A DNA stretch of 64,000 nucleotides. Source: Gammaproteobacteria bacterium (lineage in GTDB: Bacteria > Pseudomonadota > Gammaproteobacteria > Eutrophobiales > Eutrophobiaceae). Of the stretch, positions 1 through 64,000 are shown one piece after another. The notes below the pieces were generated by a model. It saw only the letters and a list, made by a program, of their open reading frames with translations, searched no databases and was not told the DNA's origin. Position numbers and translations under genes: made by a program. Every line of letters begins with the position of its first letter. The stretch's first letter is position 1. The stretch spans positions 1,632,001 to 1,696,000 of the forward strand of contig CBDEUK010000002.1 in the NCBI GenBank assembly GCA_965243205.1, in the 5' to 3' direction.

Positions 1-1
1 T

Positions 2-580
2 AACGAACAAGAGTCAGAACTGCATAATTCTCCTCTAGGCTCGTTAACCGACTGGGAAACCCTGCCTGAAAATAGTGATTTACTTTTCTATGAAGGCCTG
101 CATGGTGGTGTTAAAACCGACTCAGTGGATGTCAGCCAATTTGTGGACTTATTAATTGGCGTCGTACCAATTATTAATTTGGAATGGATTCAAAAAATTC
201 ACCGAGACCAATCAGTACGAGGTTATACTGCTGAAGACGCAACCAATATGATCCTTGGCCGAATGCATGATTACGTCCATTACATAACACCGCAATTTTC
301 TCTAACAGATATCAATTTCCAACGCGTGCCGACGATTGATACGTCCAATCCATTCGCAGCGGATCATATTCCGACCAATGATGAAAGTTTCACTGTGATT
401 CATATTCGTAACCAGGAAAAAATCCAAGTCGATTACCAATATTTGCTAAAAATGCTCGAAGGCTCATCTATGTCTTCACCTGACACAATTTTAATACCCT
501 CAGGCAAGATGTTATTTGCCATGCAATTGATTTTAAATCCCGTGATTCGTAATCTCATGACTGAGAAAAATGATGAATGA
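2..580 (+). CDS. prkB: Phosphoribulokinase, C-terminal part (runs off the left edge)
   Basis: Frame is open from position 2; contains LLFYEGLHGG, VDLLIGVVPIINLEWIQKIHRD and DINFQRVPTIDTSNPF, typical proteobacterial PRK motifs. Confidence 0.9.
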   Translation, partial: NEQESELHNSPLGSLTDWETLPENSDLLFYEGLHGGVKTDSVDVSQFVDLLIGVVPIINLEWIQKIHRDQSVRGYTAEDATNMILGRMHDYVHYITPQFSLTDINFQRVPTIDTSNPFAADHIPTNDESFTVIHIRNQEKIQVDYQYLLKMLEGSSMSSPDTILIPSGKMLFAMQLILNPVIRNLMTEKNDE

Positions 581-645
581 TGTGGATTTTTACTGAGTAA
601 TTTTTAAACTGTCGCTATAATGACCAGATCAAAAGGATAATAACA

Positions 646-1290
646 ATGAAATCCATTCTTATATTAAATCCAAAAGGCGGATCGGGTAAAACGACCATTG
701 CCACTAATTTAGCTGGTTATTTAGCTACTCAAGGCAAAAATGTTGCCTTAGCAGATATGGATCCGCAAGGTTCCAGTAACGACTGGCTCGCCGTCAGACC
801 TGATGCTCGCCCTGTAATCACTGCTGGAACCCATGGTGATACGAAGAATATCCGTGTTGATAAATCCACTGATATATTAATCATCGATTCACCCGCTGCA
901 TTACAAGGTAAAAAATTAGCGACCTTCATTAAAAATGCTGATTGTTTACTAATGCCAATTACTCCGTCACCTATCGATATTCGGGCGGCCGAAAAATTCT
1001 TTGAAGATTTAGTCGCACAAAAAAAATCGATAAACAAAAAAATTAAAATTGCTAGCATCGCAACTCGCGTACGTGAAGACACCATCGCTGCTGCAAAGCT
1101 TGAATATTATTTAGATGGCCTTAAGCTTCCAGGTGGGCAATCGTTACCGTTTTTATCTGTATTACGTATGAGTCAAAACTATATTCATGCGGCCGAACAG
1201 GGCTTGAGTATTTTTGAACTGGCTCCATCTAAGACCTACTATGATTTGGAGCAATGGCAGCCCATCATTAAATGGATCAATAAGATCTAG
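646..1290 (+). CDS. ParA/MinD-family ATPase (no parB nearby)
   Basis: Deviant Walker A NPKGGSGKTT, ADMDPQGS, IIDSP motifs. Confidence 0.85.
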   Translation: MKSILILNPKGGSGKTTIATNLAGYLATQGKNVALADMDPQGSSNDWLAVRPDARPVITAGTHGDTKNIRVDKSTDILIIDSPAALQGKKLATFIKNADCLLMPITPSPIDIRAAEKFFEDLVAQKKSINKKIKIASIATRVREDTIAAAKLEYYLDGLKLPGGQSLPFLSVLRMSQNYIHAAEQGLSIFELAPSKTYYDLEQWQPIIKWINKI

Positions 1291-1316
1291 CATCATCTTT
1301 TTACCAAGCAGGTTTT

Positions 1317-2336
1317 ATGTCTTATAAGGTTACTCTACAGCCCGATGAAACTTCGTTCGAAGTTTTGCAAAATGAAACGGTTCTTGATGCAGCTTTGCGT
1401 CAAGGCGTAAGGCTACCTTATGGCTGTCGCGATGGTGCCTGTGGCGCCTGTAAATCAAAAGTTATTGATGGTACATTTTCATATATTAAACAAGATCTAT
1501 CAGGTCTATCTGATAAAGATAAATCGAATGGTTTTGGGTTAATGTGCCAAGCAATAGCGAATTCGGATTTGAATATCGAAGCTCGGCTAGCCAATACTCC
1601 AAATGAAATACAAATCCGTAAACTTCCCTGTAGAGTCATGCATATAGATAAATTAACGCATGACGTGGTGAGACTAAAATTAAAATTACCCAAGACAGAA
1701 CGTTTAGCATTTTTGGCGGGTCAATATATCGATATCTTAATGAGTGATGGCAAACAACGTTCGTTTTCCCTTGCTAATGCACCACATGACGACGAGTTTT
1801 TAGAATTACATATTCGCTATTATGAAGGTGGGGCATTTTCAGAATATGCTTTTAACGATCTTTCTGAAAAAACTTTATTAAGACTTGAAGGACCACATGG
1901 TAGTTTTTATTTTCGAGAAGATAGCGATAGACCAGTCATTATGGTGGCTGGCGGTACTGGTTTTGCTCCAGTTAAAAGTATTATCGAACACACTTTAGCC
2001 GCAGGAATACATCGTCCAATTAAATTCTACTGGGGCGTTCGAGCAAAATCTGATCTGTACCTAGCTGAATTAGCCGAGTCATGGACAAGTCAATACGATC
2101 ATATCGAATATATCCCTGTACTATCCGAACCGATACCTGAAGATAACTGGCAAGGACGCACTGGTTATGTACATGAAGCAGTATTAGAAGATTTTGAAAA
2201 CTTCAGTGCGTATGAAGTATATACATGTGGTCCACCACCCATGACCAAAGCCGTGTGTGAAAGTGTTGCCGCGAAAGGCTTAGAAGAAAAATATATTTAT
2301 TCGGATTCGTTTGAGTTTGCTGCGGCTAAAGAATAG
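1317..2336 (+). CDS. 2Fe-2S ferredoxin-NAD(P)H flavin reductase (CDP-6-deoxy-delta-3,4-glucoseen reductase family)
   Basis: N-terminal CRDGACGAC...C cluster motif, RSFS FAD motif, AGGTGFAP, YTCGPP. Confidence 0.88.
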   Translation: MSYKVTLQPDETSFEVLQNETVLDAALRQGVRLPYGCRDGACGACKSKVIDGTFSYIKQDLSGLSDKDKSNGFGLMCQAIANSDLNIEARLANTPNEIQIRKLPCRVMHIDKLTHDVVRLKLKLPKTERLAFLAGQYIDILMSDGKQRSFSLANAPHDDEFLELHIRYYEGGAFSEYAFNDLSEKTLLRLEGPHGSFYFREDSDRPVIMVAGGTGFAPVKSIIEHTLAAGIHRPIKFYWGVRAKSDLYLAELAESWTSQYDHIEYIPVLSEPIPEDNWQGRTGYVHEAVLEDFENFSAYEVYTCGPPPMTKAVCESVAAKGLEEKYIYSDSFEFAAAKE

Positions 2337-2339
2337 TTA

Positions 2340-3560
2340 TTAAGAGCTCGGCAAGCGTTTCTGATTTGTGATATTACTTGGATCAGCGGCAATCGATAAT
2401 CCCAAACGATGGTAGTTTGAAGCCAATTCTGGTTCGTTTAATTCTTGTTGTAACAATTGCGCAAGTTCGTAAAACAATTCTGGGCTTTTTTCGTACTCAG
2501 CACACTCTTCAAAATATTCGCGCGCTTTGCCCCATAGTTGATTCTTGATACATAACCTGCCTAAGGTTAATAACAAGGTTGGATCGTTAGCATGGTTTTT
2601 TAATAAACCCTCGGCAAAGGATAATTGCGCAGACAAATCATTACCCTTTACCAAGCCATAAAGACGTACTAAACGCTCATCCCATTCTTTTTTAATCGAT
2701 TTACGCAGTAATAATTCACTGTCTTGATGATTTTCAAAACGTAAACGTTGTTGTACATAAACGTCGATTAAATATAACTCTGCACGAAGTTTTTTTGGAA
2801 TGGCTAACCACGTGTTACTTAAAGTCTGTTCATTATTACTTAATCCCGCATCTTCCAACTTACCTGCGTACGCTTGTAATTCATACGCTTTATACATATC
2901 TGCTATTAAGGCCGATTGTTTTTTAAGTTTTGGTAAAAGTTCTAAAACCTTTGACCATTCTTGTAAATCAATATAACTCGATAGCAACATACGGTTAACT
3001 TCAACTTGCTTAGGGTCATCATCATGTAATTTAGTGAGTGTTGCTAAAGCTTGCTCACGTTGATTTTGATCCATTTGTAATTTGGCTTGTGTAATACCAA
3101 CGGAAGCGTTTTTATCGTGTAAATCATGTGCAAGACTTAAATAATGATCACGAAGATCCAGTTCGCCCATCTGTTGAGCGGCCCTTGCTGCACCTAAATA
3201 ATTAAGTGTCGGATTTTTGCTGTACTTAGCACCCTTGCTTAATAATGACTCTGCCTTACGCCAATTTCCTTCTATTAAAGCAGTCATACCACTACTTAAA
3301 TATTCAGCATTATTAATCGAGTCTTTGCGTTGTTTATATTTTTGATAATCTTTTCCAGCTGAGGCAAATTTAAAAATTAAGCGCGTTAGTATGTAAAAAC
3401 TAATACATAATAAAATTAAACTAATAATAAAAAAGTTAAACGATGTTTGAACTGTATAATCGCCAAATGAAAAAACCATGTATCCATCATTACTTCCACC
3501 GACAACACCAATCAAAGCAGCAAGTGCTAATGCAATAATAACTGTAATTAGTAGTTTCAT
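2340..3560 (-). CDS. hemY: Heme biosynthesis-associated TPR membrane protein HemY
   Basis: Two N-terminal TM segments, EGNWRKAE, LGAARAA, LGRLC..QLWGKA; last gene of hemC-D-X-Y. Confidence 0.88.
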   Translation of the reverse strand: MKLLITVIIALALAALIGVVGGSNDGYMVFSFGDYTVQTSFNFFIISLILLCISFYILTRLIFKFASAGKDYQKYKQRKDSINNAEYLSSGMTALIEGNWRKAESLLSKGAKYSKNPTLNYLGAARAAQQMGELDLRDHYLSLAHDLHDKNASVGITQAKLQMDQNQREQALATLTKLHDDDPKQVEVNRMLLSSYIDLQEWSKVLELLPKLKKQSALIADMYKAYELQAYAGKLEDAGLSNNEQTLSNTWLAIPKKLRAELYLIDVYVQQRLRFENHQDSELLLRKSIKKEWDERLVRLYGLVKGNDLSAQLSFAEGLLKNHANDPTLLLTLGRLCIKNQLWGKAREYFEECAEYEKSPELFYELAQLLQQELNEPELASNYHRLGLSIAADPSNITNQKRLPSS

Positions 3561-3575
3561 ATCAACTCATCACAA

Positions 3576-4706
3576 TTAGTTATTATCAGATTGGTTATTA
3601 CGAATCACAGCCCTTAACGTTTCCAAAGAAGAACTGATATCAGGCATCTCGGGTTTTAATTCAACCGATTTCATTTTCGATAATGCTTCTATGATATTTA
3701 TCACGGCAGCATCATTCGATTTAAAATGTTGTTCTAACCATGCAGTGATCGTATCCACACTTGCATGTAGATTTTTCGTATCTTGAGTAAGAACTGCAAA
3801 CTTAGCGTTTTGTAATTGAAGACGTAAATTTTGATATAAATAATATTCTTGTTCGGGTAATAAAAACGCATTGCTACCATCTAATTCATCTTTATGTTTT
3901 ATGACTAAATTACTTTTCAGCTCTTGCCAAACTAAACCAGGTAAGCTTAATAAATTTTGCTGCCAAGTTTTATTTTCAGAAGATGTCGCTTCAGAATTAG
4001 TAGATGTATCCGTCTTGGTAAGAACTGAATTATCCTTTAAAGGTAAATTATCTACTTTGCTAATGAGATCTGATAAATACAAACTCATTCCAGAAGTATC
4101 TACTTTATTAACTGCTTTAAGCTTATTAATATCAGTCGTTAACTGTTGGCGTATTGTTAATAAACTTGGATCGGATAAATCTTTTAATCTTAAATCTGCA
4201 GTTTCTAATGCAGTGATCGCTGTTTGTGGATCATTCGCGAGTTGTAATCTTTGTAACGCAATAACAATTAAGTTTTCTATTTCTGCTAGAGACCAATCTA
4301 GGTTTGAATCAGGCCTTTCTTGATTTAGTGCAGTTAAGGTTTCTTGGATAGCCGTCTGATTGGTTTGTAATTCTTCAATCGCGGACTGTTGTTTTTCTTC
4401 GTTCGCAGTCGTTGATTCCAGTTTTTGTTTTAGTTGAGTTTCTAATTGTTCAACATCAGCTAAATTATTATCAATATTTGATTGAACTTGACTCTCAATA
4501 TCTGTTTTTAAAGCAGCAAGCTGTTGATGACCATGAGAGTAAATGTAATAAACTGCAGCAGCTAACGCCAAGATGCCTAAAAAACTAATGATCGCTAGCC
4601 ATTTAATCCATGAAGGAAAACTGGCTTCAACAGAATTCTCCGTTGTTAAATCGAACTCCGTGACGCTTTGGTCGGATTCGTTGTTTTGTTCTGTATCGTT
4701 ACTCAC
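3576..4706 (-). CDS. hemX: HemX family protein
   Basis: TM anchor plus coiled coil, WSLAEIE..A.QRL, LYQNLRLQL; probable GTG start at 4706 behind a GAGGAAGG RBS. Confidence 0.85.
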   Translation of the reverse strand: MSNDTEQNNESDQSVTEFDLTTENSVEASFPSWIKWLAIISFLGILALAAAVYYIYSHGHQQLAALKTDIESQVQSNIDNNLADVEQLETQLKQKLESTTANEEKQQSAIEELQTNQTAIQETLTALNQERPDSNLDWSLAEIENLIVIALQRLQLANDPQTAITALETADLRLKDLSDPSLLTIRQQLTTDINKLKAVNKVDTSGMSLYLSDLISKVDNLPLKDNSVLTKTDTSTNSEATSSENKTWQQNLLSLPGLVWQELKSNLVIKHKDELDGSNAFLLPEQEYYLYQNLRLQLQNAKFAVLTQDTKNLHASVDTITAWLEQHFKSNDAAVINIIEALSKMKSVELKPEMPDISSSLETLRAVIRNNQSDNN

Positions 4707-5463
4707 TGCCTTCCTCTTCAAAACACTGTTTCAATGCACTTATTAAACCATAAACATTCGTTGTCTCAGCAATCCAACTGTTTGCATGAAAACCCATTTG
4801 ATACACAGAATCTTGGCTGCGTTGACTCATTACAATAGTTGGGATTTCATTAACAGACCTTTCATAAGGTGTTGAATTCAATATTTTTTTTAAGTTTTCC
4901 GCTGCCTCGTTACTGGTTAACACTAACGCATCTGGCAACGTATCCCAAACTTGCTCCAGTTTGAGCTTATCATAGCACGGACATAGGCGTTCATAGAGCG
5001 CTAATGTATCTACCCGATTAGCCGATTTAGACAACTTACTCTGCAATAATTTGCGTCCTCCCAATCCTGATAAAATCAAAATGTTTTCATCTTTGATTTT
5101 ATCAGCTTGTAATTCTGGAATAGTTAATAACTGCTCACTATTGGATATACCATTAGGAAGTATGACTTGTTCCATTCCTTGAGCGTGTAATGCCGTTGTC
5201 GTTGCTTGCCCGATAGCAATTACTTGCTTAGATTTAAAATCTTGTAGATGCCAATATTGAAATGCAGCATCAACCGAATTGCGACTGGTAAAGATAAGAG
5301 TGGAATAGTTATTAAGCTGCGGAAATTTAATCTGCTCAAGAAATTTGATCTCAATGGTTGGAAACCGTATAGCTAACCATCCTTGTTCTTCAATTAACGC
5401 ACAAAGCTCTTCGGCTTGATGAGCCGGCCGAGTGACCAATACACGATATTGCTTATACGCCAT
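4699..5463 (-). CDS. hemD: Uroporphyrinogen-III synthase
   Basis: VLVTRP, IFTSRNSV, AIGQAT, YERLCP; directly downstream of hemC. Confidence 0.92.
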   Translation of the reverse strand: MAYKQYRVLVTRPAHQAEELCALIEEQGWLAIRFPTIEIKFLEQIKFPQLNNYSTLIFTSRNSVDAAFQYWHLQDFKSKQVIAIGQATTTALHAQGMEQVILPNGISNSEQLLTIPELQADKIKDENILILSGLGGRKLLQSKLSKSANRVDTLALYERLCPCYDKLKLEQVWDTLPDALVLTSNEAAENLKKILNSTPYERSVNEIPTIVMSQRSQDSVYQMGFHANSWIAETTNVYGLISALKQCFEEEGSE

Positions 5464-6389
5464 TAATCACGGTTAACCATCGATTCCAGAATTTTATCCG
5501 CACCTTTGGTTAATAATTGCTCTGCCAATTGTTCACCTAAAGATTCGGCATCCTTAACATCACCTTTGATATCCGCAGTAATGATTTCAGTACCATCAAC
5601 CTTACCAACTAAACCTTGCATATTGATAACATCATTTTTCAATTCTGCAAAAGCTGCTATTGGTAATTGGCAACCGCCATAGAGTTTTTTACTGGCTGCT
5701 CTCTCAGCAGAGATTCGGGAAGCAGTTGCACTATGTTCTAAGCAACTAATTAACTCTATCGTTTGTGGATCATTTTCTCGTGTTTCAATCCCAATAGCAG
5801 CTTGTCCAACAGCTGGCAATAAGACATCTGTCGAAATATATTCGCTAATTCTTTCTGCAAGTCCTAAACGTTTTATCCCAGCTGTTGCTAATATAATGGC
5901 ATCGTATTGACCATCGTCTAACTTACCTAATCGAGTACCAACATTGCCACGTAAATCTTTCAATTCTAAATCTGGTCGCAGTTTTCGTAACTGGCATTGT
6001 CTTCTAACACTCGACGTACCAACGACTGCATTTTCTGGCAGTTCGGATAAGGACGAATACTTATTCGATATAAAGGCATCTCTGGGATCTTCGCGTTCCA
6101 TGATCACAGATAACTGCAAGCCTGATGGAAAGTCAGCAGTCACATCTTTCATTGAATGAACCGCTATATCCGCTCTGTCTTCTAAAATCGCTTGCTCTAA
6201 CTCTTTCATGAACAACCCTTTGCCACCAATTTGCGAGAGCGGTGCTGACAAAAATCGATCGCCCTGAGTCGACATCGGCACTAATTCAACCTGTAAATCT
6301 GGGTGCTTTTTCTCTAATTCTTGTTGAACATGTTCAGCTTGCCACAAAGCAAGCGGGCTCTTTCGAGTCGCAATTCTAATAACAGACAT
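5463..6389 (-). CDS. hemC: Hydroxymethylbilane synthase (porphobilinogen deaminase)
   Basis: [47 protein letters not shown]. Confidence 0.97.
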
Positions 6390-6474
6390 GATTAAAATTT
6401 GGAGTTTAAATTATTGATGGATTAAGCTGTGAATATTACACCATAGCTTATCAATTTACTTTAAGATTCAAACT

Positions 6475-7428
6475 ATGAAACTTGCTATTGTTATGGATCC
6501 GATTCAGCGGATCAAAATTGAAAAAGACAGCTCTTTTGCTATGTTACTCGCCGCACAAAAACGCGGCTTGCAACTATTTTATATCGAACCAAACGACCTA
6601 TTTCTAGATCACGACCTAGCCTGTGCCAAAACTAAAGGACTCATTGTTAAAGACGATCTAAAAGGATGGTATGAATTTACCAGTGAACAAGTCAGTGAAC
6701 TTGGTGATTTTGATATTATTTTAATGCGCCAAGACCCGCCAGTAACGCCGGAATATTACGTCGCAACCTACATTTTGGAACATGCGCAAAAAGCGGGGGC
6801 GCGGGTAGTAAACGATCCAAGAAGCCTACGTGATGTGAATGAAAAGATTTATTGCACCTGGTTTGCAGATGTGATGTCACCTACATTGGTCAGTAAAGAT
6901 CAAACGACATTAATGAGTTTTTTAGATGTACATAAAGACATCATCGTAAAACCTTTGCATAGCATGGGCGGTGATTCTATTTTTCGAATTCAACAAGGCG
7001 ATCCCAATACATCAGCCATGTTGGAAGCCGTTAGTACAAAATTTTCTCAGTTCATCATGGCGCAAAAATACGTTCCAGAAATCACTCAAGGTGATAAACG
7101 TATTTTATTAATCAATGGTAAACCCGTGCCCTATGCCTTAGCCAGAATACCTAAATCTGGCGAAACCCGTGGCAATTTAGCGGCTGGCGGTACTGGTAAA
7201 GCAATTCCATTATCTGAACACGATTATGAAATCTGTCATCGAGTTGGAAATAAACTGATTGAAAAAGGCCTATACTTTGTAGGCCTCGATGTGATTGGCG
7301 ACTACTTAACAGAGATTAATGTCACTAGCCCAACCTGTATTAGAGAGCTTGATAAGGCAGAAAATTTGGATATTGCAGGTGATTTTATTGATTTCTTAGT
7401 TGATGAATGTAGCAAAAAATTTGCTTAA
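6475..7428 (+). CDS. gshB: Glutathione synthetase
   Basis: MDPI...KDSSFAML, MRQDPP, RGNLAAGG, EINVTSPTC. Confidence 0.96.
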   Translation: MKLAIVMDPIQRIKIEKDSSFAMLLAAQKRGLQLFYIEPNDLFLDHDLACAKTKGLIVKDDLKGWYEFTSEQVSELGDFDIILMRQDPPVTPEYYVATYILEHAQKAGARVVNDPRSLRDVNEKIYCTWFADVMSPTLVSKDQTTLMSFLDVHKDIIVKPLHSMGGDSIFRIQQGDPNTSAMLEAVSTKFSQFIMAQKYVPEITQGDKRILLINGKPVPYALARIPKSGETRGNLAAGGTGKAIPLSEHDYEICHRVGNKLIEKGLYFVGLDVIGDYLTEINVTSPTCIRELDKAENLDIAGDFIDFLVDECSKKFA

Positions 7429-7502
7429 ACTAGCCCAGATATTAACTGTCTTATCGTTTCCAAGTATAATCTTTCCAATGCCTAAAACGCTGATCTTATA
7501 AT

Positions 7503-8525
7503 TTGTCTGCTGTAGCACCACAACCCATCGTCACTTCGCTGGATCGGTTTGGTCTGACCTTATGTTTGGCCATCATCATGCACGCCTTGATTATTCTCGG
7601 CATTACTTTTGCGCCTGAAGATATTATCCAACCGCGTTATGAAACGATGGAAATTATATTGGTTCAGCAAAGCGAAAAAAAAGCGCCGAAAGATGCAGAC
7701 TTCCTCGGCCAAGCAAATTTAGAAGGTGGGGGAGAAGATGAAGAAAAGGTGAGTCCTTCTACTCCAGTCCCAGCCCCTTTCCCTGAGCAAACTCCAGAAA
7801 TGACGGCTGCTCCAGATTTTGAAGAAGCTCCACCTCCTGAACCACCAACCCCTCCTGCACCTGAAGAAACTATAGTGGAAGCTGAACCACCTGCGGCCAA
7901 CCAGGAAGAAACCTTATTGCTTGCGGAAAATTCTGATGTCAAAGAAATCGTTCCCGAACCAGTCAAACAGGACGAGCCCATCGAAGCGCCGCCAAAGCCC
8001 ATTGAAACCAAGCCCGAGCCTGTTGCAAAAGAGGAAGTGAAAAAAACACCTCCTAAACCTAAACCCATGCCCAAACTTGAAACACCAAGCGCTGCTTCCT
8101 TATTAACCAATAGTTTAAAAATTGCCTCTTTAAGTGCAGAAATTCGTCGCAAGATGGAATCTAAAGCACAGAGGCCGAAACGTAAATTTGTATCAGCAAG
8201 CACAAAGGAATTTAAGTACGCAACCTATATGGAGGCTTGGCGTGCGAAAGTGGAAAGAGTTGGTAATTTAAATTATCCCGACGAAGCGAGAAGAAATAAA
8301 TTAAACGGTAGCTTGATTTTAGATGTGGCTTTGAATCCAGATGGCAGCATCAATGAAATTATTGTACGCAAACCTTCGGGTCATAAAGTATTAGATGACG
8401 CTGCAATTCGCATTGTAGAACTTGCGGCACCTTATGCAGAATTTCCAGAAAGTTTTCGCAGTGAAGTGGATCTTCTCCACATCACACGAACCTGGCGTTT
8501 TATGAACAGTAAAGGGTTTCGCTAA
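7503..8525 (+). CDS. Energy transducer TonB family protein
   Basis: N-terminal TM with His, Pro/Glu-rich linker, C-terminal NLNYPDEARR and SGHKVLDDAAIRIV; usual position after gshB. Confidence 0.88.
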   Translation: MSAVAPQPIVTSLDRFGLTLCLAIIMHALIILGITFAPEDIIQPRYETMEIILVQQSEKKAPKDADFLGQANLEGGGEDEEKVSPSTPVPAPFPEQTPEMTAAPDFEEAPPPEPPTPPAPEETIVEAEPPAANQEETLLLAENSDVKEIVPEPVKQDEPIEAPPKPIETKPEPVAKEEVKKTPPKPKPMPKLETPSAASLLTNSLKIASLSAEIRRKMESKAQRPKRKFVSASTKEFKYATYMEAWRAKVERVGNLNYPDEARRNKLNGSLILDVALNPDGSINEIIVRKPSGHKVLDDAAIRIVELAAPYAEFPESFRSEVDLLHITRTWRFMNSKGFR

Positions 8526-8531
8526 ACTTAG

Positions 8532-9605
8532 TTAATAAAAATCAAACTCGAAACTCACCGCATTATCTTCGTAACCGCTTAACTCCATTACAAAATGAAC
8601 TGGTGAGTTAGCCGCCATACCTTGAGCAATGTTTATGTTTTCTTCCAAGTATTCTTTTGGCTTGAACCTTCGATAAGAAACCATTTCACCATTAGTATCA
8701 AATAAACTTAATTGGATATTAGGATAAGGCACGGTGGTTTCGCCTTGATTTTCCATGACTGCGTTAACTAATAAACTATCTTGATAGGCCGGGTGTAGTC
8801 GCACATCACGATTGATAATTTGTAGTTTTGAGAAATCTTTATTTCTGTAAACATTACATTTGAACTGTGCGCAAAGTTGATTGTAATAGCTAACAGTCTT
8901 TGGATGTTGCTGCATAATGTTATCGCGTTGAAACCAAACATATTGAGCAGCTAAACCAAGTAATAAAATAATCCCCAACAACCACCAAAATACATTGCTA
9001 GCAGTACTAGAAACTTCAAGTTCTTCATCTAATAAATCTACTGCATAATGGTTAGTATCAAAATTATCATCGATTATAGAATTATTATCATTGATGGTTG
9101 GTTCTATTGATAGGACCTCATCAAGCTCATCTTTATCAATTGATTCGGTTGATAGCTGCTGAATCAAACTATCTAGGTCATCATCTTTTTCCAAAGTTTT
9201 AACTAATTCTGGTTCAAACTCTTCTTGTTCTTGTTTTGAATCCGCCACTTTCAGAATTTCTGCTGCAGTGACCGAATCGATAACATTATCTTTTTCTGAA
9301 CGCTCGGGTTGTAAATTAACCGCAGTATCAACTTCTTCCGATACATCCTTAGCTGCTTCTTCCACGACAGGTTGAATTATATTTTCTTCTTCAATCTCTT
9401 GTTCTATGGAAGCCAACACTTCATCCATTGAAGGTTCAGTTTGTTGAATTTGCTCTTGCTCGGTTGGGTTGATGGAATCAGATAGGTTTTCTAAGGCATT
9501 GAATTGATTACCGCAATAACCACACATAACCTGGCCTTCCGCGGCATTTAATTGATCAGCACGGATACGAAATTGGCGATGGCATTCAGTACAAGTCGTA
9601 TACAT
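8532..9605 (-). CDS. Zinc-ribbon / DUF3426 membrane protein
   Basis: N-terminal CTEC...CGYC zinc ribbon, acidic linker, TM helix, conserved position after prmA. Confidence 0.85.
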   Translation of the reverse strand: MYTTCTECHRQFRIRADQLNAAEGQVMCGYCGNQFNALENLSDSINPTEQEQIQQTEPSMDEVLASIEQEIEEENIIQPVVEEAAKDVSEEVDTAVNLQPERSEKDNVIDSVTAAEILKVADSKQEQEEFEPELVKTLEKDDDLDSLIQQLSTESIDKDELDEVLSIEPTINDNNSIIDDNFDTNHYAVDLLDEELEVSSTASNVFWWLLGIILLLGLAAQYVWFQRDNIMQQHPKTVSYYNQLCAQFKCNVYRNKDFSKLQIINRDVRLHPAYQDSLLVNAVMENQGETTVPYPNIQLSLFDTNGEMVSYRRFKPKEYLEENINIAQGMAANSPVHFVMELSGYEDNAVSFEFDFY

Positions 9606-9618
9606 AGTCTATTCAATA

Positions 9619-10503
9619 TTATTTTCGAACACCGTCTATGAAAGCCCACTCTTGTTCAACGATAGGAGTATTCATATTAAACCACTGCTCATAAGACGCC
9701 AAACATTCATCTGTTTGAGTACCTAACAAACCTGATAAACCTATCAATCCATTAGCTTCAACTAAGCTAGCTAATTCTTCGCAAAGTTCTTTTAATGGAT
9801 TCAATAAAACATTTGCAACTAATACTGCACTTGCTGGAATTGGGGTTTCACTTGGTAATGTTGCGATTATTTTATCCGCAAGATTATTTTTTTCCGCATT
9901 GGCGTTTGTAGCTATGATCGCTTGAGGATCAATATCGATCGCATATACTTTTTCGGCACCTAAACGTACACAAGCCAATGCTAATATTCCTGAACCACAA
10001 CCAAAATCGATAACCGTTTTACCGTTTAAGTCGATGGACTCTAACCATTGTAAACATAAACGAGTCGTCGCATGCGTGCCAGTTCCAAACGCTAGGCCAG
10101 GGTCTAAAATAATTGGCGCGACAGCAGACTCAGGTGGTTGTAACCAACTCGGACAAATACAAATACTCTCACCAATCCATTGTAGAGAAACCGAGTTTTT
10201 ATAATCTTGTTCCCAATCTTTATCTTCAATCAATGAAATTGAACGGTTTTGAATCGCGTCAGTACCAATGCGTTCACGCATACAAACCAAAAGAATATCC
10301 ATATCAACATCGTCGGGCAGTAAACCTGAAACTTCTGTACTTTCCCATAAAACTTGTTCGTTAGCTTCATTTGGCTGACTAAAAATCTTCTCATCACTAA
10401 CACCAACAAAACTTACCGCTTGAGCACCAAAGAGCTCCAGAAACTCGGCGAGTTCTTCAGCTCTTTTAGCATTGGTAGTAATAGATAATTTAAGCCAAGC
10501 CAT
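9619..10503 (-). CDS. prmA: Ribosomal protein L11 methyltransferase
   Basis: LDPGLAFGTGTHATTRLCL, IDFGCGSGILA, DIDPQA. Confidence 0.96.
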   Translation of the reverse strand: MAWLKLSITTNAKRAEELAEFLELFGAQAVSFVGVSDEKIFSQPNEANEQVLWESTEVSGLLPDDVDMDILLVCMRERIGTDAIQNRSISLIEDKDWEQDYKNSVSLQWIGESICICPSWLQPPESAVAPIILDPGLAFGTGTHATTRLCLQWLESIDLNGKTVIDFGCGSGILALACVRLGAEKVYAIDIDPQAIIATNANAEKNNLADKIIATLPSETPIPASAVLVANVLLNPLKELCEELASLVEANGLIGLSGLLGTQTDECLASYEQWFNMNTPIVEQEWAFIDGVRK

Positions 10504-10545
10504 GGCTAAATAATAAAGCCTTTCGCGATAGCAACGAACAAATTG

Positions 10546-11889
10546 TTATTTGATACCTAATTTATTTTCTAGGTAATGAATATCGGTTCCACCTGCACGA
10601 AACGCGGAATCATCAATAATTTTTTGTTGTAACGGAATATTCGTCTTAATACCATTGATCACAATTTCCGTTAAAGCAGTATCCATTCTTGCCAATGCCA
10701 AATCACGATTCTCAGCATGAACAATTAACTTTCCAATCATTGAGTCATAATGGGGTGGCACTTTATAACTATCGTAAATATGTGTTTCAACTCTTACGCC
10801 TGGGCCGCCTGGTGCATGATAATGCTCAATGGTTCCTGGGCATGGCATAAAGGTTTCTGGATCTTCAGCATTAAGGCGGCATTCGATTGCATGGCCATTA
10901 ATTTTGATATCGTCTTGAGTAAAAGAAAGTTTTTCTCCATCAGCGATTCGTAATTGTTCTTTTACTATATCAACACCTGTAATCATCTCAGTCACTGGGT
11001 GCTCAACTTGTACGCGAGTGTTCATTTCAATAAAGAAAAACTCACCATTTTCATATAAGAACTCAAACGTTCCTGCACCTCGATAACCAATCGCTCGACA
11101 TGCACTAACACATCGTTGACCGATCTCTTGTCTTAGTTCTTCGGTAATACCAGGAGCTGGTGCTTCTTCGATCACTTTTTGATGACGACGTTGCATGGAG
11201 CAATCACGTTCGCCTAAATGGATCACATTACCGTGTTCATCTGCCAATACTTGAATTTCAACATGTCGTGGATGCTCTAAAAACTTTTCCATGTAAACAT
11301 CTGGATTGTTAAAAGCCGTACCCGCTTCATTACGCGTTAAGGTAACAGCATTCTTTAACGCCGCTTCACTGTGAACAACACGCATACCTCGACCGCCACC
11401 ACCGCCCGTTGCCTTGATGATAACGGGATAACCAATCTCACGTGCTAAAGGAATATATTTATCTGGATCATCTTCTAAAATACCGTCAGAACCTGGTAAA
11501 CAAGGTATGCCAGCTTTTTTCATTGCTGCAATGGCAGAAACTTTATCACCCATCACTCGGATAGTGTCAGCTTTAGGTCCAATAAAAATAAACCCACTTT
11601 GCTCAGTGCGTTCTGCGAAATCTGCATTCTCTGATAAGAAGCCGTAGCCAGGATGAATGGCAACAGCATCGGTTACTTCAGCCGCGCTAATAACTGCAGG
11701 AATATTCAAATAGCTATCAATACTTGCAGCAGGCCCAATACAAACGGATTCATCTGCAAGGAATACATGTTTTTGTTCTCTATCCGCTTCAGAATAGACA
11801 GCAACAGTTTTAATACCTAATTCGCGGCAAGCCCTAAGTATTCTAAGAGCGATTTCTCCACGATTAGCAATGACGACTTTATCCAACAT
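10546..11889 (-). CDS. accC: Acetyl-CoA carboxylase biotin carboxylase subunit
   Basis: [36 protein letters not shown]. Confidence 0.97.
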
Positions 11890-11926
11890 AACGATTTATT
11901 CTTAAGTATGATTGATGAATAGATGA

Positions 11927-12385
11927 TTAACGAATGGTAAACAATACTTGCCCGTATTCTACTGGCTCACCGTTATCAACGTGGATCTTAACGATTTCAC
12001 CGTCGGCATCCGCTTCGATCTGATTCATGATTTTCATCGCTTCAATCACGCACAACACATCACCTTTCTTAACTTTTTGGCCAATACTTGCATAAGAAGG
12101 TTCGCCTGGAGCAGGTGAGGTATAAAAAATCCCGACCATCGGTGCTTTAACTTGATGCCCAGTCTCAGCAGGTTCAGAAGGCGCAGCAATTTCAACCGGC
12201 GCAGCAGGAGCTGCAGCCGGCATATAAGTCGCAGCCGCTTCTGGAACTTGTACGACTGTTTGGCTATTTGCAGGATTAATCTGGCGGCTAATACGTACAG
12301 ATTCTTCGCCTTCACAAACTTCTATTTCAGTTACGCCAGACTCTTCTAGCAATTCAATCAGTTTTTTTACCTTGCGGATATCCAT
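11927..12385 (-). CDS. accB: Biotin carboxyl carrier protein
   Basis: MDIRKVKKLIEL, biotinylation motif EAMKIMN. Confidence 0.97.
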   Translation of the reverse strand: MDIRKVKKLIELLEESGVTEIEVCEGEESVRISRQINPANSQTVVQVPEAAATYMPAAAPAAPVEIAAPSEPAETGHQVKAPMVGIFYTSPAPGEPSYASIGQKVKKGDVLCVIEAMKIMNQIEADADGEIVKIHVDNGEPVEYGQVLFTIR

Positions 12386-12409
12386 CTAGATACTCTCTTA
12401 TAGTAATTA

Positions 12410-12847
12410 TTAATTTAATTTGGTCTCTGCAGCCATCAAAGCCAACTCATAGCCTTTGGCTCCCATGCCACTAATAATGCCTACGGCAATGTCAGATAAA
12501 TAAGAATGTTTTCGAAACTCTTCTCGTGCGTAAACATTCGACAGATGAACTTCAATAAAAGGCAGTTGAACGCCTAAAAAAGCATCCCTGATAGCAATAC
12601 TGGTATGGGTAAATGCACCAGGATTTATGATGATGAAATCAACTTCAGATTTTTTTGCTAAATGTATTCGATCAATGATTTCAGATTCAGAGTTACTCTG
12701 AAAACACTGCAACTCATGGCCTGCTTTAGCAGCAGCCTGCTGGATTTGTTCATCAATTTCGACAAGCGTTGTATAACCGTAGACTTCTGGTTCTCTTTCG
12801 CCGAGTAAATTAAGATTGGGGCCATTTAAGACTAAGAATTTTGCCAT
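12410..12847 (-). CDS. aroQ: Type II 3-dehydroquinate dehydratase
   Basis: [34 protein letters not shown]; ATG at 12847. Confidence 0.96.
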
Positions 12848-12933
12848 GGTTCCCCCCAATTATTGTTATAGTTTCGTGTGATTTCGGGAATCTTAGCAGA
12901 ACTTATTCGCAAGTTCGAGGCATTTCTATGATT

Positions 12934-13494
12934 TTAGAGTAAAGAATCAATGACCTTTCGTGCAGTTTCTGTATCCAGAGGGCCACGCTTAGTGAATTCT
13001 ATCTTGCCTGAAGGACTGATAATAACGCTGTACGGTAACGCACCTGCAACATTACCATAAGCTTTGGCGACTTTCACGACATCTTGTTGTCCTACCAAGC
13101 TTGGATAATTCATACCATGCTCATCGTAGAATGGTTGAACTTCTTCGGCAGTTTGTAAAGCAACGCCCAAAAACTGCACACCTTTCTCAGCATACTCTTC
13201 TTGCAAATGGATAAACTCAGGGATTTCTTCACGGCATGGTGGACACCAAGTCGCCCAAAAATTAATGATAAGGATCTTACCATCCCATTCTTCTATTGAA
13301 CGCTGCTTACCGATGAGATCAGCTAAAGTAAAATCTGGTCTTTGTTGACCAATGATAGTTTCATGATCAAATCCAACTTGCTGCTGATTGCTTGGAGCTT
13401 GAGGGGAAAGATATTGTGATGTTTGAAAACCTGCAAACATTGAAAAAACAACTACACATAACCAAAAAATGGTCGAAGATAGTTTACTACTCAT
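12934..13494 (-). CDS. TlpA-family thiol:disulfide oxidoreductase
   Basis: INFWATWCPPCREEIP, N-terminal anchor, overlaps the dsbD stop. Confidence 0.9.
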   Translation of the reverse strand: MSSKLSSTIFWLCVVVFSMFAGFQTSQYLSPQAPSNQQQVGFDHETIIGQQRPDFTLADLIGKQRSIEEWDGKILIINFWATWCPPCREEIPEFIHLQEEYAEKGVQFLGVALQTAEEVQPFYDEHGMNYPSLVGQQDVVKVAKAYGNVAGALPYSVIISPSGKIEFTKRGPLDTETARKVIDSLL

Positions 13495-15341
13495 AAAGCG
13501 GTTGCTTGTTCTATATGTGAAATAAAATCATCTGCTTTAATAAAACCAACTAAGCGATAACCTATTAATTCTTGTTTTGATTGATCAAAAAATAATACGG
13601 CAGGTGGACCGAATAAATTAAATTTATTCAACAACGCTTTATCAATGTCATCATTTGCTGTTACATCGGCCTTTAATAGCACCATATCCGTTAAGCTTGC
13701 TTGTACTTGAGGATCGCTAAATGTATAAGCTTCCAACTCTTTACAAACAACACACCAATCCGCGTAAAAATCTAACATGATGAACTTACCTTGCGATTTC
13801 GCTGCTGCAAGTTCTTGTTCAAGATCCTCAACACTTTTTATCGGTTTAAAATCAAGTTTAGAAACAACGTTGTTAGTATTATTTGTAATGCTTGTTGTTT
13901 GAAATGGATGAAGTGGATTACTACCACCTAGAGTTGATGCCACTACTAACATCAAACCATAGACTAACAAAACAATACCTAAGCCCTTCCATAACCGAGA
14001 CCATTTTTTTATCGGCTCGATTTGATCTAATGCTCCCATAAAAATCGCAGAGACGATGAGTAAAGCAGCCCATAGCATTAATGTAATTTGGCCGGGTAAT
14101 ACTCGTTCTAAAAACCAAATCGCGACAGCAAGCATTAATACACCAAAAATAGCTTTTATGGTTTCCATCCAAGAACCTGCTTTTGGTAACAATTTTCCTG
14201 CAGAAGTTCCAATGATTAATAACGGCACACCAAAACCTAATCCCATAGCAAACAACGCTAGGCCACCTAAGATCGCATCACCCGTTTGACTAATATATAG
14301 CAATGCTCCTGCTAAGGGAGGCGCTACACATGGCCCAACAATAATAGCAGATAACACCCCCATGATAGCTGTTCCATGCAAAGATCCTGTTTGTTGATTA
14401 TCCGATAATTGATTCAAACGTGTTTGCAATCCACTTGGTAACTGCAACTCATAAAAACCAAACATAGATAGAGCTAATAATACAAAGACAAAACTGAAAC
14501 CGACTATTACCCAAATATTTTGTGAAGCTGCTTGTAAATTAAATTGGAATGAACCTGCTAATAAACCAAGTAAAGCATAGGTTAATGCCATTGCAATTAT
14601 ATACGTTAACGATAAAACAAAAGCTCTTTGAGTAGTTATTTCATTTGATTGACCAACGATAATCCCAGATAAAATGGGAATCATTGGAAACACACAAGGT
14701 GTTAGTGACAACAATAAGCCAAAACCAAAAAATAAAAAGATATTTGCGATAAAACTACCATTCGCAAGATTACTTAAAATAATATCTTGCTCGGATACCT
14801 TTACTGTAGCTTGTGAATTGGAACTACTAGTTTGTTCAACATTAGGTAATTCGTCGACGGTTTGGAATACGACATCAACTAGTTTCTCCTGAGGGGGATA
14901 ACAAACTGAATCTTCTTTACAACCTTGATACTTTACTAAGATCTGACCAGTAAACTGTGTAACAACCTTACGAATTAATGGCACAGTGAATTCAGTATCG
15001 CCAACATTCACGTTAACCAGACCAAACTCTGGATCGTTTTTCTCTTTTCCTTTTGGTAATTGATACGAGCCGATTTCTAATTCTGGGATTTGTGATTCAA
15101 CAGCAAATCGATTTTGATAAAGATAATAACCGTCTTCAATTCGCCAATTCAGAGTCAATTCGTTTTCATCACTTATTTCATTCGTAAAAGCAAACGCTAT
15201 TTCAGGATCCAAAATTTCATCAGAAGGCGTGCCAATATTATTGATTGCATTGTTTATACGATCACTAATTGAGATTGCCATAACCGAATGGCAAATCGAG
15301 AACATGATGAAACCATAAAATATTCGTAAATTCTTTTTCAT
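13491..15341 (-). CDS. dsbD: Thiol:disulfide interchange protein DsbD
   Basis: YQGC...CYPP alpha domain, LTPCVFPM and GPCVAPPL TM domain, DFYADWCVVCK gamma domain. Confidence 0.95.
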   Translation of the reverse strand: MKKNLRIFYGFIMFSICHSVMAISISDRINNAINNIGTPSDEILDPEIAFAFTNEISDENELTLNWRIEDGYYLYQNRFAVESQIPELEIGSYQLPKGKEKNDPEFGLVNVNVGDTEFTVPLIRKVVTQFTGQILVKYQGCKEDSVCYPPQEKLVDVVFQTVDELPNVEQTSSSNSQATVKVSEQDIILSNLANGSFIANIFLFFGFGLLLSLTPCVFPMIPILSGIIVGQSNEITTQRAFVLSLTYIIAMALTYALLGLLAGSFQFNLQAASQNIWVIVGFSFVFVLLALSMFGFYELQLPSGLQTRLNQLSDNQQTGSLHGTAIMGVLSAIIVGPCVAPPLAGALLYISQTGDAILGGLALFAMGLGFGVPLLIIGTSAGKLLPKAGSWMETIKAIFGVLMLAVAIWFLERVLPGQITLMLWAALLIVSAIFMGALDQIEPIKKWSRLWKGLGIVLLVYGLMLVVASTLGGSNPLHPFQTTSITNNTNNVVSKLDFKPIKSVEDLEQELAAAKSQGKFIMLDFYADWCVVCKELEAYTFSDPQVQASLTDMVLLKADVTANDDIDKALLNKFNLFGPPAVLFFDQSKQELIGYRLVGFIKADDFISHIEQATAL

Positions 15342-15667
15342 TTAAGATTTTCCGACAACCAATTTAGATACTCTTTTGATCCAGATTCGATAGGGACTGT
15401 GATTATCTCAGGAAGTTCGTATGGATGTAATTCTTTTAATCTTATTTCAATGTCTTCACAATGTTGTTTGCTGGTTTTTATGAATAATAATAACTCAGAA
15501 TCGATTTCTATTGCTTGTTTCCATTGATAAACCGATTTACCACTATCAATGATATTCACACATGCCGCTAACTGCTCAGCAACCAAAGACTTCGCTATGT
15601 TTTCAGCAGCATCACTATCATTGCAAGTGGTTATTAATAAACAGTATTTATCGTTTAATTCCATCAA
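15338..15667 (-). CDS. cutA: Divalent-cation tolerance protein CutA
   Basis: LAACVNI, SVYQW, LHPYELPEI; upstream of dsbD. Confidence 0.93.
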   Translation of the reverse strand: MMELNDKYCLLITTCNDSDAAENIAKSLVAEQLAACVNIIDSGKSVYQWKQAIEIDSELLLFIKTSKQHCEDIEIRLKELHPYELPEIITVPIESGSKEYLNWLSENLK

Positions 15668-15721
15668 AGATAATAATTCAGGTGTTAATTAAAAATAGTA
15701 TCGTTAAAATATTACAGCGTA

Positions 15722-16207
15722 ATGATTCATTCACAAGACCTTGAGGCCTTTTTCTTGTTCCGTTTTTTGTTTTTATTATTTGTCATCATCCCGATCATTG
15801 AGATTTATCTACTGATCGAAGTCGGCAGTCGTATCGGCACTATTAATACTATCCTTGTCATCATATTAACCGCCGCACTTGGAACGATCATGCTGCGTTA
15901 TCAAGGCTTAAGTACCATCGCCAGAGTACAAAACTCTATGCAAAGCGGCAAACTGCCTGCCAGCGGTTTAATCGAAGGTTTAATGCTGCTTGTTTCAGGC
16001 GCATTACTGCTTACTCCAGGCTTTTTTACTGATGCTATTGGCTTTCTATGCTTAATACCTGCGGTACGTATTCCTGTTGCAGAATATATTTTACAAAAAG
16101 CCATTCAATCTCGTATGCACTCTAAGCGAGATCACCAAGGCGATACCATCATTGATGGTGAATACTGGGAAGACGATGATTCCGAAAAAGATAAATTACC
16201 CAAATAA
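15722..16207 (+). CDS. fxsA: FxsA family membrane protein (start uncertain)
   Basis: IPIIEIYLLI, GALLLTPGFFTDAIG, C-terminal IIDGEY. Confidence 0.92.
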   Translation: MIHSQDLEAFFLFRFLFLLFVIIPIIEIYLLIEVGSRIGTINTILVIILTAALGTIMLRYQGLSTIARVQNSMQSGKLPASGLIEGLMLLVSGALLLTPGFFTDAIGFLCLIPAVRIPVAEYILQKAIQSRMHSKRDHQGDTIIDGEYWEDDDSEKDKLPK

Positions 16208-16229
16208 ACTTAAGCAGATTTCTAAACAA

Positions 16230-16502
16230 TCAATCGCCTTCATATAAGTTAGGCTTCAATGGATCAGGTGGCATTTGTAAATGATAACCCTGCTCTTGCA
16301 AATTTTTAATAACTTGCTCAACATCTTCCCGTGCCAACTTTCTTTCTGGACTAAGTTCTAACCCCATAACCAATGTTAAATCTTTAACAAGAGAGAGTAA
16401 TTCAGTAGGTAAAGACTCTGGTTCTAAATCCTCTCTTATATAAACGTACATTTCATCCTGTCGTGAAGCACGATACACTTGGCAATTCATTGTTGTAGTC
16501 AT
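16230..16502 (-). CDS. YcgL domain protein
   Basis: CQVYRASRQDEMYVY, RKLARED, QGYHLQMPP. Confidence 0.88.
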   Translation of the reverse strand: MTTTMNCQVYRASRQDEMYVYIREDLEPESLPTELLSLVKDLTLVMGLELSPERKLAREDVEQVIKNLQEQGYHLQMPPDPLKPNLYEGD

Positions 16503-16518
16503 TGAGCTTGTATAATTT

Positions 16519-17037
16519 ATGAATAAAGAATATTTTTGTCCGGCTTGTGGAAACCGCAGTTTTGAACCTTATCAAATAAAAGCATTTAAATGCAATCAAT
16601 GTGGGTTTCTATATTATCATAATGTTGCAGCGACCAGTTCCGCGGTTATTTCTGTTGATAATGACATATTATTAGTCACTCGAGCTCGTGATCCTCAGAA
16701 AGGTCAACTAGACCTTCCAGGTGGATTTGTTGAAGAGTTTGAAACGGCTGAACAAGCTATGATTCGTGAAGTCAAAGAAGAACTGGGAATAGAACTTGAA
16801 CAATATGGCCAATATGTATGTAGCGCTACTAATCGTTATCTTTATGCAGATGTTATGTATAACACCCTGGATATGTTCTATCATATTGAACTAGAGACTA
16901 AACCTAAAGTTACTGTAGATGATGATGTAGCTGATTATGGTTGGTTCAATATAAATTCGATTCCTTATGAACAAGTGGCTTTTAACTCTATTAAACAGGC
17001 TATCATGACATATCATGAATCGATTACTGAAAAATAA
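16519..17037 (+). CDS. Zinc-ribbon NUDIX hydrolase
   Basis: CPAC...CNQC plus Nudix box GGFVEEFETAEQAMIREVKEELG. Confidence 0.88.
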   Translation: MNKEYFCPACGNRSFEPYQIKAFKCNQCGFLYYHNVAATSSAVISVDNDILLVTRARDPQKGQLDLPGGFVEEFETAEQAMIREVKEELGIELEQYGQYVCSATNRYLYADVMYNTLDMFYHIELETKPKVTVDDDVADYGWFNINSIPYEQVAFNSIKQAIMTYHESITEK

Positions 17038-17554
17038 TATTATATTTATTTTTGTTGTTTTTATAATTTGTAATTGTAGTCAAACTAAAATAGAACCCTC
17101 ACAACAACCTTCCAAACCGACAAATAATCCCAACGAATCTGACACTACATTTGCTAAAAGGCTAGAACAAGTAAAGCCAGTCACCGTAAAAGATAAACTC
17201 ATGACCCTTTACAATGAATGGAACGGTGTGCCTTATCGTTATGGTGGCAGTGATAAATCAGGTATTGATTGTTCTGGCTTCGCACAACTAACGTATAAAA
17301 AGATATTCTCTGTAAATATCCCTAGAACAACATTAACTCAGTCATCCATCGGTAAAAAAATTTCACGCACTCAATTAAAACAAGGTGATTTGGTTTTTTT
17401 TAAACGCGGCAGAAGCTTTCGTCATGTTGGTATTTATTTAGAAAATGGTTATTTTATGCATGCATCAACAAGTCGAGGAGTCACTATATCCAAATTAGAT
17501 AGTGATTATTGGAAAAAAATGTTTTGGAAAGCTAAAAGAATCATTGATGAATAA
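17015..17554 (+). CDS. NlpC/P60 peptidoglycan endopeptidase lipoprotein
   Basis: GVPYRYGG, GIDCSG, GDLVFF, HVGIY, HAS; lipoprotein-like signal. Confidence 0.9.
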   Translation: MNRLLKNNIIFIFVVFIICNCSQTKIEPSQQPSKPTNNPNESDTTFAKRLEQVKPVTVKDKLMTLYNEWNGVPYRYGGSDKSGIDCSGFAQLTYKKIFSVNIPRTTLTQSSIGKKISRTQLKQGDLVFFKRGRSFRHVGIYLENGYFMHASTSRGVTISKLDSDYWKKMFWKAKRIIDE

Positions 17555-18263
17555 TACTGATATTCAAACAATCTCTTTATTACAACTAATGATAGGGTTT
17601 ATTCCAGTCCTTATAGTAATAACAATATTTTGGTTTTGGCAACTCAATTACAACAAAGCCATTTATTCAATTGTAAGAATGCTGATTCAACTATTATTAA
17701 TCGGCTATGTTTTGATGTTTGTATTTAATCAAAATTCAAGCTGGCTAGTATTATTCATTTTAGGATTAATGATTATTGCTTCAAGCTGGATTGCTTTAAA
17801 TACTAGTAATAATAAAAACATCTGTTCATTTCGGATTGCACTTATTTCAATCCTTATCGGCGGTGGTTTGTGTTTTTTATTAATTGTATTTTTAATTTTA
17901 GATCTGCAACCATGGTTTAAACCCAATTATGTGATCCCATTGGCCGGGATGATCTTTGCGAATTCTATGACCAGCATTAGTATCGCCATTGAACGTTTGG
18001 AATCTGAACTTAATAACAAAGTAAGTTTTACAACGGCTCGTCATTCCGCCTATCAAGCTTCAATGATTCCGGTAATCAATTCTTTATTTGCCGTTGGTTT
18101 GGTTTCTTTACCAGGCATGATGACAGGACAAATTTTATCAGGCGTTTCTCCATTCATAGCAGCACGCTACCAAATAATGATCATGTGCATGATCTTTGGA
18201 TCAGCTGGTATATCCACTGCATGTTTTCTTTTTTTATATAAAAAACAAATAGATATAAAATAA
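17547..18263 (+). CDS. UPF0014 (FetB/YbbM-like) ABC-type permease
   Basis: RMLIQLLLIGY, IPLAGMIFANSM, VGLVSLPGMMTGQILSG..P..AARYQIMIM. Confidence 0.85.
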   Translation: MNNTDIQTISLLQLMIGFIPVLIVITIFWFWQLNYNKAIYSIVRMLIQLLLIGYVLMFVFNQNSSWLVLFILGLMIIASSWIALNTSNNKNICSFRIALISILIGGGLCFLLIVFLILDLQPWFKPNYVIPLAGMIFANSMTSISIAIERLESELNNKVSFTTARHSAYQASMIPVINSLFAVGLVSLPGMMTGQILSGVSPFIAARYQIMIMCMIFGSAGISTACFLFLYKKQIDIK

Positions 18264-18318
18264 TATTTGAACTTATAAAAAGATCTCACGTCTTACAACT
18301 GTTCATGTCATCATATGT

Positions 18319-18336
18319 ATGTCAGTGACGTGACAT
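18319..18336. promoter_or_regulatory. Palindrome with perfect 6-bp arms, ATGTCA-N6-TGACAT; possible dimeric regulator site
   Basis: atgtca gtgacg tgacat in the intergenic region ~75 bp upstream of the 18410 ORF. Confidence 0.3.
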
Positions 18337-18409
18337 TATCAATAATAACGTTGTTTATAAAACAACGACCTCAACTAACTACATTCATAACTAACATAGG
18401 GGAAGCATT

Positions 18410-18694
18410 ATGGAAAGCTTATTACCATTAATCATTCAACTTATCAGTGGTGCAGTAGGTGGTAACGTAGCAGGTTCATTATTCAAAAATTTATCTTTAG
18501 GCACAGCCGGTAACTCCATTGCAGGTATCTTAGGTGGTGGTATTGGAGGACAGTTGCTATCCATGCTAGGAATCATGACTTCTAGTGGTGGAATGGATGT
18601 CGCAAGTATTGTTGGTAGCCTAGCCAGTGGTGGTGTCGGTGGCGGCGTATTAATGGCTATCATCGGTTTAATAAAATCAATGTTAGCTAAATAA
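18410..18694 (+). CDS. Small glycine-zipper membrane protein
   Basis: 94 aa, repeated GxxxG segments, RBS-like GGGGAAG upstream, terminator downstream. Confidence 0.8.
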   Translation: MESLLPLIIQLISGAVGGNVAGSLFKNLSLGTAGNSIAGILGGGIGGQLLSMLGIMTSSGGMDVASIVGSLASGGVGGGVLMAIIGLIKSMLAK

Positions 18695-18711
18695 CTTTAC
18701 ACAGCTCCAAT

Positions 18712-18743
18712 AAAAAAGCCCTGTAATACACAGGGCTTTTTTT
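18712..18743. terminator. Bidirectional intrinsic terminator
   Basis: aaaaaagccctgtaatacacagggcttttttt between convergent genes. Confidence 0.88.
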
Positions 18744-18764
18744 ATATAACATATATATAAATGT

Positions 18765-19532
18765 TTAATCATCTTGCCAAGCATTGTATTCGTATTTTTT
18801 ACCGCTCATTGGCAATATCCACATTTGATACATCGATGTAAACCACATAAACGTTGATGCTAATGAATAACCAAAACCACCTATGATTGTTAACCATGCG
18901 GCAGCCGGGAACCACTTCGTTAGCCACCAAGAAATGATATCAACAATTAAGAATGCGAACGGCATGGCGATCGCTAATACTTTAAGCCATTTTGGTATTC
19001 CGACTGAAAAGCTAAAAATTAACCCTACAAACATGAATATAAATGAAATACCAAATAAGTGGATATGTGAAACTCGCGTTAGGGAACTAACCGATGCACC
19101 TTCATCTGTTGCAGTAATTTCTTTTATCGTGTCAAAACTATTAAATGCTGGCAAACCTGGCACATTGCCATGACAAATAGAACAATACTGCTCTACATGT
19201 TTGGAAATTTTATTATGGTATTCATCTTCTGGAGCGCCATTTCTTGCCCATTGAATGATCTCTGCTCGCACTTCATCTGGCGCCTTATCCATCATGCTAC
19301 CATTCAGCTTGGCTTCTATTTTACTATTGCCTCGATCACCATAATAGCTGTAAACAATATCATCTAATGACAACCCCAATTTTCCATCAGCCATACCATG
19401 GGTTAAAACGATTTGTAATCCAGCCATTAAAAGACCTAAGCCGATAGCTAATAAATAACCTGTAAATAACACTCGTACAGGCAAAGCCAGGCTGGGTAAA
19501 TTCATCCACTTAGATTCTGTTTCGACACTCAC
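18765..19532 (-). CDS. Uncharacterised membrane protein with one c-type heme motif
   Basis: N-terminal TM, soluble loop with CSICH, then three TM helices beginning SHIHLFG. Confidence 0.7.
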   Translation of the reverse strand: MSVETESKWMNLPSLALPVRVLFTGYLLAIGLGLLMAGLQIVLTHGMADGKLGLSLDDIVYSYYGDRGNSKIEAKLNGSMMDKAPDEVRAEIIQWARNGAPEDEYHNKISKHVEQYCSICHGNVPGLPAFNSFDTIKEITATDEGASVSSLTRVSHIHLFGISFIFMFVGLIFSFSVGIPKWLKVLAIAMPFAFLIVDIISWWLTKWFPAAAWLTIIGGFGYSLASTFMWFTSMYQMWILPMSGKKYEYNAWQDD

Positions 19533-19628
19533 AACTCACCTCCAGATATGTACAATTATTTAGAATACTGTTCTAGCGACTATTATTTTTATAGATACAT
19601 TTAAACACAGTCATTTGTAATTTTGAAT

Positions 19629-20387
19629 TTATATGGCCAATAATTCTATTAATGGCAAATATGTGCCATTTCGTTCGAGCTTCTGCTTATGATACTCACC
19701 GCCTGACCAATATATTTTCCAAGCGTTTTTCCTTGTCATAGAAGTAATCACTCGATATTCATCATCTTTAATTTGTATTGCCGTGCCGTTTTCTAAGGCT
19801 ACAGCGACACCTTTCTGTTTTTGCATCATATTCTTTAACGAATCTTGTCTATGTTGCTCTGTGTCATAATGGGGGCATAACAACAAATCGACAAAACCTA
19901 AGCCTTGTACACGAATTAAGGTTTTATTTTTACCATCTTTAAACTTTCTGGAATCGCTATTACCGTAATTAAACCAACAAATGGCCCCTGCGCTGAGACC
20001 TGATAAAACAGTATTATTTTGTCGAGCCTTATCAAGCAGTTTATCAACCCCTAATTTTCGCCAATACTTCATCATTCTTAAGGTATTGCCACCACCGACA
20101 TAGATAATATCTGCACTTAAGATTTTCTTACTGATTTCACGCTTACTAGGCTTATCTTTATACAACAGTAGAGAATCGACTTTGCAAACAAAATGTCCTG
20201 CATACAAACGCCTAAATGCCTCGGTATATTCGAGATTATCCTCACTAGCCGTCGGTATAAATAACACAGATGGTTTTTTCTTACCTGAAAAATGAATAAT
20301 CTCTTGATCAATATCAAGTGTTTGAACTTTTGCGATGTTTGGAGTCATTATCCGTCCACCACCTATGGCGATTATTTTTCTATTCAT
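19629..20387 (-). CDS. Peptidase E (S51) family
   Basis: FIPTAS, DIIYVGGGNT, SGLSAGAICW, CPHY. Confidence 0.88.
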   Translation of the reverse strand: MNRKIIAIGGGRIMTPNIAKVQTLDIDQEIIHFSGKKKPSVLFIPTASEDNLEYTEAFRRLYAGHFVCKVDSLLLYKDKPSKREISKKILSADIIYVGGGNTLRMMKYWRKLGVDKLLDKARQNNTVLSGLSAGAICWFNYGNSDSRKFKDGKNKTLIRVQGLGFVDLLLCPHYDTEQHRQDSLKNMMQKQKGVAVALENGTAIQIKDDEYRVITSMTRKNAWKIYWSGGEYHKQKLERNGTYLPLIELLAI

Positions 20388-20470
20388 AGAATCAAATACT
20401 CACTGATAAAAATAATTATATTTAATATATAATACCGTGATTAATTCACTAATGTTGTAATGCAGGTTCA

Positions 20471-21310
20471 ATGATGGCTAAAAACAATAATAAATCTAAA
20501 AACAAATTAACAATGGCTGAGCAAGCCGATAAACATATTTTATATCAACACTCAGTCCAATGCGTAGAAACCGAGATAGATTTTGTGGATTCAACGTTTG
20601 AAGAACTCAAAGGAAAAAAAGCCCAAAAATTACGCGAAGACTTCTGCGGCACTATGAATACGTCTTGTGAATGGGTTAAGCGTCGGGAAGATAATATTGC
20701 CCACTGTGTTGATTTGGATGACGATGTATTGCAATGGGGAAAAGATAATAATCTATCCAAACTAAGTGATAATCAGACAAAAAGAATTAATATCTATAAC
20801 GAAAACGTCATTAGTGTTGATGTTGAACCAGCTGATGTTGTATTAGCGATGAATTTTAGCTATTGGATACTGAAAGATCGTAAGGTTATAACCGATTATT
20901 TTAAACGTATTCGTACCAATGGCCTAAAAAAAGATGGGCTTCTGTTTTTAGATTTTTATGGTGGTTATGAAGCCTTTGAAGAGTTAGAAGAAAAAACCAA
21001 ACATAAAGAGCACGGATTTACTTATATTTGGGATCAATCTAAATACAACCCTATCACTGGCGAATGTACTAATCATATTCATTTTCATTTCAAAGATGGT
21101 TCGAAAATGCGTGAAGCCTTTACCTACACCTGGCGTCTTTGGACCATGCCTGAAATGTTAGACATTCTTGAAGAAGCTAAATTTAAAGCCACTGTTTACT
21201 GGGAAGGTACAGACGAAGACGGTGAAGGCAATGGTGTCTTTGAGCCAACCATTGAAGGAGAAGCTGACGCTGGTTGGATAGCTTATATTGTTTGCGAACC
21301 TATGAATTAA
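20471..21310 (+). CDS. Class I SAM-dependent methyltransferase
   Basis: REDFCGT, VDLD, LAMNFSYW, YIWDQ, WRLWTMPE. Confidence 0.78.
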   Translation: MMAKNNNKSKNKLTMAEQADKHILYQHSVQCVETEIDFVDSTFEELKGKKAQKLREDFCGTMNTSCEWVKRREDNIAHCVDLDDDVLQWGKDNNLSKLSDNQTKRINIYNENVISVDVEPADVVLAMNFSYWILKDRKVITDYFKRIRTNGLKKDGLLFLDFYGGYEAFEELEEKTKHKEHGFTYIWDQSKYNPITGECTNHIHFHFKDGSKMREAFTYTWRLWTMPEMLDILEEAKFKATVYWEGTDEDGEGNGVFEPTIEGEADAGWIAYIVCEPMN

Positions 21311-21315
21311 TACTG

Positions 21316-21873
21316 TTAATCCAATTCTTTAGGTCTAAGCATATATTTTAAAGACAATTGATTACCTTTAATCGAGCTGGTCTCATCTAACTCAAATATT
21401 GCAAGCGCAGCCGTTGTCATTAATTTTCCTGTAATATTTCTTGGTGGCGGTTCGGATGATAGATAGGAAACTATATTATCAAGCCCAGGATTATGAGCGA
21501 TTATCATTAAATTACGACTTGTCTGTTGTAAGTTTTGATCGATAACTTCCAGTACCTTATACATATCAGCTAAATACAATTGCTCAAGATACTGAGTGTT
21601 CGTTTGTTTCGATTGAATATTATCTAATACTATCTCTGTAGTTTGTTTAGTTCTAACCGCGGCAGAACTCACTACCCGATCGGGTATAATATCTAAACTG
21701 ACTAATCTTTGAGCGATTGTTGCAACATTTTTCCTACCCCTATTATTGAGTGGCCGATCGAAGTCCTCTTCATTATTACTCCAATCGGATTTACCATGCC
21801 GCATGATTAATAAATGTTTAGCCAAATCGAGACTCTCAATTATTGTGTGTATCTTGATAGCAAGTTTAAACAA
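21316..21873 (-). CDS. sixA: SixA-like histidine phosphatase (start uncertain)
   Basis: MRHGKSDW, DFDRPL..RG, SSAAVRTKQT, AHNPG. Confidence 0.8.
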   Translation of the reverse strand: MFKLAIKIHTIIESLDLAKHLLIMRHGKSDWSNNEEDFDRPLNNRGRKNVATIAQRLVSLDIIPDRVVSSAAVRTKQTTEIVLDNIQSKQTNTQYLEQLYLADMYKVLEVIDQNLQQTSRNLMIIAHNPGLDNIVSYLSSEPPPRNITGKLMTTAALAIFELDETSSIKGNQLSLKYMLRPKELD

Positions 21874-21895
21874 CTCGCGATAATATTCACCTAAT

Positions 21896-23389
21896 ATGTC
21901 TGAAAAAAATCAAGATACCTACGCTACGATCGATCTTGGCTCCAACAGCTTTCATATGATTGTTGCTAGAGAAAGTAACGACAAAATTGTCATTATTGAT
22001 AAAATGCGAGAAATGGTCCGCCTAGCAGGTGGCCTTGATAAAAAAGGCATATTATCCGATGAAGCGATTCAAAACGGTATTCAATGTCTAGAAAAATTTG
22101 GCCAACGCTTAAAAGAAATCCCTACTTCGAATGTCCGCGTTGTCGGCACTAATACCTTACGCAAAGCCAGAAATGGCAATAAATTCCTTTCCAAAGCCCA
22201 TGCTGCATTGGGACATGAAATCGATATTATTTCAGGACGGGAAGAAGCCCGCTTAATTTATACCGGTGTCGCAAATACTATCTTTGATAATGAAAATAAA
22301 CGTTTGGTAATTGATATCGGCGGTGGCAGTACCGAATTTATCATTGGAAAAAACTTTGAACCGATATTAACGGAAAGCCTGTATATGGGTTGCGTTAATA
22401 CAACTAATGAATATTTTTCTAACGGAGAAATCAACGCAAAGCGTTTTCGTAAAGCCATTTTATTTGCTCGCCAAGAGCTGGAATCAGTGGAACTCTTATA
22501 TAAACTTGAATCTTGGGAAATAGCATATGGAACCTCTGGCACAATTCGTTCAGTGCAAGATATTCTGTTGGAAAACCAATGGAGTGAAAATGGCATAACG
22601 TTAAGCGCTCTCAAAAAACTTCGAGATAAACTCATAGAGTTTGAACACATTGATAATATCCAATTAGACAGTCTTAACAATCGACGAACTCCAGTATTTG
22701 TAGGAGGTGTTGCTATTTTAATCGGCTGTTTTGAAGCACTAGAAATCGATAATTTAAATGTTTGTCATGGCGCATTACGTGAAGGCTTACTTTATGATCT
22801 CGTCGGTCGAAAACAAAAAAAGGATATTCGATATGAAACTGTCAGAACCATGGCTAAGCAATACTCATTGGATATCGAACATGCTACTCGTGTTAAAAAC
22901 ACAGCCGGCATTTTATTTAATCAATCCAAAGAACATTGGCAATTATCGAATAACGATAAATATGTACTGAATTGGGCATGTGACTTACATAATATTGGTT
23001 TACGTGTCGCCCATAGCCAATATCATAAACATGGTGCTTACTTAATCGCAAATTCCGACATGGCCGGCTTTTCAAAACAAGAACAGGCAAGAATTGCACA
23101 TCTTATACGTTTTCATCGTCGTAAACTTGCACAAGAAGAATTTACTCAAAGTTCTTTCATTAATACTGATGTACAAAAATATTTATGTATTTTATTACGG
23201 ATTGCGGTTCTATTACATCGAAGTCGGACGAGTGATGGAATTCCTGATATCAAAGTTAGTAACAATAAAAATACATTAAAATTATGTTTCCCTGATAATT
23301 GGTTAAAAGAACATCCATTAACGGAAGCCGATCTGGAAACCGAAGCCAGTTACCTAAATCAAGTAGAATTTAAACTAGATTACAATTGA
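21896..23389 (+). CDS. ppx: Exopolyphosphatase (Ppx/GppA family)
   Basis: IDLGSNSFHM, ISGREEARLIY, DIGGGSTE, ALREG; convergent with ppk1. Confidence 0.92.
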   Translation: MSEKNQDTYATIDLGSNSFHMIVARESNDKIVIIDKMREMVRLAGGLDKKGILSDEAIQNGIQCLEKFGQRLKEIPTSNVRVVGTNTLRKARNGNKFLSKAHAALGHEIDIISGREEARLIYTGVANTIFDNENKRLVIDIGGGSTEFIIGKNFEPILTESLYMGCVNTTNEYFSNGEINAKRFRKAILFARQELESVELLYKLESWEIAYGTSGTIRSVQDILLENQWSENGITLSALKKLRDKLIEFEHIDNIQLDSLNNRRTPVFVGGVAILIGCFEALEIDNLNVCHGALREGLLYDLVGRKQKKDIRYETVRTMAKQYSLDIEHATRVKNTAGILFNQSKEHWQLSNNDKYVLNWACDLHNIGLRVAHSQYHKHGAYLIANSDMAGFSKQEQARIAHLIRFHRRKLAQEEFTQSSFINTDVQKYLCILLRIAVLLHRSRTSDGIPDIKVSNNKNTLKLCFPDNWLKEHPLTEADLETEASYLNQVEFKLDYN

Positions 23390-23390
23390 T

Positions 23391-25460
23391 TTAACTGCAG
23401 TAATGTTCAAGTAAAAACTGTTGTGCTGAGCGCGGTTTGGAATTGCCAAGCTTAGCCCGTTTATAAGTACCATCACTTTGTAACAACCATGCTTGTTGAT
23501 TGTCATTGATATAGGGCATTAAGCCATAACGTTTGATCTGATCGCGAGTACGTTTTTCTTCGATCGGAAAACACGCCTCTACTCGATAAAATAAATTGCG
23601 TTGCATCCAATCAGCACTGGAGCAATATATTCTTTCATCACCATCATTTAAGAAATAATAAATACGAGTATGTTCTAAAAAACGACCGATAATCGAACGC
23701 ACTTTTATGTTATCCGAAATGCCTTTAATTCCAGGCCGCAAAGAACATATACCTCGAATGATCAAATCAATCTTCACACCAGCTTGTGAAGCTCGATACA
23801 AAGCACGAATGATCTCAGGATCAACTAACGCATTCATCTTAGCAATAATGCGAGCGTCTTTACCTGCTTCAGCATTTTTAATTTCATGTTCAATAAATGA
23901 AATGATCGATTTGTGTAAAGTAAATGGCGATTGTAATAATTTTTTCAGTTTTCCTGCTCGACCAAGCCCAGTCAACTGATGGAATAATTTATTAACGTCT
24001 TCAGCTACTGCTTGGTCACAAGATAACAAACCATAATCTGTATAAAGTCTTGTAGTTCGCGCATGATAGTTACCAGTTCCTAAATGCACATAACGCCTTA
24101 AACTACGCCCTTCTCTACGCACCACGAGTATCATCTTCGCATGTGTTTTATAACCTACTACACCATACACAACATGAGCGCCCGCTTCTTGTAAGTCACT
24201 GGCCAATTCAATATTGGCTTCTTCATCAAATCTAGCTCTTAACTCAATAACCACGGTCACTTCTTTACCTGCGCGCGCAGCTTCTTTTAAGGCTTTTACT
24301 ACCGCTGAATCATCACCAGTACGATACAAAGTTTGTTTGATTGATAATACATTAGGATCGGAAGCCGCTTGTCGTAAAAAATCTAATACGGGTGCAAATG
24401 ACTGAAAAGGGTGTAACAGTAAAATGTCACCATTACGTAAACTATCAAATATATTGGTCTGCTTAATCAAACGTGGCGGCAAATCAGGAACAAAACCTGG
24501 ATAAGTTAGATCAGGCTTATCAACTTTATCGACCATTGTCATGAGCCGACTAAGATTTACTGGACCATTTACTTTGTATAAATCTTCAGGTTCTAAATTA
24601 AATTCCTTTAATAAAAAATCACTGACTTCCTCAGGACAAGTATCAACCACTTCCAATCGTACAGCATCGTTATAACGTCTTGATGGTAATTCACCTTCTA
24701 AAGCTCTTAATAAATCATCAACCTCTTCATTATCAACAAATAAATCTCCATCACGTGTGACTCGAAACTGATAACAACCTGTTGCCTTCATACCTGGAAA
24801 TAAATCACCAACATGTGCATGAATAATAGAAGACAACATTACAAAGTCATTGGCATTACTGGAAACATCTTTAGGAATAGCAACTAATCTTGGCAATGAA
24901 CGAGGCGCTTGCACGATTGCTAGACCGCTATCTCGTCCAAAAGCATCTTTACCTTCTAAAGTCACAATAAAATATAAATTTTTATTTAACACTTTTGGAA
25001 AAGGGTGGGCGGGGTCCAAACCAATAGGACTTAATACTGGCAATAATTCACTTTTGAAATAACGTTTTATCCAACGAGCGATTTTAGGTTGCCAATGTCT
25101 TCTTCGTAATAACTGAATTTTCTCTTTTGCCAACCCAGGAATTAAAATTTCATTCAAGACACGATATTGTTCAGAAACAAGTTCTTGTGCCTTCAAACGA
25201 ATTTGCGCTAGCTGTTCTTGCGGCAAAAGATTATCTGGCCCGGTTTGTACTGAACCATATCGTACTTGTTGTTTTAAACCTGCTACCCGAATTTCAAAAA
25301 ACTCATCTAAGTTCGTACCTGCAATGCATAAAAACTTCAGTCTTTCTAATAATGGAACTGATTCATCCTTCGCTTGCTCAATCACTCGACGATTGAATTC
25401 CAGCAAACTCAACTCGCGATTGATATACAATTCAGGTGATTTTAAATTCTGACTATCCAT
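23391..25460 (-). CDS. ppk1: Polyphosphate kinase 1
   Basis: YINRELS.LEFN.RV, ELRARFDEEANI, KTHAK, HLGTGNY, RFLEHTR, SSADWMQRN. Confidence 0.97.
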   Translation of the reverse strand: MDSQNLKSPELYINRELSLLEFNRRVIEQAKDESVPLLERLKFLCIAGTNLDEFFEIRVAGLKQQVRYGSVQTGPDNLLPQEQLAQIRLKAQELVSEQYRVLNEILIPGLAKEKIQLLRRRHWQPKIARWIKRYFKSELLPVLSPIGLDPAHPFPKVLNKNLYFIVTLEGKDAFGRDSGLAIVQAPRSLPRLVAIPKDVSSNANDFVMLSSIIHAHVGDLFPGMKATGCYQFRVTRDGDLFVDNEEVDDLLRALEGELPSRRYNDAVRLEVVDTCPEEVSDFLLKEFNLEPEDLYKVNGPVNLSRLMTMVDKVDKPDLTYPGFVPDLPPRLIKQTNIFDSLRNGDILLLHPFQSFAPVLDFLRQAASDPNVLSIKQTLYRTGDDSAVVKALKEAARAGKEVTVVIELRARFDEEANIELASDLQEAGAHVVYGVVGYKTHAKMILVVRREGRSLRRYVHLGTGNYHARTTRLYTDYGLLSCDQAVAEDVNKLFHQLTGLGRAGKLKKLLQSPFTLHKSIISFIEHEIKNAEAGKDARIIAKMNALVDPEIIRALYRASQAGVKIDLIIRGICSLRPGIKGISDNIKVRSIIGRFLEHTRIYYFLNDGDERIYCSSADWMQRNLFYRVEACFPIEEKRTRDQIKRYGLMPYINDNQQAWLLQSDGTYKRAKLGNSKPRSAQQFLLEHYCS

Positions 25461-25564
25461 ATAGTTAATTGTAGCTTTATTTTAAAAGTATTTGGATATA
25501 GTGATGAGCTCTTAAGCTCAAAGAAAATAACTTGATGAATGAGTTAGTTTAATTATTATTAAAT

Positions 25565-26284
25565 TTACTCGGGTTTCGATAAAGTCTTTTCAATATCTTC
25601 AATTGATGTATGTCTAACATCTTTACCCTCAACAAAATAAATAACGTATTCACATATGTTGCGAGCATGATCAGCGATTCTCTCTAAAGCACGTGCCGTC
25701 ATCACAACATCAAGAGTTGCTGAAATACTTCGAGGATCTTCCATCATATAAGTAATAAGTTGGCGCAAAATAGCAGAGTACTGTTCATCAGATTCTGGTT
25801 CTTGGGCCGCTTCAAGTAATGCAGCTTTAGAGTCCATACGTGCAAACGCATCTAAAGAACCTAATAACATCTTTTGTACTAAATTACCCATCGCTTTAAT
25901 GCCGATGTAATACGATTTAGTACCTTGTTTGCCATCTAACTCTAATGTTGTTTTAGCAATCTTTTGAGTTTCGTCGCCAATACGTTCTAGATCAGTAATG
26001 GTTTTTATAATCGCCATAATCAAACGCAAGTCACTTGCTGCTGGCTGACGACGCGCTAAGATAGTTGTACATTCTTCATCAATTTCAATTTCCATTGAAT
26101 TGACAACAGGTTCTTGTCGAATTACTTCTTCTGCTAGCAGCAAATCCGACTCTATTAATGACTTTAAGGCATTAACCAATTGCTGTTCTACCAACCCACC
26201 CATTGCCATCACACGTTCGCGAGTATGTTCTAACTCTTGATCGAATTGTTTTGATATATGTTGAGGAAGATTTGTTGGCGACAT
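25565..26284 (-). CDS. phoU: Phosphate signalling protein PhoU
   Basis: HISKQFDQEL, ARRQPAASDLR, DLERIGD, LERIADHARNICE. Confidence 0.96.
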   Translation of the reverse strand: MSPTNLPQHISKQFDQELEHTRERVMAMGGLVEQQLVNALKSLIESDLLLAEEVIRQEPVVNSMEIEIDEECTTILARRQPAASDLRLIMAIIKTITDLERIGDETQKIAKTTLELDGKQGTKSYYIGIKAMGNLVQKMLLGSLDAFARMDSKAALLEAAQEPESDEQYSAILRQLITYMMEDPRSISATLDVVMTARALERIADHARNICEYVIYFVEGKDVRHTSIEDIEKTLSKPE

Positions 26285-26325
26285 ATTTTTATCTATATAA
26301 ACTTTTAAATTAAATTCTTAGGAAA

Positions 26326-27177
26326 TTAACCATAACGACCGGTTATATAATCTTCGGTCATCTTTTCTGCAGGAGTAGTAAACAAAGAGTTCGTATCATT
26401 AAACTCGATTAATTCACCTAAATACATATAAGCAGTATAGTCTGAAACTCGTGCTGCTTGTTGCATATTGTGCGTTACTATAACTATAGTGTAATTTGAT
26501 TTTAATTGATAAATTAATTCTTCGATTTTTAATGTCGAAATCGGATCGAGAGCAGATGCAGGCTCATCGAGTAATAATACTTCTGGCTCAATTGCAATCG
26601 CTCGAGCAATTACTAAACGTTGCTGCTGACCACCAGACAGACCCATTGCGTTATCATCTAAACGATCTTTTACTTCGTCCCATAAAGCTGCACCTATTAG
26701 TGATTTTTCTACCGCTTCTTTAAGCACGCGCCGATCTTTCACACCTTGGATTCGTAAACCATACGCAACATTTTCAAAAATAGATTTTGGAAATGGATTT
26801 GGTTTTTGAAACACCATACCCACTCTTCGACGAAGTTCAGCAACATTAACTGCTTTATCATATATATTTTCATCATGAAGCAACATTTGGCCATCGATAC
26901 GAACCGAATCAATCAAATCGTTCATACGATTCATACTTCTTAATAATGTTGACTTACCACAACCACTCGGGCCAATAAACGCAGTAACACGTTTTTCAGG
27001 TATCGTCATATCGATTGATTTCAATGCCTGTTTATCACCGTAATATAAATTGAAGTCCTTTACATCGATACAAACTTTTTCATCATTAAGGTTAAGCTCA
27101 CTGCCAGACTTGGTAACTGAACCTAAATCTATAGAATGTGTTTTTGAACCTGGAACTTGCTCTACGCTGTCCGACAT
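26326..27177 (-). CDS. pstB: Phosphate ABC transporter ATPase
   Basis: [35 protein letters not shown]; probable ATG at 27177. Confidence 0.96.
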
Positions 27178-27202
27178 ACCATTTCCTGTCAATATTGTTT
27201 GA

Positions 27203-28864
27203 TTACTGTTGTTCTGTTGCACGGTACTTCTCTCTAAGCCTATTACGAATTTTTATCGCTGTCAGGTTTAAAACTATAATAATTAAAATTAATAATAATG
27301 CTGTCGCATACACCAACGGTCTAGCAGCCTCCACATTTGGGCTTTGAAAACCAACATCATAGATATGGAAGCCTAAATGCATAAATTTTCGATCTAAATG
27401 TAAATATGGAAAATTACCATCTAGAGGTAATGATGGTGCCAATTTTACAACACCCACTAACATCAAAGGCGCCACTTCACCCGCAGCTCGAGCAACCGCT
27501 AAAATTAAACCTGTCATCATGGCAGATGCCGTCATCGGCAAGACTGTTAGCCATAATGTTTCGGCTTTCGTTGCTCCTAATGCCAAACTCCCTTCGCGAA
27601 TTGAACGCGGCACGCGTGATAGCCCTTCCTCAGTTGCAACAATAACGACAGGAACTGTCAATATTGCTAACGTTAATGAAGCCCACATCAATCCTGGTGT
27701 TCCAAACGTAGGTGCTGGTAATGCTTCTTGAAAAAATAACTGGTCGATGGAACCGCCAAGAAAGTAAACAAAAAAACCTAAGCCAAAAACACCATAAACA
27801 ACCGATGGCACACCTGCTAAATTATTCACCGCGATTCGTATCAAGCGCGTAACGGGTCCTTGCTTAGCGTATTCACGCAAATATACAGCAGCTACTACAC
27901 CAAATGGCGTAACTAATACGGCCATGATTATCACCATCATCACTGTACCAAAAATAGCTGGGAAGATTCCGCCTTCGGTATTTGCCTCTCGAGGCTCATC
28001 ACTAACAAACTCCCATAGCTTCTCTAAATAGAAGCCGAGCTTTTGTATGAAACTCATTTCATTTGGCCGAAACACTCTTACTATCTTCGATAACGGTATT
28101 TCAACCTCCTTACCATCTGCAAGTGTTGCCATAAGCGAGGTTTGATTAAGCTCTTGATAAAGACCAGAAAGCTTCGCTGTGTGTTCTTCATAATCCTTTT
28201 GCAACTCACTGCGCTTTTGTTTTAATTCGGTAACAGCTTCATCCGTTTTTTTATTATTGAGTTCTAAACCACGTTCTTTTAAACGCAGCCCTTCCATTTT
28301 ATAGTTAATTCTACCGATTAATTTTTGTTCTATGTAACGAATGTTTTGAAAAACTTCACTGGTATGTTCTATTTCTTTTTGTAACAACACCCAAGAATCA
28401 ACATTACCTTCAATCAATTCACCATTACGTTTTAATCCTGAAAGAAAACCATAAAAATTACCCCATTCACGTCTTTCTATCACAACAACTTCTTCAGGAA
28501 CCTTAAGCTCAGAGATACCTTGTTGGTTAATCCACCTAAAATCTAAACCATAATGATCTCGGTTACCCGTTTTAATTAATTGACGCTCAACGATTGTATT
28601 TGGATCATCTTCTGTAACTGACGCCCCTGCTTGTGAAGCGGGTACTGTTTCTGTTCCAACGACTTCACCAAGAATGACACTTTGCTCATCACCATCTTGA
28701 TACTGAAATTGAACCACTGGATCAGGCCAAAAATGACCAAGCCCTCTCACGGCAATCAAACCGATGAGTCCAACCACCATAATAATTGATAACGTTACAG
28801 CAGCAGCATTCAACCAAATGTATGGCTCTCCACTTGATAACCAATTTTTTATATTTTTTTTCAT
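27203..28864 (-). CDS. pstA: Phosphate ABC transporter permease PstA (long form)
   Basis: [35 protein letters not shown]; extra periplasmic coiled-coil domain. Confidence 0.94.
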
Positions 28865-28876
28865 AATGATGCGAGC

Positions 28877-31147
28877 TTATAAAGTGCTGTATTTTACACG
28901 TAATCTTTGTCTCACCAGCTCTGCGATTGTATTGAATGCAAATGTCGCGACAAACAATACTAAGCCGGCTAAAAATAAAATTCGATAATGGGTACTGTCT
29001 ACCTCAGACTCAGGCATTTCTACTGCGATATTGGCAGATAAGGCGCGAAAACCTTCAAAAATATTCATATCCATGATCGCTGTATTACCCGTTGCCATGA
29101 CCACGATCATCGTTTCACCCACGGCACGGCCTAAACCTATCATAATTGCTGAGAAAATCCCTGGACTCGCGGTTAATAAAACGACACGAACCATCGTCTG
29201 CCAACGTGTTGCACCGAGAGCTAAAGAGCCCGTGGTTAATTGCTTAGGCACACTGTAGATCGCATCTTCACTGATAGAAAATATTGTAGGAATGACAGCA
29301 AAACCCATCGCTATACCAACCACGAGTGAGTTACGTTGATCAAAATCTAATCCCAAATTATTAGTAATCCAAAACGGCATATTACCGTCAAACAAGGCTG
29401 CTTCAATCGGCTGACTAATATTGATACTAATGAAAATAGCTATGATAAAAACGGGTATCAGTAATGCAGATTCCCAACCGTCAGGTATAGTGAGCCTGAT
29501 AGAATCTGGCGTCTTGTGCCAAAGATACGAAGCTAAAAATGTTACTGACGGTAAAACAAACAAGAGAATAAAAAGTCCGGGCATATGCATTTCAACAAAT
29601 GGCGCAAACCAAAGCCCTGCTAAGAACCCTAAAATAACCGTGGGTAATGCTTCCATAATTTCAATGGTCGGTTTTACAAAACCTCGCATTTGTGGCGACA
29701 TAAAATAAGCCGTGTAAATTGCACCACAAATCGCCATAGGCACAGCGAACAACATTGCATAAAACGCAGCCTTTAATGTGCCAAAGGCAAGTGGCGTTAA
29801 ACTAAATTTAGGTTCAAAATCGCTGCTGGCAGAAGATGATTGCCAAATATATTCAGGCTTATCGCGGCTTTCATACCAGACTTTGCCCCAAATGGAATTC
29901 CAAGAAACTTCAGGGTGTTCATTATCGACATGCCAGTATTGTAATGATTTATCCGCTTTCTCTATCAATAATGCATTGGCTCGAGGAGAAATAGCTAATG
30001 ACAGTGGTGAATCTTGAGCAATTTTTTCTGACTTAACCACTCTGTGTGCAGTAGTGTGATAAATAGACAAATAACCGTCTTTATCTATGGCAGCAAAACC
30101 TTTACGGAAATATTCAGGGGCTATTTTTTGAATAGCAGAATCTTGCTCATCAAAATAGCGAATTTCTTTTAATGAATAATCATTATTCTCGTCACGGACT
30201 GGAAACCATTGTGTAATCCGCCCTCGACTATCGCCAACTAATATTGAAATACCTCCGCTTAAAAATTCTATACTAGAGATATTAACTTCATTTGGAACCA
30301 GCGTTACTTGATCGACCAAATTTGGTTTTTCAATATCGCTAATATCATAATATTCAACTTTTCCATCAATACGTACGACATAAAGCTCGCGTTGTTCGAC
30401 ATCAATTAAAATATGGGTTGGTTTTTGTTGTATTTCTAGGTAAGAACTGACTTCAGTAATTTCAACTTCATCACTGAGCATATTTTCTTCTTTAAGCAAC
30501 CCTTTTAAATAGACAGTATTGCCTGCGACAGCGGCAATAGTCACCTGCTCTTCATCGTATTGTGCGCTAACTATTTCGATAGCTTTTGTATCATCCGCAA
30601 TTTGGATAGGCTCTTCACCAAATGGAAACAAAAAAGACGGCGTTATCAAACGCTGATCGTTTGGATAAGTTACCTCATAATGATGTTGAATTAGGGAAAC
30701 ACTGCCATTATCAAAACCAAATGCTAATAATGCTTGAGACGCATCTCCATTAGAAAAAGCAGTAATGGCATTAGAAGAATCTTCAAAAAGTGTGTTTTGT
30801 AAAATAACTTCCCCATTTGCAGCTTTGAAGAATGTAAGTTCACCATCCTCACCAACTCTCAGAGCCACTTCTCTTTGTTCTTCCATTGCATAATACAAAC
30901 TAGTTTGTTGCGATCCTGGAACTGTATACTCCTTAATCAATTCGATATGCGCTGACTTGAACATTGGTAAAACTACATACAACAAATAGAACGCAATTAA
31001 AACAATTGCACCAATAACACTCACCCCTCCAAACGCCATTAAGTATTTCGTTAATGCATCGGTAATATCTCGACGTTTTCTGTGTCTTTTCGCAGCAGGG
31101 GAAGAAAAGTCAGGGAATGAACTTGTATTTTTAGTTGTTGTATTCAT
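28877..31147 (-). CDS. pstC: Phosphate ABC transporter permease PstC (long form with large periplasmic domain)
   Basis: FGTLKAA, KPTIEIMEALPTV, SLALGATRWQT, GRAVGETM. Confidence 0.93.
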   Translation of the reverse strand: MNTTTKNTSSFPDFSSPAAKRHRKRRDITDALTKYLMAFGGVSVIGAIVLIAFYLLYVVLPMFKSAHIELIKEYTVPGSQQTSLYYAMEEQREVALRVGEDGELTFFKAANGEVILQNTLFEDSSNAITAFSNGDASQALLAFGFDNGSVSLIQHHYEVTYPNDQRLITPSFLFPFGEEPIQIADDTKAIEIVSAQYDEEQVTIAAVAGNTVYLKGLLKEENMLSDEVEITEVSSYLEIQQKPTHILIDVEQRELYVVRIDGKVEYYDISDIEKPNLVDQVTLVPNEVNISSIEFLSGGISILVGDSRGRITQWFPVRDENNDYSLKEIRYFDEQDSAIQKIAPEYFRKGFAAIDKDGYLSIYHTTAHRVVKSEKIAQDSPLSLAISPRANALLIEKADKSLQYWHVDNEHPEVSWNSIWGKVWYESRDKPEYIWQSSSASSDFEPKFSLTPLAFGTLKAAFYAMLFAVPMAICGAIYTAYFMSPQMRGFVKPTIEIMEALPTVILGFLAGLWFAPFVEMHMPGLFILLFVLPSVTFLASYLWHKTPDSIRLTIPDGWESALLIPVFIIAIFISINISQPIEAALFDGNMPFWITNNLGLDFDQRNSLVVGIAMGFAVIPTIFSISEDAIYSVPKQLTTGSLALGATRWQTMVRVVLLTASPGIFSAIMIGLGRAVGETMIVVMATGNTAIMDMNIFEGFRALSANIAVEMPESEVDSTHYRILFLAGLVLFVATFAFNTIAELVRQRLRVKYSTL

Positions 31148-31214
31148 TTAATTACTATAAGAGATGTTTGTGGCAACATTGTGAAGGCAATATAAACTAA
31201 GCGAATCTAGAAAG

Positions 31215-31244
31215 AAATAACCCCACAGAGAAGTGGGGTTATTT
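31215..31244 (-). terminator. Stem-loop between pstS and pstC (partial terminator or mRNA stabiliser)
   Basis: aaataaccccac-agagaa-gtggggttattt, 12-bp perfect stem. Confidence 0.7.
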
Positions 31245-31279
31245 AATTATAAGAAATGGATTCTTGACTAAAAAAGCGG

Positions 31280-32251
31280 CTATTTCGAAATTTTGTTTAT
31301 TTCATTTTCTGCAACTTTAGCAGGTAATGGTATATATCCATCCTTTACTACGACTAGCTGACCGACTTTTGATAAAACCATTTTAACGAACTCAGTCTCG
31401 ATCGGACCTAGTGGTTTATTAGGCGCTTTGTTCACATAAACATATAAAAAACGACCTAATGGGTATTTACCCGCTGATGCATTTTCTGGGGTAGCTTCCA
31501 CAAATTTACCGCCTGGTTTTTTCGATAACGGAATCGCTTTAACACCCGAGGTTTTGTATCCAATACCTGAATAACCAATACCATTGATTGATTTGGTAAC
31601 ACCTTGAACAACAGACGCAGAACCAGGTTGTTCATTTACACTATTTTTGTAGTCACCTTTACATAAAGCTTTCTTCTTAAAGTAGCCATAAGTACCAGAA
31701 ACTGAATTTCGGCCGTATAACTGGACTGGACGGTTTGCCCATTCGCCTGTTAAACCTAGTTGGCCCCATTTGGTGATATTTTCTGAATAGCCACATTTGC
31801 GTGTTGCGGAAAAAACGGCATCGACCTGAGCAATAGACATTCCTTCAATTGGGTTATCTTTATGGGTATAGACAGCAAGCGCATCGATTGCAACTGCAAT
31901 AGGTGTTGGCTTATATCCGTATTTAGATTCAAAAGAAGCAATTTCTTTGTCCTTCATCTTACGACTCATTGGTCCGAAGTTTGAGGTGCCTTCTGTCAAA
32001 GCGGGTGGCGCAGTTGACGAACCTGCGGCTTGAATTTGTACATTTACATTTGGATATAAACGTTTGAATTCTTCTGCCCATAGAGTCATTAAGTTCGCTA
32101 AGGTATCAGAACCAACACTGATAATACTGCCAGAAACACCGCTGGCTTTTTCATAGTCGGCCAAACCTGGATCGACTTTATCATCAGCGAAGGCCGAACC
32201 ACTCATCATAGTGAAAGCTGCCAAACTTAATGTAAGCAGTTGTTTTTTCAT
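31280..32251 (-). CDS. pstS: Phosphate ABC transporter substrate-binding protein
   Basis: Signal peptide, [27 protein letters not shown]; ATG at 32251 behind GGAG. Confidence 0.95.
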
Positions 32252-32320
32252 AAAAATCTCCAAATAAAATAATTGTTTGTTGTGTGATTATATATTTGAC
32301 AGCGACTATCGCTGTATTGC

Positions 32321-32360
32321 ATGACAAAAAGATTACCGTAATATGAAAGTTATATTACGG
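32321..32360 (-). promoter_or_regulatory. Tandem Pho boxes upstream of pstS
   Basis: Minus strand CCGTAAT-ATAA-CTTTCAT-ATTA-CGGTAAT-CTTT-TTGTCAT: four CTGTCAT-like heptamers at 11-bp spacing. Confidence 0.8.
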
Positions 32361-32375
32361 TTGTTAAAGTAGTTT

Positions 32376-33695
32376 CTAGGCTGTAATCCCTATGTCTTGA
32401 CTATCACGTATTACAATCATGTGTTTTGGAAAATCACAGCGAAAAGTACTGCCCTCACCATGAACACTTTCTACATGTAGTGTTGCATCATGTCTCGCCA
32501 TGATATGTTTTACGATAGCTAATCCCAAACCAGTACCACCCTTTTCTCTGGAACGTCCTTTATCGACGCGATAAAAACGCTCAGTTATTCGACCAATGTG
32601 TTCTTCTGGAATCCCTTCACCAGTATCAGATACTTGCAAATGCGCTCCGTTATCCGACTTATACCATCGAATACGAATGATCCCTCGTTCAGGTGTATAT
32701 TGAACAGCATTAAATACTAAGTTGGAAAACGCACTGTATATTTCTCCTTGATTACCTAATAAAAGTAACTCTGGATCTGATTCCATATAAAAAATATGGT
32801 TTTGTAACCCACTGATGGTCTCAGCTTCTTTGTAGATTGAAGAGAGTAACTCAGCGACATGTACTGTTTCTTGATTATTAGGGACTTCAGACGATTCTAG
32901 AGAAGAAAGCTTGAGAAGATCTTCTATCAGAGTTTGCATACGGCCTGTCTGAGAACGCATTTGCTGGATAATTGGAATCCAGCTTTCAGGGCATTCATCA
33001 TTATCGTCTTGAAATGCCTCAAGATAGCCTGCAATAACCGTCAATGGACTACGTAACTCATGTGATGCATTGGCAATAAAATCTCGCCGCATTTCATTCG
33101 CATTGTAAACACGACTAACATCGCGTGCGATCAATAAATATTGTGTCTCGCTAAACGGAACAATACGAAACTCTAAACGTAACTGCTCATTATGCGGTAA
33201 AAATAATTCCAAACTGTTTTCAAGCTGATTATCAGTCAAAGCTTTGAGGAACTCATTCAATTCAGGATGGCGCAATAAATTGGATATGCGTTGATTCATA
33301 TCTTGTGGCCAGTAAATATTCAAATATGATCCTGCTTTTCGATTAGCTCCAAGGATTTTACCTTGCTGATCTAACACCACTATGGCATCGGGAAGTGCAT
33401 TGGTAGCTTGTTGAAACTGTTTTAAATAGCCAGAAAGTTTTTCATCTCTATATTTGTAATGAGATTCTAAGGAATCGAATTTGGTAATAATTTCATCAAT
33501 ATAACCACCTTCAACAAATGGAGGGTTATCAGTTTTTTTATCGAGCCAGTCGATTAGGCTTTGTAATTTGATGAAATGAAAGACGACAAATGCCGACATG
33601 CCTATAAGAAAGCACAAAGCATAACTGCCTGAGAGATAGCCGGCAGACAAACTCAAAATGGCGAGTAACACAATTCGCCAAGAATATTGGCTCAT
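32376..33695 (-). CDS. phoR: Phosphate regulon sensor kinase
   Basis: FIANASHELRSPLT, NLVFNAVQYT, DTGEGI, TERFYRVD, GTGLGLAIVKH. Confidence 0.95.
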   Translation of the reverse strand: MSQYSWRIVLLAILSLSAGYLSGSYALCFLIGMSAFVVFHFIKLQSLIDWLDKKTDNPPFVEGGYIDEIITKFDSLESHYKYRDEKLSGYLKQFQQATNALPDAIVVLDQQGKILGANRKAGSYLNIYWPQDMNQRISNLLRHPELNEFLKALTDNQLENSLELFLPHNEQLRLEFRIVPFSETQYLLIARDVSRVYNANEMRRDFIANASHELRSPLTVIAGYLEAFQDDNDECPESWIPIIQQMRSQTGRMQTLIEDLLKLSSLESSEVPNNQETVHVAELLSSIYKEAETISGLQNHIFYMESDPELLLLGNQGEIYSAFSNLVFNAVQYTPERGIIRIRWYKSDNGAHLQVSDTGEGIPEEHIGRITERFYRVDKGRSREKGGTGLGLAIVKHIMARHDATLHVESVHGEGSTFRCDFPKHMIVIRDSQDIGITA

Positions 33696-33708
33696 TTCGA
33701 TAAAAAGT

Positions 33709-34401
33709 CTAGTCTACAGTTGAAAAACGATATCCAACGCTGCGTACTGTTTGGATAAACTTATCGAAATTATACGGCTCCAGAGTTTTTCGTAAACGAC
33801 GAATATGCACATCAACGGTACGTTCCTCAACATACACGTTTTGACCCCATACTTGATCCAGCAATTGAGATCTGGTGTAGACACGCTCAGGATGAGCAAT
33901 GAAGAAATGTAATAAGCGAAATTCGGTCGGACTAATATCAATACTATTACCGTTAGCCAGGACACGGTAAGTTTCAGGATCCAGAGTCAAACCCTTAACA
34001 CCTATCAAGCCCTTTCCATCGCCTTTTTTGCTACGACGGATAATAGCTTTGATTCGAGCAATTAATTCACGGGTAGAAAACGGCTTGGTGATGTAGTCAT
34101 CTGCACCAACATCCAAACCTTGGATCTTGTCTGATTCACCGGCTTTTGCCGTCAACATGACAATAGGAATATCCCGAGTATCAGGATTGTTTCTTAACCT
34201 ACGTAAATAATCTAAACCTGAAGTACCTGGAAGCATCCAATCTAACAAAATAAGATCAGGCAACTCTTGGGTATCAATAAATCGTTGCGCCTCTTCTACA
34301 CTCACCGCTTCGTTAAACTGATAACCCTCTTTCATCAGAGTATAGCCAAGCATTTCGCGAATGCCGTCTTCATCCTCAATGATCAGAATACGTCCTTTCA
34401 T
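33709..34401 (-). CDS. phoB: Phosphate regulon response regulator
   Basis: LLDWMLPG, GADDYITKPFS, VEERTVDVHIRRLRK; ATG 34401 preferred because ATG 34458 lies immediately under the Pho-box promoter. Confidence 0.95.
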   Translation of the reverse strand: MKGRILIIEDEDGIREMLGYTLMKEGYQFNEAVSVEEAQRFIDTQELPDLILLDWMLPGTSGLDYLRRLRNNPDTRDIPIVMLTAKAGESDKIQGLDVGADDYITKPFSTRELIARIKAIIRRSKKGDGKGLIGVKGLTLDPETYRVLANGNSIDISPTEFRLLHFFIAHPERVYTRSQLLDQVWGQNVYVEERTVDVHIRRLRKTLEPYNFDKFIQTVRSVGYRFSTVD

Positions 34402-34482
34402 TGGAGTAAGAAGGTGTGTGTCTGTGTTGTTGATATTTTCAAGTTGTGGCTCATTCATGGAATAACATTACAACCTCAGGAT

Positions 34483-34500
34483 ATTACAGAGGTATTACAA
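34483..34500 (-). promoter_or_regulatory. Pho box upstream of phoB (autoregulation)
   Basis: Minus strand TTGTAAT-ACCT-CTGTAAT, 11-bp period. Confidence 0.7.
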
Positions 34501-34578
34501 ATTCAAAAACAAAGTTTTAAATTCAACTTAGAACATTAAATCACTATCAAAAGTTATACCATCGAACGAAATAGTTCT

Positions 34579-34608
34579 AAAAAAGCCAGGCTTAAAATAA
34601 GCCTGGCT
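34579..34608 (-). terminator. Intrinsic terminator after the porin gene
   Basis: Minus strand agccaggctt-atttt-aagcctggct followed by a T run. Confidence 0.8.
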
Positions 34609-34621
34609 AGATTACTTTCAC

Positions 34622-36127
34622 TTAGAAGGATACATCCCACTGCACTCGGAATCGGTTATCGCTAAGGTCACGATTTACTAAACCATCTTCCAAAGTTAAA
34701 TAAGAAAAGTCCGCAGTAAGCTTGTTGTTATGCCCTGCAAAAAACCAGTTTGCACCGAGAGTGAACTCCTCTCGCTCATTGTCTCGAGAAATATCTGTGC
34801 CATTCGGTTCTTCAACAAAAGCGTAACGAGCCGCAAATTCGAGCTCTTTAGGTATAGCAGGAATCAAATGATGGAAAAAATAACCTGATTGTACATACGC
34901 GCCGGTTAAATCACTTGAAGTATTATTGACGGTGTCATCAATTGTTTTCCAATGGTATTCCTCTTGGAACGAGAAACCTTTCCATTTGAAAGCAAAACCT
35001 TGTGTGTATTGCTCAATTTCATACTGACCGTCAGCGGCAGTACTTGGACTAGCAAATCCATCTAAATTACCACAACCACTGGATGACCAACGAGTACAAC
35101 GGCCTTTGTTAGATGCTGCTGCAAATGAAAGACTGCCTGTTGGTTTTTCTGTGAACTCTACGTCCGTTTGACGCCACTTTAGATCACGACCAAGGAAGTT
35201 CCATTGCAGACGACCCATGTACAATAAGTCACCATCATCGTTACGAACACCGCGACCTTCACCGGTAAAAATACCGGCCCAATAACGTAAATCTGCTGGG
35301 GTATCTTTAAATAAACGACCGCGTACTTGGGCACCCACTTGACGATCAATTGTAAATATTCGATTCACAATGGAACGTTCAACAAACTGTTGGCGACCTG
35401 AAGAATCCACACGTTCACGGTTGTAATCAATTTTCCATTGACCAACACGCAAACCCAGCGCTTCGTATTTATCCAAAGTTATACGCCAATCAATTACTCT
35501 GGCACTCGAACTAGAACTACTGCTACTGCTGCTTCGAGTTGGCTGAAGGTCAACTTCGAAATAATATCCAATCCAAGGTCTAAACCCATGTCCGCCAATT
35601 TTCATGCGTAATCGACGTGCTTCAAATGTATTCTCAGTATCTGATTCGAAATCGCCGATATCACGAGGGTCACTTCTGGTTGGAGATGTGAAACGTAATT
35701 GGGCACGCCATTGCAGGTTTGTTTGCCAGTTCCCGTCACGGGATTCAAGGCGGAAACCCTTTTTGCCATGACTCACTTTTACAGGAAACTCATCCTCTAC
35801 CTTTTTAGCAACTTTATCTTCAGTTGATTTTTCAACCTTAGCTTCAATTGTTTTATCGAGCTTTTCATCGATAGCCTTATTAACTTTACGTTCAACAATT
35901 TCTTCAACTTGAGCATCAGAAGCAGCCGGACTCTCGAAATCTTTGCTAGATAGACTTGGTTTCTGTATTAATTCGTCATATTGTTCTTGGGTGATGGCAC
36001 CATTGCCCAATAGAATATCAAGAAGCGCTTTATCTGCTGAATATACGATTGTAGTTGCTAGCATAAGCACAAAAATCGCACATCCTCGATAAAAATCAGT
36101 ATGAGAGCGAAATAAATTCATAAGCAA
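34622..36127 (-). CDS. Phosphate-selective porin (OprO/OprP family)
   Basis: Signal peptide, FEARRLRMKIGG, GQWK, LGANWFFAGHNNKL, C-terminal Phe; sits in the Pho cluster with Pho boxes upstream. Confidence 0.82.
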   Translation of the reverse strand: MLMNLFRSHTDFYRGCAIFVLMLATTIVYSADKALLDILLGNGAITQEQYDELIQKPSLSSKDFESPAASDAQVEEIVERKVNKAIDEKLDKTIEAKVEKSTEDKVAKKVEDEFPVKVSHGKKGFRLESRDGNWQTNLQWRAQLRFTSPTRSDPRDIGDFESDTENTFEARRLRMKIGGHGFRPWIGYYFEVDLQPTRSSSSSSSSSSARVIDWRITLDKYEALGLRVGQWKIDYNRERVDSSGRQQFVERSIVNRIFTIDRQVGAQVRGRLFKDTPADLRYWAGIFTGEGRGVRNDDGDLLYMGRLQWNFLGRDLKWRQTDVEFTEKPTGSLSFAAASNKGRCTRWSSSGCGNLDGFASPSTAADGQYEIEQYTQGFAFKWKGFSFQEEYHWKTIDDTVNNTSSDLTGAYVQSGYFFHHLIPAIPKELEFAARYAFVEEPNGTDISRDNEREEFTLGANWFFAGHNNKLTADFSYLTLEDGLVNRDLSDNRFRVQWDVSF

Positions 36128-36235
36128 AACCCTATAATTTTTATATGTTGGAATATTTATTTATAAAGAGGATTTCCAATTCCTAAATGATGATTAATCT
36201 AGTGAATTGAAGGTGCAGCATTGTCATTAGTATGT

Positions 36236-36275
36236 ATGACGATTACATTTCATTTGTATTACAGTTTTATGACAA
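36236..36275 (-). promoter_or_regulatory. Tandem Pho boxes upstream of the porin
   Basis: Minus strand TTGTCAT-AAAA-CTGTAAT-ACAA-ATGAAAT-GTAA-TCGTCAT, 11-bp period. Confidence 0.82.
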
Positions 36276-36311
36276 TGTATCTTGTGATTAGTAACCTGAA
36301 CTGTCTTTCAA

Positions 36312-36344
36312 ATAAAAAACCCCGCAGAAAGCGGGGTTTTTTAT
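36312..36344 (-). terminator. Intrinsic terminator closing the redox operon
   Basis: ataaaaaaccccgc-agaaa-gcggggttttttat, 14-bp stem, just downstream of the globin stop. Confidence 0.88.
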
Positions 36345-36365
36345 GTTTATGATGTGGGAAAGTAA

Positions 36366-36773
36366 TTAACTATTGGCAGCTTCTTTCATCACTGTTGCTA
36401 ATGTTACGTAAGTGTCAGTCCAAGCACCTTTCACGTCATCTGTGAAAGCGTCACCTAAACCGGCACCTAGTGTCCAAAGTAAAGCTTCAGCAACCGTATC
36501 GTAGTGCTCGTCCTTCACGCCATAATCAACATGCCGTTTTCCCAAATCTTGAACGGCAGGAACAATGGTATCTAACTTATCCAAACTATTGACTGCAGTT
36601 CCGATCATTTTCATTAATTTCTTACCTTGTTCAACCATGTCACCATTGAATAAGGATTTTAATTCAGGATCGAGCTCAAATAATTTACCGTAAAATAATT
36701 CTGCTGCTTTATCGGAAATAGGCACAACCTGTGCCCAGGTATCTTTTACTAACGTGACTTGTTCTGGTGTCAT
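36366..36773 (-). CDS. Single-domain globin (flavohemoglobin/Vitreoscilla Hb-like, no reductase domain)
   Basis: LFYGKLF (TyrB10), LKSLF (PheCD1), EQGKKL (GlnE7), LGKRHVDYGV (HisF8); no signal peptide. Confidence 0.9.
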   Translation of the reverse strand: MTPEQVTLVKDTWAQVVPISDKAAELFYGKLFELDPELKSLFNGDMVEQGKKLMKMIGTAVNSLDKLDTIVPAVQDLGKRHVDYGVKDEHYDTVAEALLWTLGAGLGDAFTDDVKGAWTDTYVTLATVMKEAANS

Positions 36774-36776
36774 TTG

Positions 36777-37154
36777 TTATTCCTCAGTTTTGTAACTCTT
36801 AGCCAACTCAACCATATAATCGACCGCGGCCTTAATTTCTTGATCTGTTAAATGTGGATTACCACCTCGTTCTGGCATCATTGCGTCATCTGGTCCAAAA
36901 AAACCTTCGATAGCATGTTGATATAAAACCTCTTTACCTTTTGCTATACGAAAACCCCATTGCTCGTAATCCAATGGGATTGGCGCATCGGCGACGCCCC
37001 AACCATGGCAACCCTCACAGGTTCCTAACCAGATTTCTTTTCCTTTTTGTAAATGTGGATCATCAAAATCACGATAACGGTCAGCATCTGCATGAACACT
37101 GACCGTGCTTAAGGAAAATGATGAAATCAAAATAAACGCTCTTAAGCCGAGCAT
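36777..37154 (-). CDS. Periplasmic cytochrome c5-family monoheme protein
   Basis: Signal peptide, CEGCH, HAIEGF, MMPERGG, AAVDYM. Confidence 0.88.
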   Translation of the reverse strand: MLGLRAFILISSFSLSTVSVHADADRYRDFDDPHLQKGKEIWLGTCEGCHGWGVADAPIPLDYEQWGFRIAKGKEVLYQHAIEGFFGPDDAMMPERGGNPHLTDQEIKAAVDYMVELAKSYKTEE

Positions 37155-37160
37155 GTTTAT

Positions 37161-37745
37161 TTACCCTTCGATTGGGATACGAATCACAACACCACCCATC
37201 ACATCACCCAGTTTGAAATCAGTCTTAGGTGTGTCTTTGTGTTCGTTGTGGCAACTCACGCAAACAGGCGCAACCGCAGGATCAGGATAAACAGCGGTAA
37301 AGTAGTTCACGCCACCTAACTCTTCAGTGGTGTAATAGTTTTCACCTTTGTTATCAAAAATGTACTGAAGACCTGTTTTTTCAGCATCGGTTTTTGGTGC
37401 GTTTTGTTTATTGATTGGCCATAGTGATTGCAAAGAATAACTGAAGGCATCGGTTTTCTTAGCCACTGACTCTGAACCAAAACGAAACATTTGTGCAGGT
37501 AATACTAATGCTTTGTCATCTTCAAAATGTTCACTGGCTTTGATGACTTTTTCTTTTTTCACCAAGCGGTTTACGATCTTTTTCGTATAAACTGCACGGT
37601 CTGTAGACATAACTAAATGTAACCAGTCCGCCATTTGCTTTGGGGTAAACATTGCAGTATCAGCAACCTCTGAAGAAACCGACACAGGCAAACTAACTGC
37701 TGCAGCGATAACGGAAGTTGCAATAAGTTTTTTAAATTTACTCAT
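37161..37745 (-). CDS. Periplasmic Tll0287-like (DUF3365) heme c protein
   Basis: Signal peptide, LPAQMF, WPINKQNAP, C-terminal CVSCH, FKLGDVMGGVVIRIP. Confidence 0.78.
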   Translation of the reverse strand: MSKFKKLIATSVIAAAVSLPVSVSSEVADTAMFTPKQMADWLHLVMSTDRAVYTKKIVNRLVKKEKVIKASEHFEDDKALVLPAQMFRFGSESVAKKTDAFSYSLQSLWPINKQNAPKTDAEKTGLQYIFDNKGENYYTTEELGGVNYFTAVYPDPAVAPVCVSCHNEHKDTPKTDFKLGDVMGGVVIRIPIEG

Positions 37746-37778
37746 CTTTTCTTCTCCTGGGTTTAAAAAATTAATAGA

Positions 37779-39290
37779 TCATTCAGTTTCATTTTCTGCA
37801 TCAACTGAATCTGAATCTTGTTCTTGTTGCTCACGAAGTTTCTCTTGCTCGCGCAACTTACGACGTTTCTCTTCTGCTTCTATGGCACGTACCTCAGCCA
37901 TCTCAATACTTTTTATGTGCACAGAAGGTTTGCCATGAAAATTGTTTTTAATTAATTCTGGATCGGCTAAAGAATCCGTACTAAAACCAAGACCATGACA
38001 ATTCATACAAACTGGTCTTTGCATTTTTTCATTCGGTTTTAATGTCATGTTTTGATTGTGTTCGACTAAGCCCATATAGAACTCGCCATCAAAAAATTCT
38101 TTTTCAATACGCGGCATATGACAGGTAGCACAAGTAACGCCTGTTCCTTCTTTAGCTTCACCCGATAATTCTTTTTTCCACAAATCATGATGAGGAGAAT
38201 CGATATAGGCCAAGCTATGTTCATCTTTATGACAACTTAAACATGCTTCGACCTTGGCTTTTTTGATATCAAACTTATGAGCTGAATGACAGCTATTACA
38301 GGATAGATTTTTATCATGCGCTTCTTTTTTCATCGGCAAGCGCGCTAAGGAAGGTGACATTGGGTCCAAATCAAATTTAAGATTATCTTTGTCCAAACGC
38401 ATTCCATGTTTGCCTCCTAAAAAGCCTTTTACTTCTTCAGAATGACAAGTCGTGCATTGTTCTTGAGTCGGTTTATCGATCCAAACCAGTTTCTTATCTT
38501 CTTTTTCTTTTCCAACTTCTTTTTGATGACAAGCGGTACAATTCACGCCCGCATTGGCATGCGCCGTTTGAAACCATTCATCGATAATATGTGTATCGTT
38601 TGCTTTATCTTTAGGCGCATCTAATGCAGTTCTTTCTAACTTTTCTAAAGGATATTGATCAATCGGATAACCTGGAAAGATAGGTGCTATTTCAAGGAAA
38701 TTTAAATCAGGAAACGAATCAAGTTTTTCTAAAATATCGGCTTCACCAACATGCTTGGCAAGGAAGTCTTCGTATAAAGCTTGGTTATCATGATAATTAT
38801 GACAGCCGGCTGAAGCACAAGTATCAAAGGCCATACCTTCATGACTCGGCCGTTCTTCAGCGATATCCTCATGACATTTAAAACAATAATCGATAGGTAA
38901 TGTAAGCCCCATGTCATGAGTAATTTCAGGTCGATGTTCTACATGACAAGTCACACAATAACGTGCATCTAATTTCGCTAAACGATCTGCGTTACGTGGA
39001 TCTGTAAATTTACTTTTAGGGTGTTTGTCTCTGGCTTCTTTTAAGGCATTACCATGACACTTTACACAAGAATCTTGTAATGCTTCTTTCATCACCTTGG
39101 CATCTTCAAACACTTCGGTATGACAAGCATTACAGGCGAGTTCTATTTGATAATGACCATGACTGGTCTTACCTGGTAAGAACAACGTTTTATCTGCAGT
39201 TTCAGTATTAAATTTCATTGCATAATGTGTTGCAAAAGCAATTGTCAAAACTATCCAAACAACCCATAAAATTGTGTTTCGTTTAAGCAT
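37779..39290 (-). CDS. Membrane-anchored multiheme cytochrome c (10 CxxCH + 1 CxxxxCH)
   Basis: CNACH, CVKCH, CVTCH, CFKCH, CASAGCH, CTACH, CTTCH, CNSCH, CLSCH, CATCH, CMNCH; N-terminal TM. Confidence 0.9.
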   Translation of the reverse strand: MLKRNTILWVVWIVLTIAFATHYAMKFNTETADKTLFLPGKTSHGHYQIELACNACHTEVFEDAKVMKEALQDSCVKCHGNALKEARDKHPKSKFTDPRNADRLAKLDARYCVTCHVEHRPEITHDMGLTLPIDYCFKCHEDIAEERPSHEGMAFDTCASAGCHNYHDNQALYEDFLAKHVGEADILEKLDSFPDLNFLEIAPIFPGYPIDQYPLEKLERTALDAPKDKANDTHIIDEWFQTAHANAGVNCTACHQKEVGKEKEDKKLVWIDKPTQEQCTTCHSEEVKGFLGGKHGMRLDKDNLKFDLDPMSPSLARLPMKKEAHDKNLSCNSCHSAHKFDIKKAKVEACLSCHKDEHSLAYIDSPHHDLWKKELSGEAKEGTGVTCATCHMPRIEKEFFDGEFYMGLVEHNQNMTLKPNEKMQRPVCMNCHGLGFSTDSLADPELIKNNFHGKPSVHIKSIEMAEVRAIEAEEKRRKLREQEKLREQQEQDSDSVDAENETE

Positions 39291-39320
39291 TGGTTTTTTC
39301 TTTTTTTCTGGTCTTAATGC

Positions 39321-41306
39321 CTAAAAGTAATACGTCTTAAATATGTGGAAACCCAGTAACACTGGTAATGGCCAAAACAATAAAATATGTAACCAAAGCC
39401 CAAGTGAACGAACTTGTTTCACTAAAGAAGCTTCTAAATTGTGTTCCATCGCGATCACACTAGCGACGATAGCGCCCACTAAAATTAATCCGGTGAAAGA
39501 CATCATCAACATAAAGTTCAAGTTTTCACCCAAACGGAAACCGGTATGAACAAGCAAAACAAAAATGGCTAGACCGCCAACGATGGCATGCAATAAACGC
39601 CAGACAGGAAAGTCGCCCCATTTAAACCATGTAAAGCGTTTACGTAAAGAAAGTAGTAAGACTAATACTGAGATACCTAATAAGGTAAAACCTGTTATCT
39701 GTTTATAAAGACTCGTGGTCCAAACAACATCGTATTGATAAATCTGTTGCACGGATGTGTTATAAGGAATTGCTGGAAATAAATAAGCGATCAATGCCAT
39801 GAGAATAAAGATGGCTGAACTTAAAAATAAAGTTCTATAAGCCTTAACGGGATCAAGTTTTACACCCCCAAGCAAATTAGCGAGCAAAGGCTTGCATGAA
39901 CCACAAGTTGTGCCTGCATTGGTTTTGTCGCAAAGCGAAACCATAGAATCACAACCAGACTTAATGGCAGAAGTTAACTGACCACGAGTGACTGAATTAC
40001 AAGAACAGATTGTTGCCTCAGTAGGCCATCGGCTGATGTCTTCTAAATCATCATCGCCCCACAATGAGCCAGTTTCTTGAAATTGATATAACGTCCACGG
40101 AAAAAATAATTTTCCTTTTTTTACTTGTTCGCGAAGTTTAATTAACTCAGGCCATTCACCAATTGCGATCACGCCAACTACCTGACCCCGATAAACATTT
40201 AACTTTCGATAAACAGTATCTTCTTGATAAACATAACTGGTATAAGACACAGCGCTATCACTCACGTCTCCCATACTAAAAACCGCTTGTCCTACAACCT
40301 TTAAACTAGTGGCGAGTACCGTTCCTTTATATTCAGTTGGAATGGAAAGGATATCTCTGGCTGCGATTGAAGCCTGTTCATAACCAGGAGCGACTATGCC
40401 GTAGACTTCGCCTTGATGTTCACAACATTCCCCAATCGCATAGATATCAGGATCGGATGTTTGCATCAGATCGTTGACTTTAATCCCTTTGCCATAAGCC
40501 AGCCCTGCTTCTTTAGCTAGATCAATATTCGGTCTTATGCCTGCTGATATGATTAAGGTATCGCAATCAAGGATTTCGCCAGAGCGCAAAACAATCGATT
40601 CGACTTTGGTTCCACCTTGAATTTCCTGGATACTATTTTGTAGGTACACATTTATGCCAAGTTTTTCGACTTCCTCTTGAAATAGCGCTGCGCCATCATC
40701 ATCCAGCTGACGAAACATCAAACGGTTGTTATGTTCAATAACCGTAACTTGCGTAGAAAAACGCTGCATAGCTCTGGCGGCTTCTAAACCAAGCAACCCA
40801 CCACCTAAAATAACGGTATTACGACTGAGGGTTCTTCTAGCGATTAAATGTTCTGTATCTTTTAAATCACGAAATTGATAAACACGCTTTAGATTAATGC
40901 CAGGTATGCTCTTAGGCACATAAGGACTCGAACCTGTTGCTAAAATTAGCTTTTCATATTCTTGAATATTTCCAAATTCATCGATAACGTTTTTATTTGC
41001 TCTGTCAATCTCGACAACCTTGCAGTTATAACGAGTAATAACAGGATCAAAATCGAGTACATCAGATGAGTAATAAATATCTTCTTGATTGATATCACCC
41101 GCAAGCAAAGAAGAAAGTTGAACTCGGTTATATGGCTGCCAAGGCTCATCGCCATAAATAACGATCGGATGATGCAGAGACTGTCTATGCAACTCCTCTA
41201 ATATCCGAATACCAACAGGCCCAGTCCCTACGACCACAATCGGTTTTTTGCCATTCAATAACACTTTTTCCGTAGTGCCATGAAAATTATCTACAGCGAC
41301 ATTCAC
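39321..41306 (-). CDS. NirB-like FAD/NAD(P)H oxidoreductase + BFD-like [2Fe-2S] domain fused to a C-terminal multi-TM domain
   Basis: VVVGTGPVG, YNRVQLS, LILATGS, LGGGLLGLEAA, IYAIGEC, LKVVG; CSC...CGSC; about five C-terminal TM helices with four His; no siroheme/4Fe-4S domain. Confidence 0.85.
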   Translation of the reverse strand: MNVAVDNFHGTTEKVLLNGKKPIVVVGTGPVGIRILEELHRQSLHHPIVIYGDEPWQPYNRVQLSSLLAGDINQEDIYYSSDVLDFDPVITRYNCKVVEIDRANKNVIDEFGNIQEYEKLILATGSSPYVPKSIPGINLKRVYQFRDLKDTEHLIARRTLSRNTVILGGGLLGLEAARAMQRFSTQVTVIEHNNRLMFRQLDDDGAALFQEEVEKLGINVYLQNSIQEIQGGTKVESIVLRSGEILDCDTLIISAGIRPNIDLAKEAGLAYGKGIKVNDLMQTSDPDIYAIGECCEHQGEVYGIVAPGYEQASIAARDILSIPTEYKGTVLATSLKVVGQAVFSMGDVSDSAVSYTSYVYQEDTVYRKLNVYRGQVVGVIAIGEWPELIKLREQVKKGKLFFPWTLYQFQETGSLWGDDDLEDISRWPTEATICSCNSVTRGQLTSAIKSGCDSMVSLCDKTNAGTTCGSCKPLLANLLGGVKLDPVKAYRTLFLSSAIFILMALIAYLFPAIPYNTSVQQIYQYDVVWTTSLYKQITGFTLLGISVLVLLLSLRKRFTWFKWGDFPVWRLLHAIVGGLAIFVLLVHTGFRLGENLNFMLMMSFTGLILVGAIVASVIAMEHNLEASLVKQVRSLGLWLHILLFWPLPVLLGFHIFKTYYF

Positions 41307-41339
41307 GTGATTTTAAGTTTCTTAATTTGTATTTTTTGC

Positions 41340-41390
41340 AAAAAAAAACGTCGTTACATAAATCAATTAACTGATTCTGCAAACGACGCC
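41340..41390 (-). terminator. Leader (attenuator) terminator upstream of the redox operon
   Basis: Minus strand GGCGTCGTT-TGCA-GAATCAGTT/AATTGATTT-ATGT-AACGACG followed by 9 T; lies between promoter and first gene. Confidence 0.72.
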
Positions 41391-41397
41391 TTTGTCG
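41384..41397 (-). promoter_or_regulatory. ANTAR (NasR/NasT)-type RNA hairpin
   Basis: CGAC-AAAGGC-GTCG: hexaloop with G at position 4, 3' arm shared with the terminator 5' arm. Confidence 0.65.
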
Positions 41398-41469
41398 ATA
41401 CCAATGAAGTTCAATATAACGAGTATTTGGTTACGATTGAAAACGCCCATCGGCTATATCTGGAATATG

Positions 41470-41486
41470 AGCAGTATGCGTGCCAA
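41470..41486 (-). promoter_or_regulatory. Sigma54 (-24/-12) promoter
   Basis: Minus strand TTGGCACGCATACTGCT matches TGGCAC-N5-(T/C)TGC. Confidence 0.82.
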
Positions 41487-41500
41487 CCAAAAAATATTTA

Positions 41501-41513
41501 TAAATAACTGATA
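41501..41513 (-). promoter_or_regulatory. IHF binding site
   Basis: Minus strand TATCAGTTATTTA matches WATCAR-N4-TTR, located between enhancer-like sites and the sigma54 promoter. Confidence 0.6.
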
Positions 41514-41558
41514 TTTAAGCTAATTTTTTATTATCAAAAATGGCTTTTCATGTTGCGC

Positions 41559-41608
41559 TGCACATATAGAGAGCGCTAGCACCAATATAAAGCGATTAGA
41601 TTGGTGCA
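41559..41608. promoter_or_regulatory. NtrC-like enhancer sites
   Basis: TGCACATATAGAGAGCG, AGCACCAATATAAAGCG and half-site TTGGTGCA resemble TGCACCA-N3-TGGTGCA, ~75-120 bp upstream of the -24 box. Confidence 0.55.
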
Positions 41609-41741
41609 AAAATTTATATGTAACTCCTTCATTTAGGGGATATGGAAAACCAATAATTTTTTCTAGGATATAAAGGCTATCGTTCTGAAGGAATCGATAA
41701 CAGAAACTAAAATCAAATTTTAAAAATCAAGGAGAAAGGAA

Positions 41742-42011
41742 ATGAAGATGATCCGAAACCTACTAATGCTTTTTTGCTTAATCTTTACTCAAGGTATTTT
41801 TGCGGAAGCAATTATCGACATCAATACAGCTGATAAAACCACATTAACTACTATGTTAAATGGTATCGGCGAGAAAAAAGCCGAAGCAATCATTGCTTAT
41901 CGAGAAGAAAATGGTCCTTTTAAATCAATTGAAGAATTAGCAAATGTAAAAGGCATTGGCGAAGCAACCGTTGAAAAAAACCAAGATATCATAACTGTCC
42001 AAAAACAATAG
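41742..42011 (+). CDS. ComEA-family helix-hairpin-helix DNA-binding protein
   Basis: Signal peptide, IDINTAD, GIGEKKAEAIIAYREENGPF, VKGIG. Confidence 0.9.
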   Translation: MKMIRNLLMLFCLIFTQGIFAEAIIDINTADKTTLTTMLNGIGEKKAEAIIAYREENGPFKSIEELANVKGIGEATVEKNQDIITVQKQ

Positions 42012-42140
42012 CCGCAAACCTTCATAAACCGGCCTTATCAAAGTAATTTAAGGCTGGTTTATAATTGAACTAACATGCTTTAGATCAATTCTTACCTAAG
42101 GTATGCTTTCGCGTTTTTACAATTGACAATCAACACGCGA

Positions 42141-44723
42141 ATGCAAGCAGAATACTCACCTCAAGATATCGAATCTCAAGTGCAATCAACTTGGGAAAAA
42201 GATAAAACGTTTAAGGCTGTAGAAAACCCTAATAAAGAAAAATTCTATTGCCTATCTATGTTTCCTTATCCTAGCGGCAAGCTGCATATGGGTCATGTAC
42301 GCAACTACACCATTGGTGATGTCATCTCCCGATATCAACACATGCAAGGTAAAAATGTACTTCAACCGATGGGTTGGGATGCTTTTGGCTTACCTGCTGA
42401 AAATGCTGCACTTAGTCGTAATGTCGCACCTGCGAAATGGACGTATGAAAACATCGATTACATGCGTTCTCAATTAAAACGATTGGGCTTTGCTTATGAT
42501 TGGGATCGTGAACTCGCAACGTGTGATCCAGATTATTATCGTTGGGAACAATGGTTTTTCACTAAGTTATATGAGAAAGGACTAGTCTATAAAAAAACCG
42601 CGCTCGTCAATTGGGATCCAGTGGATCAAACTGTATTAGCCAATGAACAAGTGATAGATGGTAAAGGTTGGCGCTCAGGAGCTCCCGTTGAACGTAAAGA
42701 GATTCCGCAATGGTTCGTAAAAATTACAGATTATGCAGAAGAGCTATTAAATGATATTGAACAACTCGAAGGTTGGCCTGATGCTGTTAAAACCATGCAA
42801 CGTAATTGGATCGGCCGTTCAGAAGGCGTTGAGTTTGAATTCGCTGTTCCTAATCACGATCCACTAAGAGTTTATACCACACGCCCTGATACTGTGATGG
42901 GTGTAACCTACTGTGCAGTTGCTGCTGAACACCCATTAACCCAATTTGCAGCTGAAAATAATCCAGATATAAAAGCGTTCATTGCAGAATGCCAACAAAC
43001 AGGTACTTCAGAAGCTGACTTAGAAACCATGGAAAAACGTGGTATGCCTTTGGGTATTGATGCAACTCATCCAATTACAGGTGAATCGGTACCCATCTAT
43101 GTCGCAAACTTTGTATTAATCAGTTATGGCACAGGTGCTGTCATGTCGGTTCCTGCACATGATCAACGTGATTACGAATTTGCAAAAAAATATGGTATCG
43201 AAATTAAAGCTGTTATATCTGAAGACGGCAAGGCAGCTCCCGATTTAACAGAATCAGCTTTTACAGAACATGGCATCAATATTAACTCAGAACAATTCGA
43301 CGACTTAGATTTTGAAAAGGCCTTTGATGCTATTGCTAAATATCTTACTGACCATGCCAATGGTGAAAGAAAGGTCAATTACCGTCTTCGAGATTGGGGG
43401 GTTTCCAGACAACGTTACTGGGGTTGTCCAATCCCTGTTATAAATCATAAAAATGGTGAAACGATTCCTGTTGAAGAAAATGATTTACCAGTTCGTTTAC
43501 CTGAAGAAGTTACCTTTGAAGGTGTTGGCTCACCGATCAAGAAAATGCCAGAGTTCTACGAAATCAAACTTCCAGATGGCGAAATTGTAGAACGTGAAAC
43601 GGATACCTTTGATACGTTTTTCGAATCCTCATGGTATTACGCTCGTTATTGTTGTTCCGATAATAATGAAGCGATGTTGGATGAGCGTGCAAAATACTGG
43701 TTGCCGGTTGATCAATACATTGGAGGTATTGAACACGCAGTTTTACATCTTTTATATGCCAGATTCTTTAATAAGTTAATGCGTGACATTGGCCTAATCG
43801 ATAACGACGAGCCATTTAGCAATTTATTAACCCAAGGCATGGTCATCGCGGAAACCTATTACCGTGAAGAAGCTAATGGTAAAAAAGTTTACTTTTCACC
43901 AACGGAAGTTGATTTAGAACTTGACGATAAAGCTCGCGTCGTAGGTGCAAATTTAAAAGCAGATGGAAAGCCTGTCATCGTCGGCAATATTGAAAAGATG
44001 TCGAAATCCAAAAACAATGGTGTAGACCCACAAACCTTAATTGAACAATACGGTGCCGACACAGTACGACTTTATACCATGTTCGCTTCACCACCTGATC
44101 AAAGTCTAGAATGGTCGGATTCAGCGGTCGAAGGTTCGTTTCGTTTTTTAAAACGCTTATGGAAATTAGCGCACAGTGAATTTGAAAAAGGCTCTGTACC
44201 TAATTTAGATATTACTAATATAACTAGCGAACAAAAGAAATTACGCTTAAAAATTCATAGCACCATTAAAAAAGCTAACGATGATATCGGTCGACGCTAT
44301 ACCTTTAATACTGCCATTGCTGCAGTGATGGAATTATTTAATGAACTCATTAAATTTAATGATGGCAGCGATAATGGTAATGCCGTACTTCGAGAAGGTT
44401 TAAACACCAGTGTCTTATTATTGTCCCCGATTGTCCCTCACATTACAGAGACAATTTGGGGCTTTTTAAATAATAATGAATCAATTTATGAAGCTAGTTG
44501 GCCTGCTGTAGATGAATCTGCATTGGTGCAAGATGAAATTCAACTTATGGTGCAAGTGAATGGAAAATTACGTTCAAAAATCAGTGTGGCAGCTGATTTG
44601 GACAAAAACAGCATAGAATCAATGGCTAAATCGGATGAAAACGTGCAAAAACATATCGAAGGCAAAACCATAAAAAAAGTTATTGTTGTACCAGAGCGTC
44701 TAGTGAACATTGTGGTGGCTTAG
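42141..44723 (+). CDS. leuS: Leucine--tRNA ligase
   Basis: [34 protein letters not shown]; ATG at 42141. Confidence 0.98.
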
Positions 44724-44738
44724 GGTAGAATCTCTGCT

Positions 44739-45245
44739 ATGAATTCGTTACGACTTTATCAATACATCATTACCCTATGCTTGATATTCAGTTTGTCTAG
44801 CTGTGGATTTCATCTTCGTGGCAGCGGAGAAACAATTGCGATAAATGCTGATTCCGTATACATCACATCACTTGCAGCAAATGAAATTACCAACGAGATA
44901 AAAACACAACTCGAATTCCAAGGAGTAAAGACTCCAGACAGTATTGATGATGGGCGATACATACTCAATTTAAGCAATGAACTAAGAGATAAAAAAATTC
45001 TTACCGTTTCATCAGCAACAGGTAAAGTTCAAGAGTATGAACTTGTGTTTTCGGTTGTAATGTCTATCTCGGATAAAAACGGCTCAAATTTAAGCGAAGA
45101 ACAAACAATTAGCGCCAGTCGTGATTTATTTTTTGATGAAAACGCCGTACTTGCATTAAGTGATGAAGAACGTTTAATTTTTGAAGAATTACGACGTCAA
45201 GTCGCTAACTCTGTATTACGTCGATTACAAGCGGTCACCCGATAG
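44739..45245 (+). CDS. lptE: LPS assembly lipoprotein LptE
   Basis: Lipobox LSSCGFHLRG; leuS-lptE-holA order. Confidence 0.92.
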   Translation: MNSLRLYQYIITLCLIFSLSSCGFHLRGSGETIAINADSVYITSLAANEITNEIKTQLEFQGVKTPDSIDDGRYILNLSNELRDKKILTVSSATGKVQEYELVFSVVMSISDKNGSNLSEEQTISASRDLFFDENAVLALSDEERLIFEELRRQVANSVLRRLQAVTR

Positions 45246-45254
45246 GATTGATCT

Positions 45255-46298
45255 ATGCGCCTCAGGGCCGACCAAATAAGCAATCATTTAAACCAATCTG
45301 CTCTAAAACCTATCTACCTCGTTTCCGGAGATGAACCATTACAGTTATTAGAAACGGCTGATCAGATCCGCAACAAAGCGCGCGAAGAAGGTTATAGCGA
45401 ACGTGTGGTACTGGAAGTTGATAAACAGTTTAGTTGGCAACAAGTACTCGATGAATCTGCAGCACTATCTTTATTTGGCGATCAAAAAATCATTGAACTC
45501 AAATTGGGTAGTTCAAAACCTGGAAGGGATGGCGGCAAAATCTTACAAGAGTATACTGAGCTGAATCCACAAGGTATCGTATTATTAATTACTAGTGATC
45601 GTCTGGATAAATCCGCTCAATCCACTAAATGGTTTAAAGCGATTGATAATGCTGGAGCAACCATCTTAATTTGGCCTATCGAGTTTGCTCAATTACCCAA
45701 TTGGATTGCACAAAGAGTTAAAGCTCTTGGTAAAAAAATTGATAAAAATGCTGCCGAGTTAATTGCAGCAAGAGTAGAAGGAAATTTAATTGCAGCCAGC
45801 CAGGAAATTAGTAAATTAATTTTATTGATCGACTCGGATCACATTACGATTGATGATGTTTCGCAATCTGTCGTCGATAGTGCACGTTATGATGTATTCA
45901 ACTTGATCGAATCAGCCTATGATGGAAATATTGAACGCACCACAAAGATGCTTCAAGGTTTAAAATCCGAAGGTTTAGATCCAATGGCAATCTACGGTGC
46001 ATTGATGTGGGAATATCGACGATTGTGTAAAATGATATTTGAACTCGAGCAACAACAGTCCCTAGATTCATTGTTTAGTCAATATCGTATTTGGACTGAA
46101 TCACGTAAACGAGCGATTCGTTCTTTATTAAAACGACATAACCTTGAAAGTTTACAAAAATTATTATTACGCGCAATCAAACTTGATAAAACCATTAAAA
46201 GCTCTCAACGCATTAATGCTTGGAATGAATTACTCGAGTTTTTGACTTTGATAACTAAAAACTCTAAACAGATCAATACAACTGAATTTGCTTTATGA
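45255..46298 (+). CDS. holA: DNA polymerase III delta subunit
   Basis: [27 protein letters not shown]. Confidence 0.94.
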
Positions 46299-47551
46299 AT
46301 ATTAAAGATTATATGCAGACATTAGGACAGCAAGCTCGTTCAGCATCAAGACTGATGGCTAAAGCTAACACGTCTGCAAAAAACCAATGTTTAGAAAACG
46401 TTGCTGATAATTTATTAGCACAAAAAAACATGTTATTAGAAGCTAATAAAAGCGACCTTGCTAATGGCAAAGAAAAACAACTCGATGCTGCATTAATGGA
46501 TCGACTTGAACTTACTAATGCACGTATCGCATCAATGATTGAAGGTTTACAACAAGTTGCGAGTTTGCCTGATCCAATTGGTGAAATTACCGATTTGAAA
46601 TATCGTCCTACTGGCATACAAGTTGGAAAAATGCGCGTACCTTTGGGTGTGGTTGGGATCATTTATGAATCGAGACCTAATGTTACTGCTGATGCTGCTG
46701 CACTATGTTTAAAGTCTGGTAACAGCGTTATCTTACGAGGTGGTTCTGAAGCGATTAACTCTAACCTAGCAATCGCTAAATGCATTGCTGATGGCTTAAA
46801 AAAGGCTGGTTTGCCTAAACACGCAGTGCAGGTCATCGAAACAACGGACAGAGACGCCGTTGGCGAACTAATTACGATGCCAGACTATGTTGATGTTATC
46901 GTACCTCGCGGTGGCAAAGGTTTAATCGAACGTATCAGCAATGATGCGCGCGTTCCTGTGATCAAACACTTAGATGGTATTTGTCATGTGTATATCGATA
47001 GCGATGCGGATATAGAAAAAGCCATAAACATTGCATATAACGCTAAAACCCAACGCTATGGTACTTGCAATACGATGGAATGTTTATTGATTCATAATGA
47101 TATTGCTGAATCCATTCTTAATAAGCTGTATCCAATGTACAAACAAGCTGGAGTTGAAATCCGCGGTTGTGAAAAATCAAAATCATTATTTGATGAAATA
47201 ACATTAGCAAGCGATGAAGATTATGCAACAGAATATCTCGCGCCAATCCTTTCGCTTAAAATTGTTAAAGATGTTGACGAAGCTATGGATCATATTGATC
47301 GGTTCAGTTCACAACATACCGAATCCATCATTACTGAAAACTTTTCAATTGCTCAACGTTTTCTACGTGAGGTTGATTCAAGTTCAGTAATGGTCAATGC
47401 ATCAACACGTTTTGCTGATGGCTTTGAATACGGTTTAGGCGCTGAGATTGGTATCAGTACTGATAAGTTTCACGCTCGAGGGCCTGTAGGTTTAAATGGC
47501 TTAACCTCACAAAAATACATTGTATTAGGCAATGGTGAGATTAGAGAATAA
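46295..47551 (+). CDS. proA: Gamma-glutamyl phosphate reductase
   Basis: [42 protein letters not shown]. Confidence 0.97.
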
Positions 47552-47553
47552 GC

Positions 47554-48210
47554 TTGTCAGATAATATTTTAAAACCCATAGGCGTTCTTGGGGGTAGTTT
47601 TGATCCAATTCATCATGGCCATCTTCGATTAGCGTTAGAAGCGTATTATCGACTTAAACTGGATCACATTCGTTTAATTCCATTAAAAATACCCGTTCAT
47701 CGTAGTTCTCCTTTTGCCGACGGCAAACATAGGTCGATCATGATCCAAAAAGCCATTGATGGTTTGGAACAAATCATACTTGATGACAGAGAATTACAAC
47801 GCGAAGATGATTCCTATACTATCGATACATTAATTTCTTTAAGAGAACAATTTCCTGATCACCCTATTTGCTTATTAATGGGAAGAGACTCGTTTTCTAC
47901 TTTAGATCGATGGAAAGACTGGCAAGAACTTTTAAACTATGCTCATATAATTGTTGCATCAAGGCATCAGATAGATAAACAGCCATTCAATATTGCAATT
48001 AATTTATTATTGAATTCTCACCAAACGTATTCAATGGATGATTTACATTCAAACACTCACGGTAAAATTTTACGCATGCAAATTCCTTTATTAGATATCA
48101 GTTCAACTGAACTACGTTCGGCAATGCAATCTAGGTCTGAAATTCGCTATTTAGTTCCAGATTCTGTCATTGAGTATATTCATGAAGAGGCACTTTATGA
48201 CACCCAATAA
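47554..48210 (+). CDS. nadD: Nicotinate-nucleotide adenylyltransferase
   Basis: GGSFDPIHHGH, SYTIDTL, ISSTELR. Confidence 0.95.
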   Translation: MSDNILKPIGVLGGSFDPIHHGHLRLALEAYYRLKLDHIRLIPLKIPVHRSSPFADGKHRSIMIQKAIDGLEQIILDDRELQREDDSYTIDTLISLREQFPDHPICLLMGRDSFSTLDRWKDWQELLNYAHIIVASRHQIDKQPFNIAINLLLNSHQTYSMDDLHSNTHGKILRMQIPLLDISSTELRSAMQSRSEIRYLVPDSVIEYIHEEALYDTQ

Positions 48211-48550
48211 TCTTCTTGACGTCATTAATAATGCAATCGAAACAATGAAAGCATTAGACGTACTTATTTTAGATGTTAAAGAACAAACCTCAATTACAGA
48301 TACCATGTTCATCTGTACAGGTACTTCTAATCGCCAAGTAAAATCGATTGCACAAAAAATTATTGAAGACGCAAAACAAAAAAACTTTGCGGTTTTAGGT
48401 GTAGAAGGTTTAGATCAGGCGCAATGGGTTTTAATTGATTTAGGTGATGCAATAGTTCATGTCATGCATCCAGATAGTCGAAACTATTATCAACTTGAGA
48501 AGTTATGGTCTGTTGAAACGCAAACTGAAGAACAGGCAAACCGTTCTTGA
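48197..48550 (+). CDS. rsfS: Ribosome silencing factor
   Basis: TGTSNRQV, WVLIDLGDAIVHVM, YYQLEKLW; ATG at 48197. Confidence 0.95.
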   Translation: MTPNNLLDVINNAIETMKALDVLILDVKEQTSITDTMFICTGTSNRQVKSIAQKIIEDAKQKNFAVLGVEGLDQAQWVLIDLGDAIVHVMHPDSRNYYQLEKLWSVETQTEEQANRS

Positions 48551-49014
48551 AAATTAATTTAATTGTTGTTAGTCATAAACAACCTCAATGGATTGAAACG
48601 GCTTATCAAGAATATGCAAAACGATTAAATCAGGAATTTACTTTACACTTAAAAGAGCTATCGCCTTATAACGCTAAGAATTCTTCGGTTGCTTATACTA
48701 AAAGCAAAGAAGCTGAAAAGATCAAAAACGCTATTCCTAAAAATAATTCTGTTATTGTATTAGATGAGAATGGCAAAACATTCACCAGTGAACAATTCGC
48801 ATCTAAAATGGAATCTTTGTTAACTGTGGGTTCAGATATCTCTATCTTAATTGGTGGTGCTCACGGACTTGATAATACATTGCTAAATGAAGCGGATGAT
48901 AGTTGGTCACTCTCAAAATTGACGCTGCCCCACGGATTGGTCAGAGTGATGATAGCTGAACAGCTTTATCGTGCTTGGAGCATCTTAAAATGCCACCCTT
49001 ATCACAAAATTTAA
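48547..49014 (+). CDS. rlmH: 23S rRNA pseudouridine-1915 methyltransferase
   Basis: IGGAHGL, SLSKLTLPHGLVRV, EQLYRA, HPYH. Confidence 0.95.
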   Translation: MKINLIVVSHKQPQWIETAYQEYAKRLNQEFTLHLKELSPYNAKNSSVAYTKSKEAEKIKNAIPKNNSVIVLDENGKTFTSEQFASKMESLLTVGSDISILIGGAHGLDNTLLNEADDSWSLSKLTLPHGLVRVMIAEQLYRAWSILKCHPYHKI

Positions 49015-49028
49015 ATATTTTTCATTTC

Positions 49029-49050
49029 AAATGTGACGCCCTCCACAACT
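49029..49050. promoter_or_regulatory. Possible CRP-type site
   Basis: AAATGTGA-CGCCCT-CCACAACT versus consensus AAATGTGA-N6-TCACATTT. Confidence 0.35.
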
Positions 49051-49191
49051 TAATTACTTGCTTCATTGACGACTATACCTAATAAGAGTGAAATAACCCT
49101 CATAATTAAAACTACATAAAACTAACATTATATAAGTTAGTGAACACGTATCGAATAATCGGGGGGCGTAGACGTATCTAAGGAGTACACT

Positions 49192-49989
49192 ATGTTACGC
49201 TCAATTACATTTGTTGCCGTTATGGCTGTGTCGGCTAATACACAGGCCTTTTCTTCGAATTTTACTTTATTTTCTGATGCTAGCATCGCTGGGACGGATG
49301 CTGGTGCTGATGGCCTTTGGGGCACTGGTGATGATGCTGCAAATGCTGCAAACCCTCTTGGCGGTGTAAGTTATGTCTATACCAGTACCAATGGTCCTTT
49401 TGGTTCGGTCACATCTTATGAAGGTTTTGGCATTGGAAATTTTATTTTAGAAACACCAGGAGTATCCTCTTCTGCTGATTACAGTGCATTAAATATTTTT
49501 GGCACTATTCCTACTCCTGCAGGCAGCATACTGCCATTTCAAGTCGGCAGTTTATTATTAGATAACTCTGTCACATCCAGTATTAATTACACTGATCCAA
49601 ACAATATGATGTTCACTGGCGATCTAACTGTTCAAACGCCAATGGGTAGTTCTTACTCATTAACTGGTGCTGGATATACGATCTATAACGCTGATGGCTT
49701 TGATGACCCTTCTATTTTTGGCAGTCTATTAGGTTCCACTAATTTTGACCAAAGCCTAGCAAATCATTTTAATTATTTAATCGGCATAGCTCCTGAAAGT
49801 TGGACCGCTATCACCGTTAACTTTTTAGATCTGGAAGATTCAGACTTATCAGTCCTTCTATCAAGTTATAGTGTGGATGAAAACTTATTACCTGCAACCA
49901 ATGAAGTGCCTCTTCCTCCTGCTGCATGGTTACTTGGTTCTGCCTTATTTGGTTTGATCTATTCTCCTCGAAAAAAGATCTCGTGCTAG
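49192..49989 (+). CDS. Secreted VPLPA/PEP-CTERM sorting-domain protein
   Basis: AAGGAG RBS, signal peptide, Ser/Thr/Gly-rich body, C-terminal VPLPPAAWLLGSALFGL + basic RKK. Confidence 0.85.
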   Translation: MLRSITFVAVMAVSANTQAFSSNFTLFSDASIAGTDAGADGLWGTGDDAANAANPLGGVSYVYTSTNGPFGSVTSYEGFGIGNFILETPGVSSSADYSALNIFGTIPTPAGSILPFQVGSLLLDNSVTSSINYTDPNNMMFTGDLTVQTPMGSSYSLTGAGYTIYNADGFDDPSIFGSLLGSTNFDQSLANHFNYLIGIAPESWTAITVNFLDLEDSDLSVLLSSYSVDENLLPATNEVPLPPAAWLLGSALFGLIYSPRKKISC

Positions 49990-50014
49990 AAGTAATTTGT
50001 TAAGCGCTTAACTC

Positions 50015-50040
50015 AGGCGTCCTATGGACGCCTTTTTTTT
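50015..50040 (+). terminator. Intrinsic terminator
   Basis: aggcgtcc-tat-ggacgcct followed by a T run. Confidence 0.88.
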
Positions 50041-50094
50041 ATCTTTTTAAATGATGCTATGATGTTAATTACTAAAATTAATTATTAACGCATC

Positions 50095-50649
50095 ATGAAT
50101 ATATTTCTTGCCTCGCGCTCAGAAAGACGCCAACAACTCTTAAAACAAATAAATATAGAGTTTGAACTCATCGATATTGAAGTTGATGAAACTTACTATT
50201 CTCCTGAGTTACCGGATAAATATGTGATAAGAATGGCTAAAGAGAAAGCCGAAGTAGGAAAAGCTCAAGTAAATAAACAAGATATTATCATTGCAGCAGA
50301 TACGTCAGTCGTTTTAGATAATAAGGTTTTAGGTAAAGCAGAAACAGAAGAACAAGCCTTAGGTATGTTAAAACAACTTTCTGGCAGAAAACATGAAGTA
50401 TTAACTGCCGTATGTATTTTCCAAAATACATTAAAAATAGCTCTTTCTCGATCTAATGTTTTATTTAGATCTTTAAACAATTTCGAAATCGAAAACTATA
50501 TTTCAAGTAAAGAACCAATAGGGAAAGCGGGAGGTTACGCTATACAAGGGTTAGCCGCAAAATTTATACATTCTATTGAAGGCAGCTATTCAGGAATCAT
50601 GGGGCTGCCTCTATATGAGACAACTGAATTATTAAATGAAATAAATTAG
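50095..50649 (+). CDS. maf: Maf-family nucleoside triphosphate pyrophosphatase
   Basis: LASRSERRQQLL, AADTSV, GKAGGYAIQG, GSYSGIMGLP. Confidence 0.92.
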   Translation: MNIFLASRSERRQQLLKQINIEFELIDIEVDETYYSPELPDKYVIRMAKEKAEVGKAQVNKQDIIIAADTSVVLDNKVLGKAETEEQALGMLKQLSGRKHEVLTAVCIFQNTLKIALSRSNVLFRSLNNFEIENYISSKEPIGKAGGYAIQGLAAKFIHSIEGSYSGIMGLPLYETTELLNEIN

Positions 50650-51206
50650 AGCGTTTTTAAACAAAAACCATAGTAGTGATCAACGATAAAAACATAGATC
50701 GATTCCCAATCAGGTTTTCCATCATCATTTGGCCACCAAAGTTTTTTATTAATCCAGTAATTATGATAATGGCCTGCGCATTCAGCCAATTTATTTTCTG
50801 GAACCAAGGATTCTAATTTACCAGCATGATGCAAACCCTGAAAATAATCTTCCATAACGATTGGATAGGCTGCTTCTAAGTTAGGCCTTTTACTGTCTAA
50901 CATAAGTTGTTTCTTTTCTAGTGCATGACTAAAGACTTTAACACGTTGATCAAGGAACGCAGCTTGTTCTTTTTCTTCTTGTAATTGCGCTAACTGCTCA
51001 CAAGCAGTTTGATTATTGTTATTGCATTTATACTGCAATAAATCTTCAAGCGTATGATGCTTTGCTTCAGACAGAACATCTAAAGACAGGAATAAAATTA
51101 GTAGTGTAAAAATCTTAGAAAGATGATTGATCATTCTAAAATTTAATAAACTTCTTATAAACATTAGAAAAATTATAACAAAACCTGACTTCGCTTTACA
51201 GCTCAC
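50646..51206 (-). CDS. Hypothetical exported protein (start uncertain)
   Basis: Open frame with signal-like hydrophobic segment and paired Cys; no recognised family. Confidence 0.55.
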   Translation of the reverse strand: MSCKAKSGFVIIFLMFIRSLLNFRMINHLSKIFTLLILFLSLDVLSEAKHHTLEDLLQYKCNNNNQTACEQLAQLQEEKEQAAFLDQRVKVFSHALEKKQLMLDSKRPNLEAAYPIVMEDYFQGLHHAGKLESLVPENKLAECAGHYHNYWINKKLWWPNDDGKPDWESIYVFIVDHYYGFCLKTL

Positions 51207-51308
51207 TCAGTAGGTTGTATAACATCTATGCTGCTGCTGATGAGAGGAGCTTTAATCTCAATTTGTATACTTCTACAGCAACGATCTGTTTTTTTATAAA
51301 TAAATCGA

Positions 51309-53345
51309 ATGAATGAGGTACGAATTAAAATGATATCCATTGCGTATATTCCTATCGGATTAGGTGTTCTTGGCCTAATCTCCGCTTTCCTAATATTTGC
51401 TTACATAAAAAAATCCCCCGCCGGTGACGGAAAATTAAAAGAAATCGCTGATGCTATTCACTTAGGTGCAATGGTATTCATGAACAGTGAATACAAACGC
51501 CTAGCGATCTTTTGTTTTATCTGTATTGCCGCAATCGCAACCTCAGATCTAGGTATGAATACAGCTTTAGCTTTCCTATTAGGTGCGGTCTGCTCTGGAA
51601 CTGCGGGTTATTGGGGTATGTATACTGCGACGCATGCAAATGTACGAACCGCTGTTGCTGCCAATACTGAAGGCGCTGCAGAAGCATTAAATATCGCATT
51701 TTTTGGCGGTTCAATTATGGGCCTCACTGTCGCTGCAATGGGTTTATTTGGTATTGGAATTCTTTATCACTTCTTCGCTGGTGACCCGCATACGGTTCAC
51801 GCAATAGAAGGATTTGCAATGGGCGCATCTTCCGTTGCTTTATTCTCTCGCGTTGGTGGTGGAATCTTTACCAAGAGTGCCGATGTCGGCGCTGACCTTG
51901 TTGGAAAAGTTGAAGCTGGCATTCCTGAAGACGATCCACGTAACCCTGGGGTTATTGCAGATAATGTAGGTGACAATGTGGGTGATGTTGCAGGTATGGG
52001 TTCGGACATTTTTGAATCGTATTGCGGTTCGATGATTGCAACTATTGCTTTGGCCACGACCATGAGCTTAACTGAAGTTAGCAAGCTAGCCCCTGGTGGT
52101 GATAGCGGCACTCTAACTTTTATGCCACTGGCATTAGCATCTGCTGGCTTAATTTGTTCTATGCTTGGCATTTTAATGGTTAAAATATTTTCCTCCAAAA
52201 GTCCAGAAACTGCTTTGCGTTTTGGAACGATGGGTGCTTCTATTCTATTTATCATTGCTGCATATTTTCTAATCCAACAGATGGGTGCAGCACATTTAGT
52301 ATGGATAGCTGTATTAAGCGGTGCTGTAGGTGGCATCGTGATTGGCCTAGTAACAGAATTCTACACTGGCGGTTCGCCTATTAGAAAGATCGCCCAAGGT
52401 GGTGAGACTGGCGCCGCAACCGTTATGATCTCAGGTTTAGCTACGGGTATGCAATCCGTCGCCATACCAGTTATTACAATCTGCGCTATCATTTTTACTG
52501 CTAGTCACTTTGCCGGTTTATATGGAGTGGGAATCGCTGCGGTCGGTATGTTGAGTACAGTCGGCATCACCATGGCTATCGATGCTTATGGACCAGTCGC
52601 CGATAACGCAGGTGGCATCGCTGAAATGGCCGAGCTTGGAAAAGAAACTCGTGAAATTACAGACTCTTTAGATGAGGTTGGCAATACAACAGCTGCTATA
52701 GGCAAAGGCTTTGCAATTGGTGCGGCGGCTTTAGCTGCGCTTGCTCTGATTAGTGCTTTCATAGAAAAAATCGTCGCACACAATCCTGGGTTTGTTTTGC
52801 AAATCAATGATCCTCTTGTATTAAGTGGCATGTTCCTTGGTGGTATTTTTCCATTTATTGTCAGTGCATTAACCATGACAGCGGTTGGTGATGCTGCTTT
52901 TGATATGATCAAAGAGATTCGTCGCCAATTTAAGGAAATACCTGGCTTAATGGAAGGCACAGGCAAACCTGATACAGCTCGTTGTGTAGATATTGCTACT
53001 ACCGCTGCTTTAAAACGCATGATTATTCCAGGTTGTTTAGCTGTCTTGGCACCAGTTGTCGTTGGGTTTATCTTAGGCCCTAAAGCATTAGGCGGTATGT
53101 TAGGTGGCGCATTAATTTGCTGTGTAATGATGGCTTTAATGATGGCAAATGCTGGTGGTGCATGGGATAACGCCAAGAAGTTTGTCGAAAAAGGTAACTT
53201 TGGAGGCAAGGGCTCTGAAGTACATAAAGCCGTTGTTGTTGGTGATACTGTTGGCGATCCTTTAAAAGATACCTCAGGCCCTGCGATGAACATTTTAATT
53301 AATGTTATGGCAATCGTAAGTTTGGTTATAGCACCTTTACTTTAA
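51309..53345 (+). CDS. hppA: Membrane-bound cation-translocating pyrophosphatase (K+-dependent type)
   Basis: [51 protein letters not shown]. Confidence 0.94.
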
Positions 53346-53354
53346 TCGTACATT

Positions 53355-53385
53355 ACTCAGACACATGAAAAACATGTGTCTGAGT
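53355..53385. terminator. Stem-loop between convergent genes
   Basis: actcagacacatg-aaaaa-catgtgtctgagt, 13-bp perfect stem followed by T. Confidence 0.8.
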
Positions 53386-53386
53386 T

Positions 53387-56300
53387 TTATTTTAAAACTT
53401 TTAATGTTGGGGCTTTTCTGTTTAAAGTTTGTGGCTGGCTATCTAATGGCATAGGCTTACCAAATAAATATCCTTGAGCAGTATGACAACCAATATTTTC
53501 TAGATATTCTAATTGCTGTTTTGTTTCCACACCTTCTGCTGTTACTCTTATATTCAAATTCTTAGCTAAATTCACGATAGCTTCACAAATAGCAGCATCA
53601 CTCGGATCAGTTAAAATATCTCGAGTGAATGATCGATCAATTTTTAATACACTGATTGGGAATTTCTTTATATATGCTAATGATGAATAACCCGTACCAA
53701 AATCATCTAGTGAAATACTCAAGCCAAGATCACATAATTCTGTAAGGATTTTTTCACTACTTTCAGGATCACTCATTAAAATACTTTCTGTAATTTCTAA
53801 ATCGATCAATCTCGGCTCAAGACCCACCTTAAAAATCGTATCTTGTATGGATTTAACTATATCAGCTTGTTGAAACTGTCTAGCAGATAAATTAATAGAG
53901 ATTCTTATTTCTGAATTATTCTGTTTCGATAAATCTTTAATTTTTTGACAAGCCGTTTCTAAAACCCATAAACCAACAGAATTTATTAAACCCGTTTCTT
54001 CAAGAATAGGAATGAAATCTAAAGGAGAAACCAAGCCTAACTCATCGTGATACCATCGTAGTAATGCTTCATAACCAATCAATTCATTTGAGTTTATATC
54101 AACTAATGGTTGGTAATAAATCATGAAATCATTATTTTTCGCAGCAACCCTAAGTTTATTTTCGAAAGATAGTTGTTGTAGCGATCTTTCATTCATTTGT
54201 TTAGTATAAAATTTATAGTTATTACGACCAGCGGCTTTAGCTGAATACATAGCTGCATCTGCATTCTTCAATAATGTGGCAATGTCATCACCATCCTCTG
54301 GAAATAAACTTATACCGATACTAGGACTAATAATAATTTCTTGACGGTCTAAATCGAACGGCCTTGCAAGAGAAGCAATTATATTATTTGCGACACGTGA
54401 TACAGAACTACTACTTTTTACATCACTTAGTAATACCGTAAACTCATCACCGCCCAAACGGGCAACAGTATCTGAATCTCTTACACACTCAACAAGCCTA
54501 TCTGCAACATCTCTTAGTAACCTATCCCCTGCATCATGTCCTAAAGAGTCATTAACATATTTAAATCGGTCAAGATCGATAAACAATAATGCAATTTTAG
54601 AATCTACTCTTTTAGCCTTTTTATAACCATGTTCCAATCGATCCATAAATAATGAACGGTTTGGCAATCCTGTCAAAGTATCAAAATTAGCCAGTTTTTT
54701 TAATTCGATTTCTGTTTCCTTTTTAACAGTAATATCTTCATATAACCAAATTGATCCTTTCTCTGGCTTACCTTCCACAATCGATTTTGCAGATATAGCA
54801 CACCAAAAATATTCGCCTTCTTTTCGCTTAACTTTCCATTCACTTGAATAAGTCTCTCCTTTTCTTAATAAAGGATAAGCAAGTTCTCCAAGAGTATCGA
54901 AATCGTTAATATCAGAAAACAAAACCTCTGTAGTTAAACCTTCCAACTCATCTCGTTTATAACCGAATAACTCTTCAAACTTTTGGTTAACTGAAATAAA
55001 TTTTCTGTCCACAAGATGAGCGATACCAACTAAAGCGTTTTCAAGAATGGCCCTTGTGTGATGTTCACTTTCTTCTAACGCATCTTTTGCAGAAGATAGT
55101 TCTTTGATTAATTTCTGGTTGCTTTCAGCAAATCGATTAAAATCACTAGCGACATTTAAAAATTCATCCTGAGAAAAATCATCCAACTTTAATCGAACTG
55201 TAAATTCTCCGCTGATCAATTTACTCATGCCATTTTTTATTTTTTCTAATGGGATATTAATTCTATTTACTACATAATTAATCCCAAATAAGATAATCAT
55301 AACAACGACAAAACTTGCAACACTAACAAGCAAATTACTTGCTTCATTTAGCTTATATGTCTTTCCACTTATAGAATTCGATAGATCCACCGTATAATGA
55401 GATAATTTCTCAAGATCATTCATCATTTTTTTCACCGATAAGTGCAACATATCAGTGTTTTGTTTTGATATATCTTTCTGTTCTAGATTTTTTAACCGTA
55501 ACTCATAAATTGAATCATCAAACTTATTAGCAATTAAAATCTCAAACAAATGATCAATGGAAACATTCAAATAGTTAATTTTTTCTAGCAATAACGGATA
55601 TCCTTGTAAATCATTTTCCATCCAACCTAAAGCGGTATTAATGATATTTATATTTTGAATGATTTCATTATCTCGAATACCTACTAGTGCATCCTTTTCG
55701 GTTTCTTGAATAATTTTTCTACTTAATTGAACCATCTGACCAACACTCATCTGCACTTGATTACTGGCCTTTAAAATTCTTGGGTTATCGCCAGCATAAA
55801 CTCCATGCATAGCCTCTATTACTAATAATTCATTATTATTTTCTTCAAGTACTTTCCTTAATTTCCGCCTTGCTTTACTGTTTTCTAATTGAATAATGCC
55901 GCCAATATTTTCTGCAGAATTTGATATTTTTTGCACAAACAACTCTAATTGAAGTGCTTTTAATCGAAGCAGACCATCGATATCTAATATATTTTTTTGA
56001 GTATCAGTTATAACCTGATCGAATTTTTTAAATGTTAAATAATCAGCTTCTAATTGTTCAATAATCGATATAGCAAGTTCATCATCCTCAAATAAATTTC
56101 TTATTTTTTTTAATTCTATTTCAAATTTTTCTTCTAAGTCTTTTCTATCTTTATATTTATCTATTTCGGAAGAAGTTTTTGCAGAAATAATATTTGATTT
56201 TCTCAATATAAAACTGCTCATTATTTCTATTAATTTCGAACTTACTTTTTCTATCTCTATAGCTTTTTCAATATTGCTATGATGCCTCTGATTAACCCAT

Positions 56301-56401
56301 TTATTGGTTAAGATAACTGAAAAAACCAACAAGAATATAATAGCTGAGCAACCTAGAGCCCAATTGGTCAATAATTTTTTTATACTTAATTGTTTAAACA
56401 T
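53387..56401 (-). CDS. Membrane sensor diguanylate cyclase/phosphodiesterase (periplasmic-HAMP-PAS-GGDEF-EAL)
   Basis: Two TM segments, PAS, DTLTGLPNR, RLGGDEF, YEALLRW, DDFGTGYSSL, AEGVET. Confidence 0.92.
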   Translation of the reverse strand: MFKQLSIKKLLTNWALGCSAIIFLLVFSVILTNKWVNQRHHSNIEKAIEIEKVSSKLIEIMSSFILRKSNIISAKTSSEIDKYKDRKDLEEKFEIELKKIRNLFEDDELAISIIEQLEADYLTFKKFDQVITDTQKNILDIDGLLRLKALQLELFVQKISNSAENIGGIIQLENSKARRKLRKVLEENNNELLVIEAMHGVYAGDNPRILKASNQVQMSVGQMVQLSRKIIQETEKDALVGIRDNEIIQNINIINTALGWMENDLQGYPLLLEKINYLNVSIDHLFEILIANKFDDSIYELRLKNLEQKDISKQNTDMLHLSVKKMMNDLEKLSHYTVDLSNSISGKTYKLNEASNLLVSVASFVVVMIILFGINYVVNRINIPLEKIKNGMSKLISGEFTVRLKLDDFSQDEFLNVASDFNRFAESNQKLIKELSSAKDALEESEHHTRAILENALVGIAHLVDRKFISVNQKFEELFGYKRDELEGLTTEVLFSDINDFDTLGELAYPLLRKGETYSSEWKVKRKEGEYFWCAISAKSIVEGKPEKGSIWLYEDITVKKETEIELKKLANFDTLTGLPNRSLFMDRLEHGYKKAKRVDSKIALLFIDLDRFKYVNDSLGHDAGDRLLRDVADRLVECVRDSDTVARLGGDEFTVLLSDVKSSSSVSRVANNIIASLARPFDLDRQEIIISPSIGISLFPEDGDDIATLLKNADAAMYSAKAAGRNNYKFYTKQMNERSLQQLSFENKLRVAAKNNDFMIYYQPLVDINSNELIGYEALLRWYHDELGLVSPLDFIPILEETGLINSVGLWVLETACQKIKDLSKQNNSEIRISINLSARQFQQADIVKSIQDTIFKVGLEPRLIDLEITESILMSDPESSEKILTELCDLGLSISLDDFGTGYSSLAYIKKFPISVLKIDRSFTRDILTDPSDAAICEAIVNLAKNLNIRVTAEGVETKQQLEYLENIGCHTAQGYLFGKPMPLDSQPQTLNRKAPTLKVLK

Positions 56402-56404
56402 AAA

Positions 56405-57640
56405 TCATCCTTGGTTTATATTTTCTTGTATTCTAAAACGTATATTTTTTTCTATATACAATTCTTCAAATACACCGTCTATGATTCTCATTGGCCATAC
56501 TTTATGCACAGCTTGGTTTATATTTTTGCCAAAATTAATATCTATTCCTAATCCTATATCTAGAGCCTTAATTTCATAAATAGAATTGACAATACTTTCT
56601 CTAGTGATATCTCCTTTAATCTTTTTTAAACCTTCAACAAATATTTTAGCGATAATATAACCTTCGAATGAAATAAAGCCTGGAGTAACTTGAGAATCAT
56701 ACAATGAAAGATATTTTTTATATTCTGAAGCTATCAAAAGATTAGAATTAAAATGTGGTACTACTTGAGTAACAATAACTCCTTCAGCATCATCACCAAG
56801 TTCATTTAATAAGGATAAACTACCTACAAACGATAAATTTAAAAATTGAACGTTTGGCAATTCTTTTTTAGCAAGTTTAATAAATTTTGCAGATGGCGCA
56901 TATCCACCAGCTAATATAATAACTTTTGGTTCGACTTCAGCGTCTAATATAGTTGCTAACGCCGCTTCTACATTCAACGTATTTCGAGAATATCTTCCAT
57001 GCGCAAGCCTATTGGTTTCATAAAATCCATACTCTTCTAAAGCTGCTGTTGCTCCACGATATCCTGCATCACCATAACCATCTTTTTGTGTAAAAAAAGC
57101 GATTTCTTCAGGTTTGATTCCTTGATTAATGATCCAATCGATCATCGTTGCAGCTTCTTCGTAATAACTCGCACGATAATTAAAAATATATTGTTGTTCT
57201 GATTGTTTTCTTAACAATGACGCACCAGTAACCGAACCAAATAATACTGTTTTTGATTCTTGAATGATTGGAACCGTCACTATCGCTGTAGGCGTACCAA
57301 CATTACCTATTAATGCTAATACATTCTCTTTTTCAATTAGTTCTCGTGTATTAGGTGCCGCAAGCTTTGGTTCATAACGATCGTCTTTAACGATCAATTT
57401 TAATTTACGACCTTTAATACCACCTTCGTGATTTATTTTTTTAAAATACGTCTCTATTCCAATACGAACATTTTTCCCAATATCTTCTAAAGGGCCACTC
57501 AAGGCAGTCGACATGCCTATACGTATTTCCTCAGCAAAAAGAATATTAGGGTATAAACTGAAGGCGAGAAGAAGGGTAAGAAAGTACCTATAAGGCAACT
57601 TTGCCTGAAAATCCGATTTTTCGATGGTAGGTATACTCAA
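56405..57640 (-). CDS. Periplasmic binding protein, type I (LivK-like) (start uncertain)
   Basis: IGMSTALSGP, INHEGGIKGRKL, DDRYEP, GNVGTPT, RASY..E; no ABC permease genes adjacent. Confidence 0.85.
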   Translation of the reverse strand: MSIPTIEKSDFQAKLPYRYFLTLLLAFSLYPNILFAEEIRIGMSTALSGPLEDIGKNVRIGIETYFKKINHEGGIKGRKLKLIVKDDRYEPKLAAPNTRELIEKENVLALIGNVGTPTAIVTVPIIQESKTVLFGSVTGASLLRKQSEQQYIFNYRASYYEEAATMIDWIINQGIKPEEIAFFTQKDGYGDAGYRGATAALEEYGFYETNRLAHGRYSRNTLNVEAALATILDAEVEPKVIILAGGYAPSAKFIKLAKKELPNVQFLNLSFVGSLSLLNELGDDAEGVIVTQVVPHFNSNLLIASEYKKYLSLYDSQVTPGFISFEGYIIAKIFVEGLKKIKGDITRESIVNSIYEIKALDIGLGIDINFGKNINQAVHKVWPMRIIDGVFEELYIEKNIRFRIQENINQG

Positions 57641-57742
57641 TTGTTAACCACTTCAGTTACTAACAAATCGTATAAAAATTAATTTTTTATTTAAGTTTAG
57701 ATAATGAATCTAAGATTATCGACTTTTTGAGAAATTTATTGA

Positions 57743-58444
57743 CTATTTTTTTAATAATTTTAAATACTTCACACCACCCAAGCTTTTGATAGCCATTTCT
57801 ATCTTAGATGATCTCTTTACTACATATTTCGATGGATTCTCAATCAACATTTTCTTCGGATTAGGTAGAACTGCCGCTAATAAAGATGCCTCTCTTATTG
57901 TCAATTTTTCAGCTGATTTATCGAAAAATATCTGGCTTGCAATTTCAGCACCGTAGATACCTTGACCGAATTCAACAACGTTAAGATAAACCTCTAAAAT
58001 TCTCTGCTTAGTCCAAAAAAGTTCTATTAAAACAGTAAAGTAAGCTTCAACAGCTTTTCTAAAATAACTTCTGGTTGGCAGTAAATAAAGATTTTTAGCT
58101 AATTGTTGTGAAATGGTGCTCGCACCGCGTATACGCGTACGGTCTTCTGCAAGAGCAGTTTGAATGGAGTCAAAATCAAATCCGTAATGGTGTGGAAATT
58201 TTTGATCTTCTGAGGCAATAACAGCGATCGCTAAATATGGTGAAATTTTATCTATTGAAACCCATCGATATTGGATATCAACTTCATTAACAATTTTTTC
58301 ATGTAGCATAAATGCCGTGATTGGCGGTGGAAACCATCGCCAAGGCAATACTAATATAACGCCGATAAATACAACGAATAGAATAATAAACAATAATGTA
58401 AAACAACATTTATCCCATAATGAAGACGTTTTAGATTGGCTCAC
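57743..58444 (-). CDS. mtgA: Monofunctional peptidoglycan transglycosylase
   Basis: ASEDQKF..H.GFD, RGASTISQQLAKNL, RILEVYLNVVEFG. Confidence 0.94.
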   Translation of the reverse strand: MSQSKTSSLWDKCCFTLLFIILFVVFIGVILVLPWRWFPPPITAFMLHEKIVNEVDIQYRWVSIDKISPYLAIAVIASEDQKFPHHYGFDFDSIQTALAEDRTRIRGASTISQQLAKNLYLLPTRSYFRKAVEAYFTVLIELFWTKQRILEVYLNVVEFGQGIYGAEIASQIFFDKSAEKLTIREASLLAAVLPNPKKMLIENPSKYVVKRSSKIEMAIKSLGGVKYLKLLKK

Positions 58445-58464
58445 TGAAAATTATTATTCACAAA

Positions 58465-59730
58465 TTAAACATCAAAACTCGTTGGTAATTTTTTCTCAAC
58501 TAAAATATTTTTTAACTGAACATAGTCAGGCATGCCATTATGATAAGGAGGGTAATCTTCACCTTGAACCAATGGTAATAAATAATCTCGACATGCTTGA
58601 GTGATCCCAAACCCGTCATCACTGATAAATTCATTAGGCATAAATTTTTCAACATTAGCAACTTCTGACAACGGAGCCGAAACTATTTCCCATTGATAAG
58701 GGTTATTAGACAAACGCTTTATTGCTGGCATAATTGCATTTGAACCAGAAAGAGCTAATTCAACCGCTGCTTTACCAACAGCATAAGCCTGATCTACATC
58801 TGTTTTAGAAGCAATGTGTCGAGCTGAACGTTGTAAATAATCAGCAACAGCCCAATGAAATTTATAACCTAATGATTCTTTAACCATATTTGCCACAACT
58901 GGAGCAGCTCCACCCAATTGAGCATGCCCAAAAGCATCCTTGGTGCCTTGTTCAGCTAGAAACGTACCATTAGGCCAACGCGCACCTTCTGAAACAACAA
59001 CTGTACAATATCCAAAACGATTAACATTTTCTTTTACTCTGGAAATAAACTCATCTTGTTTAAAATCAACTTCGGGAAAAAGAATGACAATGGGTATATC
59101 ATTTTTTTCATCAGCAGCCAGACCACCTGCGGCAGCGATCCAACCAGCATGGCGTCCCATAACTTCGATAACAAAAACCTTAGTCGAAGTTTTTGCCATT
59201 GAAACAACGTCGTATGAAGCTTCTCTAGTGGATACAGCAATATACTTTGCAACTGAGCCAAACCCTGGACAGTTATCTGTAATAGGTAAATCGTTATCGA
59301 CAGTCTTAGGTACATGCACAGCTTGGATTGGATAACCTAAGTTTTCGGACAATTGGGAAATCTTATGGCATGTATCGGCAGAGTCTCCACCGCCATTGTA
59401 GAAAAAATAACCAATATTATGTGCTTTAAATACTTCTATGAGTCTTTCGTATTCGGCTTTGTTTTCTTCAAGGCTCTTAAGTTTATATCGACACGATCCA
59501 AAGGCGCCCGACGGTGTATGCCTTAATGCCGCAATATCTTCATTGGACTCTAAATTAGTATCAATTAGTTGTTCTGTTAAAGCACCAATAATTCCATTTT
59601 TGCCAGCGTAAACAGTACCAATTTTATCTTTATGTGCTCGAGCTGTTTCAATAACACCACAGGCACTCGCATTAATTACTGCTGTTACCCCACCCGATTG
59701 TGCATAAAATGCATTTTTTATATCGCTCAT
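58465..59730 (-). CDS. pfp: Phosphofructokinase, PPi-dependent type
   Basis: AQSGGVTAVIN, NGGGDS (Asp at the PPi-selecting position), PKTVDND, EVMGRHAGW. Confidence 0.85.
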   Translation of the reverse strand: MSDIKNAFYAQSGGVTAVINASACGVIETARAHKDKIGTVYAGKNGIIGALTEQLIDTNLESNEDIAALRHTPSGAFGSCRYKLKSLEENKAEYERLIEVFKAHNIGYFFYNGGGDSADTCHKISQLSENLGYPIQAVHVPKTVDNDLPITDNCPGFGSVAKYIAVSTREASYDVVSMAKTSTKVFVIEVMGRHAGWIAAAGGLAADEKNDIPIVILFPEVDFKQDEFISRVKENVNRFGYCTVVVSEGARWPNGTFLAEQGTKDAFGHAQLGGAAPVVANMVKESLGYKFHWAVADYLQRSARHIASKTDVDQAYAVGKAAVELALSGSNAIMPAIKRLSNNPYQWEIVSAPLSEVANVEKFMPNEFISDDGFGITQACRDYLLPLVQGEDYPPYHNGMPDYVQLKNILVEKKLPTSFDV

Positions 59731-59869
59731 TATTGCCTCTTTTGTATTACCGTTTTTGATATAAAGTTAACATTATCATGTTAAAATATGTTGAAGTATT
59801 GAGATACTAAATGTGAACTTAAATCTTTCAAAACTCTCAAATTATTCATTCAATTGTGACAAATTACGC

Positions 59870-61315
59870 ATGAAATTCCGAGAGTATATTTTATTATTTT
59901 TTCTGATTTCTTTACCTTTATCTGCCTTTGAAGATCAAAACCTTCCTGATATAGGTGATTCATCTGGCTCCCTAATCTCTCCTGAATTTGATCGTCGATT
60001 AGGCAATGCTTTTCTACGCGAAGTTAGGCGTACAACTAGACTTGTCTACGACCCTGAGGTTGAAGCCTATATTGATTCTATTGGTTATCGCCTTGCTACT
60101 AATAGCGACAATAATCGTCAATTATTTACTTTTTTCGTAATCGATAACTCAATGATCAATGCTTTTGCAGGGCCTGGCGGTGTAATCGGCATTAATAGTG
60201 GTGTGATTTTAAGTTCTCATACCGAAAGCGAACTTGCTGGCGTAATAGCTCATGAAATCGCTCACGTTACGCAACGACATTTGGCCAGATCATTTGAACA
60301 AGCTAGTAAATTTAGCATTCCCACCGCTGCAGCATTAATTGGATCAATTATTTTAGGCACACAAAATCCTGAGGCGGGCGCTGCTGCCTTACAAGCAACG
60401 ATAGGCATCAGTACTCAGGCCCAAATTAACTTCACTCGGGCGAACGAAAAAGAAGCGGACAATATCGGCATGCAACTATTAGTACGTTCAGGTTTTGATC
60501 CATACGGCATGCCCGGATTTTTTGAAAAGTTACAACAAGGCTCTAAATATTATTCAGGTAATGCACCAGAGTTTTTACGTACTCACCCGCTTACTAGCTC
60601 TCGTATTGCAGAATCTCAAGCCAGAGCCGCTGAATATCCTGCTGTAAAGCCGATTAATTCAGAATCATATTTCCTGATTCGAACAAAACTGCATGTGAAT
60701 TCATTTGCCAAACCCAAACAAGCTGTTGCTGAATATTTAGAACGCCTGCAAATTGCTAACTCTACTTCTGAGTTTTCAATCGCACGATATGGTTATGCAC
60801 TAGCCTTGTTAAGAGACAAACAATTTAAACCTGCTCAACAACAAATAAAAAAACTATTAGAGAAAGATCCGCATAACAGCTCTTATTTACTTACTTCAGC
60901 TAATATTGAATCTGAAGCAGGCAACTATACTAAGGCAATTAAAATATATAAAGATATGGAAAATCTATATCCTGATTACCGACCATTGATACTCAACTAT
61001 GCAAAAACTCTATTGGATTTTGAAAAACCCGACCAAGCACGGTTAGTTCTTTTAGCTTATGGTCGTAATCATGACTCAGATATCAGTTATCTAAATTTAT
61101 TATCTCAAGCAGAAGCGCAAGCTGGATATGAATCTGAGTCACATATCGTAAAATCAGAATTTTATTATCTATTAGGTGATACTGAATTAGCTATAAGACG
61201 TTTACGCTTAGCAGAAAAACAAAAAGATTTAGATTATTATCAAAGAGAACGTATCAAGGCATTATTAACACAATATGAATATGAACGAGGACTTGAAAAG
61301 GAATTAGAGCTTTAA
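59870..61315 (+). CDS. bepA: M48 metalloprotease with TPRs (BepA/YfgC)
   Basis: LPDIG, INAFAGPGG, AHEIAHVTQRH, EKEAD, FLRTHP; ATG at 59870. Confidence 0.9.
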   Translation: MKFREYILLFFLISLPLSAFEDQNLPDIGDSSGSLISPEFDRRLGNAFLREVRRTTRLVYDPEVEAYIDSIGYRLATNSDNNRQLFTFFVIDNSMINAFAGPGGVIGINSGVILSSHTESELAGVIAHEIAHVTQRHLARSFEQASKFSIPTAAALIGSIILGTQNPEAGAAALQATIGISTQAQINFTRANEKEADNIGMQLLVRSGFDPYGMPGFFEKLQQGSKYYSGNAPEFLRTHPLTSSRIAESQARAAEYPAVKPINSESYFLIRTKLHVNSFAKPKQAVAEYLERLQIANSTSEFSIARYGYALALLRDKQFKPAQQQIKKLLEKDPHNSSYLLTSANIESEAGNYTKAIKIYKDMENLYPDYRPLILNYAKTLLDFEKPDQARLVLLAYGRNHDSDISYLNLLSQAEAQAGYESESHIVKSEFYYLLGDTELAIRRLRLAEKQKDLDYYQRERIKALLTQYEYERGLEKELEL

Positions 61316-61747
61316 ATGAATAAACGAACTTTTTTAAAAATTTTAACTTTTTCTTTTATTGCATATCCAATTAGAACTCTTGCTGATTGGAACACAAAAG
61401 CTTTTTGGGCTAGCAAACAAGAAAATTCTCTTAAGAATTTATTTCCAGATAAAACGATTACTGAAAGTGATCAAATCTCTATTGGCGTTAACTCGTTTAT
61501 TGAAAATGGCGCTGTGGTACCAATTAAGATAAAAACAGATTTACCCAATGTATCCTCTATTTCAATTTATGTCGAAAATAACCCTAATCCATTAATTGCT
61601 CATTTTGAATTTAGCCCACGTTCTAAAGGGTTCATTGCTACACGTATTAAAGTGGAAAAACCATCAAACATCATGGCATTGGTCAATTCTAACGATCAAT
61701 TATTTTCGTCAACTAAATTCATCGAAGTCGCTGAAGGCGGCTGTTAA
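61316..61747 (+). CDS. soxY: SoxY-like sulfur carrier protein
   Basis: Tat-like KRTFLK, ENGAVVP, VENNPNPL, TRIK, C-terminal GGC. Confidence 0.82.
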   Translation: MNKRTFLKILTFSFIAYPIRTLADWNTKAFWASKQENSLKNLFPDKTITESDQISIGVNSFIENGAVVPIKIKTDLPNVSSISIYVENNPNPLIAHFEFSPRSKGFIATRIKVEKPSNIMALVNSNDQLFSSTKFIEVAEGGC

Positions 61748-61754
61748 TAATAAC

Positions 61755-62069
61755 ATGGCTTCAACGATTAAAATTAGAACTTCAGTCAAAGATAATACTG
61801 CCAATGTGCGTTGTATTATACGCCACCCTATGGAAACAGGTTTTCGTATTGATTCTGAAACAAATCAACCAATCCCATTTCATTTTATCAAACATGTCTT
61901 TTGTTATCACAAAGATGAATTAATACTTGAATGTGATTGGAGTAGAGCGGTTTCTAGAAACCCTTATTTAGAATTTGAATTTGAGGGTGCTGAGGTTGGA
62001 GACGAACTATTGATTAAATGGATTGATACTAAAGATAAAGAAGACTCTATTATTATTAATTTAAAATAA
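61755..62069 (+). CDS. soxZ: SoxZ-like sulfur carrier protein
   Basis: IRHPMETGFR, PFHFI, AVSRNPYLEF, W.D; ATG at 61755. Confidence 0.85.
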   Translation: MASTIKIRTSVKDNTANVRCIIRHPMETGFRIDSETNQPIPFHFIKHVFCYHKDELILECDWSRAVSRNPYLEFEFEGAEVGDELLIKWIDTKDKEDSIIINLK

Positions 62070-62720
62070 CTACTCTAAAACTTCTTCTTCCTCTTCTTCT
62101 AATTGTATTTGGCCATCTTGTAATTTAAATTTGTATTCTTGTAATATATTTTCTATTTCAACTTGCTTTAAACCAGTAAAGCCTTCTGATTGTACAAGCC
62201 CATCAATCCTGTTTTTATTTTCATATAACTCCATTAATTCGATATTGGCCTTGTATAAAATTGCATTTTTTACTTCTTGCTCCTGAATAATAGATTCTTT
62301 CTCAGCTACTGTTTCTTCTAATTCAGCCTTCTCGCCATTTAACTGTTGTACAACAAGCACTGTATCTTGATATTTTGCAATCACATCCCGTAATTGACCT
62401 TCACGCTTATCGATTTTTTCATCACGTTTTTCAACCGTATTATTTAAACCAGCTACTCTCCCTTTATATTTATCAATAGTAGCTTCATTCTGACTGATTT
62501 CTTTTTTGGCTTTTTTTAAATCTTTTTCTAACTCTTTATTATCTTTCTTAAGCTGGATTATTTCTTGTTCTAATGCTGCTTTCTGAGTATTTAATTCTTG
62601 CATCATATACTGCATGCGCTTCATAGCTTGATCAGCACCTGAGGATCCACCATCTCTAGTAGCTCCAGCATAAACAATGAAACTAAGAAAAAAAGATAGA
62701 AATAAAACAGAATATTTCAT
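62070..62720 (-). CDS. Exported coiled-coil hypothetical protein
   Basis: Signal peptide, long heptad pattern, KN..LY and FTGLKQVEIEN near the C-terminus. Confidence 0.7.
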   Translation of the reverse strand: MKYSVLFLSFFLSFIVYAGATRDGGSSGADQAMKRMQYMMQELNTQKAALEQEIIQLKKDNKELEKDLKKAKKEISQNEATIDKYKGRVAGLNNTVEKRDEKIDKREGQLRDVIAKYQDTVLVVQQLNGEKAELEETVAEKESIIQEQEVKNAILYKANIELMELYENKNRIDGLVQSEGFTGLKQVEIENILQEYKFKLQDGQIQLEEEEEEVLE

Positions 62721-62724
62721 GAAT

Positions 62725-64000
62725 TTAGAATTTGGCGCTTAAGTCCAATTGAAATATATCAAAACCAAGTTTAGGCCCATCAATTTGATCGGTGCTAAAA
62801 TAACGTGCTTGCATAAATACATTATCAAGAATTCCATATCTGCCGCCAAGAATAAATCCTTTTCCATTTGTACCGCCACCTTGGAAATTAGACTCTGTAA
62901 AAGCATCAAGCACAGCGTCGCGTTGTAAATATTTATATCCACCAAACACTTGCCACTTACCTGCTTTCGTGTAATCAGGCCAACCCGCGGTCAGTTTTAC
63001 ATAATAACCCAGATTTCGTGACTTTAAATCCTCTAAGGTTGGCGTTCTAATAAATTGACTTTGGTATAAAGCAGCAACTCCATTACCACCCGCCGTCAAA
63101 TTGTTAAATATTTCTTCTGCATCATAACCAATGTTATAAACCACATCTCCAGTAAATATCAGATGTATTGGTGCTAAGCCTGTCCAATCATAACTCGCTG
63201 TTAAATTTATTTGATTAAAATCAGATGCCAGTCCATATAAAGCAGTTTGGTTAGTAAGATCTTCATCATTTCTAATATCAAACATTGTATTTCCGCCCTG
63301 AACAAACGTCGGAGCAGTAAAGTCGTTTTCTTGAAAACTTACATTTGCAACACCAACCCCTGCAAAATTATTTCGCTTTCCTCTTGTATTTATATAATCA
63401 TAATAAGATATAGCGAACTTTAATTTCGATTGATCATTAAACACTAATTCTGATCCAACTTGACCACCGATCATCCATTTATCTTGAGAAGAAAAATCTA
63501 TTTGGTCTAAAGGGAATGCACCAAAGGTAGCAAACAGAGTTTTACTATTATCATTTAATGCCAACAAGCTATCTGATCCAGCTAAATTCTTTTTGAATTG
63601 AACCGCAAAACCTTCGTAACTTAAATCCACATCAAACACTAATTGAGTAGAAAAAAATGGATTCTTGAATCGACCTATCATGGTGGTTAACCATGGATAA
63701 GCATCCTCATCCAAAAATTTATATTTCATAAATAGACGGTCAATTTGAGTATCAAAACGACGACCATCATTTCCTAATGTCTGATTGACTGAAACAGGAT
63801 TATTTATATTACCTGTTGTTAAACGAATACCAACATCAACGTTATCCGTTATTTCCGTATCTAATGAAAGTCTTAAGCGTTGCCTAAATCGATTTCTAGT
63901 ACGTGTTCGATTATTAAAAAACTGATTTGGATCCTGATTTGCTGGGTCTAGTCTAGAAACAGTATCAAGATCTCTTTGAGCAGCATTAAGCGCCAAAAAA
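62725..64000 (-). CDS. Putative outer-membrane porin, C-terminal part (runs off the right edge)
   Basis: RFRQRLRL, RLTTGN...PVSVNQTLG, DAVLDAFTESNF.GGGTN.KG, C-terminal QLDLSAKF. Confidence 0.78.
   Translation of the reverse strand, partial: FLALNAAQRDLDTVSRLDPANQDPNQFFNNRTRTRNRFRQRLRLSLDTEITDNVDVGIRLTTGNINNPVSVNQTLGNDGRRFDTQIDRLFMKYKFLDEDAYPWLTTMIGRFKNPFFSTQLVFDVDLSYEGFAVQFKKNLAGSDSLLALNDNSKTLFATFGAFPLDQIDFSSQDKWMIGGQVGSELVFNDQSKLKFAISYYDYINTRGKRNNFAGVGVANVSFQENDFTAPTFVQGGNTMFDIRNDEDLTNQTALYGLASDFNQINLTASYDWTGLAPIHLIFTGDVVYNIGYDAEEIFNNLTAGGNGVAALYQSQFIRTPTLEDLKSRNLGYYVKLTAGWPDYTKAGKWQVFGGYKYLQRDAVLDAFTESNFQGGGTNGKGFILGGRYGILDNVFMQARYFSTDQIDGPKLGFDIFQLDLSAKF

Follow-up and report, generated by a model that had tools for sequence, protein, structure and literature searches.

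Results

The window, the whole 64,000-nucleotide stretch of DNA that was analysed, contains a minus-strand operon at 41306..36366, in which the ORF coordinates place five co-oriented genes separated by gaps of 30, 33, 6 and 3 bp. The first gene (41306..39321) encodes A661, a 661-residue fusion of an FAD/NADH flavoprotein, a BFD [2Fe-2S] domain and five transmembrane helices. It is followed by the genes of B503, a membrane-anchored periplasmic 11-haem cytochrome c of 503 residues (39290..37779), C194, a secreted stand-alone haem-Cache protein (DUF3365/Tll0287-like) of 194 residues (37745..37161), D125, a secreted class I monohaem cytochrome c of 125 residues (37154..36777), and E135, a cytoplasmic single-domain Hmp-type globin of 135 residues (36773..36366), all on the minus strand. 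An intrinsic terminator at 36312..36344 closes the operon, with a 14-bp stem (6 G-C pairs) and A/T runs on both sides. Gene count, orientation, spacing and terminator are those of the original prediction, and the architecture that it described (FAD/NADH and [2Fe-2S] domains, a di-haem-type membrane domain, periplasmic c-haems and a cytoplasmic globin) is present in the sequence. It had also claimed that sirohaem nitrite reductase and molybdopterin nitrate reductase domains are missing; Pfam found neither NIR_SIR nor molybdopterin domains in the five operon proteins.

The soluble part of A661 carries the Pfam domains Pyr_redox_2 (2.4e-56), Rubredoxin_C and Fer2_BFD, and the four BFD cysteines (C434, C436, C468 and C471) are invariant in 58 sequences. 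Homologues are named 'nitrite reductase (NADH) large subunit' in many databases; the N-terminal 480 residues match positions 1-466 only of the NirB model (1.8e-121), and the score of 407 bits lies under the 578-bit cut-off. The C-terminus consists of five hydrophobic helices bearing two HisX13His pairs, H573/H587 on TM3 and H640/H654 on TM5; across the 58 sequences the first three of these residues never vary, and H654 is conserved to at least 90%. This membrane domain reached no Pfam family cut-off and gave weak matches to Ni_hydr_CYTB (6 of 18 members, best 2.3e-6), DUF4405 (5 of 18) and Ferric_reduct (2 of 18). Its AF2 model (pLDDT 86.6) matched CybB (5oc0, Z 10.7), FdnI (1kqg_C, Z 9.1) and HyaC (4gd3, Z 8.9); other hits were unspecific helical bundles, and all Z values (≤10.9) fall in the tool's unspecific range. 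These weak family and fold matches suggest a membrane domain of di-haem-b type.

In B503 an anchor helix at the N-terminus precedes ten CxxCH motifs and one CASAGCH, and none of the 11 haem motifs varies among 20 sequences. Profile searches against the PDB returned NrfA (2j7a, 2.6e-10) at the top and octahaem TvNiR (6e-7), while the fold search returned HAO (4n4j, 191 residues aligned over 221-453) with a Z of 7.2, which is within the unspecific range of the tool, TvNiR (Z 5.1) and NrfA (Z ~5). Using a 12-sequence NrfA alignment, hhalign showed residues 249-433 of B503 to be colinear with residues 120-319 of E. coli NrfA (94.9% probability, E 4.4e-8; 87% with single sequences), so that haems 6-11 correspond to haems 1-5 of NrfA and one additional, inserted haem. 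Such a five-haem colinearity of the C-terminal half is new here. Haem 6 occupies the position of the NrfA catalytic haem with a CTACH motif in place of CxxCK. Neither the catalytic Tyr nor the catalytic His of NrfA is conserved (Y216 aligns with H338 and H264 with S365), E215 and Q263 align with A337 and D364, and the PF02335 score is 17.4 bits against a cut-off of 24.1. We infer that the C-terminal half is a diverged NrfA/HAO-type module, and take it as the catalytic end of the protein.

B503 might instead be an electron wire only, the reactive site being C194 or a partner encoded elsewhere. Its 12 conserved non-motif histidines would suffice for 11 bis-His haems, so that every haem could be bis-His and the protein a pure wire, and neither the NrfA catalytic residues nor CxxCK are conserved. 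The colinearity of the NrfA/HAO module, including a haem where NrfA has its catalytic one, argues against this reading, which we consider unlikely. In that same unlikely reading the acceptor need not be an N-oxide and may be a metal, oxygen, a reactive oxygen species, or a periplasmic system of protein repair or redox poising required during growth on nitrate; known systems of electron export such as Fre-MsrQ-MsrP serve protein repair.

Indirect coupling through the quinone pool was also considered, with A661 as an NADH:quinone reductase and B503 as a NapC/NrfH-like quinol dehydrogenase fused to a reductase. Quinones are the usual reaction partners of di-haem cytochromes b of the Ni_hydr_CYTB type, and a single anchor helix preceding the CxxCH haems of an N-terminal multihaem head is reminiscent of NapC/NrfH. 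B503 indeed shows weak matches to the NrfH NCBIfam model (E 0.0022) and, by Foldseek, to the NrfH chains 2j7a_C and 2vr0_F (probability 0.11-0.12). However, the NrfH match is not colinear, residues 22-81 falling on the C-terminal model positions 77-135 of 138, and the first haem motif of B503 does not show the CxxCHxM signature of NrfH. Moreover, the membrane domain accompanies B503 in 80/80 loci (the top 80 among 573 species hits, as for all locus counts below) and is C-terminal in all of the best 150 of 1013 representatives, which argues for a dedicated partner. Quinone coupling thus appears very unlikely.

C194 belongs to PF11845 (73.2 bits, cut-off 24.1) and is the only copy of its kind in the genome. 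It has a single CxxCH, and neither C194 nor 72 module-linked homologues contain any further cysteine, which excludes a Cys/His ligation like that published for Tll0287 and a P. putida protein (10.64898/2026.02.01.703092). Conservation within the module is highest for C194, with 45-79% identity across phyla compared to 31-69% for the membrane domain, and 37 invariant positions in 37 sequences. This conservation would fit a reactive site on C194 fed by a wire, as would the 'redox-related' properties assigned to stand-alone haem-Cache proteins (10.64898/2026.02.01.703092). In the passages of that preprint considered here, the stand-alone protein tested, of Cys/His type, bound NO weakly, no gene-context clue is reported for stand-alone members, and operons, multihaem cytochromes and nitrate are not mentioned. 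As some members of the same family are NO sensors with attached signalling domains (10.64898/2026.02.01.703092), the module could conceivably be a non-catalytic signalling device in which C194 senses NO or the redox state of the periplasm, its own redox poise being set by the cytochromes. Nevertheless, Pfam detected no signalling output domain in the operon, none recurs in the neighbourhood (GGDEF in 6/80 loci), an NADH-consuming flavoprotein and 13 haems would be costly for a sensor, and stand-alone members are described in these passages as not associated with signalling genes (10.64898/2026.02.01.703092). We regard a sensory role as extremely improbable.

D125 contains one CxxCH (CEGCH) and a conserved Met93, and is an optional member of the module (28/80 loci). 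E135 matches the Pfam Globin family (4.4e-18) and the N-terminal domain of flavohaemoglobin (NF009805, positions 3-136); Y28, Q49 and H81 are at least 95% conserved in 54 homologues and Y91 is also conserved. By these residues and matches E135 is a globin of the Hmp, or NO-dioxygenase, type. A search of the genome found no full-length Hmp.

The original prediction had staked itself on conservation of the genes as a unit. The core formed by the flavoprotein, the 11-haem cytochrome and the haem-Cache protein keeps one gene order throughout the top 80 of the 573 species hits; C194 is found in 76 of these 80 loci and the globin in 53, the latter frequency speaking against a mere wire. Since gene order is the same across many bacterial phyla among these loci, the operon is more than a chance assembly. 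Literature searches found no description of an operon or complex of this composition, as had been claimed: it is widespread across phyla, yet apparently never studied.

We then considered the link to nitrate assimilation, for which adjacency and co-occurrence with nas genes had been proposed as a check. Among the same 80 loci, the module is flanked by genes for NrtA-like proteins (30), ABC ATPases (30), permeases (27) and ANTAR proteins with a receiver domain (23). Of 24 strong module genomes, 23 encode an ANTAR regulator, compared to 124/400 for the class sample as a whole, and 12 have it no more than ~5 kb away from the module. NirB is present in 22/24 module genomes (21 of 23 others and the present genome), which indicates that the module is accessory to nitrate assimilation rather than a replacement of NirB, and that, judged by gene content, a second nitrite reductase is not needed. 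Here, the genes for true NirBD are found at another place in the genome, the nitrate reductase gene lies in a separate operon, and NasT is the only ANTAR protein.

The leader strengthens this link. A sigma54-type promoter, TGGCACGCATACTGCT (GG-N10-GC, minus strand, 41485..41470), shows -24/-12 spacing, and an ANTAR-type hairpin, CGAC-AAAGGC-GUCG (minus strand, 41397..41384), has a hexaloop with A1 and G4; both are also kept in the leaders of G291 and L001. The 3' arm of the hairpin doubles as part of the stem of an intrinsic terminator (minus strand, 41340..41393), which has a long stem and U9, ends ~35 nt before the start codon and is the presumed target of NasT antitermination. The whole leader folds with an MFE of -35.2 kcal/mol (z -2.38). 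The 12-mer GACAAAG[AG]CGTC occurs only twice in the 2.79-Mb genome, in this leader and in that of the genome's own nrtA/nirBD/nasA operon, which adjoins nasT; among the 80 loci, only 8 have the exact hairpin motif ahead of the A661-type gene. The sigma54 element aligns to the promoter part of the Rfam families narK (RF03032) and P11 (RF00625), matches that remain below gathering score (25.4 vs 43.2 and 20.8 vs 70, respectively). An inverted repeat, GCACCAAT-N13-ATTGGTGC (minus strand, 41607..41579), ~95-135 bp upstream of the promoter, is a candidate enhancer-binding-protein site in a region that forms a loosely conserved block only, common to two relatives; an A/T-rich tract is also present. 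NtrC consensus sites are 17 bp long with a set spacing, which neither the repeat nor the tract fits. The sigma54 promoter and ANTAR-like hairpin of the predicted leader are thus seen in sequence and folding, whereas its NtrC-like and IHF-like sites are at most candidates. The operon seems to carry control elements of the nitrate-assimilation type, and these cis-elements suggest nitrogen regulation. So strong and specific a link to nrt, nasT and nirB, with a NasT-type leader common to the nas operon, again speaks against a wire only.

Discussion

The testable elements of the original prediction held (architecture, conservation as a unit, nas link, no known match), which supports the reading as a whole. 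We propose, with a probability of about one half, that the operon is an accessory branch of the nitrate-assimilation regulon that passes NADH electrons to B503 for the reduction of nitrite, NO or hydroxylamine. When nitrogen is limiting and nitrate or nitrite is available, the sigma54 promoter would fire and NasT would allow readthrough of the leader terminator. A661 would oxidise NAD(P)H in the cytoplasm and pass electrons through FAD and [2Fe-2S] to two stacked b-haems of its own membrane domain, and from there to the membrane-anchored B503 on the periplasmic side. The C-terminal module of B503 would then reduce nitrite, NO and/or hydroxylamine, probably to ammonium, these substrates presumably arising or leaking during nitrate assimilation. 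C194 and D125 may be bound or shuttling redox partners, while E135 would dioxygenate NO and probably receive the electrons for its re-reduction from the flavin/[2Fe-2S] part of A661.

Searches with B503 were led by NrfA, TvNiR and HAO, pointing to NrfA/NrfHA, TvNiR and epsilon-Hao as its closest known counterparts. Like the NrfH-NrfA pair, B503 is periplasmic and membrane-anchored, and its C-terminal half is colinear with all five NrfA haems. Unlike NrfA, it has eleven haems (five extra N-terminal and one inserted), CxxCH at the catalytic position instead of CxxCK, no conserved Tyr/His/Ca2+ residues and a PF02335 score below cut-off; its putative donor is a dedicated NADH flavoprotein/haem-b fusion rather than quinol or NrfB, and its control appears to be that of assimilation (sigma54/NasT) rather than anaerobic respiration. 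A661 shares the FAD/NAD domains and BFD cluster of NirB, with a membrane domain in place of the sirohaem/[4Fe-4S] half. Its two His pairs on two helices recall CybB, FdnI and HyaC, to which Pfam and fold matches are weak. The predicted path from a cytoplasmic NAD(P)H flavin through two transmembrane b-haems to the periplasm is that of NOX/ferric-reductase-domain proteins and Fre-MsrQ-MsrP, whereas the A661 flavoprotein is of NirB/pyridine-nucleotide-disulphide type with a BFD [2Fe-2S] rather than FNR-type, its five helices stay below every family cut-off, and its acceptor would be a multihaem cytochrome. Among the stand-alone sCache_haem proteins (DUF3365/Tll0287; 10.64898/2026.02.01.703092), C194 is a secreted single-domain member with CxxCH. 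Finally, the Bradyrhizobium narK-bjgb-flp-nasC system, in the part of its description considered here, likewise combines a single-domain Hmp-type globin (Bjgb) with an NAD(P)H flavoprotein (Flp), co-expressed with nitrate-assimilation genes under NasT-type control and directed against NO from assimilation (PMC4724949). Neither a multihaem cytochrome nor a haem-Cache protein is known from that system, nor a membrane domain with b-haems. In the module, by comparison, the nitrate reductase lies in another operon, and the globin is optional (53/80 loci) while the three-gene core is constant.

Gene organization and conservation of the module

The five genes of the module follow one another closely on the minus strand: A661 (41306..39321), a flavoprotein fused to a membrane domain, B503 (39290..37779), a multihaem cytochrome c, C194 (37745..37161), a stand-alone haem-Cache protein, D125 (37154..36777), a class I cytochrome c with a leader, and E135 (36773..36366), a globin. 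The ORF listing gave intergenic gaps of 30, 33, 6 and 3 bp, the same as in the original prediction, and a hairpin search of the window located a strong hairpin with A/T runs on its flanks at 36312-36344. Where A661 starts is uncertain (window 41262-41306): no clear ribosome-binding site precedes the GTG at 41306, and an alternative in-frame GTG 14 codons downstream, preceded by GGAAAAA, would leave a shorter N-terminus ahead of the GxGxxG motif. Between phoBR and the module lies a porin gene of the phosphate-selective O/P family (34622-36127, minus strand; PF07396, 2.8e-16); its product has ten serines in a row. It looks like a part of the Pho regulon rather than of the module; the same porin weakly matches the ExtI porin of a selenite/tellurite reduction operon (4.2e-13, below the cut-off).

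Scanning one genome per species for the haem-motif pattern gave at least 573 confirmed loci, the best 80 of which were kept for counts. The original prediction had treated the genes as one module, and in these 80 loci the core A-B-C was indeed kept in order. In 80/80 the B homologue was directly preceded by a membrane-domain ORF. The flavoprotein part was present in 78, a C194 homologue after B in 76, the globin in 53 and D125 in 28; several of the missing members correspond to contig ends. According to record titles, the order A-B-C-(D)-(E) occurs in Gamma- and Betaproteobacteria, Verrucomicrobiota, Planctomycetota, Acidobacteriota, Myxococcota, Poribacteria, Binatia and Lentisphaerae; three loci of Acidobacteriota and Myxococcota have the globin upstream of the other genes. 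Of the 400 genomes in an even sample of the class to which the window belongs, 25 carry a B homologue (about 6%; 22 of 309 genera), with 24 strong matches and one partial. The well-studied laboratory strain Cupriavidus necator H16 encodes a homologue of the flavoprotein-membrane fusion (CAJ95739.1), and Alcanivorax is another cultured carrier. The available text of PMC3734047 names a nearby tag, H16_B0948, as one of the sigma54-type genes whose expression rises 20-50 fold on nitrogen depletion, a tag that may or may not belong to the module; a tblastn search against plasmids for this lead gave no match.

Association with nitrate assimilation

The ORFs flanking the 80 loci were clustered and each cluster was identified from one representative. 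An NrtA-like binding protein and an ABC ATPase were each found at 30 loci, an ABC permease at 27, an ANTAR-plus-receiver regulator of the NasT type at 23, an Alginate_exp-like outer-membrane protein at 19, a molybdopterin oxidoreductase at 5, and an MFS transporter and a Ser/Thr kinase-PP2C protein at 4 each. A Methylococcales locus reads nirB, nasT, molybdate transporter, A-B-C-globin, nrtABC, porin, and a Bryobacterales locus reads Mo enzyme, MFS transporter, globin, A-B-C, porin. The Alginate_exp-like beta-barrel, which stands beside both the module and nrtABC (loci L022, L029, L059, L062 and L072, for example), may serve as a channel through which nitrate or nitrite crosses the outer membrane. 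Co-occurrence with nas genes had been proposed as a check of the original prediction, and it was borne out: of the 24 strong module genomes, 23 have an ANTAR gene, against 124 of the 400 genomes of the class sample, these counts including related genomes that are not independent. The distance between ANTAR gene and module is no more than about 5 kb in 12 of the 24.

In the genome of the window, a canonical nas locus lies 520 kb from the module, in the order nasT-nasS, leader, nrtA, nrtB, nrtD, narK, a kinase/PP2C gene, nirB (844 aa), nirD, a NasB-like flavoprotein and nasA; the single ANTAR gene of the genome stands beside this operon. We considered the module as the sole assimilatory nitrite reductase. 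This is ruled out by the complete nrtABC-narK-nirBD-nasA operon of the same genome, and two further observations speak against it: NirB scored above its cut-off in 21 of 23 other module genomes as well as in this one, and long frames with a single NIR_SIR domain were found in four of five genomes of other phyla.

The sigma54 and ANTAR-like leader that had been read from the sequence in front of A661 was recovered as a promoter (41470-41485) and a hexaloop hairpin overlapping an intrinsic terminator, with an ANTAR protein encoded in the genome; a leader stopped at this terminator would end near 41340. The leaders of the module and of the nas operon share a sigma54 promoter, the word TACTCGTTAT, then a hairpin, then a terminator with a T-run. 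Both hairpins consist of a four-pair stem, CGAC/GUCG in the module leader and GGAC/GUCC in the nas leader, and an AAAGGC hexaloop. The 2.79-Mb genome has exactly two copies of the pattern GACAAAG[AG]CGTC, one in each leader; since about 0.7 matches are expected by chance, the weight rests on its shared position. Promoter, hairpin and terminator upstream of the A gene are kept in a genome of the same family and in locus L001, and the exact hairpin word stands upstream of A in only 8 of the best 80 of at least 573 loci. Rfam models matched the module leader below threshold, over promoter and hairpin (narK RF03032, 25.4 bits, gathering 43.2; P11 RF00625, 20.8 bits, gathering 70), and neither matched the nas leader of the same genome. 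P11 corresponds to the nirBD leader of Pseudomonas aeruginosa, which depends on NasT. The consensus of both models begins with GGCAC...TTGCT-like text (window 41383-41484, minus strand), so they partly describe a sigma54 promoter besides the transcribed hairpin, and this promoter part may distort or inflate their scores. A second sigma54-type motif, TGGCACATTCTCTGCT, directly precedes nirB inside the nas operon (contig positions 1140964-1140979, outside the window) and suggests an internal promoter there.

The module is a real, widely conserved and uncharacterised part of the nitrate-assimilation regulon, with an architecture that has good support and a chemistry that is predicted and unproven.

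A661 joins a NirB-like flavoprotein to a membrane domain

Pfam searches of A661 identified Pyr_redox_2 (2.4e-56), Rubredoxin_C and Fer2_BFD (4.7e-10), and the BFD cysteines C434, C436, C468 and C471 are invariant in 58 homologues. The NCBIfam model of NirB, TIGR02374, matched over positions 1-466 of 794 only, with 407 bits for a cut-off of 578. That the operon has no sirohaem nitrite reductase domain, as claimed from the sequence beforehand, agrees with the lack of a Pfam NIR_SIR match in A661.

The C-terminal 170 residues form five hydrophobic helices with two histidine pairs, 13 residues apart within each pair: the third helix carries H573/H587 and the fifth H640/H654. H573, H587 and H640 are invariant and H654 is at least 90% conserved in the 58 homologues; in the membrane-domain alignment, 16 of 17 valid rows have H654. 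When folded and searched, this alignment also included a mis-framed ORF of 18% identity (locus L076). With five helices and a cytoplasmic N-terminus, one pair would lie near each membrane face, a placement that would give the geometry of a transmembrane electron path. A rival explanation is that A and B are coupled via quinone.

Eighteen members scanned singly gave sub-threshold Pfam matches to Ni_hydr_CYTB (6/18, best 2.3e-6), DUF4405 (5/18) and Ferric_reduct (2/18), all di-haem membrane cytochrome b families. The membrane domain of A661 itself matched no Pfam family, its profile had no match among PDB sequences, and a protein-atlas search returned no score of 0.9 or above. The AF2 model is a helical bundle (pLDDT 86.6) whose neighbours include a designed two-haem bundle (Z 10.9), E. 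coli CybB (Z 10.7), FdnI (Z 9.1) and HyaC (Z 8.9); the same scores are reached by talin-type bundles, so the fold search is consistent with a di-haem cytochrome b without establishing one.

A profile search with this domain over 1.84 billion representatives (E <= 0.001) returned 1013 proteins. Among the best 150 of these, it occupied the extreme C-terminus in 150/150, and most had 630-690 residues, some about 225. Many of the shorter proteins are probably fragments. In three proteins of about 225 residues (P0257, P0258 and P0260) the membrane domain starts from about residue 55, with room for a BFD domain ahead, and split forms of A661 seem to exist. At the Bryobacterales locus L076 (7456-8031, 1-1741), the sole nearby flavoprotein gene is nirB, which is transcribed divergently, and the ORF of the membrane domain looks frameshifted.

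B503 is a diverged relative of the NrfA/HAO superfamily

B503 has an N-terminal anchor helix (with W9 and W12) followed by ten CxxCH motifs and one CASAGCH, which makes eleven haems, all eleven motifs being invariant in 20 diverse homologues. The leading matches of its profile among PDB sequences, in local pieces, were NrfA (2j7a, 2.6e-10) and TvNiR, an octahaem nitrite reductase (6e-7). The AF2 model has a pLDDT of 83, above 90 for residues 170-460 and poor for residues 40-170. Foldseek placed HAO-family enzymes first (probability 0.96-1.0, with TM scores of 0.19-0.29), and VIA-align superposed residues 221-453 on KsHAO (4n4j; Z 7.2, rmsd 3.9, 191 residues, a Z range that can be unspecific), followed by TvNiR (Z 5.1) and NrfA (Z about 5).

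We then aligned E. coli NrfA and 11 NrfA genes from a phylum sample with a 78-sequence B503 alignment by hhalign. B503 249-433 aligned to NrfA 120-319 with 94.9% probability (E 4.4e-8; 87% with E. coli NrfA alone), and the haem map was colinear: haem 6 (C251, H255) of B503 fell on NrfA haem 1, the catalytic CWSCK haem, haems 7 and 8 on NrfA haems 2 and 3, and haems 10 and 11 on NrfA haems 4 and 5, while haem 9 is an insertion with no NrfA counterpart. In E. coli numbering, Tyr216 and His264, which we take to be catalytic, and the residues that we take to be Ca2+ ligands are not kept. B503 scored 17.4 bits against PF02335 (cut-off 24.1), and TIGR03152 (NrfA) had no match at E <= 1e-60 in the genome. 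B503 is therefore a diverged relative of the NrfA/HAO superfamily, not a member of NrfA.

Five non-motif histidines are conserved in the N-terminal five-haem part and seven in the C-terminal six-haem part (H180, H244, H295, H338, H358, H367, H411). The seven would fit bis-His ligation of five haems, with the sixth open and two histidines in its pocket; judged from the sequence, six bis-His haems are just as possible. This ambiguity bears on a rival explanation, in which B503 would be a mere wire and C194 or another protein the terminus. NrfB matched B503 only over the di-haem stretch 319-358, which gives no ground for calling the five N-terminal haems NrfB-like. A 429-aa frame of another genome of the class sample (G190, contig C117, 41209-41808) matches only profile positions 216-452 of B503 (E 1.1e-35); it is a stand-alone relative of the NrfA-like half, and this genome has no ANTAR match.

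The haem-Cache protein and the globin

C194 has an N-terminal hydrophobic leader and one CxxCH motif (CVSCH, residue 162), and scores 73.2 bits against PF11845 (sCache_haem, DUF3365/Tll0287-like; cut-off 24.1). It has no cysteine beyond the CxxCH pair, and none is conserved in 73 sequences. Searched alone against PDB sequences, it gave only a chance ribosomal match (E 0.54), and its profile had no match, Tll0287 itself not being recovered. It is the only haem-Cache gene of the genome. A 2026 preprint defined DUF3365/Tll0287 as haem-binding Cache domains, about half of them stand-alone with 'redox-related' properties; it described the function of the stand-alone proteins as hard to delineate because gene-context patterns are wanting, and the words operon, multihaem and nitrate are absent from its available text (10.64898/2026.02.01.703092). 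A sensory role of the module is a further rival to an enzymatic one.

E135 is leaderless and matches the Globin Pfam family (4.4e-18) and NF009805, the flavohaemoglobin globin domain, over positions 3-136. The TyrB10/GlnE7 globin named in the original prediction was upheld: Y28, Q49 and H81 are at least 95% conserved in 54 sequences, the helix labels having been assigned both there and here. No full-length flavohaemoglobin was found in the genome. Outside the window, a 1463-aa frame (contig positions 737404-738597) contains two Hmp-like globin segments (NF009805, 1.7e-11 and 3.6e-11) and may be a large globin-coupled sensor.

Proposed function of the module

In the most economical scheme, A661 would pass electrons from NADH through FAD and [2Fe-2S] to two b-haems, and from these to B503 with its eleven c-haems; C194 and D125 would be partners. 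Electrons would end up at an NrfA/HAO-type site for the periplasmic reduction of nitrite, NO or hydroxylamine. E135 would detoxify cytoplasmic NO, with A661 probably its reductant, by analogy with Bradyrhizobium, where the flavoprotein Flp serves the globin Bjgb (available text of PMC4724949). Such electron export would dissipate the membrane potential instead of building it, so a protective or scavenging role would suit the module better than respiration.

We propose, with a probability of roughly one in three, that A661-B503-C194 is an unrecognised NADH-driven, periplasm-facing multihaem N-oxide reductase converting nitrite, NO and hydroxylamine to ammonium. It would be a third assimilatory nitrite/NO route beside sirohaem NirBD and NirA, spread over at least 573 species of many phyla. 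Haem 6 would then be the site of a new, His-rich variant of the NrfA/HAO active site, and the large stand-alone haem-Cache family would gain its first physiological role. If the module does reduce nitrite, NO or hydroxylamine in the periplasm, this would change the picture of how aerobes growing on nitrate avoid nitrosative self-poisoning and nitrogen loss. The NrfA/HAO superfamily would gain a new donor, the flavoprotein-haem-b membrane fusion, as well as the active-site variant, and the role of stand-alone haem-Cache proteins, left explicitly open in the available text of 10.64898/2026.02.01.703092, would become testable. The finding also bears on the annotation of nitrogen-cycle genes in metagenomes: the database labels 'nitrite reductase large subunit' and 'cytochrome c3 family' are both misleading here.

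Comparison with known systems

The literature search found no description of the module, in line with the earlier statement that no characterised system of such a composition was known; the available texts of 10.1101/317552, PMC9230427, PMC10734462 and PMC12271211 have no bearing on it. Textbook nitrate assimilation consists of a transporter, NasA, and NirBD or NirA. To this regulon the module is a conserved multi-haem, NADH-consuming addition. A661 shares with NirB the FAD/NAD(P)H pyridine-nucleotide-disulphide oxidoreductase domain and a BFD-like [2Fe-2S] domain, but has none of its sirohaem/[4Fe-4S] NIR_SIR domains and does not reach its curated cut-off. With di-haem transmembrane cytochromes b it shares two histidine pairs on two transmembrane helices, 13 residues apart. 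The axial Cys/His ligation of Tll0287 and of the P. putida stand-alone protein has no counterpart in C194, which, with no Cys ligand, also differs from the haem-Cache protein tested in 10.64898/2026.02.01.703092. E135 has the fold of the Hmp-type NO-dioxygenase globins (Hmp N-domain, Vgb, Cgb, Bjgb) together with their TyrB10, GlnE7 and HisF8. Finally, the five c-haems of NrfA are found in order in B503 (haems 6, 7, 8, 10 and 11), whereas the CxxCK motif of its catalytic haem is absent, CWSCK aligning to CTACH and B503 having no CxxCK at all; NrfA variants with CxxCH exist. Within a loop alignment uncertain by a few residues, NrfA Y216 aligns to H338, E215 to A337, Q263 to D364 and H264 to S365, with H367 two residues later.

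Follow-up and report, generated by a model that had tools for sequence, protein, structure and literature searches.

Gene 1 of the window (the whole stretch of 64,000 nucleotides analysed here) encodes the front half of NirB fused to an unannotated five-helix membrane domain. It heads a conserved five-gene operon in which four haem-protein genes stand behind it. Our preferred reading, to which we give a probability of about 60%, is that electrons would run from NAD(P)H over FAD, a [2Fe-2S] cluster and two haems b into an undecahaem cytochrome wire, probably for the disposal of NO-type by-products. Bacteria move cytoplasmic electrons across the inner membrane mostly via the quinone pool, and single-chain conduits from NAD(P)H to the outside are, to our knowledge, known mainly from NOX, FRE and STEAP. 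If true, the module would represent a second, independently assembled conduit design, made of a flavoprotein, a [2Fe-2S] cluster, di-haem b and a multihaem partner. Our literature search found no published description of the gene 1 protein or of the operon, although preprint supplements could hold mentions. The operon reads as follows:

39321..41306, minus strand: gene 1, open reading frame with GTG start, 661 aa, open over 661 codons
37779..39290, minus strand: gene 2, membrane-anchored undecahaem cytochrome c (10 CxxCH and 1 Cx4CH, 11 invariant distal His)
37161..37745, minus strand: gene 3, secreted Tll0287/DUF3365 (Cache-haem) c-type haem protein, distal Cys absent
36777..37154, minus strand: gene 4, secreted monohaem class-I-type cytochrome c
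36366..36773, minus strand: gene 5, cytoplasmic single-domain globin of the Hmp/Vgb/Bjgb type (Pfam Globin, E 4.4e-18)
36312..36344, no single strand: bidirectional intrinsic terminator ending the operon, 14-pair stem with T runs on both sides

Gene 1 itself divides into three parts:

40107..41249, minus strand: residues 20-400, NirB/Flp-type FAD and NAD(P)H flavoprotein (Pyr_redox_2, Pyr_redox, Rubredoxin_C)
39870..40013, minus strand: residues 432-479, BFD-like [2Fe-2S] domain (Pfam and homologue alignment)
39324..39857, minus strand: residues 484-661, five-TM domain, presumed di-haem b (invariant H573, H587, H640, H654)

The preliminary description had read the first ~480 residues as NirB-like and had expected a domain search to return Pyr_redox_2 and Fer2_BFD and no NIR_SIR. 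This is indeed what we found. Pfam places Pyr_redox_2 at residues 22-315 (E 2.4e-56), Pyr_redox at 164-241, Rubredoxin_C at 332-398 and Fer2_BFD at 432-479 (E 4.7e-10), gives no NIR_SIR match, and names no family above cut-off for residues 490-661. The NCBIfam NirB profile TIGR02374 aligns residues 23-480 with its positions 1-466 of 794 (E 1.8e-121), so that the NirB front half together with the BFD domain fills residues 20-480. Because the alignment stops at position 466, leaving positions 467-794 unmatched, gene 1 holds only the front half of NirB. The siroheme/[4Fe-4S] half is missing, the score of 407 bits lies below the cut-off of 578, and a true NirBD is encoded elsewhere in the genome, showing that the gene 1 product is not a nitrite reductase. 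The motifs named beforehand (FAD/NADH, YNRxxLS, LKVxG and CxC...CxxC) can be read in the translation, as PYNRVQLS at 58-65, LKVVG at 335-339 and C434-x-C436...C468-xx-C471. All 40 of 40 full-length homologues keep the FAD, NAD and Cys motifs, including C434, C436, C468 and C471, without change. With the AlphaFold2 model of the whole protein (pLDDT 79.7), Foldseek matched the front half to ferredoxin reductases (for example 3lxd, E 1.4e-30); the search returned nothing but ferredoxin-reductase folds, all of them for the front half.

The homologues refute the suspicion that the fusion arose by faulty assembly or gene calling, or that its membrane tail is a decayed remnant. At least 120 full-length homologues exist, and those listed are 628-720 aa long and align with 95-100% of the query. 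No stop interrupts the 661 codons of gene 1, and of the 26 genomes that carry the family in a class sample of 401, 21 have an uninterrupted frame of 660-732 aa. Conservation is as high in the TM domain as in the remaining protein, and the flavoprotein is joined to it in 26 of 28 other loci, which settles the earlier worry about a sequence error. The prediction that automated pipelines would mislabel the protein as nitrite reductase proved correct for one pipeline: homologues are called 'nitrite reductase (NADH) large subunit' at JGI and 'FAD-dependent oxidoreductase' at NCBI. The family is widespread, sits within nitrate-assimilation clusters, has no described function and is partly mislabelled; functional work would correct its annotation.

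The membrane part had been described as about five helices bearing four histidines in two pairs 13-14 residues apart. AlphaFold2 gives five helices within residues 490-660 (490-509, 533-555, 566-588, 596-619 and 626-660), with pLDDT 92.2 and pTM 0.85 for the domain modelled alone. The histidines belong to the motifs WRLLH573...VH587TG and WLH640...GFH654IF with 14 positions between the His of each pair; the first pair lies on TM3 and the second on TM5 of this confidently modelled helical bundle. All four are invariant, both in 40 of 40 full-length homologues (46-71% identity) and in 30 of 30 TM domains from genome loci (31-71% identity), so the pattern is conserved and no chance feature of one sequence. 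Two alignments each leave out one locus with an in-frame stop. The ferric-reductase-domain pattern likewise has two His pairs at a spacing of 13-14 residues, on two parallel TM helices with one further helix between them, which we take to mean two haems b stacked across the membrane. Judged by sequence and model, the TM domain is presumed to hold two haems b through its four His. The gene 1 product would then be a membrane flavo-iron-sulfur cytochrome b, whose cytoplasmic NirB/Flp-type domain would oxidise NAD(P)H, probably NADH. The FAD would hand the electrons to the BFD-type [2Fe-2S] cluster, and the cluster would pass them to two haems b stacked between TM3 (H573, H587) and TM5 (H640, H654). 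In this scheme we infer the haem b, FAD and Fe-S contents as well as the direction of electron flow.

By its sequence the TM domain is an unannotated family weakly like DUF4405, Ni_hydr_CYTB and Ferric_reduct, and it is not the Pfam ferric-reductase domain. Among 30 members of the family, Pfam gave weak matches to DUF4405 in 20 (best E 3.3e-5), to Ni_hydr_CYTB in 7 and to Ferric_reduct in 6 (best E 6.7e-4). Gene 1 itself matched neither Ferric_reduct (PF01794), even at E <= 10, nor DUF4405 (PF14358), and was also not picked up by a genome-wide DUF4405 search. Comparing the TM family with a small alignment of 8 gammaproteobacterial DUF4405 proteins, hhalign gave a probability of 9% and E 0.0036. 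A DUF4405 protein binds haem b, according to the available part of a preprint (bioRxiv 10.1101/2024.03.13.584918). Foldseek of the TM-domain model against the PDB found nothing at E <= 0.001, its weak rows being talin, DUOX1, FdnI and SpNOX. With VIA-align against 48,161 chains, talin rods came out on top at Z 11, and haem proteins reached Z 7.6-10.7, values that fall within the range of unrelated helical bundles. The best haem proteins in this comparison were di-haem four-helix bundles, with the designed 4D2 at Z 10.7 (rmsd 2.3 Å over 101 residues) and E. coli CybB 5oc0 at Z 10.6 (3.3 Å over 128 residues); SpNOX (Z 7.7) and NOX5 (Z 7.6-7.7) lie inside the noise range of helical bundles. Since the talin rods outscore the haem proteins, we assign no fold family to the TM domain. 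A protein atlas offered no lead either, the best scores (0.83-0.84) going to unnamed clusters.

The structurally closest haem proteins, CybB 5oc0, FdnI 1kqg_C and cytochrome b6, all bind quinones. They therefore favour a TM domain with a quinone site, making the protein an NADH:quinone oxidoreductase, or a quinol dehydrogenase of the CymA/NapC/CbcL kind that feeds the undecahaem cytochrome, with the flavoprotein as a second, optional input. Locus L132/L102, which has TM domain and cytochrome and no fused reductase, fits this idea as well and means that NAD(P)H need not be the sole donor. The other loci argue against it. A NirB-type flavoprotein is fused to the TM domain in 26 of the 28, an FNR-type reductase in one, and only one has the TM domain alone. 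The FNR-type form contains a second, unrelated NAD(P)H reductase on the same TM domain (Fer2_BFD, FAD_binding_6 and NAD_binding_1, then TM), starts with cNMP_binding or EF-hand and was seen in P0158, P0213, P0270, P0281 and L103. The BFD [2Fe-2S] domain goes with the TM domain in the fused forms scanned and immediately precedes it in the NirB-type form. A profile of the TM domain gathered 1152 representative clusters, with the domain C-terminal in all 150 representatives listed. With two unrelated NAD(P)H reductases recruited to one TM domain, we regard a quinone-linked function as unlikely.

Returning to the NAD(P)H-driven conduit, gene 1 resembles NOX5, DUOX, SpNOX, FRE and STEAP in joining a cytoplasmic NAD(P)H flavoreductase and a TM domain in one polypeptide. 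The EF-hands of NOX5 recur in some relatives of the TM domain, and in STEAP the reductase is likewise N-terminal to the membrane domain. The construction is nevertheless different. The reductase of gene 1 is of the NirB/Flp-type two-dinucleotide fold with an extra [2Fe-2S] cluster, whereas NOX and FRE use an FNR-type module after the membrane part; even the FNR-module relatives of gene 1 place the reductase before the TM domain. Gene 1 has five TM helices, at its C-terminus, compared with six in NOX/FRE, and its proposed acceptor is a multihaem cytochrome c instead of O2 or a metal chelate as in NOX, FRE and STEAP. Small haem-b membrane proteins with conserved central His, namely MsrQ (Fre-MsrQ-MsrP), PepSY_TM (FoxB), DUF4405 and FezC, are similar too, and the cytochromes b of these systems pass cytoplasmic electrons to periplasmic partners. 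Their NAD(P)H reductase, however, is separate or not known, and their partners are MsrP, flavinylated proteins or siderophores. NirB/NasB shares with gene 1 the order of FAD, NADH and BFD [2Fe-2S] and the nas regulon, but keeps the siroheme/[4Fe-4S] catalytic half that gene 1 lacks. CymA, NapC/NirT, CbcL and NrfH pairs also connect a membrane redox module to a chain of bis-His c-haems in the periplasm; they draw on the quinol pool, whereas in gene 1 a fused NAD(P)H flavoprotein serves as donor module.

The candidate acceptor is encoded directly downstream. In 27 of 28 other loci the gene after that for the TM domain encodes the undecahaem cytochrome c, and 27 of the 29 copies contain 10 CxxCH and 1 Cx4CH motifs. 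Eleven invariant non-motif His are available for the 11 haems, and a CxxCK motif occurs in none of the 29 copies. A catalytic nitrite reductase of the NrfA or octahaem TvNiR kind was rejected, as CxxCK is lacking and the 11 distal His fill all 11 haems; TvNiR is the best PDB sequence match (E 6.6e-8), over residues 338-455 only. Membership in the DmsE/MtrA decahaem family TIGR03508 was rejected as well (a score of 48.7 bits, the cut-off being 192.2). A recognised catalytic site is seen in none of the operon's three c-type proteins. Complex prediction of the TM domain with the undecahaem cytochrome gave ipSAE values of 0.69, 0.69 and 0.70 in three runs, against 0.00 for the best of 3 controls, a mark reached by 58 of 80 solved complexes and by 2 of 110 mismatched pairs in a calibration that did not cover our set-up with custom alignments and two riding haems, so the score is to be read as model confidence. 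The runs shared at least 98% of their contacts, with partner pLDDT of at least 78. In the predicted interface the TM anchor and the first haem motif of the cytochrome (C53, H57) meet the loops and helix ends that lie next to H587 and H654 on the periplasmic side. The prediction thus lets the undecahaem cytochrome dock with its first haem motif against the TM domain at the periplasmic face. The preliminary description had proposed a single-chain exporter of electrons from NADH to the periplasm, and this idea gains support from the conserved cytochrome gene and its predicted docking site. In the conduit, the haem on the periplasmic face (H587 and H654) would reduce the first haem of the all-bis-His cytochrome. 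Through this wire the electrons would reach two secreted proteins, the Tll0287-like haem c protein and the monohaem cytochrome c.

Four candidate regulatory elements lie upstream of gene 1:

41579..41608, minus strand: inverted repeat GCACCAAT-N13-ATTGGTGC, possible enhancer-binding-protein site, read from the sequence
41470..41485, minus strand: sigma-54-type promoter-like site, TGGCAC-N5-CTGCT, by consensus match
41400..41454, minus strand: leader hairpin I, containing TACTCGTTAT, from an RNA fold of 41307-41480
41340..41393, minus strand: leader terminator, long stem then 9 T (fold MFE -35.9 kcal/mol, z -2.17)

The promoter-like site is the sole match in the 64-kb window to TGGCAYN5YTGCW, which we take as the sigma-54 consensus; chance alone would give 0.32 matches, and at least one turned up in 27 of 100 shuffled windows. 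The inverted repeat sits about 95-135 nt upstream, and its half-sites resemble what we take to be the NtrC consensus. The genome contains rpoN, and the same sigma-54-type element precedes both its own nas operon and the operon of the relative G326, which also has a similar leader terminator. Alignment shows TACTCGTTAT to be common to hairpin I and the genome's own nas leader, and the 5' arm of the terminator begins with the 12-mer GACAAAGGCGTC (41385-41396), of which the 2.79-Mb genome holds only 2 copies, here and in the nas (nrtA) leader. The genome encodes NasT. With a sigma-54-type promoter-like site and a leader terminator that both recur at true nas genes, the operon is, by its sequence elements, a probable part of the nitrate-assimilation regulon, and it would be turned on together with nitrate assimilation through the sigma-54 promoter and the NasT-type leader terminator. 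Gene neighbourhoods agree: within 10 kb of the module in 28 other loci, NasT was found in 13, NrtA/NasS in 12 and either of them in 15, and in several loci the module is placed between nasT and nrtABD. For the other 13, some of them on short contigs, the flanks examined had no nas gene.

The globin leads to a possible purpose. The Hmp profile matches gene 5 over residues 2-132, and no further Hmp-type globin was found in the genome. Its invariant residues FY, Q, H and Y stand at the expected places, which we take to be B9/B10, E7, F8 and G5. In Bradyrhizobium, 3 loci encode a globin with 49-54% identity to gene 5 directly upstream of a Flp-like flavoprotein, which is 38-40% identical to gene 1 residues 21-408. 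The Bradyrhizobium narK-bjgb-flp-nasC cluster thus shares with our operon adjacent genes for a globin and a NirB-N-type flavoprotein, linked to NasS-NasT. The differences are that Flp is soluble, with about 400 aa and a match that stops before the BFD and TM domains, and that the bjgb-flp operon has no c-type cytochromes and another gene order. The available part of Cabrera et al. 2016 (PMC4724949) shows Bjgb and Flp to be controlled by NasT and to detoxify NO during nitrate assimilation, with Flp required for nitrate growth and NO tolerance. The gene 5 globin would be the counterpart of Bjgb and the flavoprotein domain that of Flp. Given the predicted nitrate-linked expression and these counterparts, the module most likely removes NO-type by-products on both sides of the membrane: NO and similar reactive compounds that arise when nitrate and nitrite are reduced would be disposed of by the globin inside and by the c-type haems outside. 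We infer here the reductase of the globin and the periplasmic substrate. Models of how aerobic and lithotrophic proteobacteria assimilate nitrate and cope with NO would gain a component from functional work.

The same homologies, of the front half to Flp and of the globin to Bjgb, could also describe a mainly cytoplasmic Flp/NasC-type reductase that serves the globin and/or the assimilatory nitrate reductase, with the TM part and the cytochromes as a redox/NO sensor or a tether. The need for Flp in nitrate growth and NO tolerance (PMC4724949, available part) suits this explanation, and its sensor version can point to gene 3, as Cache-haem proteins without the distal Cys can act as NO sensors in the part of a preprint available to us (bioRxiv 10.64898/2026.02.01.703092). 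Yet a separate 417-aa NirB-N/NasC/Flp-like reductase already adjoins NasA in this genome, Pfam finds no signalling output domain in the operon, and an 11-haem wire would be a costly tether. Moreover, the globin is absent from 11 of the 28 other loci, the cytochrome from only 1. We consider a mainly cytoplasmic role rather unlikely. With NirBD, NasA and the 417-aa reductase encoded elsewhere, gene 1 was also dismissed as a stand-in for NirB or for the NasA reductase.

The export of electrons from NADH would spend reducing power and conserve no energy, which speaks against the conduit. Import would run from periplasmic donors through the undecahaem cytochrome, the haems b, the [2Fe-2S] cluster and FAD to NAD+ or to nitrate/nitrite-reducing enzymes. 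Multihaem chains are reversible in principle, and several carriers of the module bear the labels of lithotrophs that oxidise sulfur or hydrogen (Chromatiaceae, Hydrogenophilales, Thiogranum, Cupriavidus necator). Inward movement of electrons, however, opposes the membrane potential, and the step from c-type haems to NAD+ is strongly uphill. The aa3, bo3 and cbb3 oxidases of the organism also suggest an ordinary aerobe, and the alternative architecture again bears an NAD(P)H-oxidising FNR module, so that we judge import very unlikely.

The outward conduit may be put to a bolder use, which we regard as tentative and rather doubtful. The five genes could form an unrecognised nitrogen-cycle system, in which an NADH-powered reductase feeds two haems b, the 11-haem wire and an open-site Cache-fold c-haem that would reduce or scavenge NO, nitrite or hydroxylamine in the periplasm. 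Nitrogen might thereby be recovered for assimilation, the globin might do the same job inside, and the system, a transmembrane oxidoreductase that would be NOX-like in design and devoted to nitrogen oxides, might exist in hundreds of proteobacterial lineages. Known denitrification enzymes were rejected as acceptors: with PF00115, PF02239 and NirK queries none was found in the genome. PF00115 retrieved only the aa3, bo3 and cbb3 oxidases, PF02239 only weak propeller matches in ORFs of 323-354 aa, and the best NirK score was 29.7 bits against a cut-off of 296. Hmp and NorB were likewise not found with PF00042 and PF00115. Functional work could also yield a compact NADH-driven transmembrane electron module that may be of use in bioelectrochemistry.

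A porin gene at 34622-36127 was considered as outer-membrane partner and rejected. Its adjacency to the module is not conserved in other loci; it has its own terminators and lies in a PhoBR-pstSCAB-phoU-ppk-ppx block.

The preliminary description had placed on this stretch a NirB-like protein whose catalytic half is replaced by a membrane domain, and we indeed found the gene (gene 1): the open reading frame 39321..41306 lies on the minus strand, starts with GTG and encodes 661 amino acids. As predicted there, a Pfam search detected Pyr_redox_2 (residues 22–315, E 2.4e-56) and Fer2_BFD (432–479, E 4.7e-10), together with Pyr_redox (164–241) and Rubredoxin_C (332–398), and it found no NIR_SIR domain in the protein. 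The NCBIfam NirB model aligns with its positions 1–466 of 794 to residues 23–480 and reaches 407 bits, below the cut-off of 578; of NirB, the protein thus has the front half alone. The translation contains the motifs PYNRVQLS, LKVVG and C434-x-C436...C468-xx-C471 as well as the two histidine pairs WRLLH573...VH587TG and WLH640...GFH654IF, whose members are 14 positions apart within each pair. The haem-ligand role proposed for H573, H587, H640 and H654 is in keeping with their invariance across an alignment of 40 homologues. Also invariant there are the FAD and NAD glycine motifs and the four cluster cysteines, and H622 is conserved in at least 90%. That a sequence error had joined two separate genes can be regarded as excluded: the best 120 homologues all measure 628–720 amino acids, cover 95–100% of the query and, leaving out the query's own entry, are 46–71% identical to it. 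Cupriavidus necator H16 also has a homologue, CAJ95739.1. The suspected mislabelling does occur, since JGI names several homologues "nitrite reductase (NADH) large subunit"; the NCBI label is "FAD-dependent oxidoreductase".

For residues 490–661, Pfam gave nothing above its cut-offs; the sole match was DUF6713 with 17.7 bits against a cut-off of 27. AlphaFold2 modelled the whole protein with a pLDDT of 79.7 and the C-terminal TM domain (residues 484–661) alone with a pLDDT of 92.2 and a pTM of 0.85, and it agrees with the five helices counted earlier (490–509, 533–555, 566–588, 596–619 and 626–660). The flavoprotein has to reside in the cytoplasm, and two invariant residues, K556 and R557, sit in the TM2–TM3 loop, so TM3 and TM5 should run from inside to outside; in this model H573 and H640 then lie on the cytoplasmic side and H587 and H654 on the periplasmic side. 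Such a 2+2 arrangement is the pattern of cytochrome b and ferric-reductase domains, which the TM domain thus resembles in its histidine layout. Fold comparison was equivocal. Foldseek returned no PDB match at E ≤ 0.001, and the top VIA-align matches were talin rods (Z 11). The best haem protein was the designed di-haem bundle 4D2 (Z 10.7, rmsd 2.3 Å over 101 residues), followed by E. coli CybB (Z 10.6, 3.3 Å over 128 residues), cytochrome b6 (Z 8.9), FdnI (Z 8.8) and SpNOX/NOX5 (Z 7.6–7.7), all of these scores falling inside the range reached by unrelated helical bundles. With lax Pfam thresholds, 30 family members gave DUF4405 in 20 cases (best E 3.3e-5), Ni_hydr_CYTB in seven and Ferric_reduct in six; the window's own TM-domain sequence matched none of the three even then. 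In hhalign the family scored 9% probability against eight true DUF4405 proteins, and the W..H-13-H helix was nonetheless aligned. A DUF4405 protein with four central histidines was demonstrated to bind haem b (bioRxiv 10.1101/2024.03.13.584918). Given these equivocal matches, we regard the domain as a probable, unannotated and remote member of the di-haem cytochromes b and assign it to no Pfam family.

The domain is encoded in 26 of 401 genomes sampled evenly across the class (own genome included), with open frames of 660–732 amino acids in 21 of the 26. All four histidines are invariant in the 30 TM domains taken from genome loci, at 31–71% identity. Searched against 1.84 billion proteins, its profile matched 1152 representative clusters at E ≤ 0.001, 395 of them at E ≤ 1e-30, and in all 150 representatives listed of the 1152 the domain runs to the C-terminus. 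We scanned 14 shorter representatives: 13 have a reductase or BFD match and start inside that region, and therefore appear to be pieces of this fusion that have lost its N-terminal part; the 14th is, with 570 amino acids, near full length. Among five longer ones, P0247 carries the NirB-type module, whereas the other four (P0158, P0213, P0270, P0281) place a different module before the TM domain, in the order cNMP_binding or EF-hand, Fer2_BFD, FAD_binding_6, NAD_binding_1. P0158 is the EF-hand version, and the locus L103:1495-3456 (-) encodes the same FNR-type form; a multihaem cytochrome with 11 CxxCH follows that gene as well. By analogy with NOX5/DUOX, the cNMP-binding and EF-hand fusions suggest control by second messengers or Ca2+. 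Since two unrelated NAD(P)H flavoreductases are found on one TM domain, its job would be to accept electrons from NAD(P)H, and we consider this apparent double recruitment the strongest comparative argument for that electron source. A quinone-linked enzyme seems unlikely to us; it would fit the one locus (L102/L132) that encodes the TM domain without a fused reductase, and the structurally nearest haem proteins do have quinone sites. At the L094 locus (genome G169) the TM-domain frame contains one in-frame TAG, which could be a sequencing error or mark a pseudogene.

Four genes follow gene 1 on the same strand. Their conservation was analyzed at 28 other loci from different genera (E ≤ 1e-8, coverage at least 50%), with counts that are too low for short proteins and short contigs:

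39321..41306 (-): gene 1, flavoprotein with TM domain; fused in 26/28 loci
gene 2 (-): undecahaem cytochrome c, 503 aa, N-terminal TM anchor; directly downstream in 27/28 loci
gene 3 (-): secreted Tll0287/DUF3365 protein, one CxxCH; Tll0287-like gene in 25/28 loci
gene 4 (-): secreted monohaem cytochrome c; cytochrome c in 13/28 loci
gene 5 (-): globin, 135 aa, without signal peptide, matching the globin part of the Hmp profile; globin in 17/28 loci
36312-36344: bidirectional terminator that closes the operon

The large cytochrome has ten CxxCH and one Cx4CH motif in 27 of 29 copies, and CxxCK occurs in none of the 29. Outside the haem motifs, 20 aligned copies share 11 invariant histidines, one distal ligand per haem, which suggests that the protein is a wire and not an enzyme. 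Among PDB sequences it best matches an octahaem nitrite reductase (E 6.6e-8), though over residues 338–455 only. We predicted the complex of this cytochrome with the TM domain, two haems included. Three runs gave ipSAE values of 0.69, 0.69 and 0.70 (best of three controls 0.00), with a contact agreement of at least 98% and a partner pLDDT of at least 78; 58 of 80 solved complexes and two of 110 mismatched pairs reach this mark, a calibration that fits only roughly because our own alignments and a ligand were used. On the cytochrome, the predicted interface comprises residues 12–27 of the anchor helix, 35–41, C53 and H57 of the first haem motif, and 117–138. On the TM domain it comprises domain residues 29–37, 47–49, 108–114 and 162–178 (512–520, 530–532, 591–597 and 645–661 of the full-length protein), which are the periplasmic loops and helix ends flanking H587 and H654. 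The model thus supports binding of the cytochrome to the periplasmic face of the TM domain. Aligned Tll0287-like orthologues have no conserved cysteine besides the CxxCH. Cache-haem domains without a distal cysteine are reported in a preprint to offer an exchangeable ligand site and to bind NO tightly, and stand-alone ones to act as redox proteins (bioRxiv 10.64898/2026.02.01.703092).

In other genomes, the five-gene module is accompanied by ANTAR response regulators of the NasT type, NMT1_2 proteins of the NrtA/NasS type and parts of nitrate ABC transporters. Within the stretch examined per locus, NasT is found at 13 of 28 loci, NrtA/NasS at 12 and either at 15, several of the loci without nas genes being contigs of less than 9 kb. 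Four loci (L119, L122, L123, L125) show the order nasT, module, nrtA-nrtB-nrtD, and in two loci a true NirB lies beside the module. The own nas genes are located about 520 kb from the operon. Besides NasT and a NasS-like protein, they encode NrtB, NrtD and, in the position of NrtA, a protein of 456 aa without an NCBIfam match at 1e-10; NarK, a kinase/phosphatase, NirB, NirD, a NirB-N/NasC-like reductase of 417 aa and NasA complete the set. In the window, the sigma-54-type consensus TGGCAYN5YTGCW is matched just once, upstream of the operon at 41470-41485; chance alone would give 0.32 matches, and at least one appears in 27 of 100 shuffles. The genome encodes rpoN. After this site the operon leader is predicted to fold into a hairpin and then a long stem with a T9 terminator. 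The own nas (nrtA) leader shares with it the promoter element, the T-run terminator, the 12-mer GACAAAGGCGTC at the terminator foot and TACTCGTTAT upstream of the terminator; GACAAAGGCGTC has just two sites in the 2.79 Mb genome, one in each leader. A same-family relative has the same promoter–leader layout at its operon. In proteobacteria, nas operons are classically controlled by a sigma-54 promoter combined with a leader terminator, and judged by these elements the operon and the own nas unit appear to share one control design. About 95–135 nt upstream of the sigma-54-type site, at 41579-41608 (-), lies a perfect 8-bp inverted repeat, GCACCAAT-N13-ATTGGTGC, whose arms look like NtrC half-sites at an unusual spacing.

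We propose, with a probability of about 0.62, that NAD(P)H electrons pass through FAD, the [2Fe-2S] cluster and two haems b into the undecahaem wire, from which they would reach the Tll0287-like haem and the cytochrome c. The cluster would reduce the haem b at H573/H640, which would hand over to that at H587/H654 and thereby to haem 1 of the wire. An acidic residue after the second Rossmann strand marks NADH preference, and because alignment A1 of the gene 1 homologues usually has one there, as in VIEH, NADH is more likely to be the donor than NADPH. Both the membrane potential and the expected sequence of potentials speak for outward flow; flow in the opposite direction would be energetically unfavourable and is highly improbable. 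Outward flow would conserve no energy, as one expects of a protective function more than of a respiratory one. The module would serve to clear NO and similar by-products that arise, on either side of the membrane, when nitrate and nitrite are reduced. The analysis itself establishes the domain make-up, its conservation, the synteny and the regulatory elements in common, and it predicts an interface; cofactors, flow direction, donor preference, the connection to the globin and, most of all, the substrate in the periplasm are inferences.

A related system is Bradyrhizobium Bjgb–Flp (narK-bjgb-flp-nasC). The CHARACTERISED relative is found at three Bradyrhizobium loci, where a globin 49–54% identical to gene 5 lies directly upstream of a flavoprotein 38–40% identical to residues 21–408 of gene 1. 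Cabrera et al. (2016, PMC4724949) showed that this system depends on NasT, that cells cannot do without Flp when growing on nitrate, and that the two genes give protection from the NO arising in nitrate assimilation. The gene 1 flavoprotein may likewise reduce the globin, as proposed for Flp. That it serves mainly as such a cytoplasmic reductase, with the haem part sensing or tethering, is quite unlikely, since the own genome has the extra NasC-like reductase and the cytochrome partner is near-universal. A PF00042 search of the own genome revealed no second Hmp-type globin; the sole other match (26.5 bits), at G000:C2:737419-737721 (-) in locus L138, lies in a 1463-aa frame that may be a globin-coupled sensor. 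PF00115 detected aa3, bo3 and cbb3 oxidases only and no NorB in this genome, which also gave no convincing NirS or NirK.

A full-text literature search, excluding preprint supplements, yielded no description of the gene 1 protein, of its TM domain or of the operon. The principle of feeding two haems b across the membrane from an NAD(P)H flavoreductase is known from NOX, FRE, STEAP and Fre-MsrQ, which the predicted gene 1 protein resembles. New here are the component parts and the order in which they are joined, along with the additional [2Fe-2S] cluster, the multihaem partner and the setting in nitrate assimilation.

Some further observations concern the surroundings. In genome G397 (72% complete; L083/L115), the TM-domain gene is followed by a 362-aa frame with four CxxCH that matches the undecahaem cytochrome at residues 2–163 only, and no Tll0287-like, cytochrome c or globin gene lies downstream; this could be a decayed or rearranged copy. 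Adjoining the operon, at 21896-36127, is a complete phosphate block (ppx, ppk, phoU, pstB, two long pst permeases of 553 and 756 aa, pstS, phoR, phoB and a porin). The porin past the terminator, a phosphate-selective porin O/P of 501 aa with a Ser-rich stretch and a weak match to the ExtI porin model (48.9 bits against a cut-off of 150), was rejected as an outer-membrane partner of the operon, because it belongs to this Pho block and is not conserved with the module. Divergent from the operon, 41742-42011 (+) encodes a small secreted ComEA-like helix-hairpin-helix protein of 89 aa, followed by leuS, lptE and holA. Between narK and nirB, the own nas cluster encodes a protein of 571 aa (L110:7107-8819 (-)) in which a PP2C-type phosphatase and a Ser/Thr kinase are fused. 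Finally, a protein of about 400–440 aa often adjoins nasT and the module and is of the Alginate_exp porin type in three loci (L001/L002/L003). The own nas copy, L110:16281-17591 (-), has no NCBIfam match at E ≤ 1e-10 and is likewise preceded by a sigma-54-type site and a T-run leader; the protein could form a channel through which nitrate or nitrite crosses the outer membrane.
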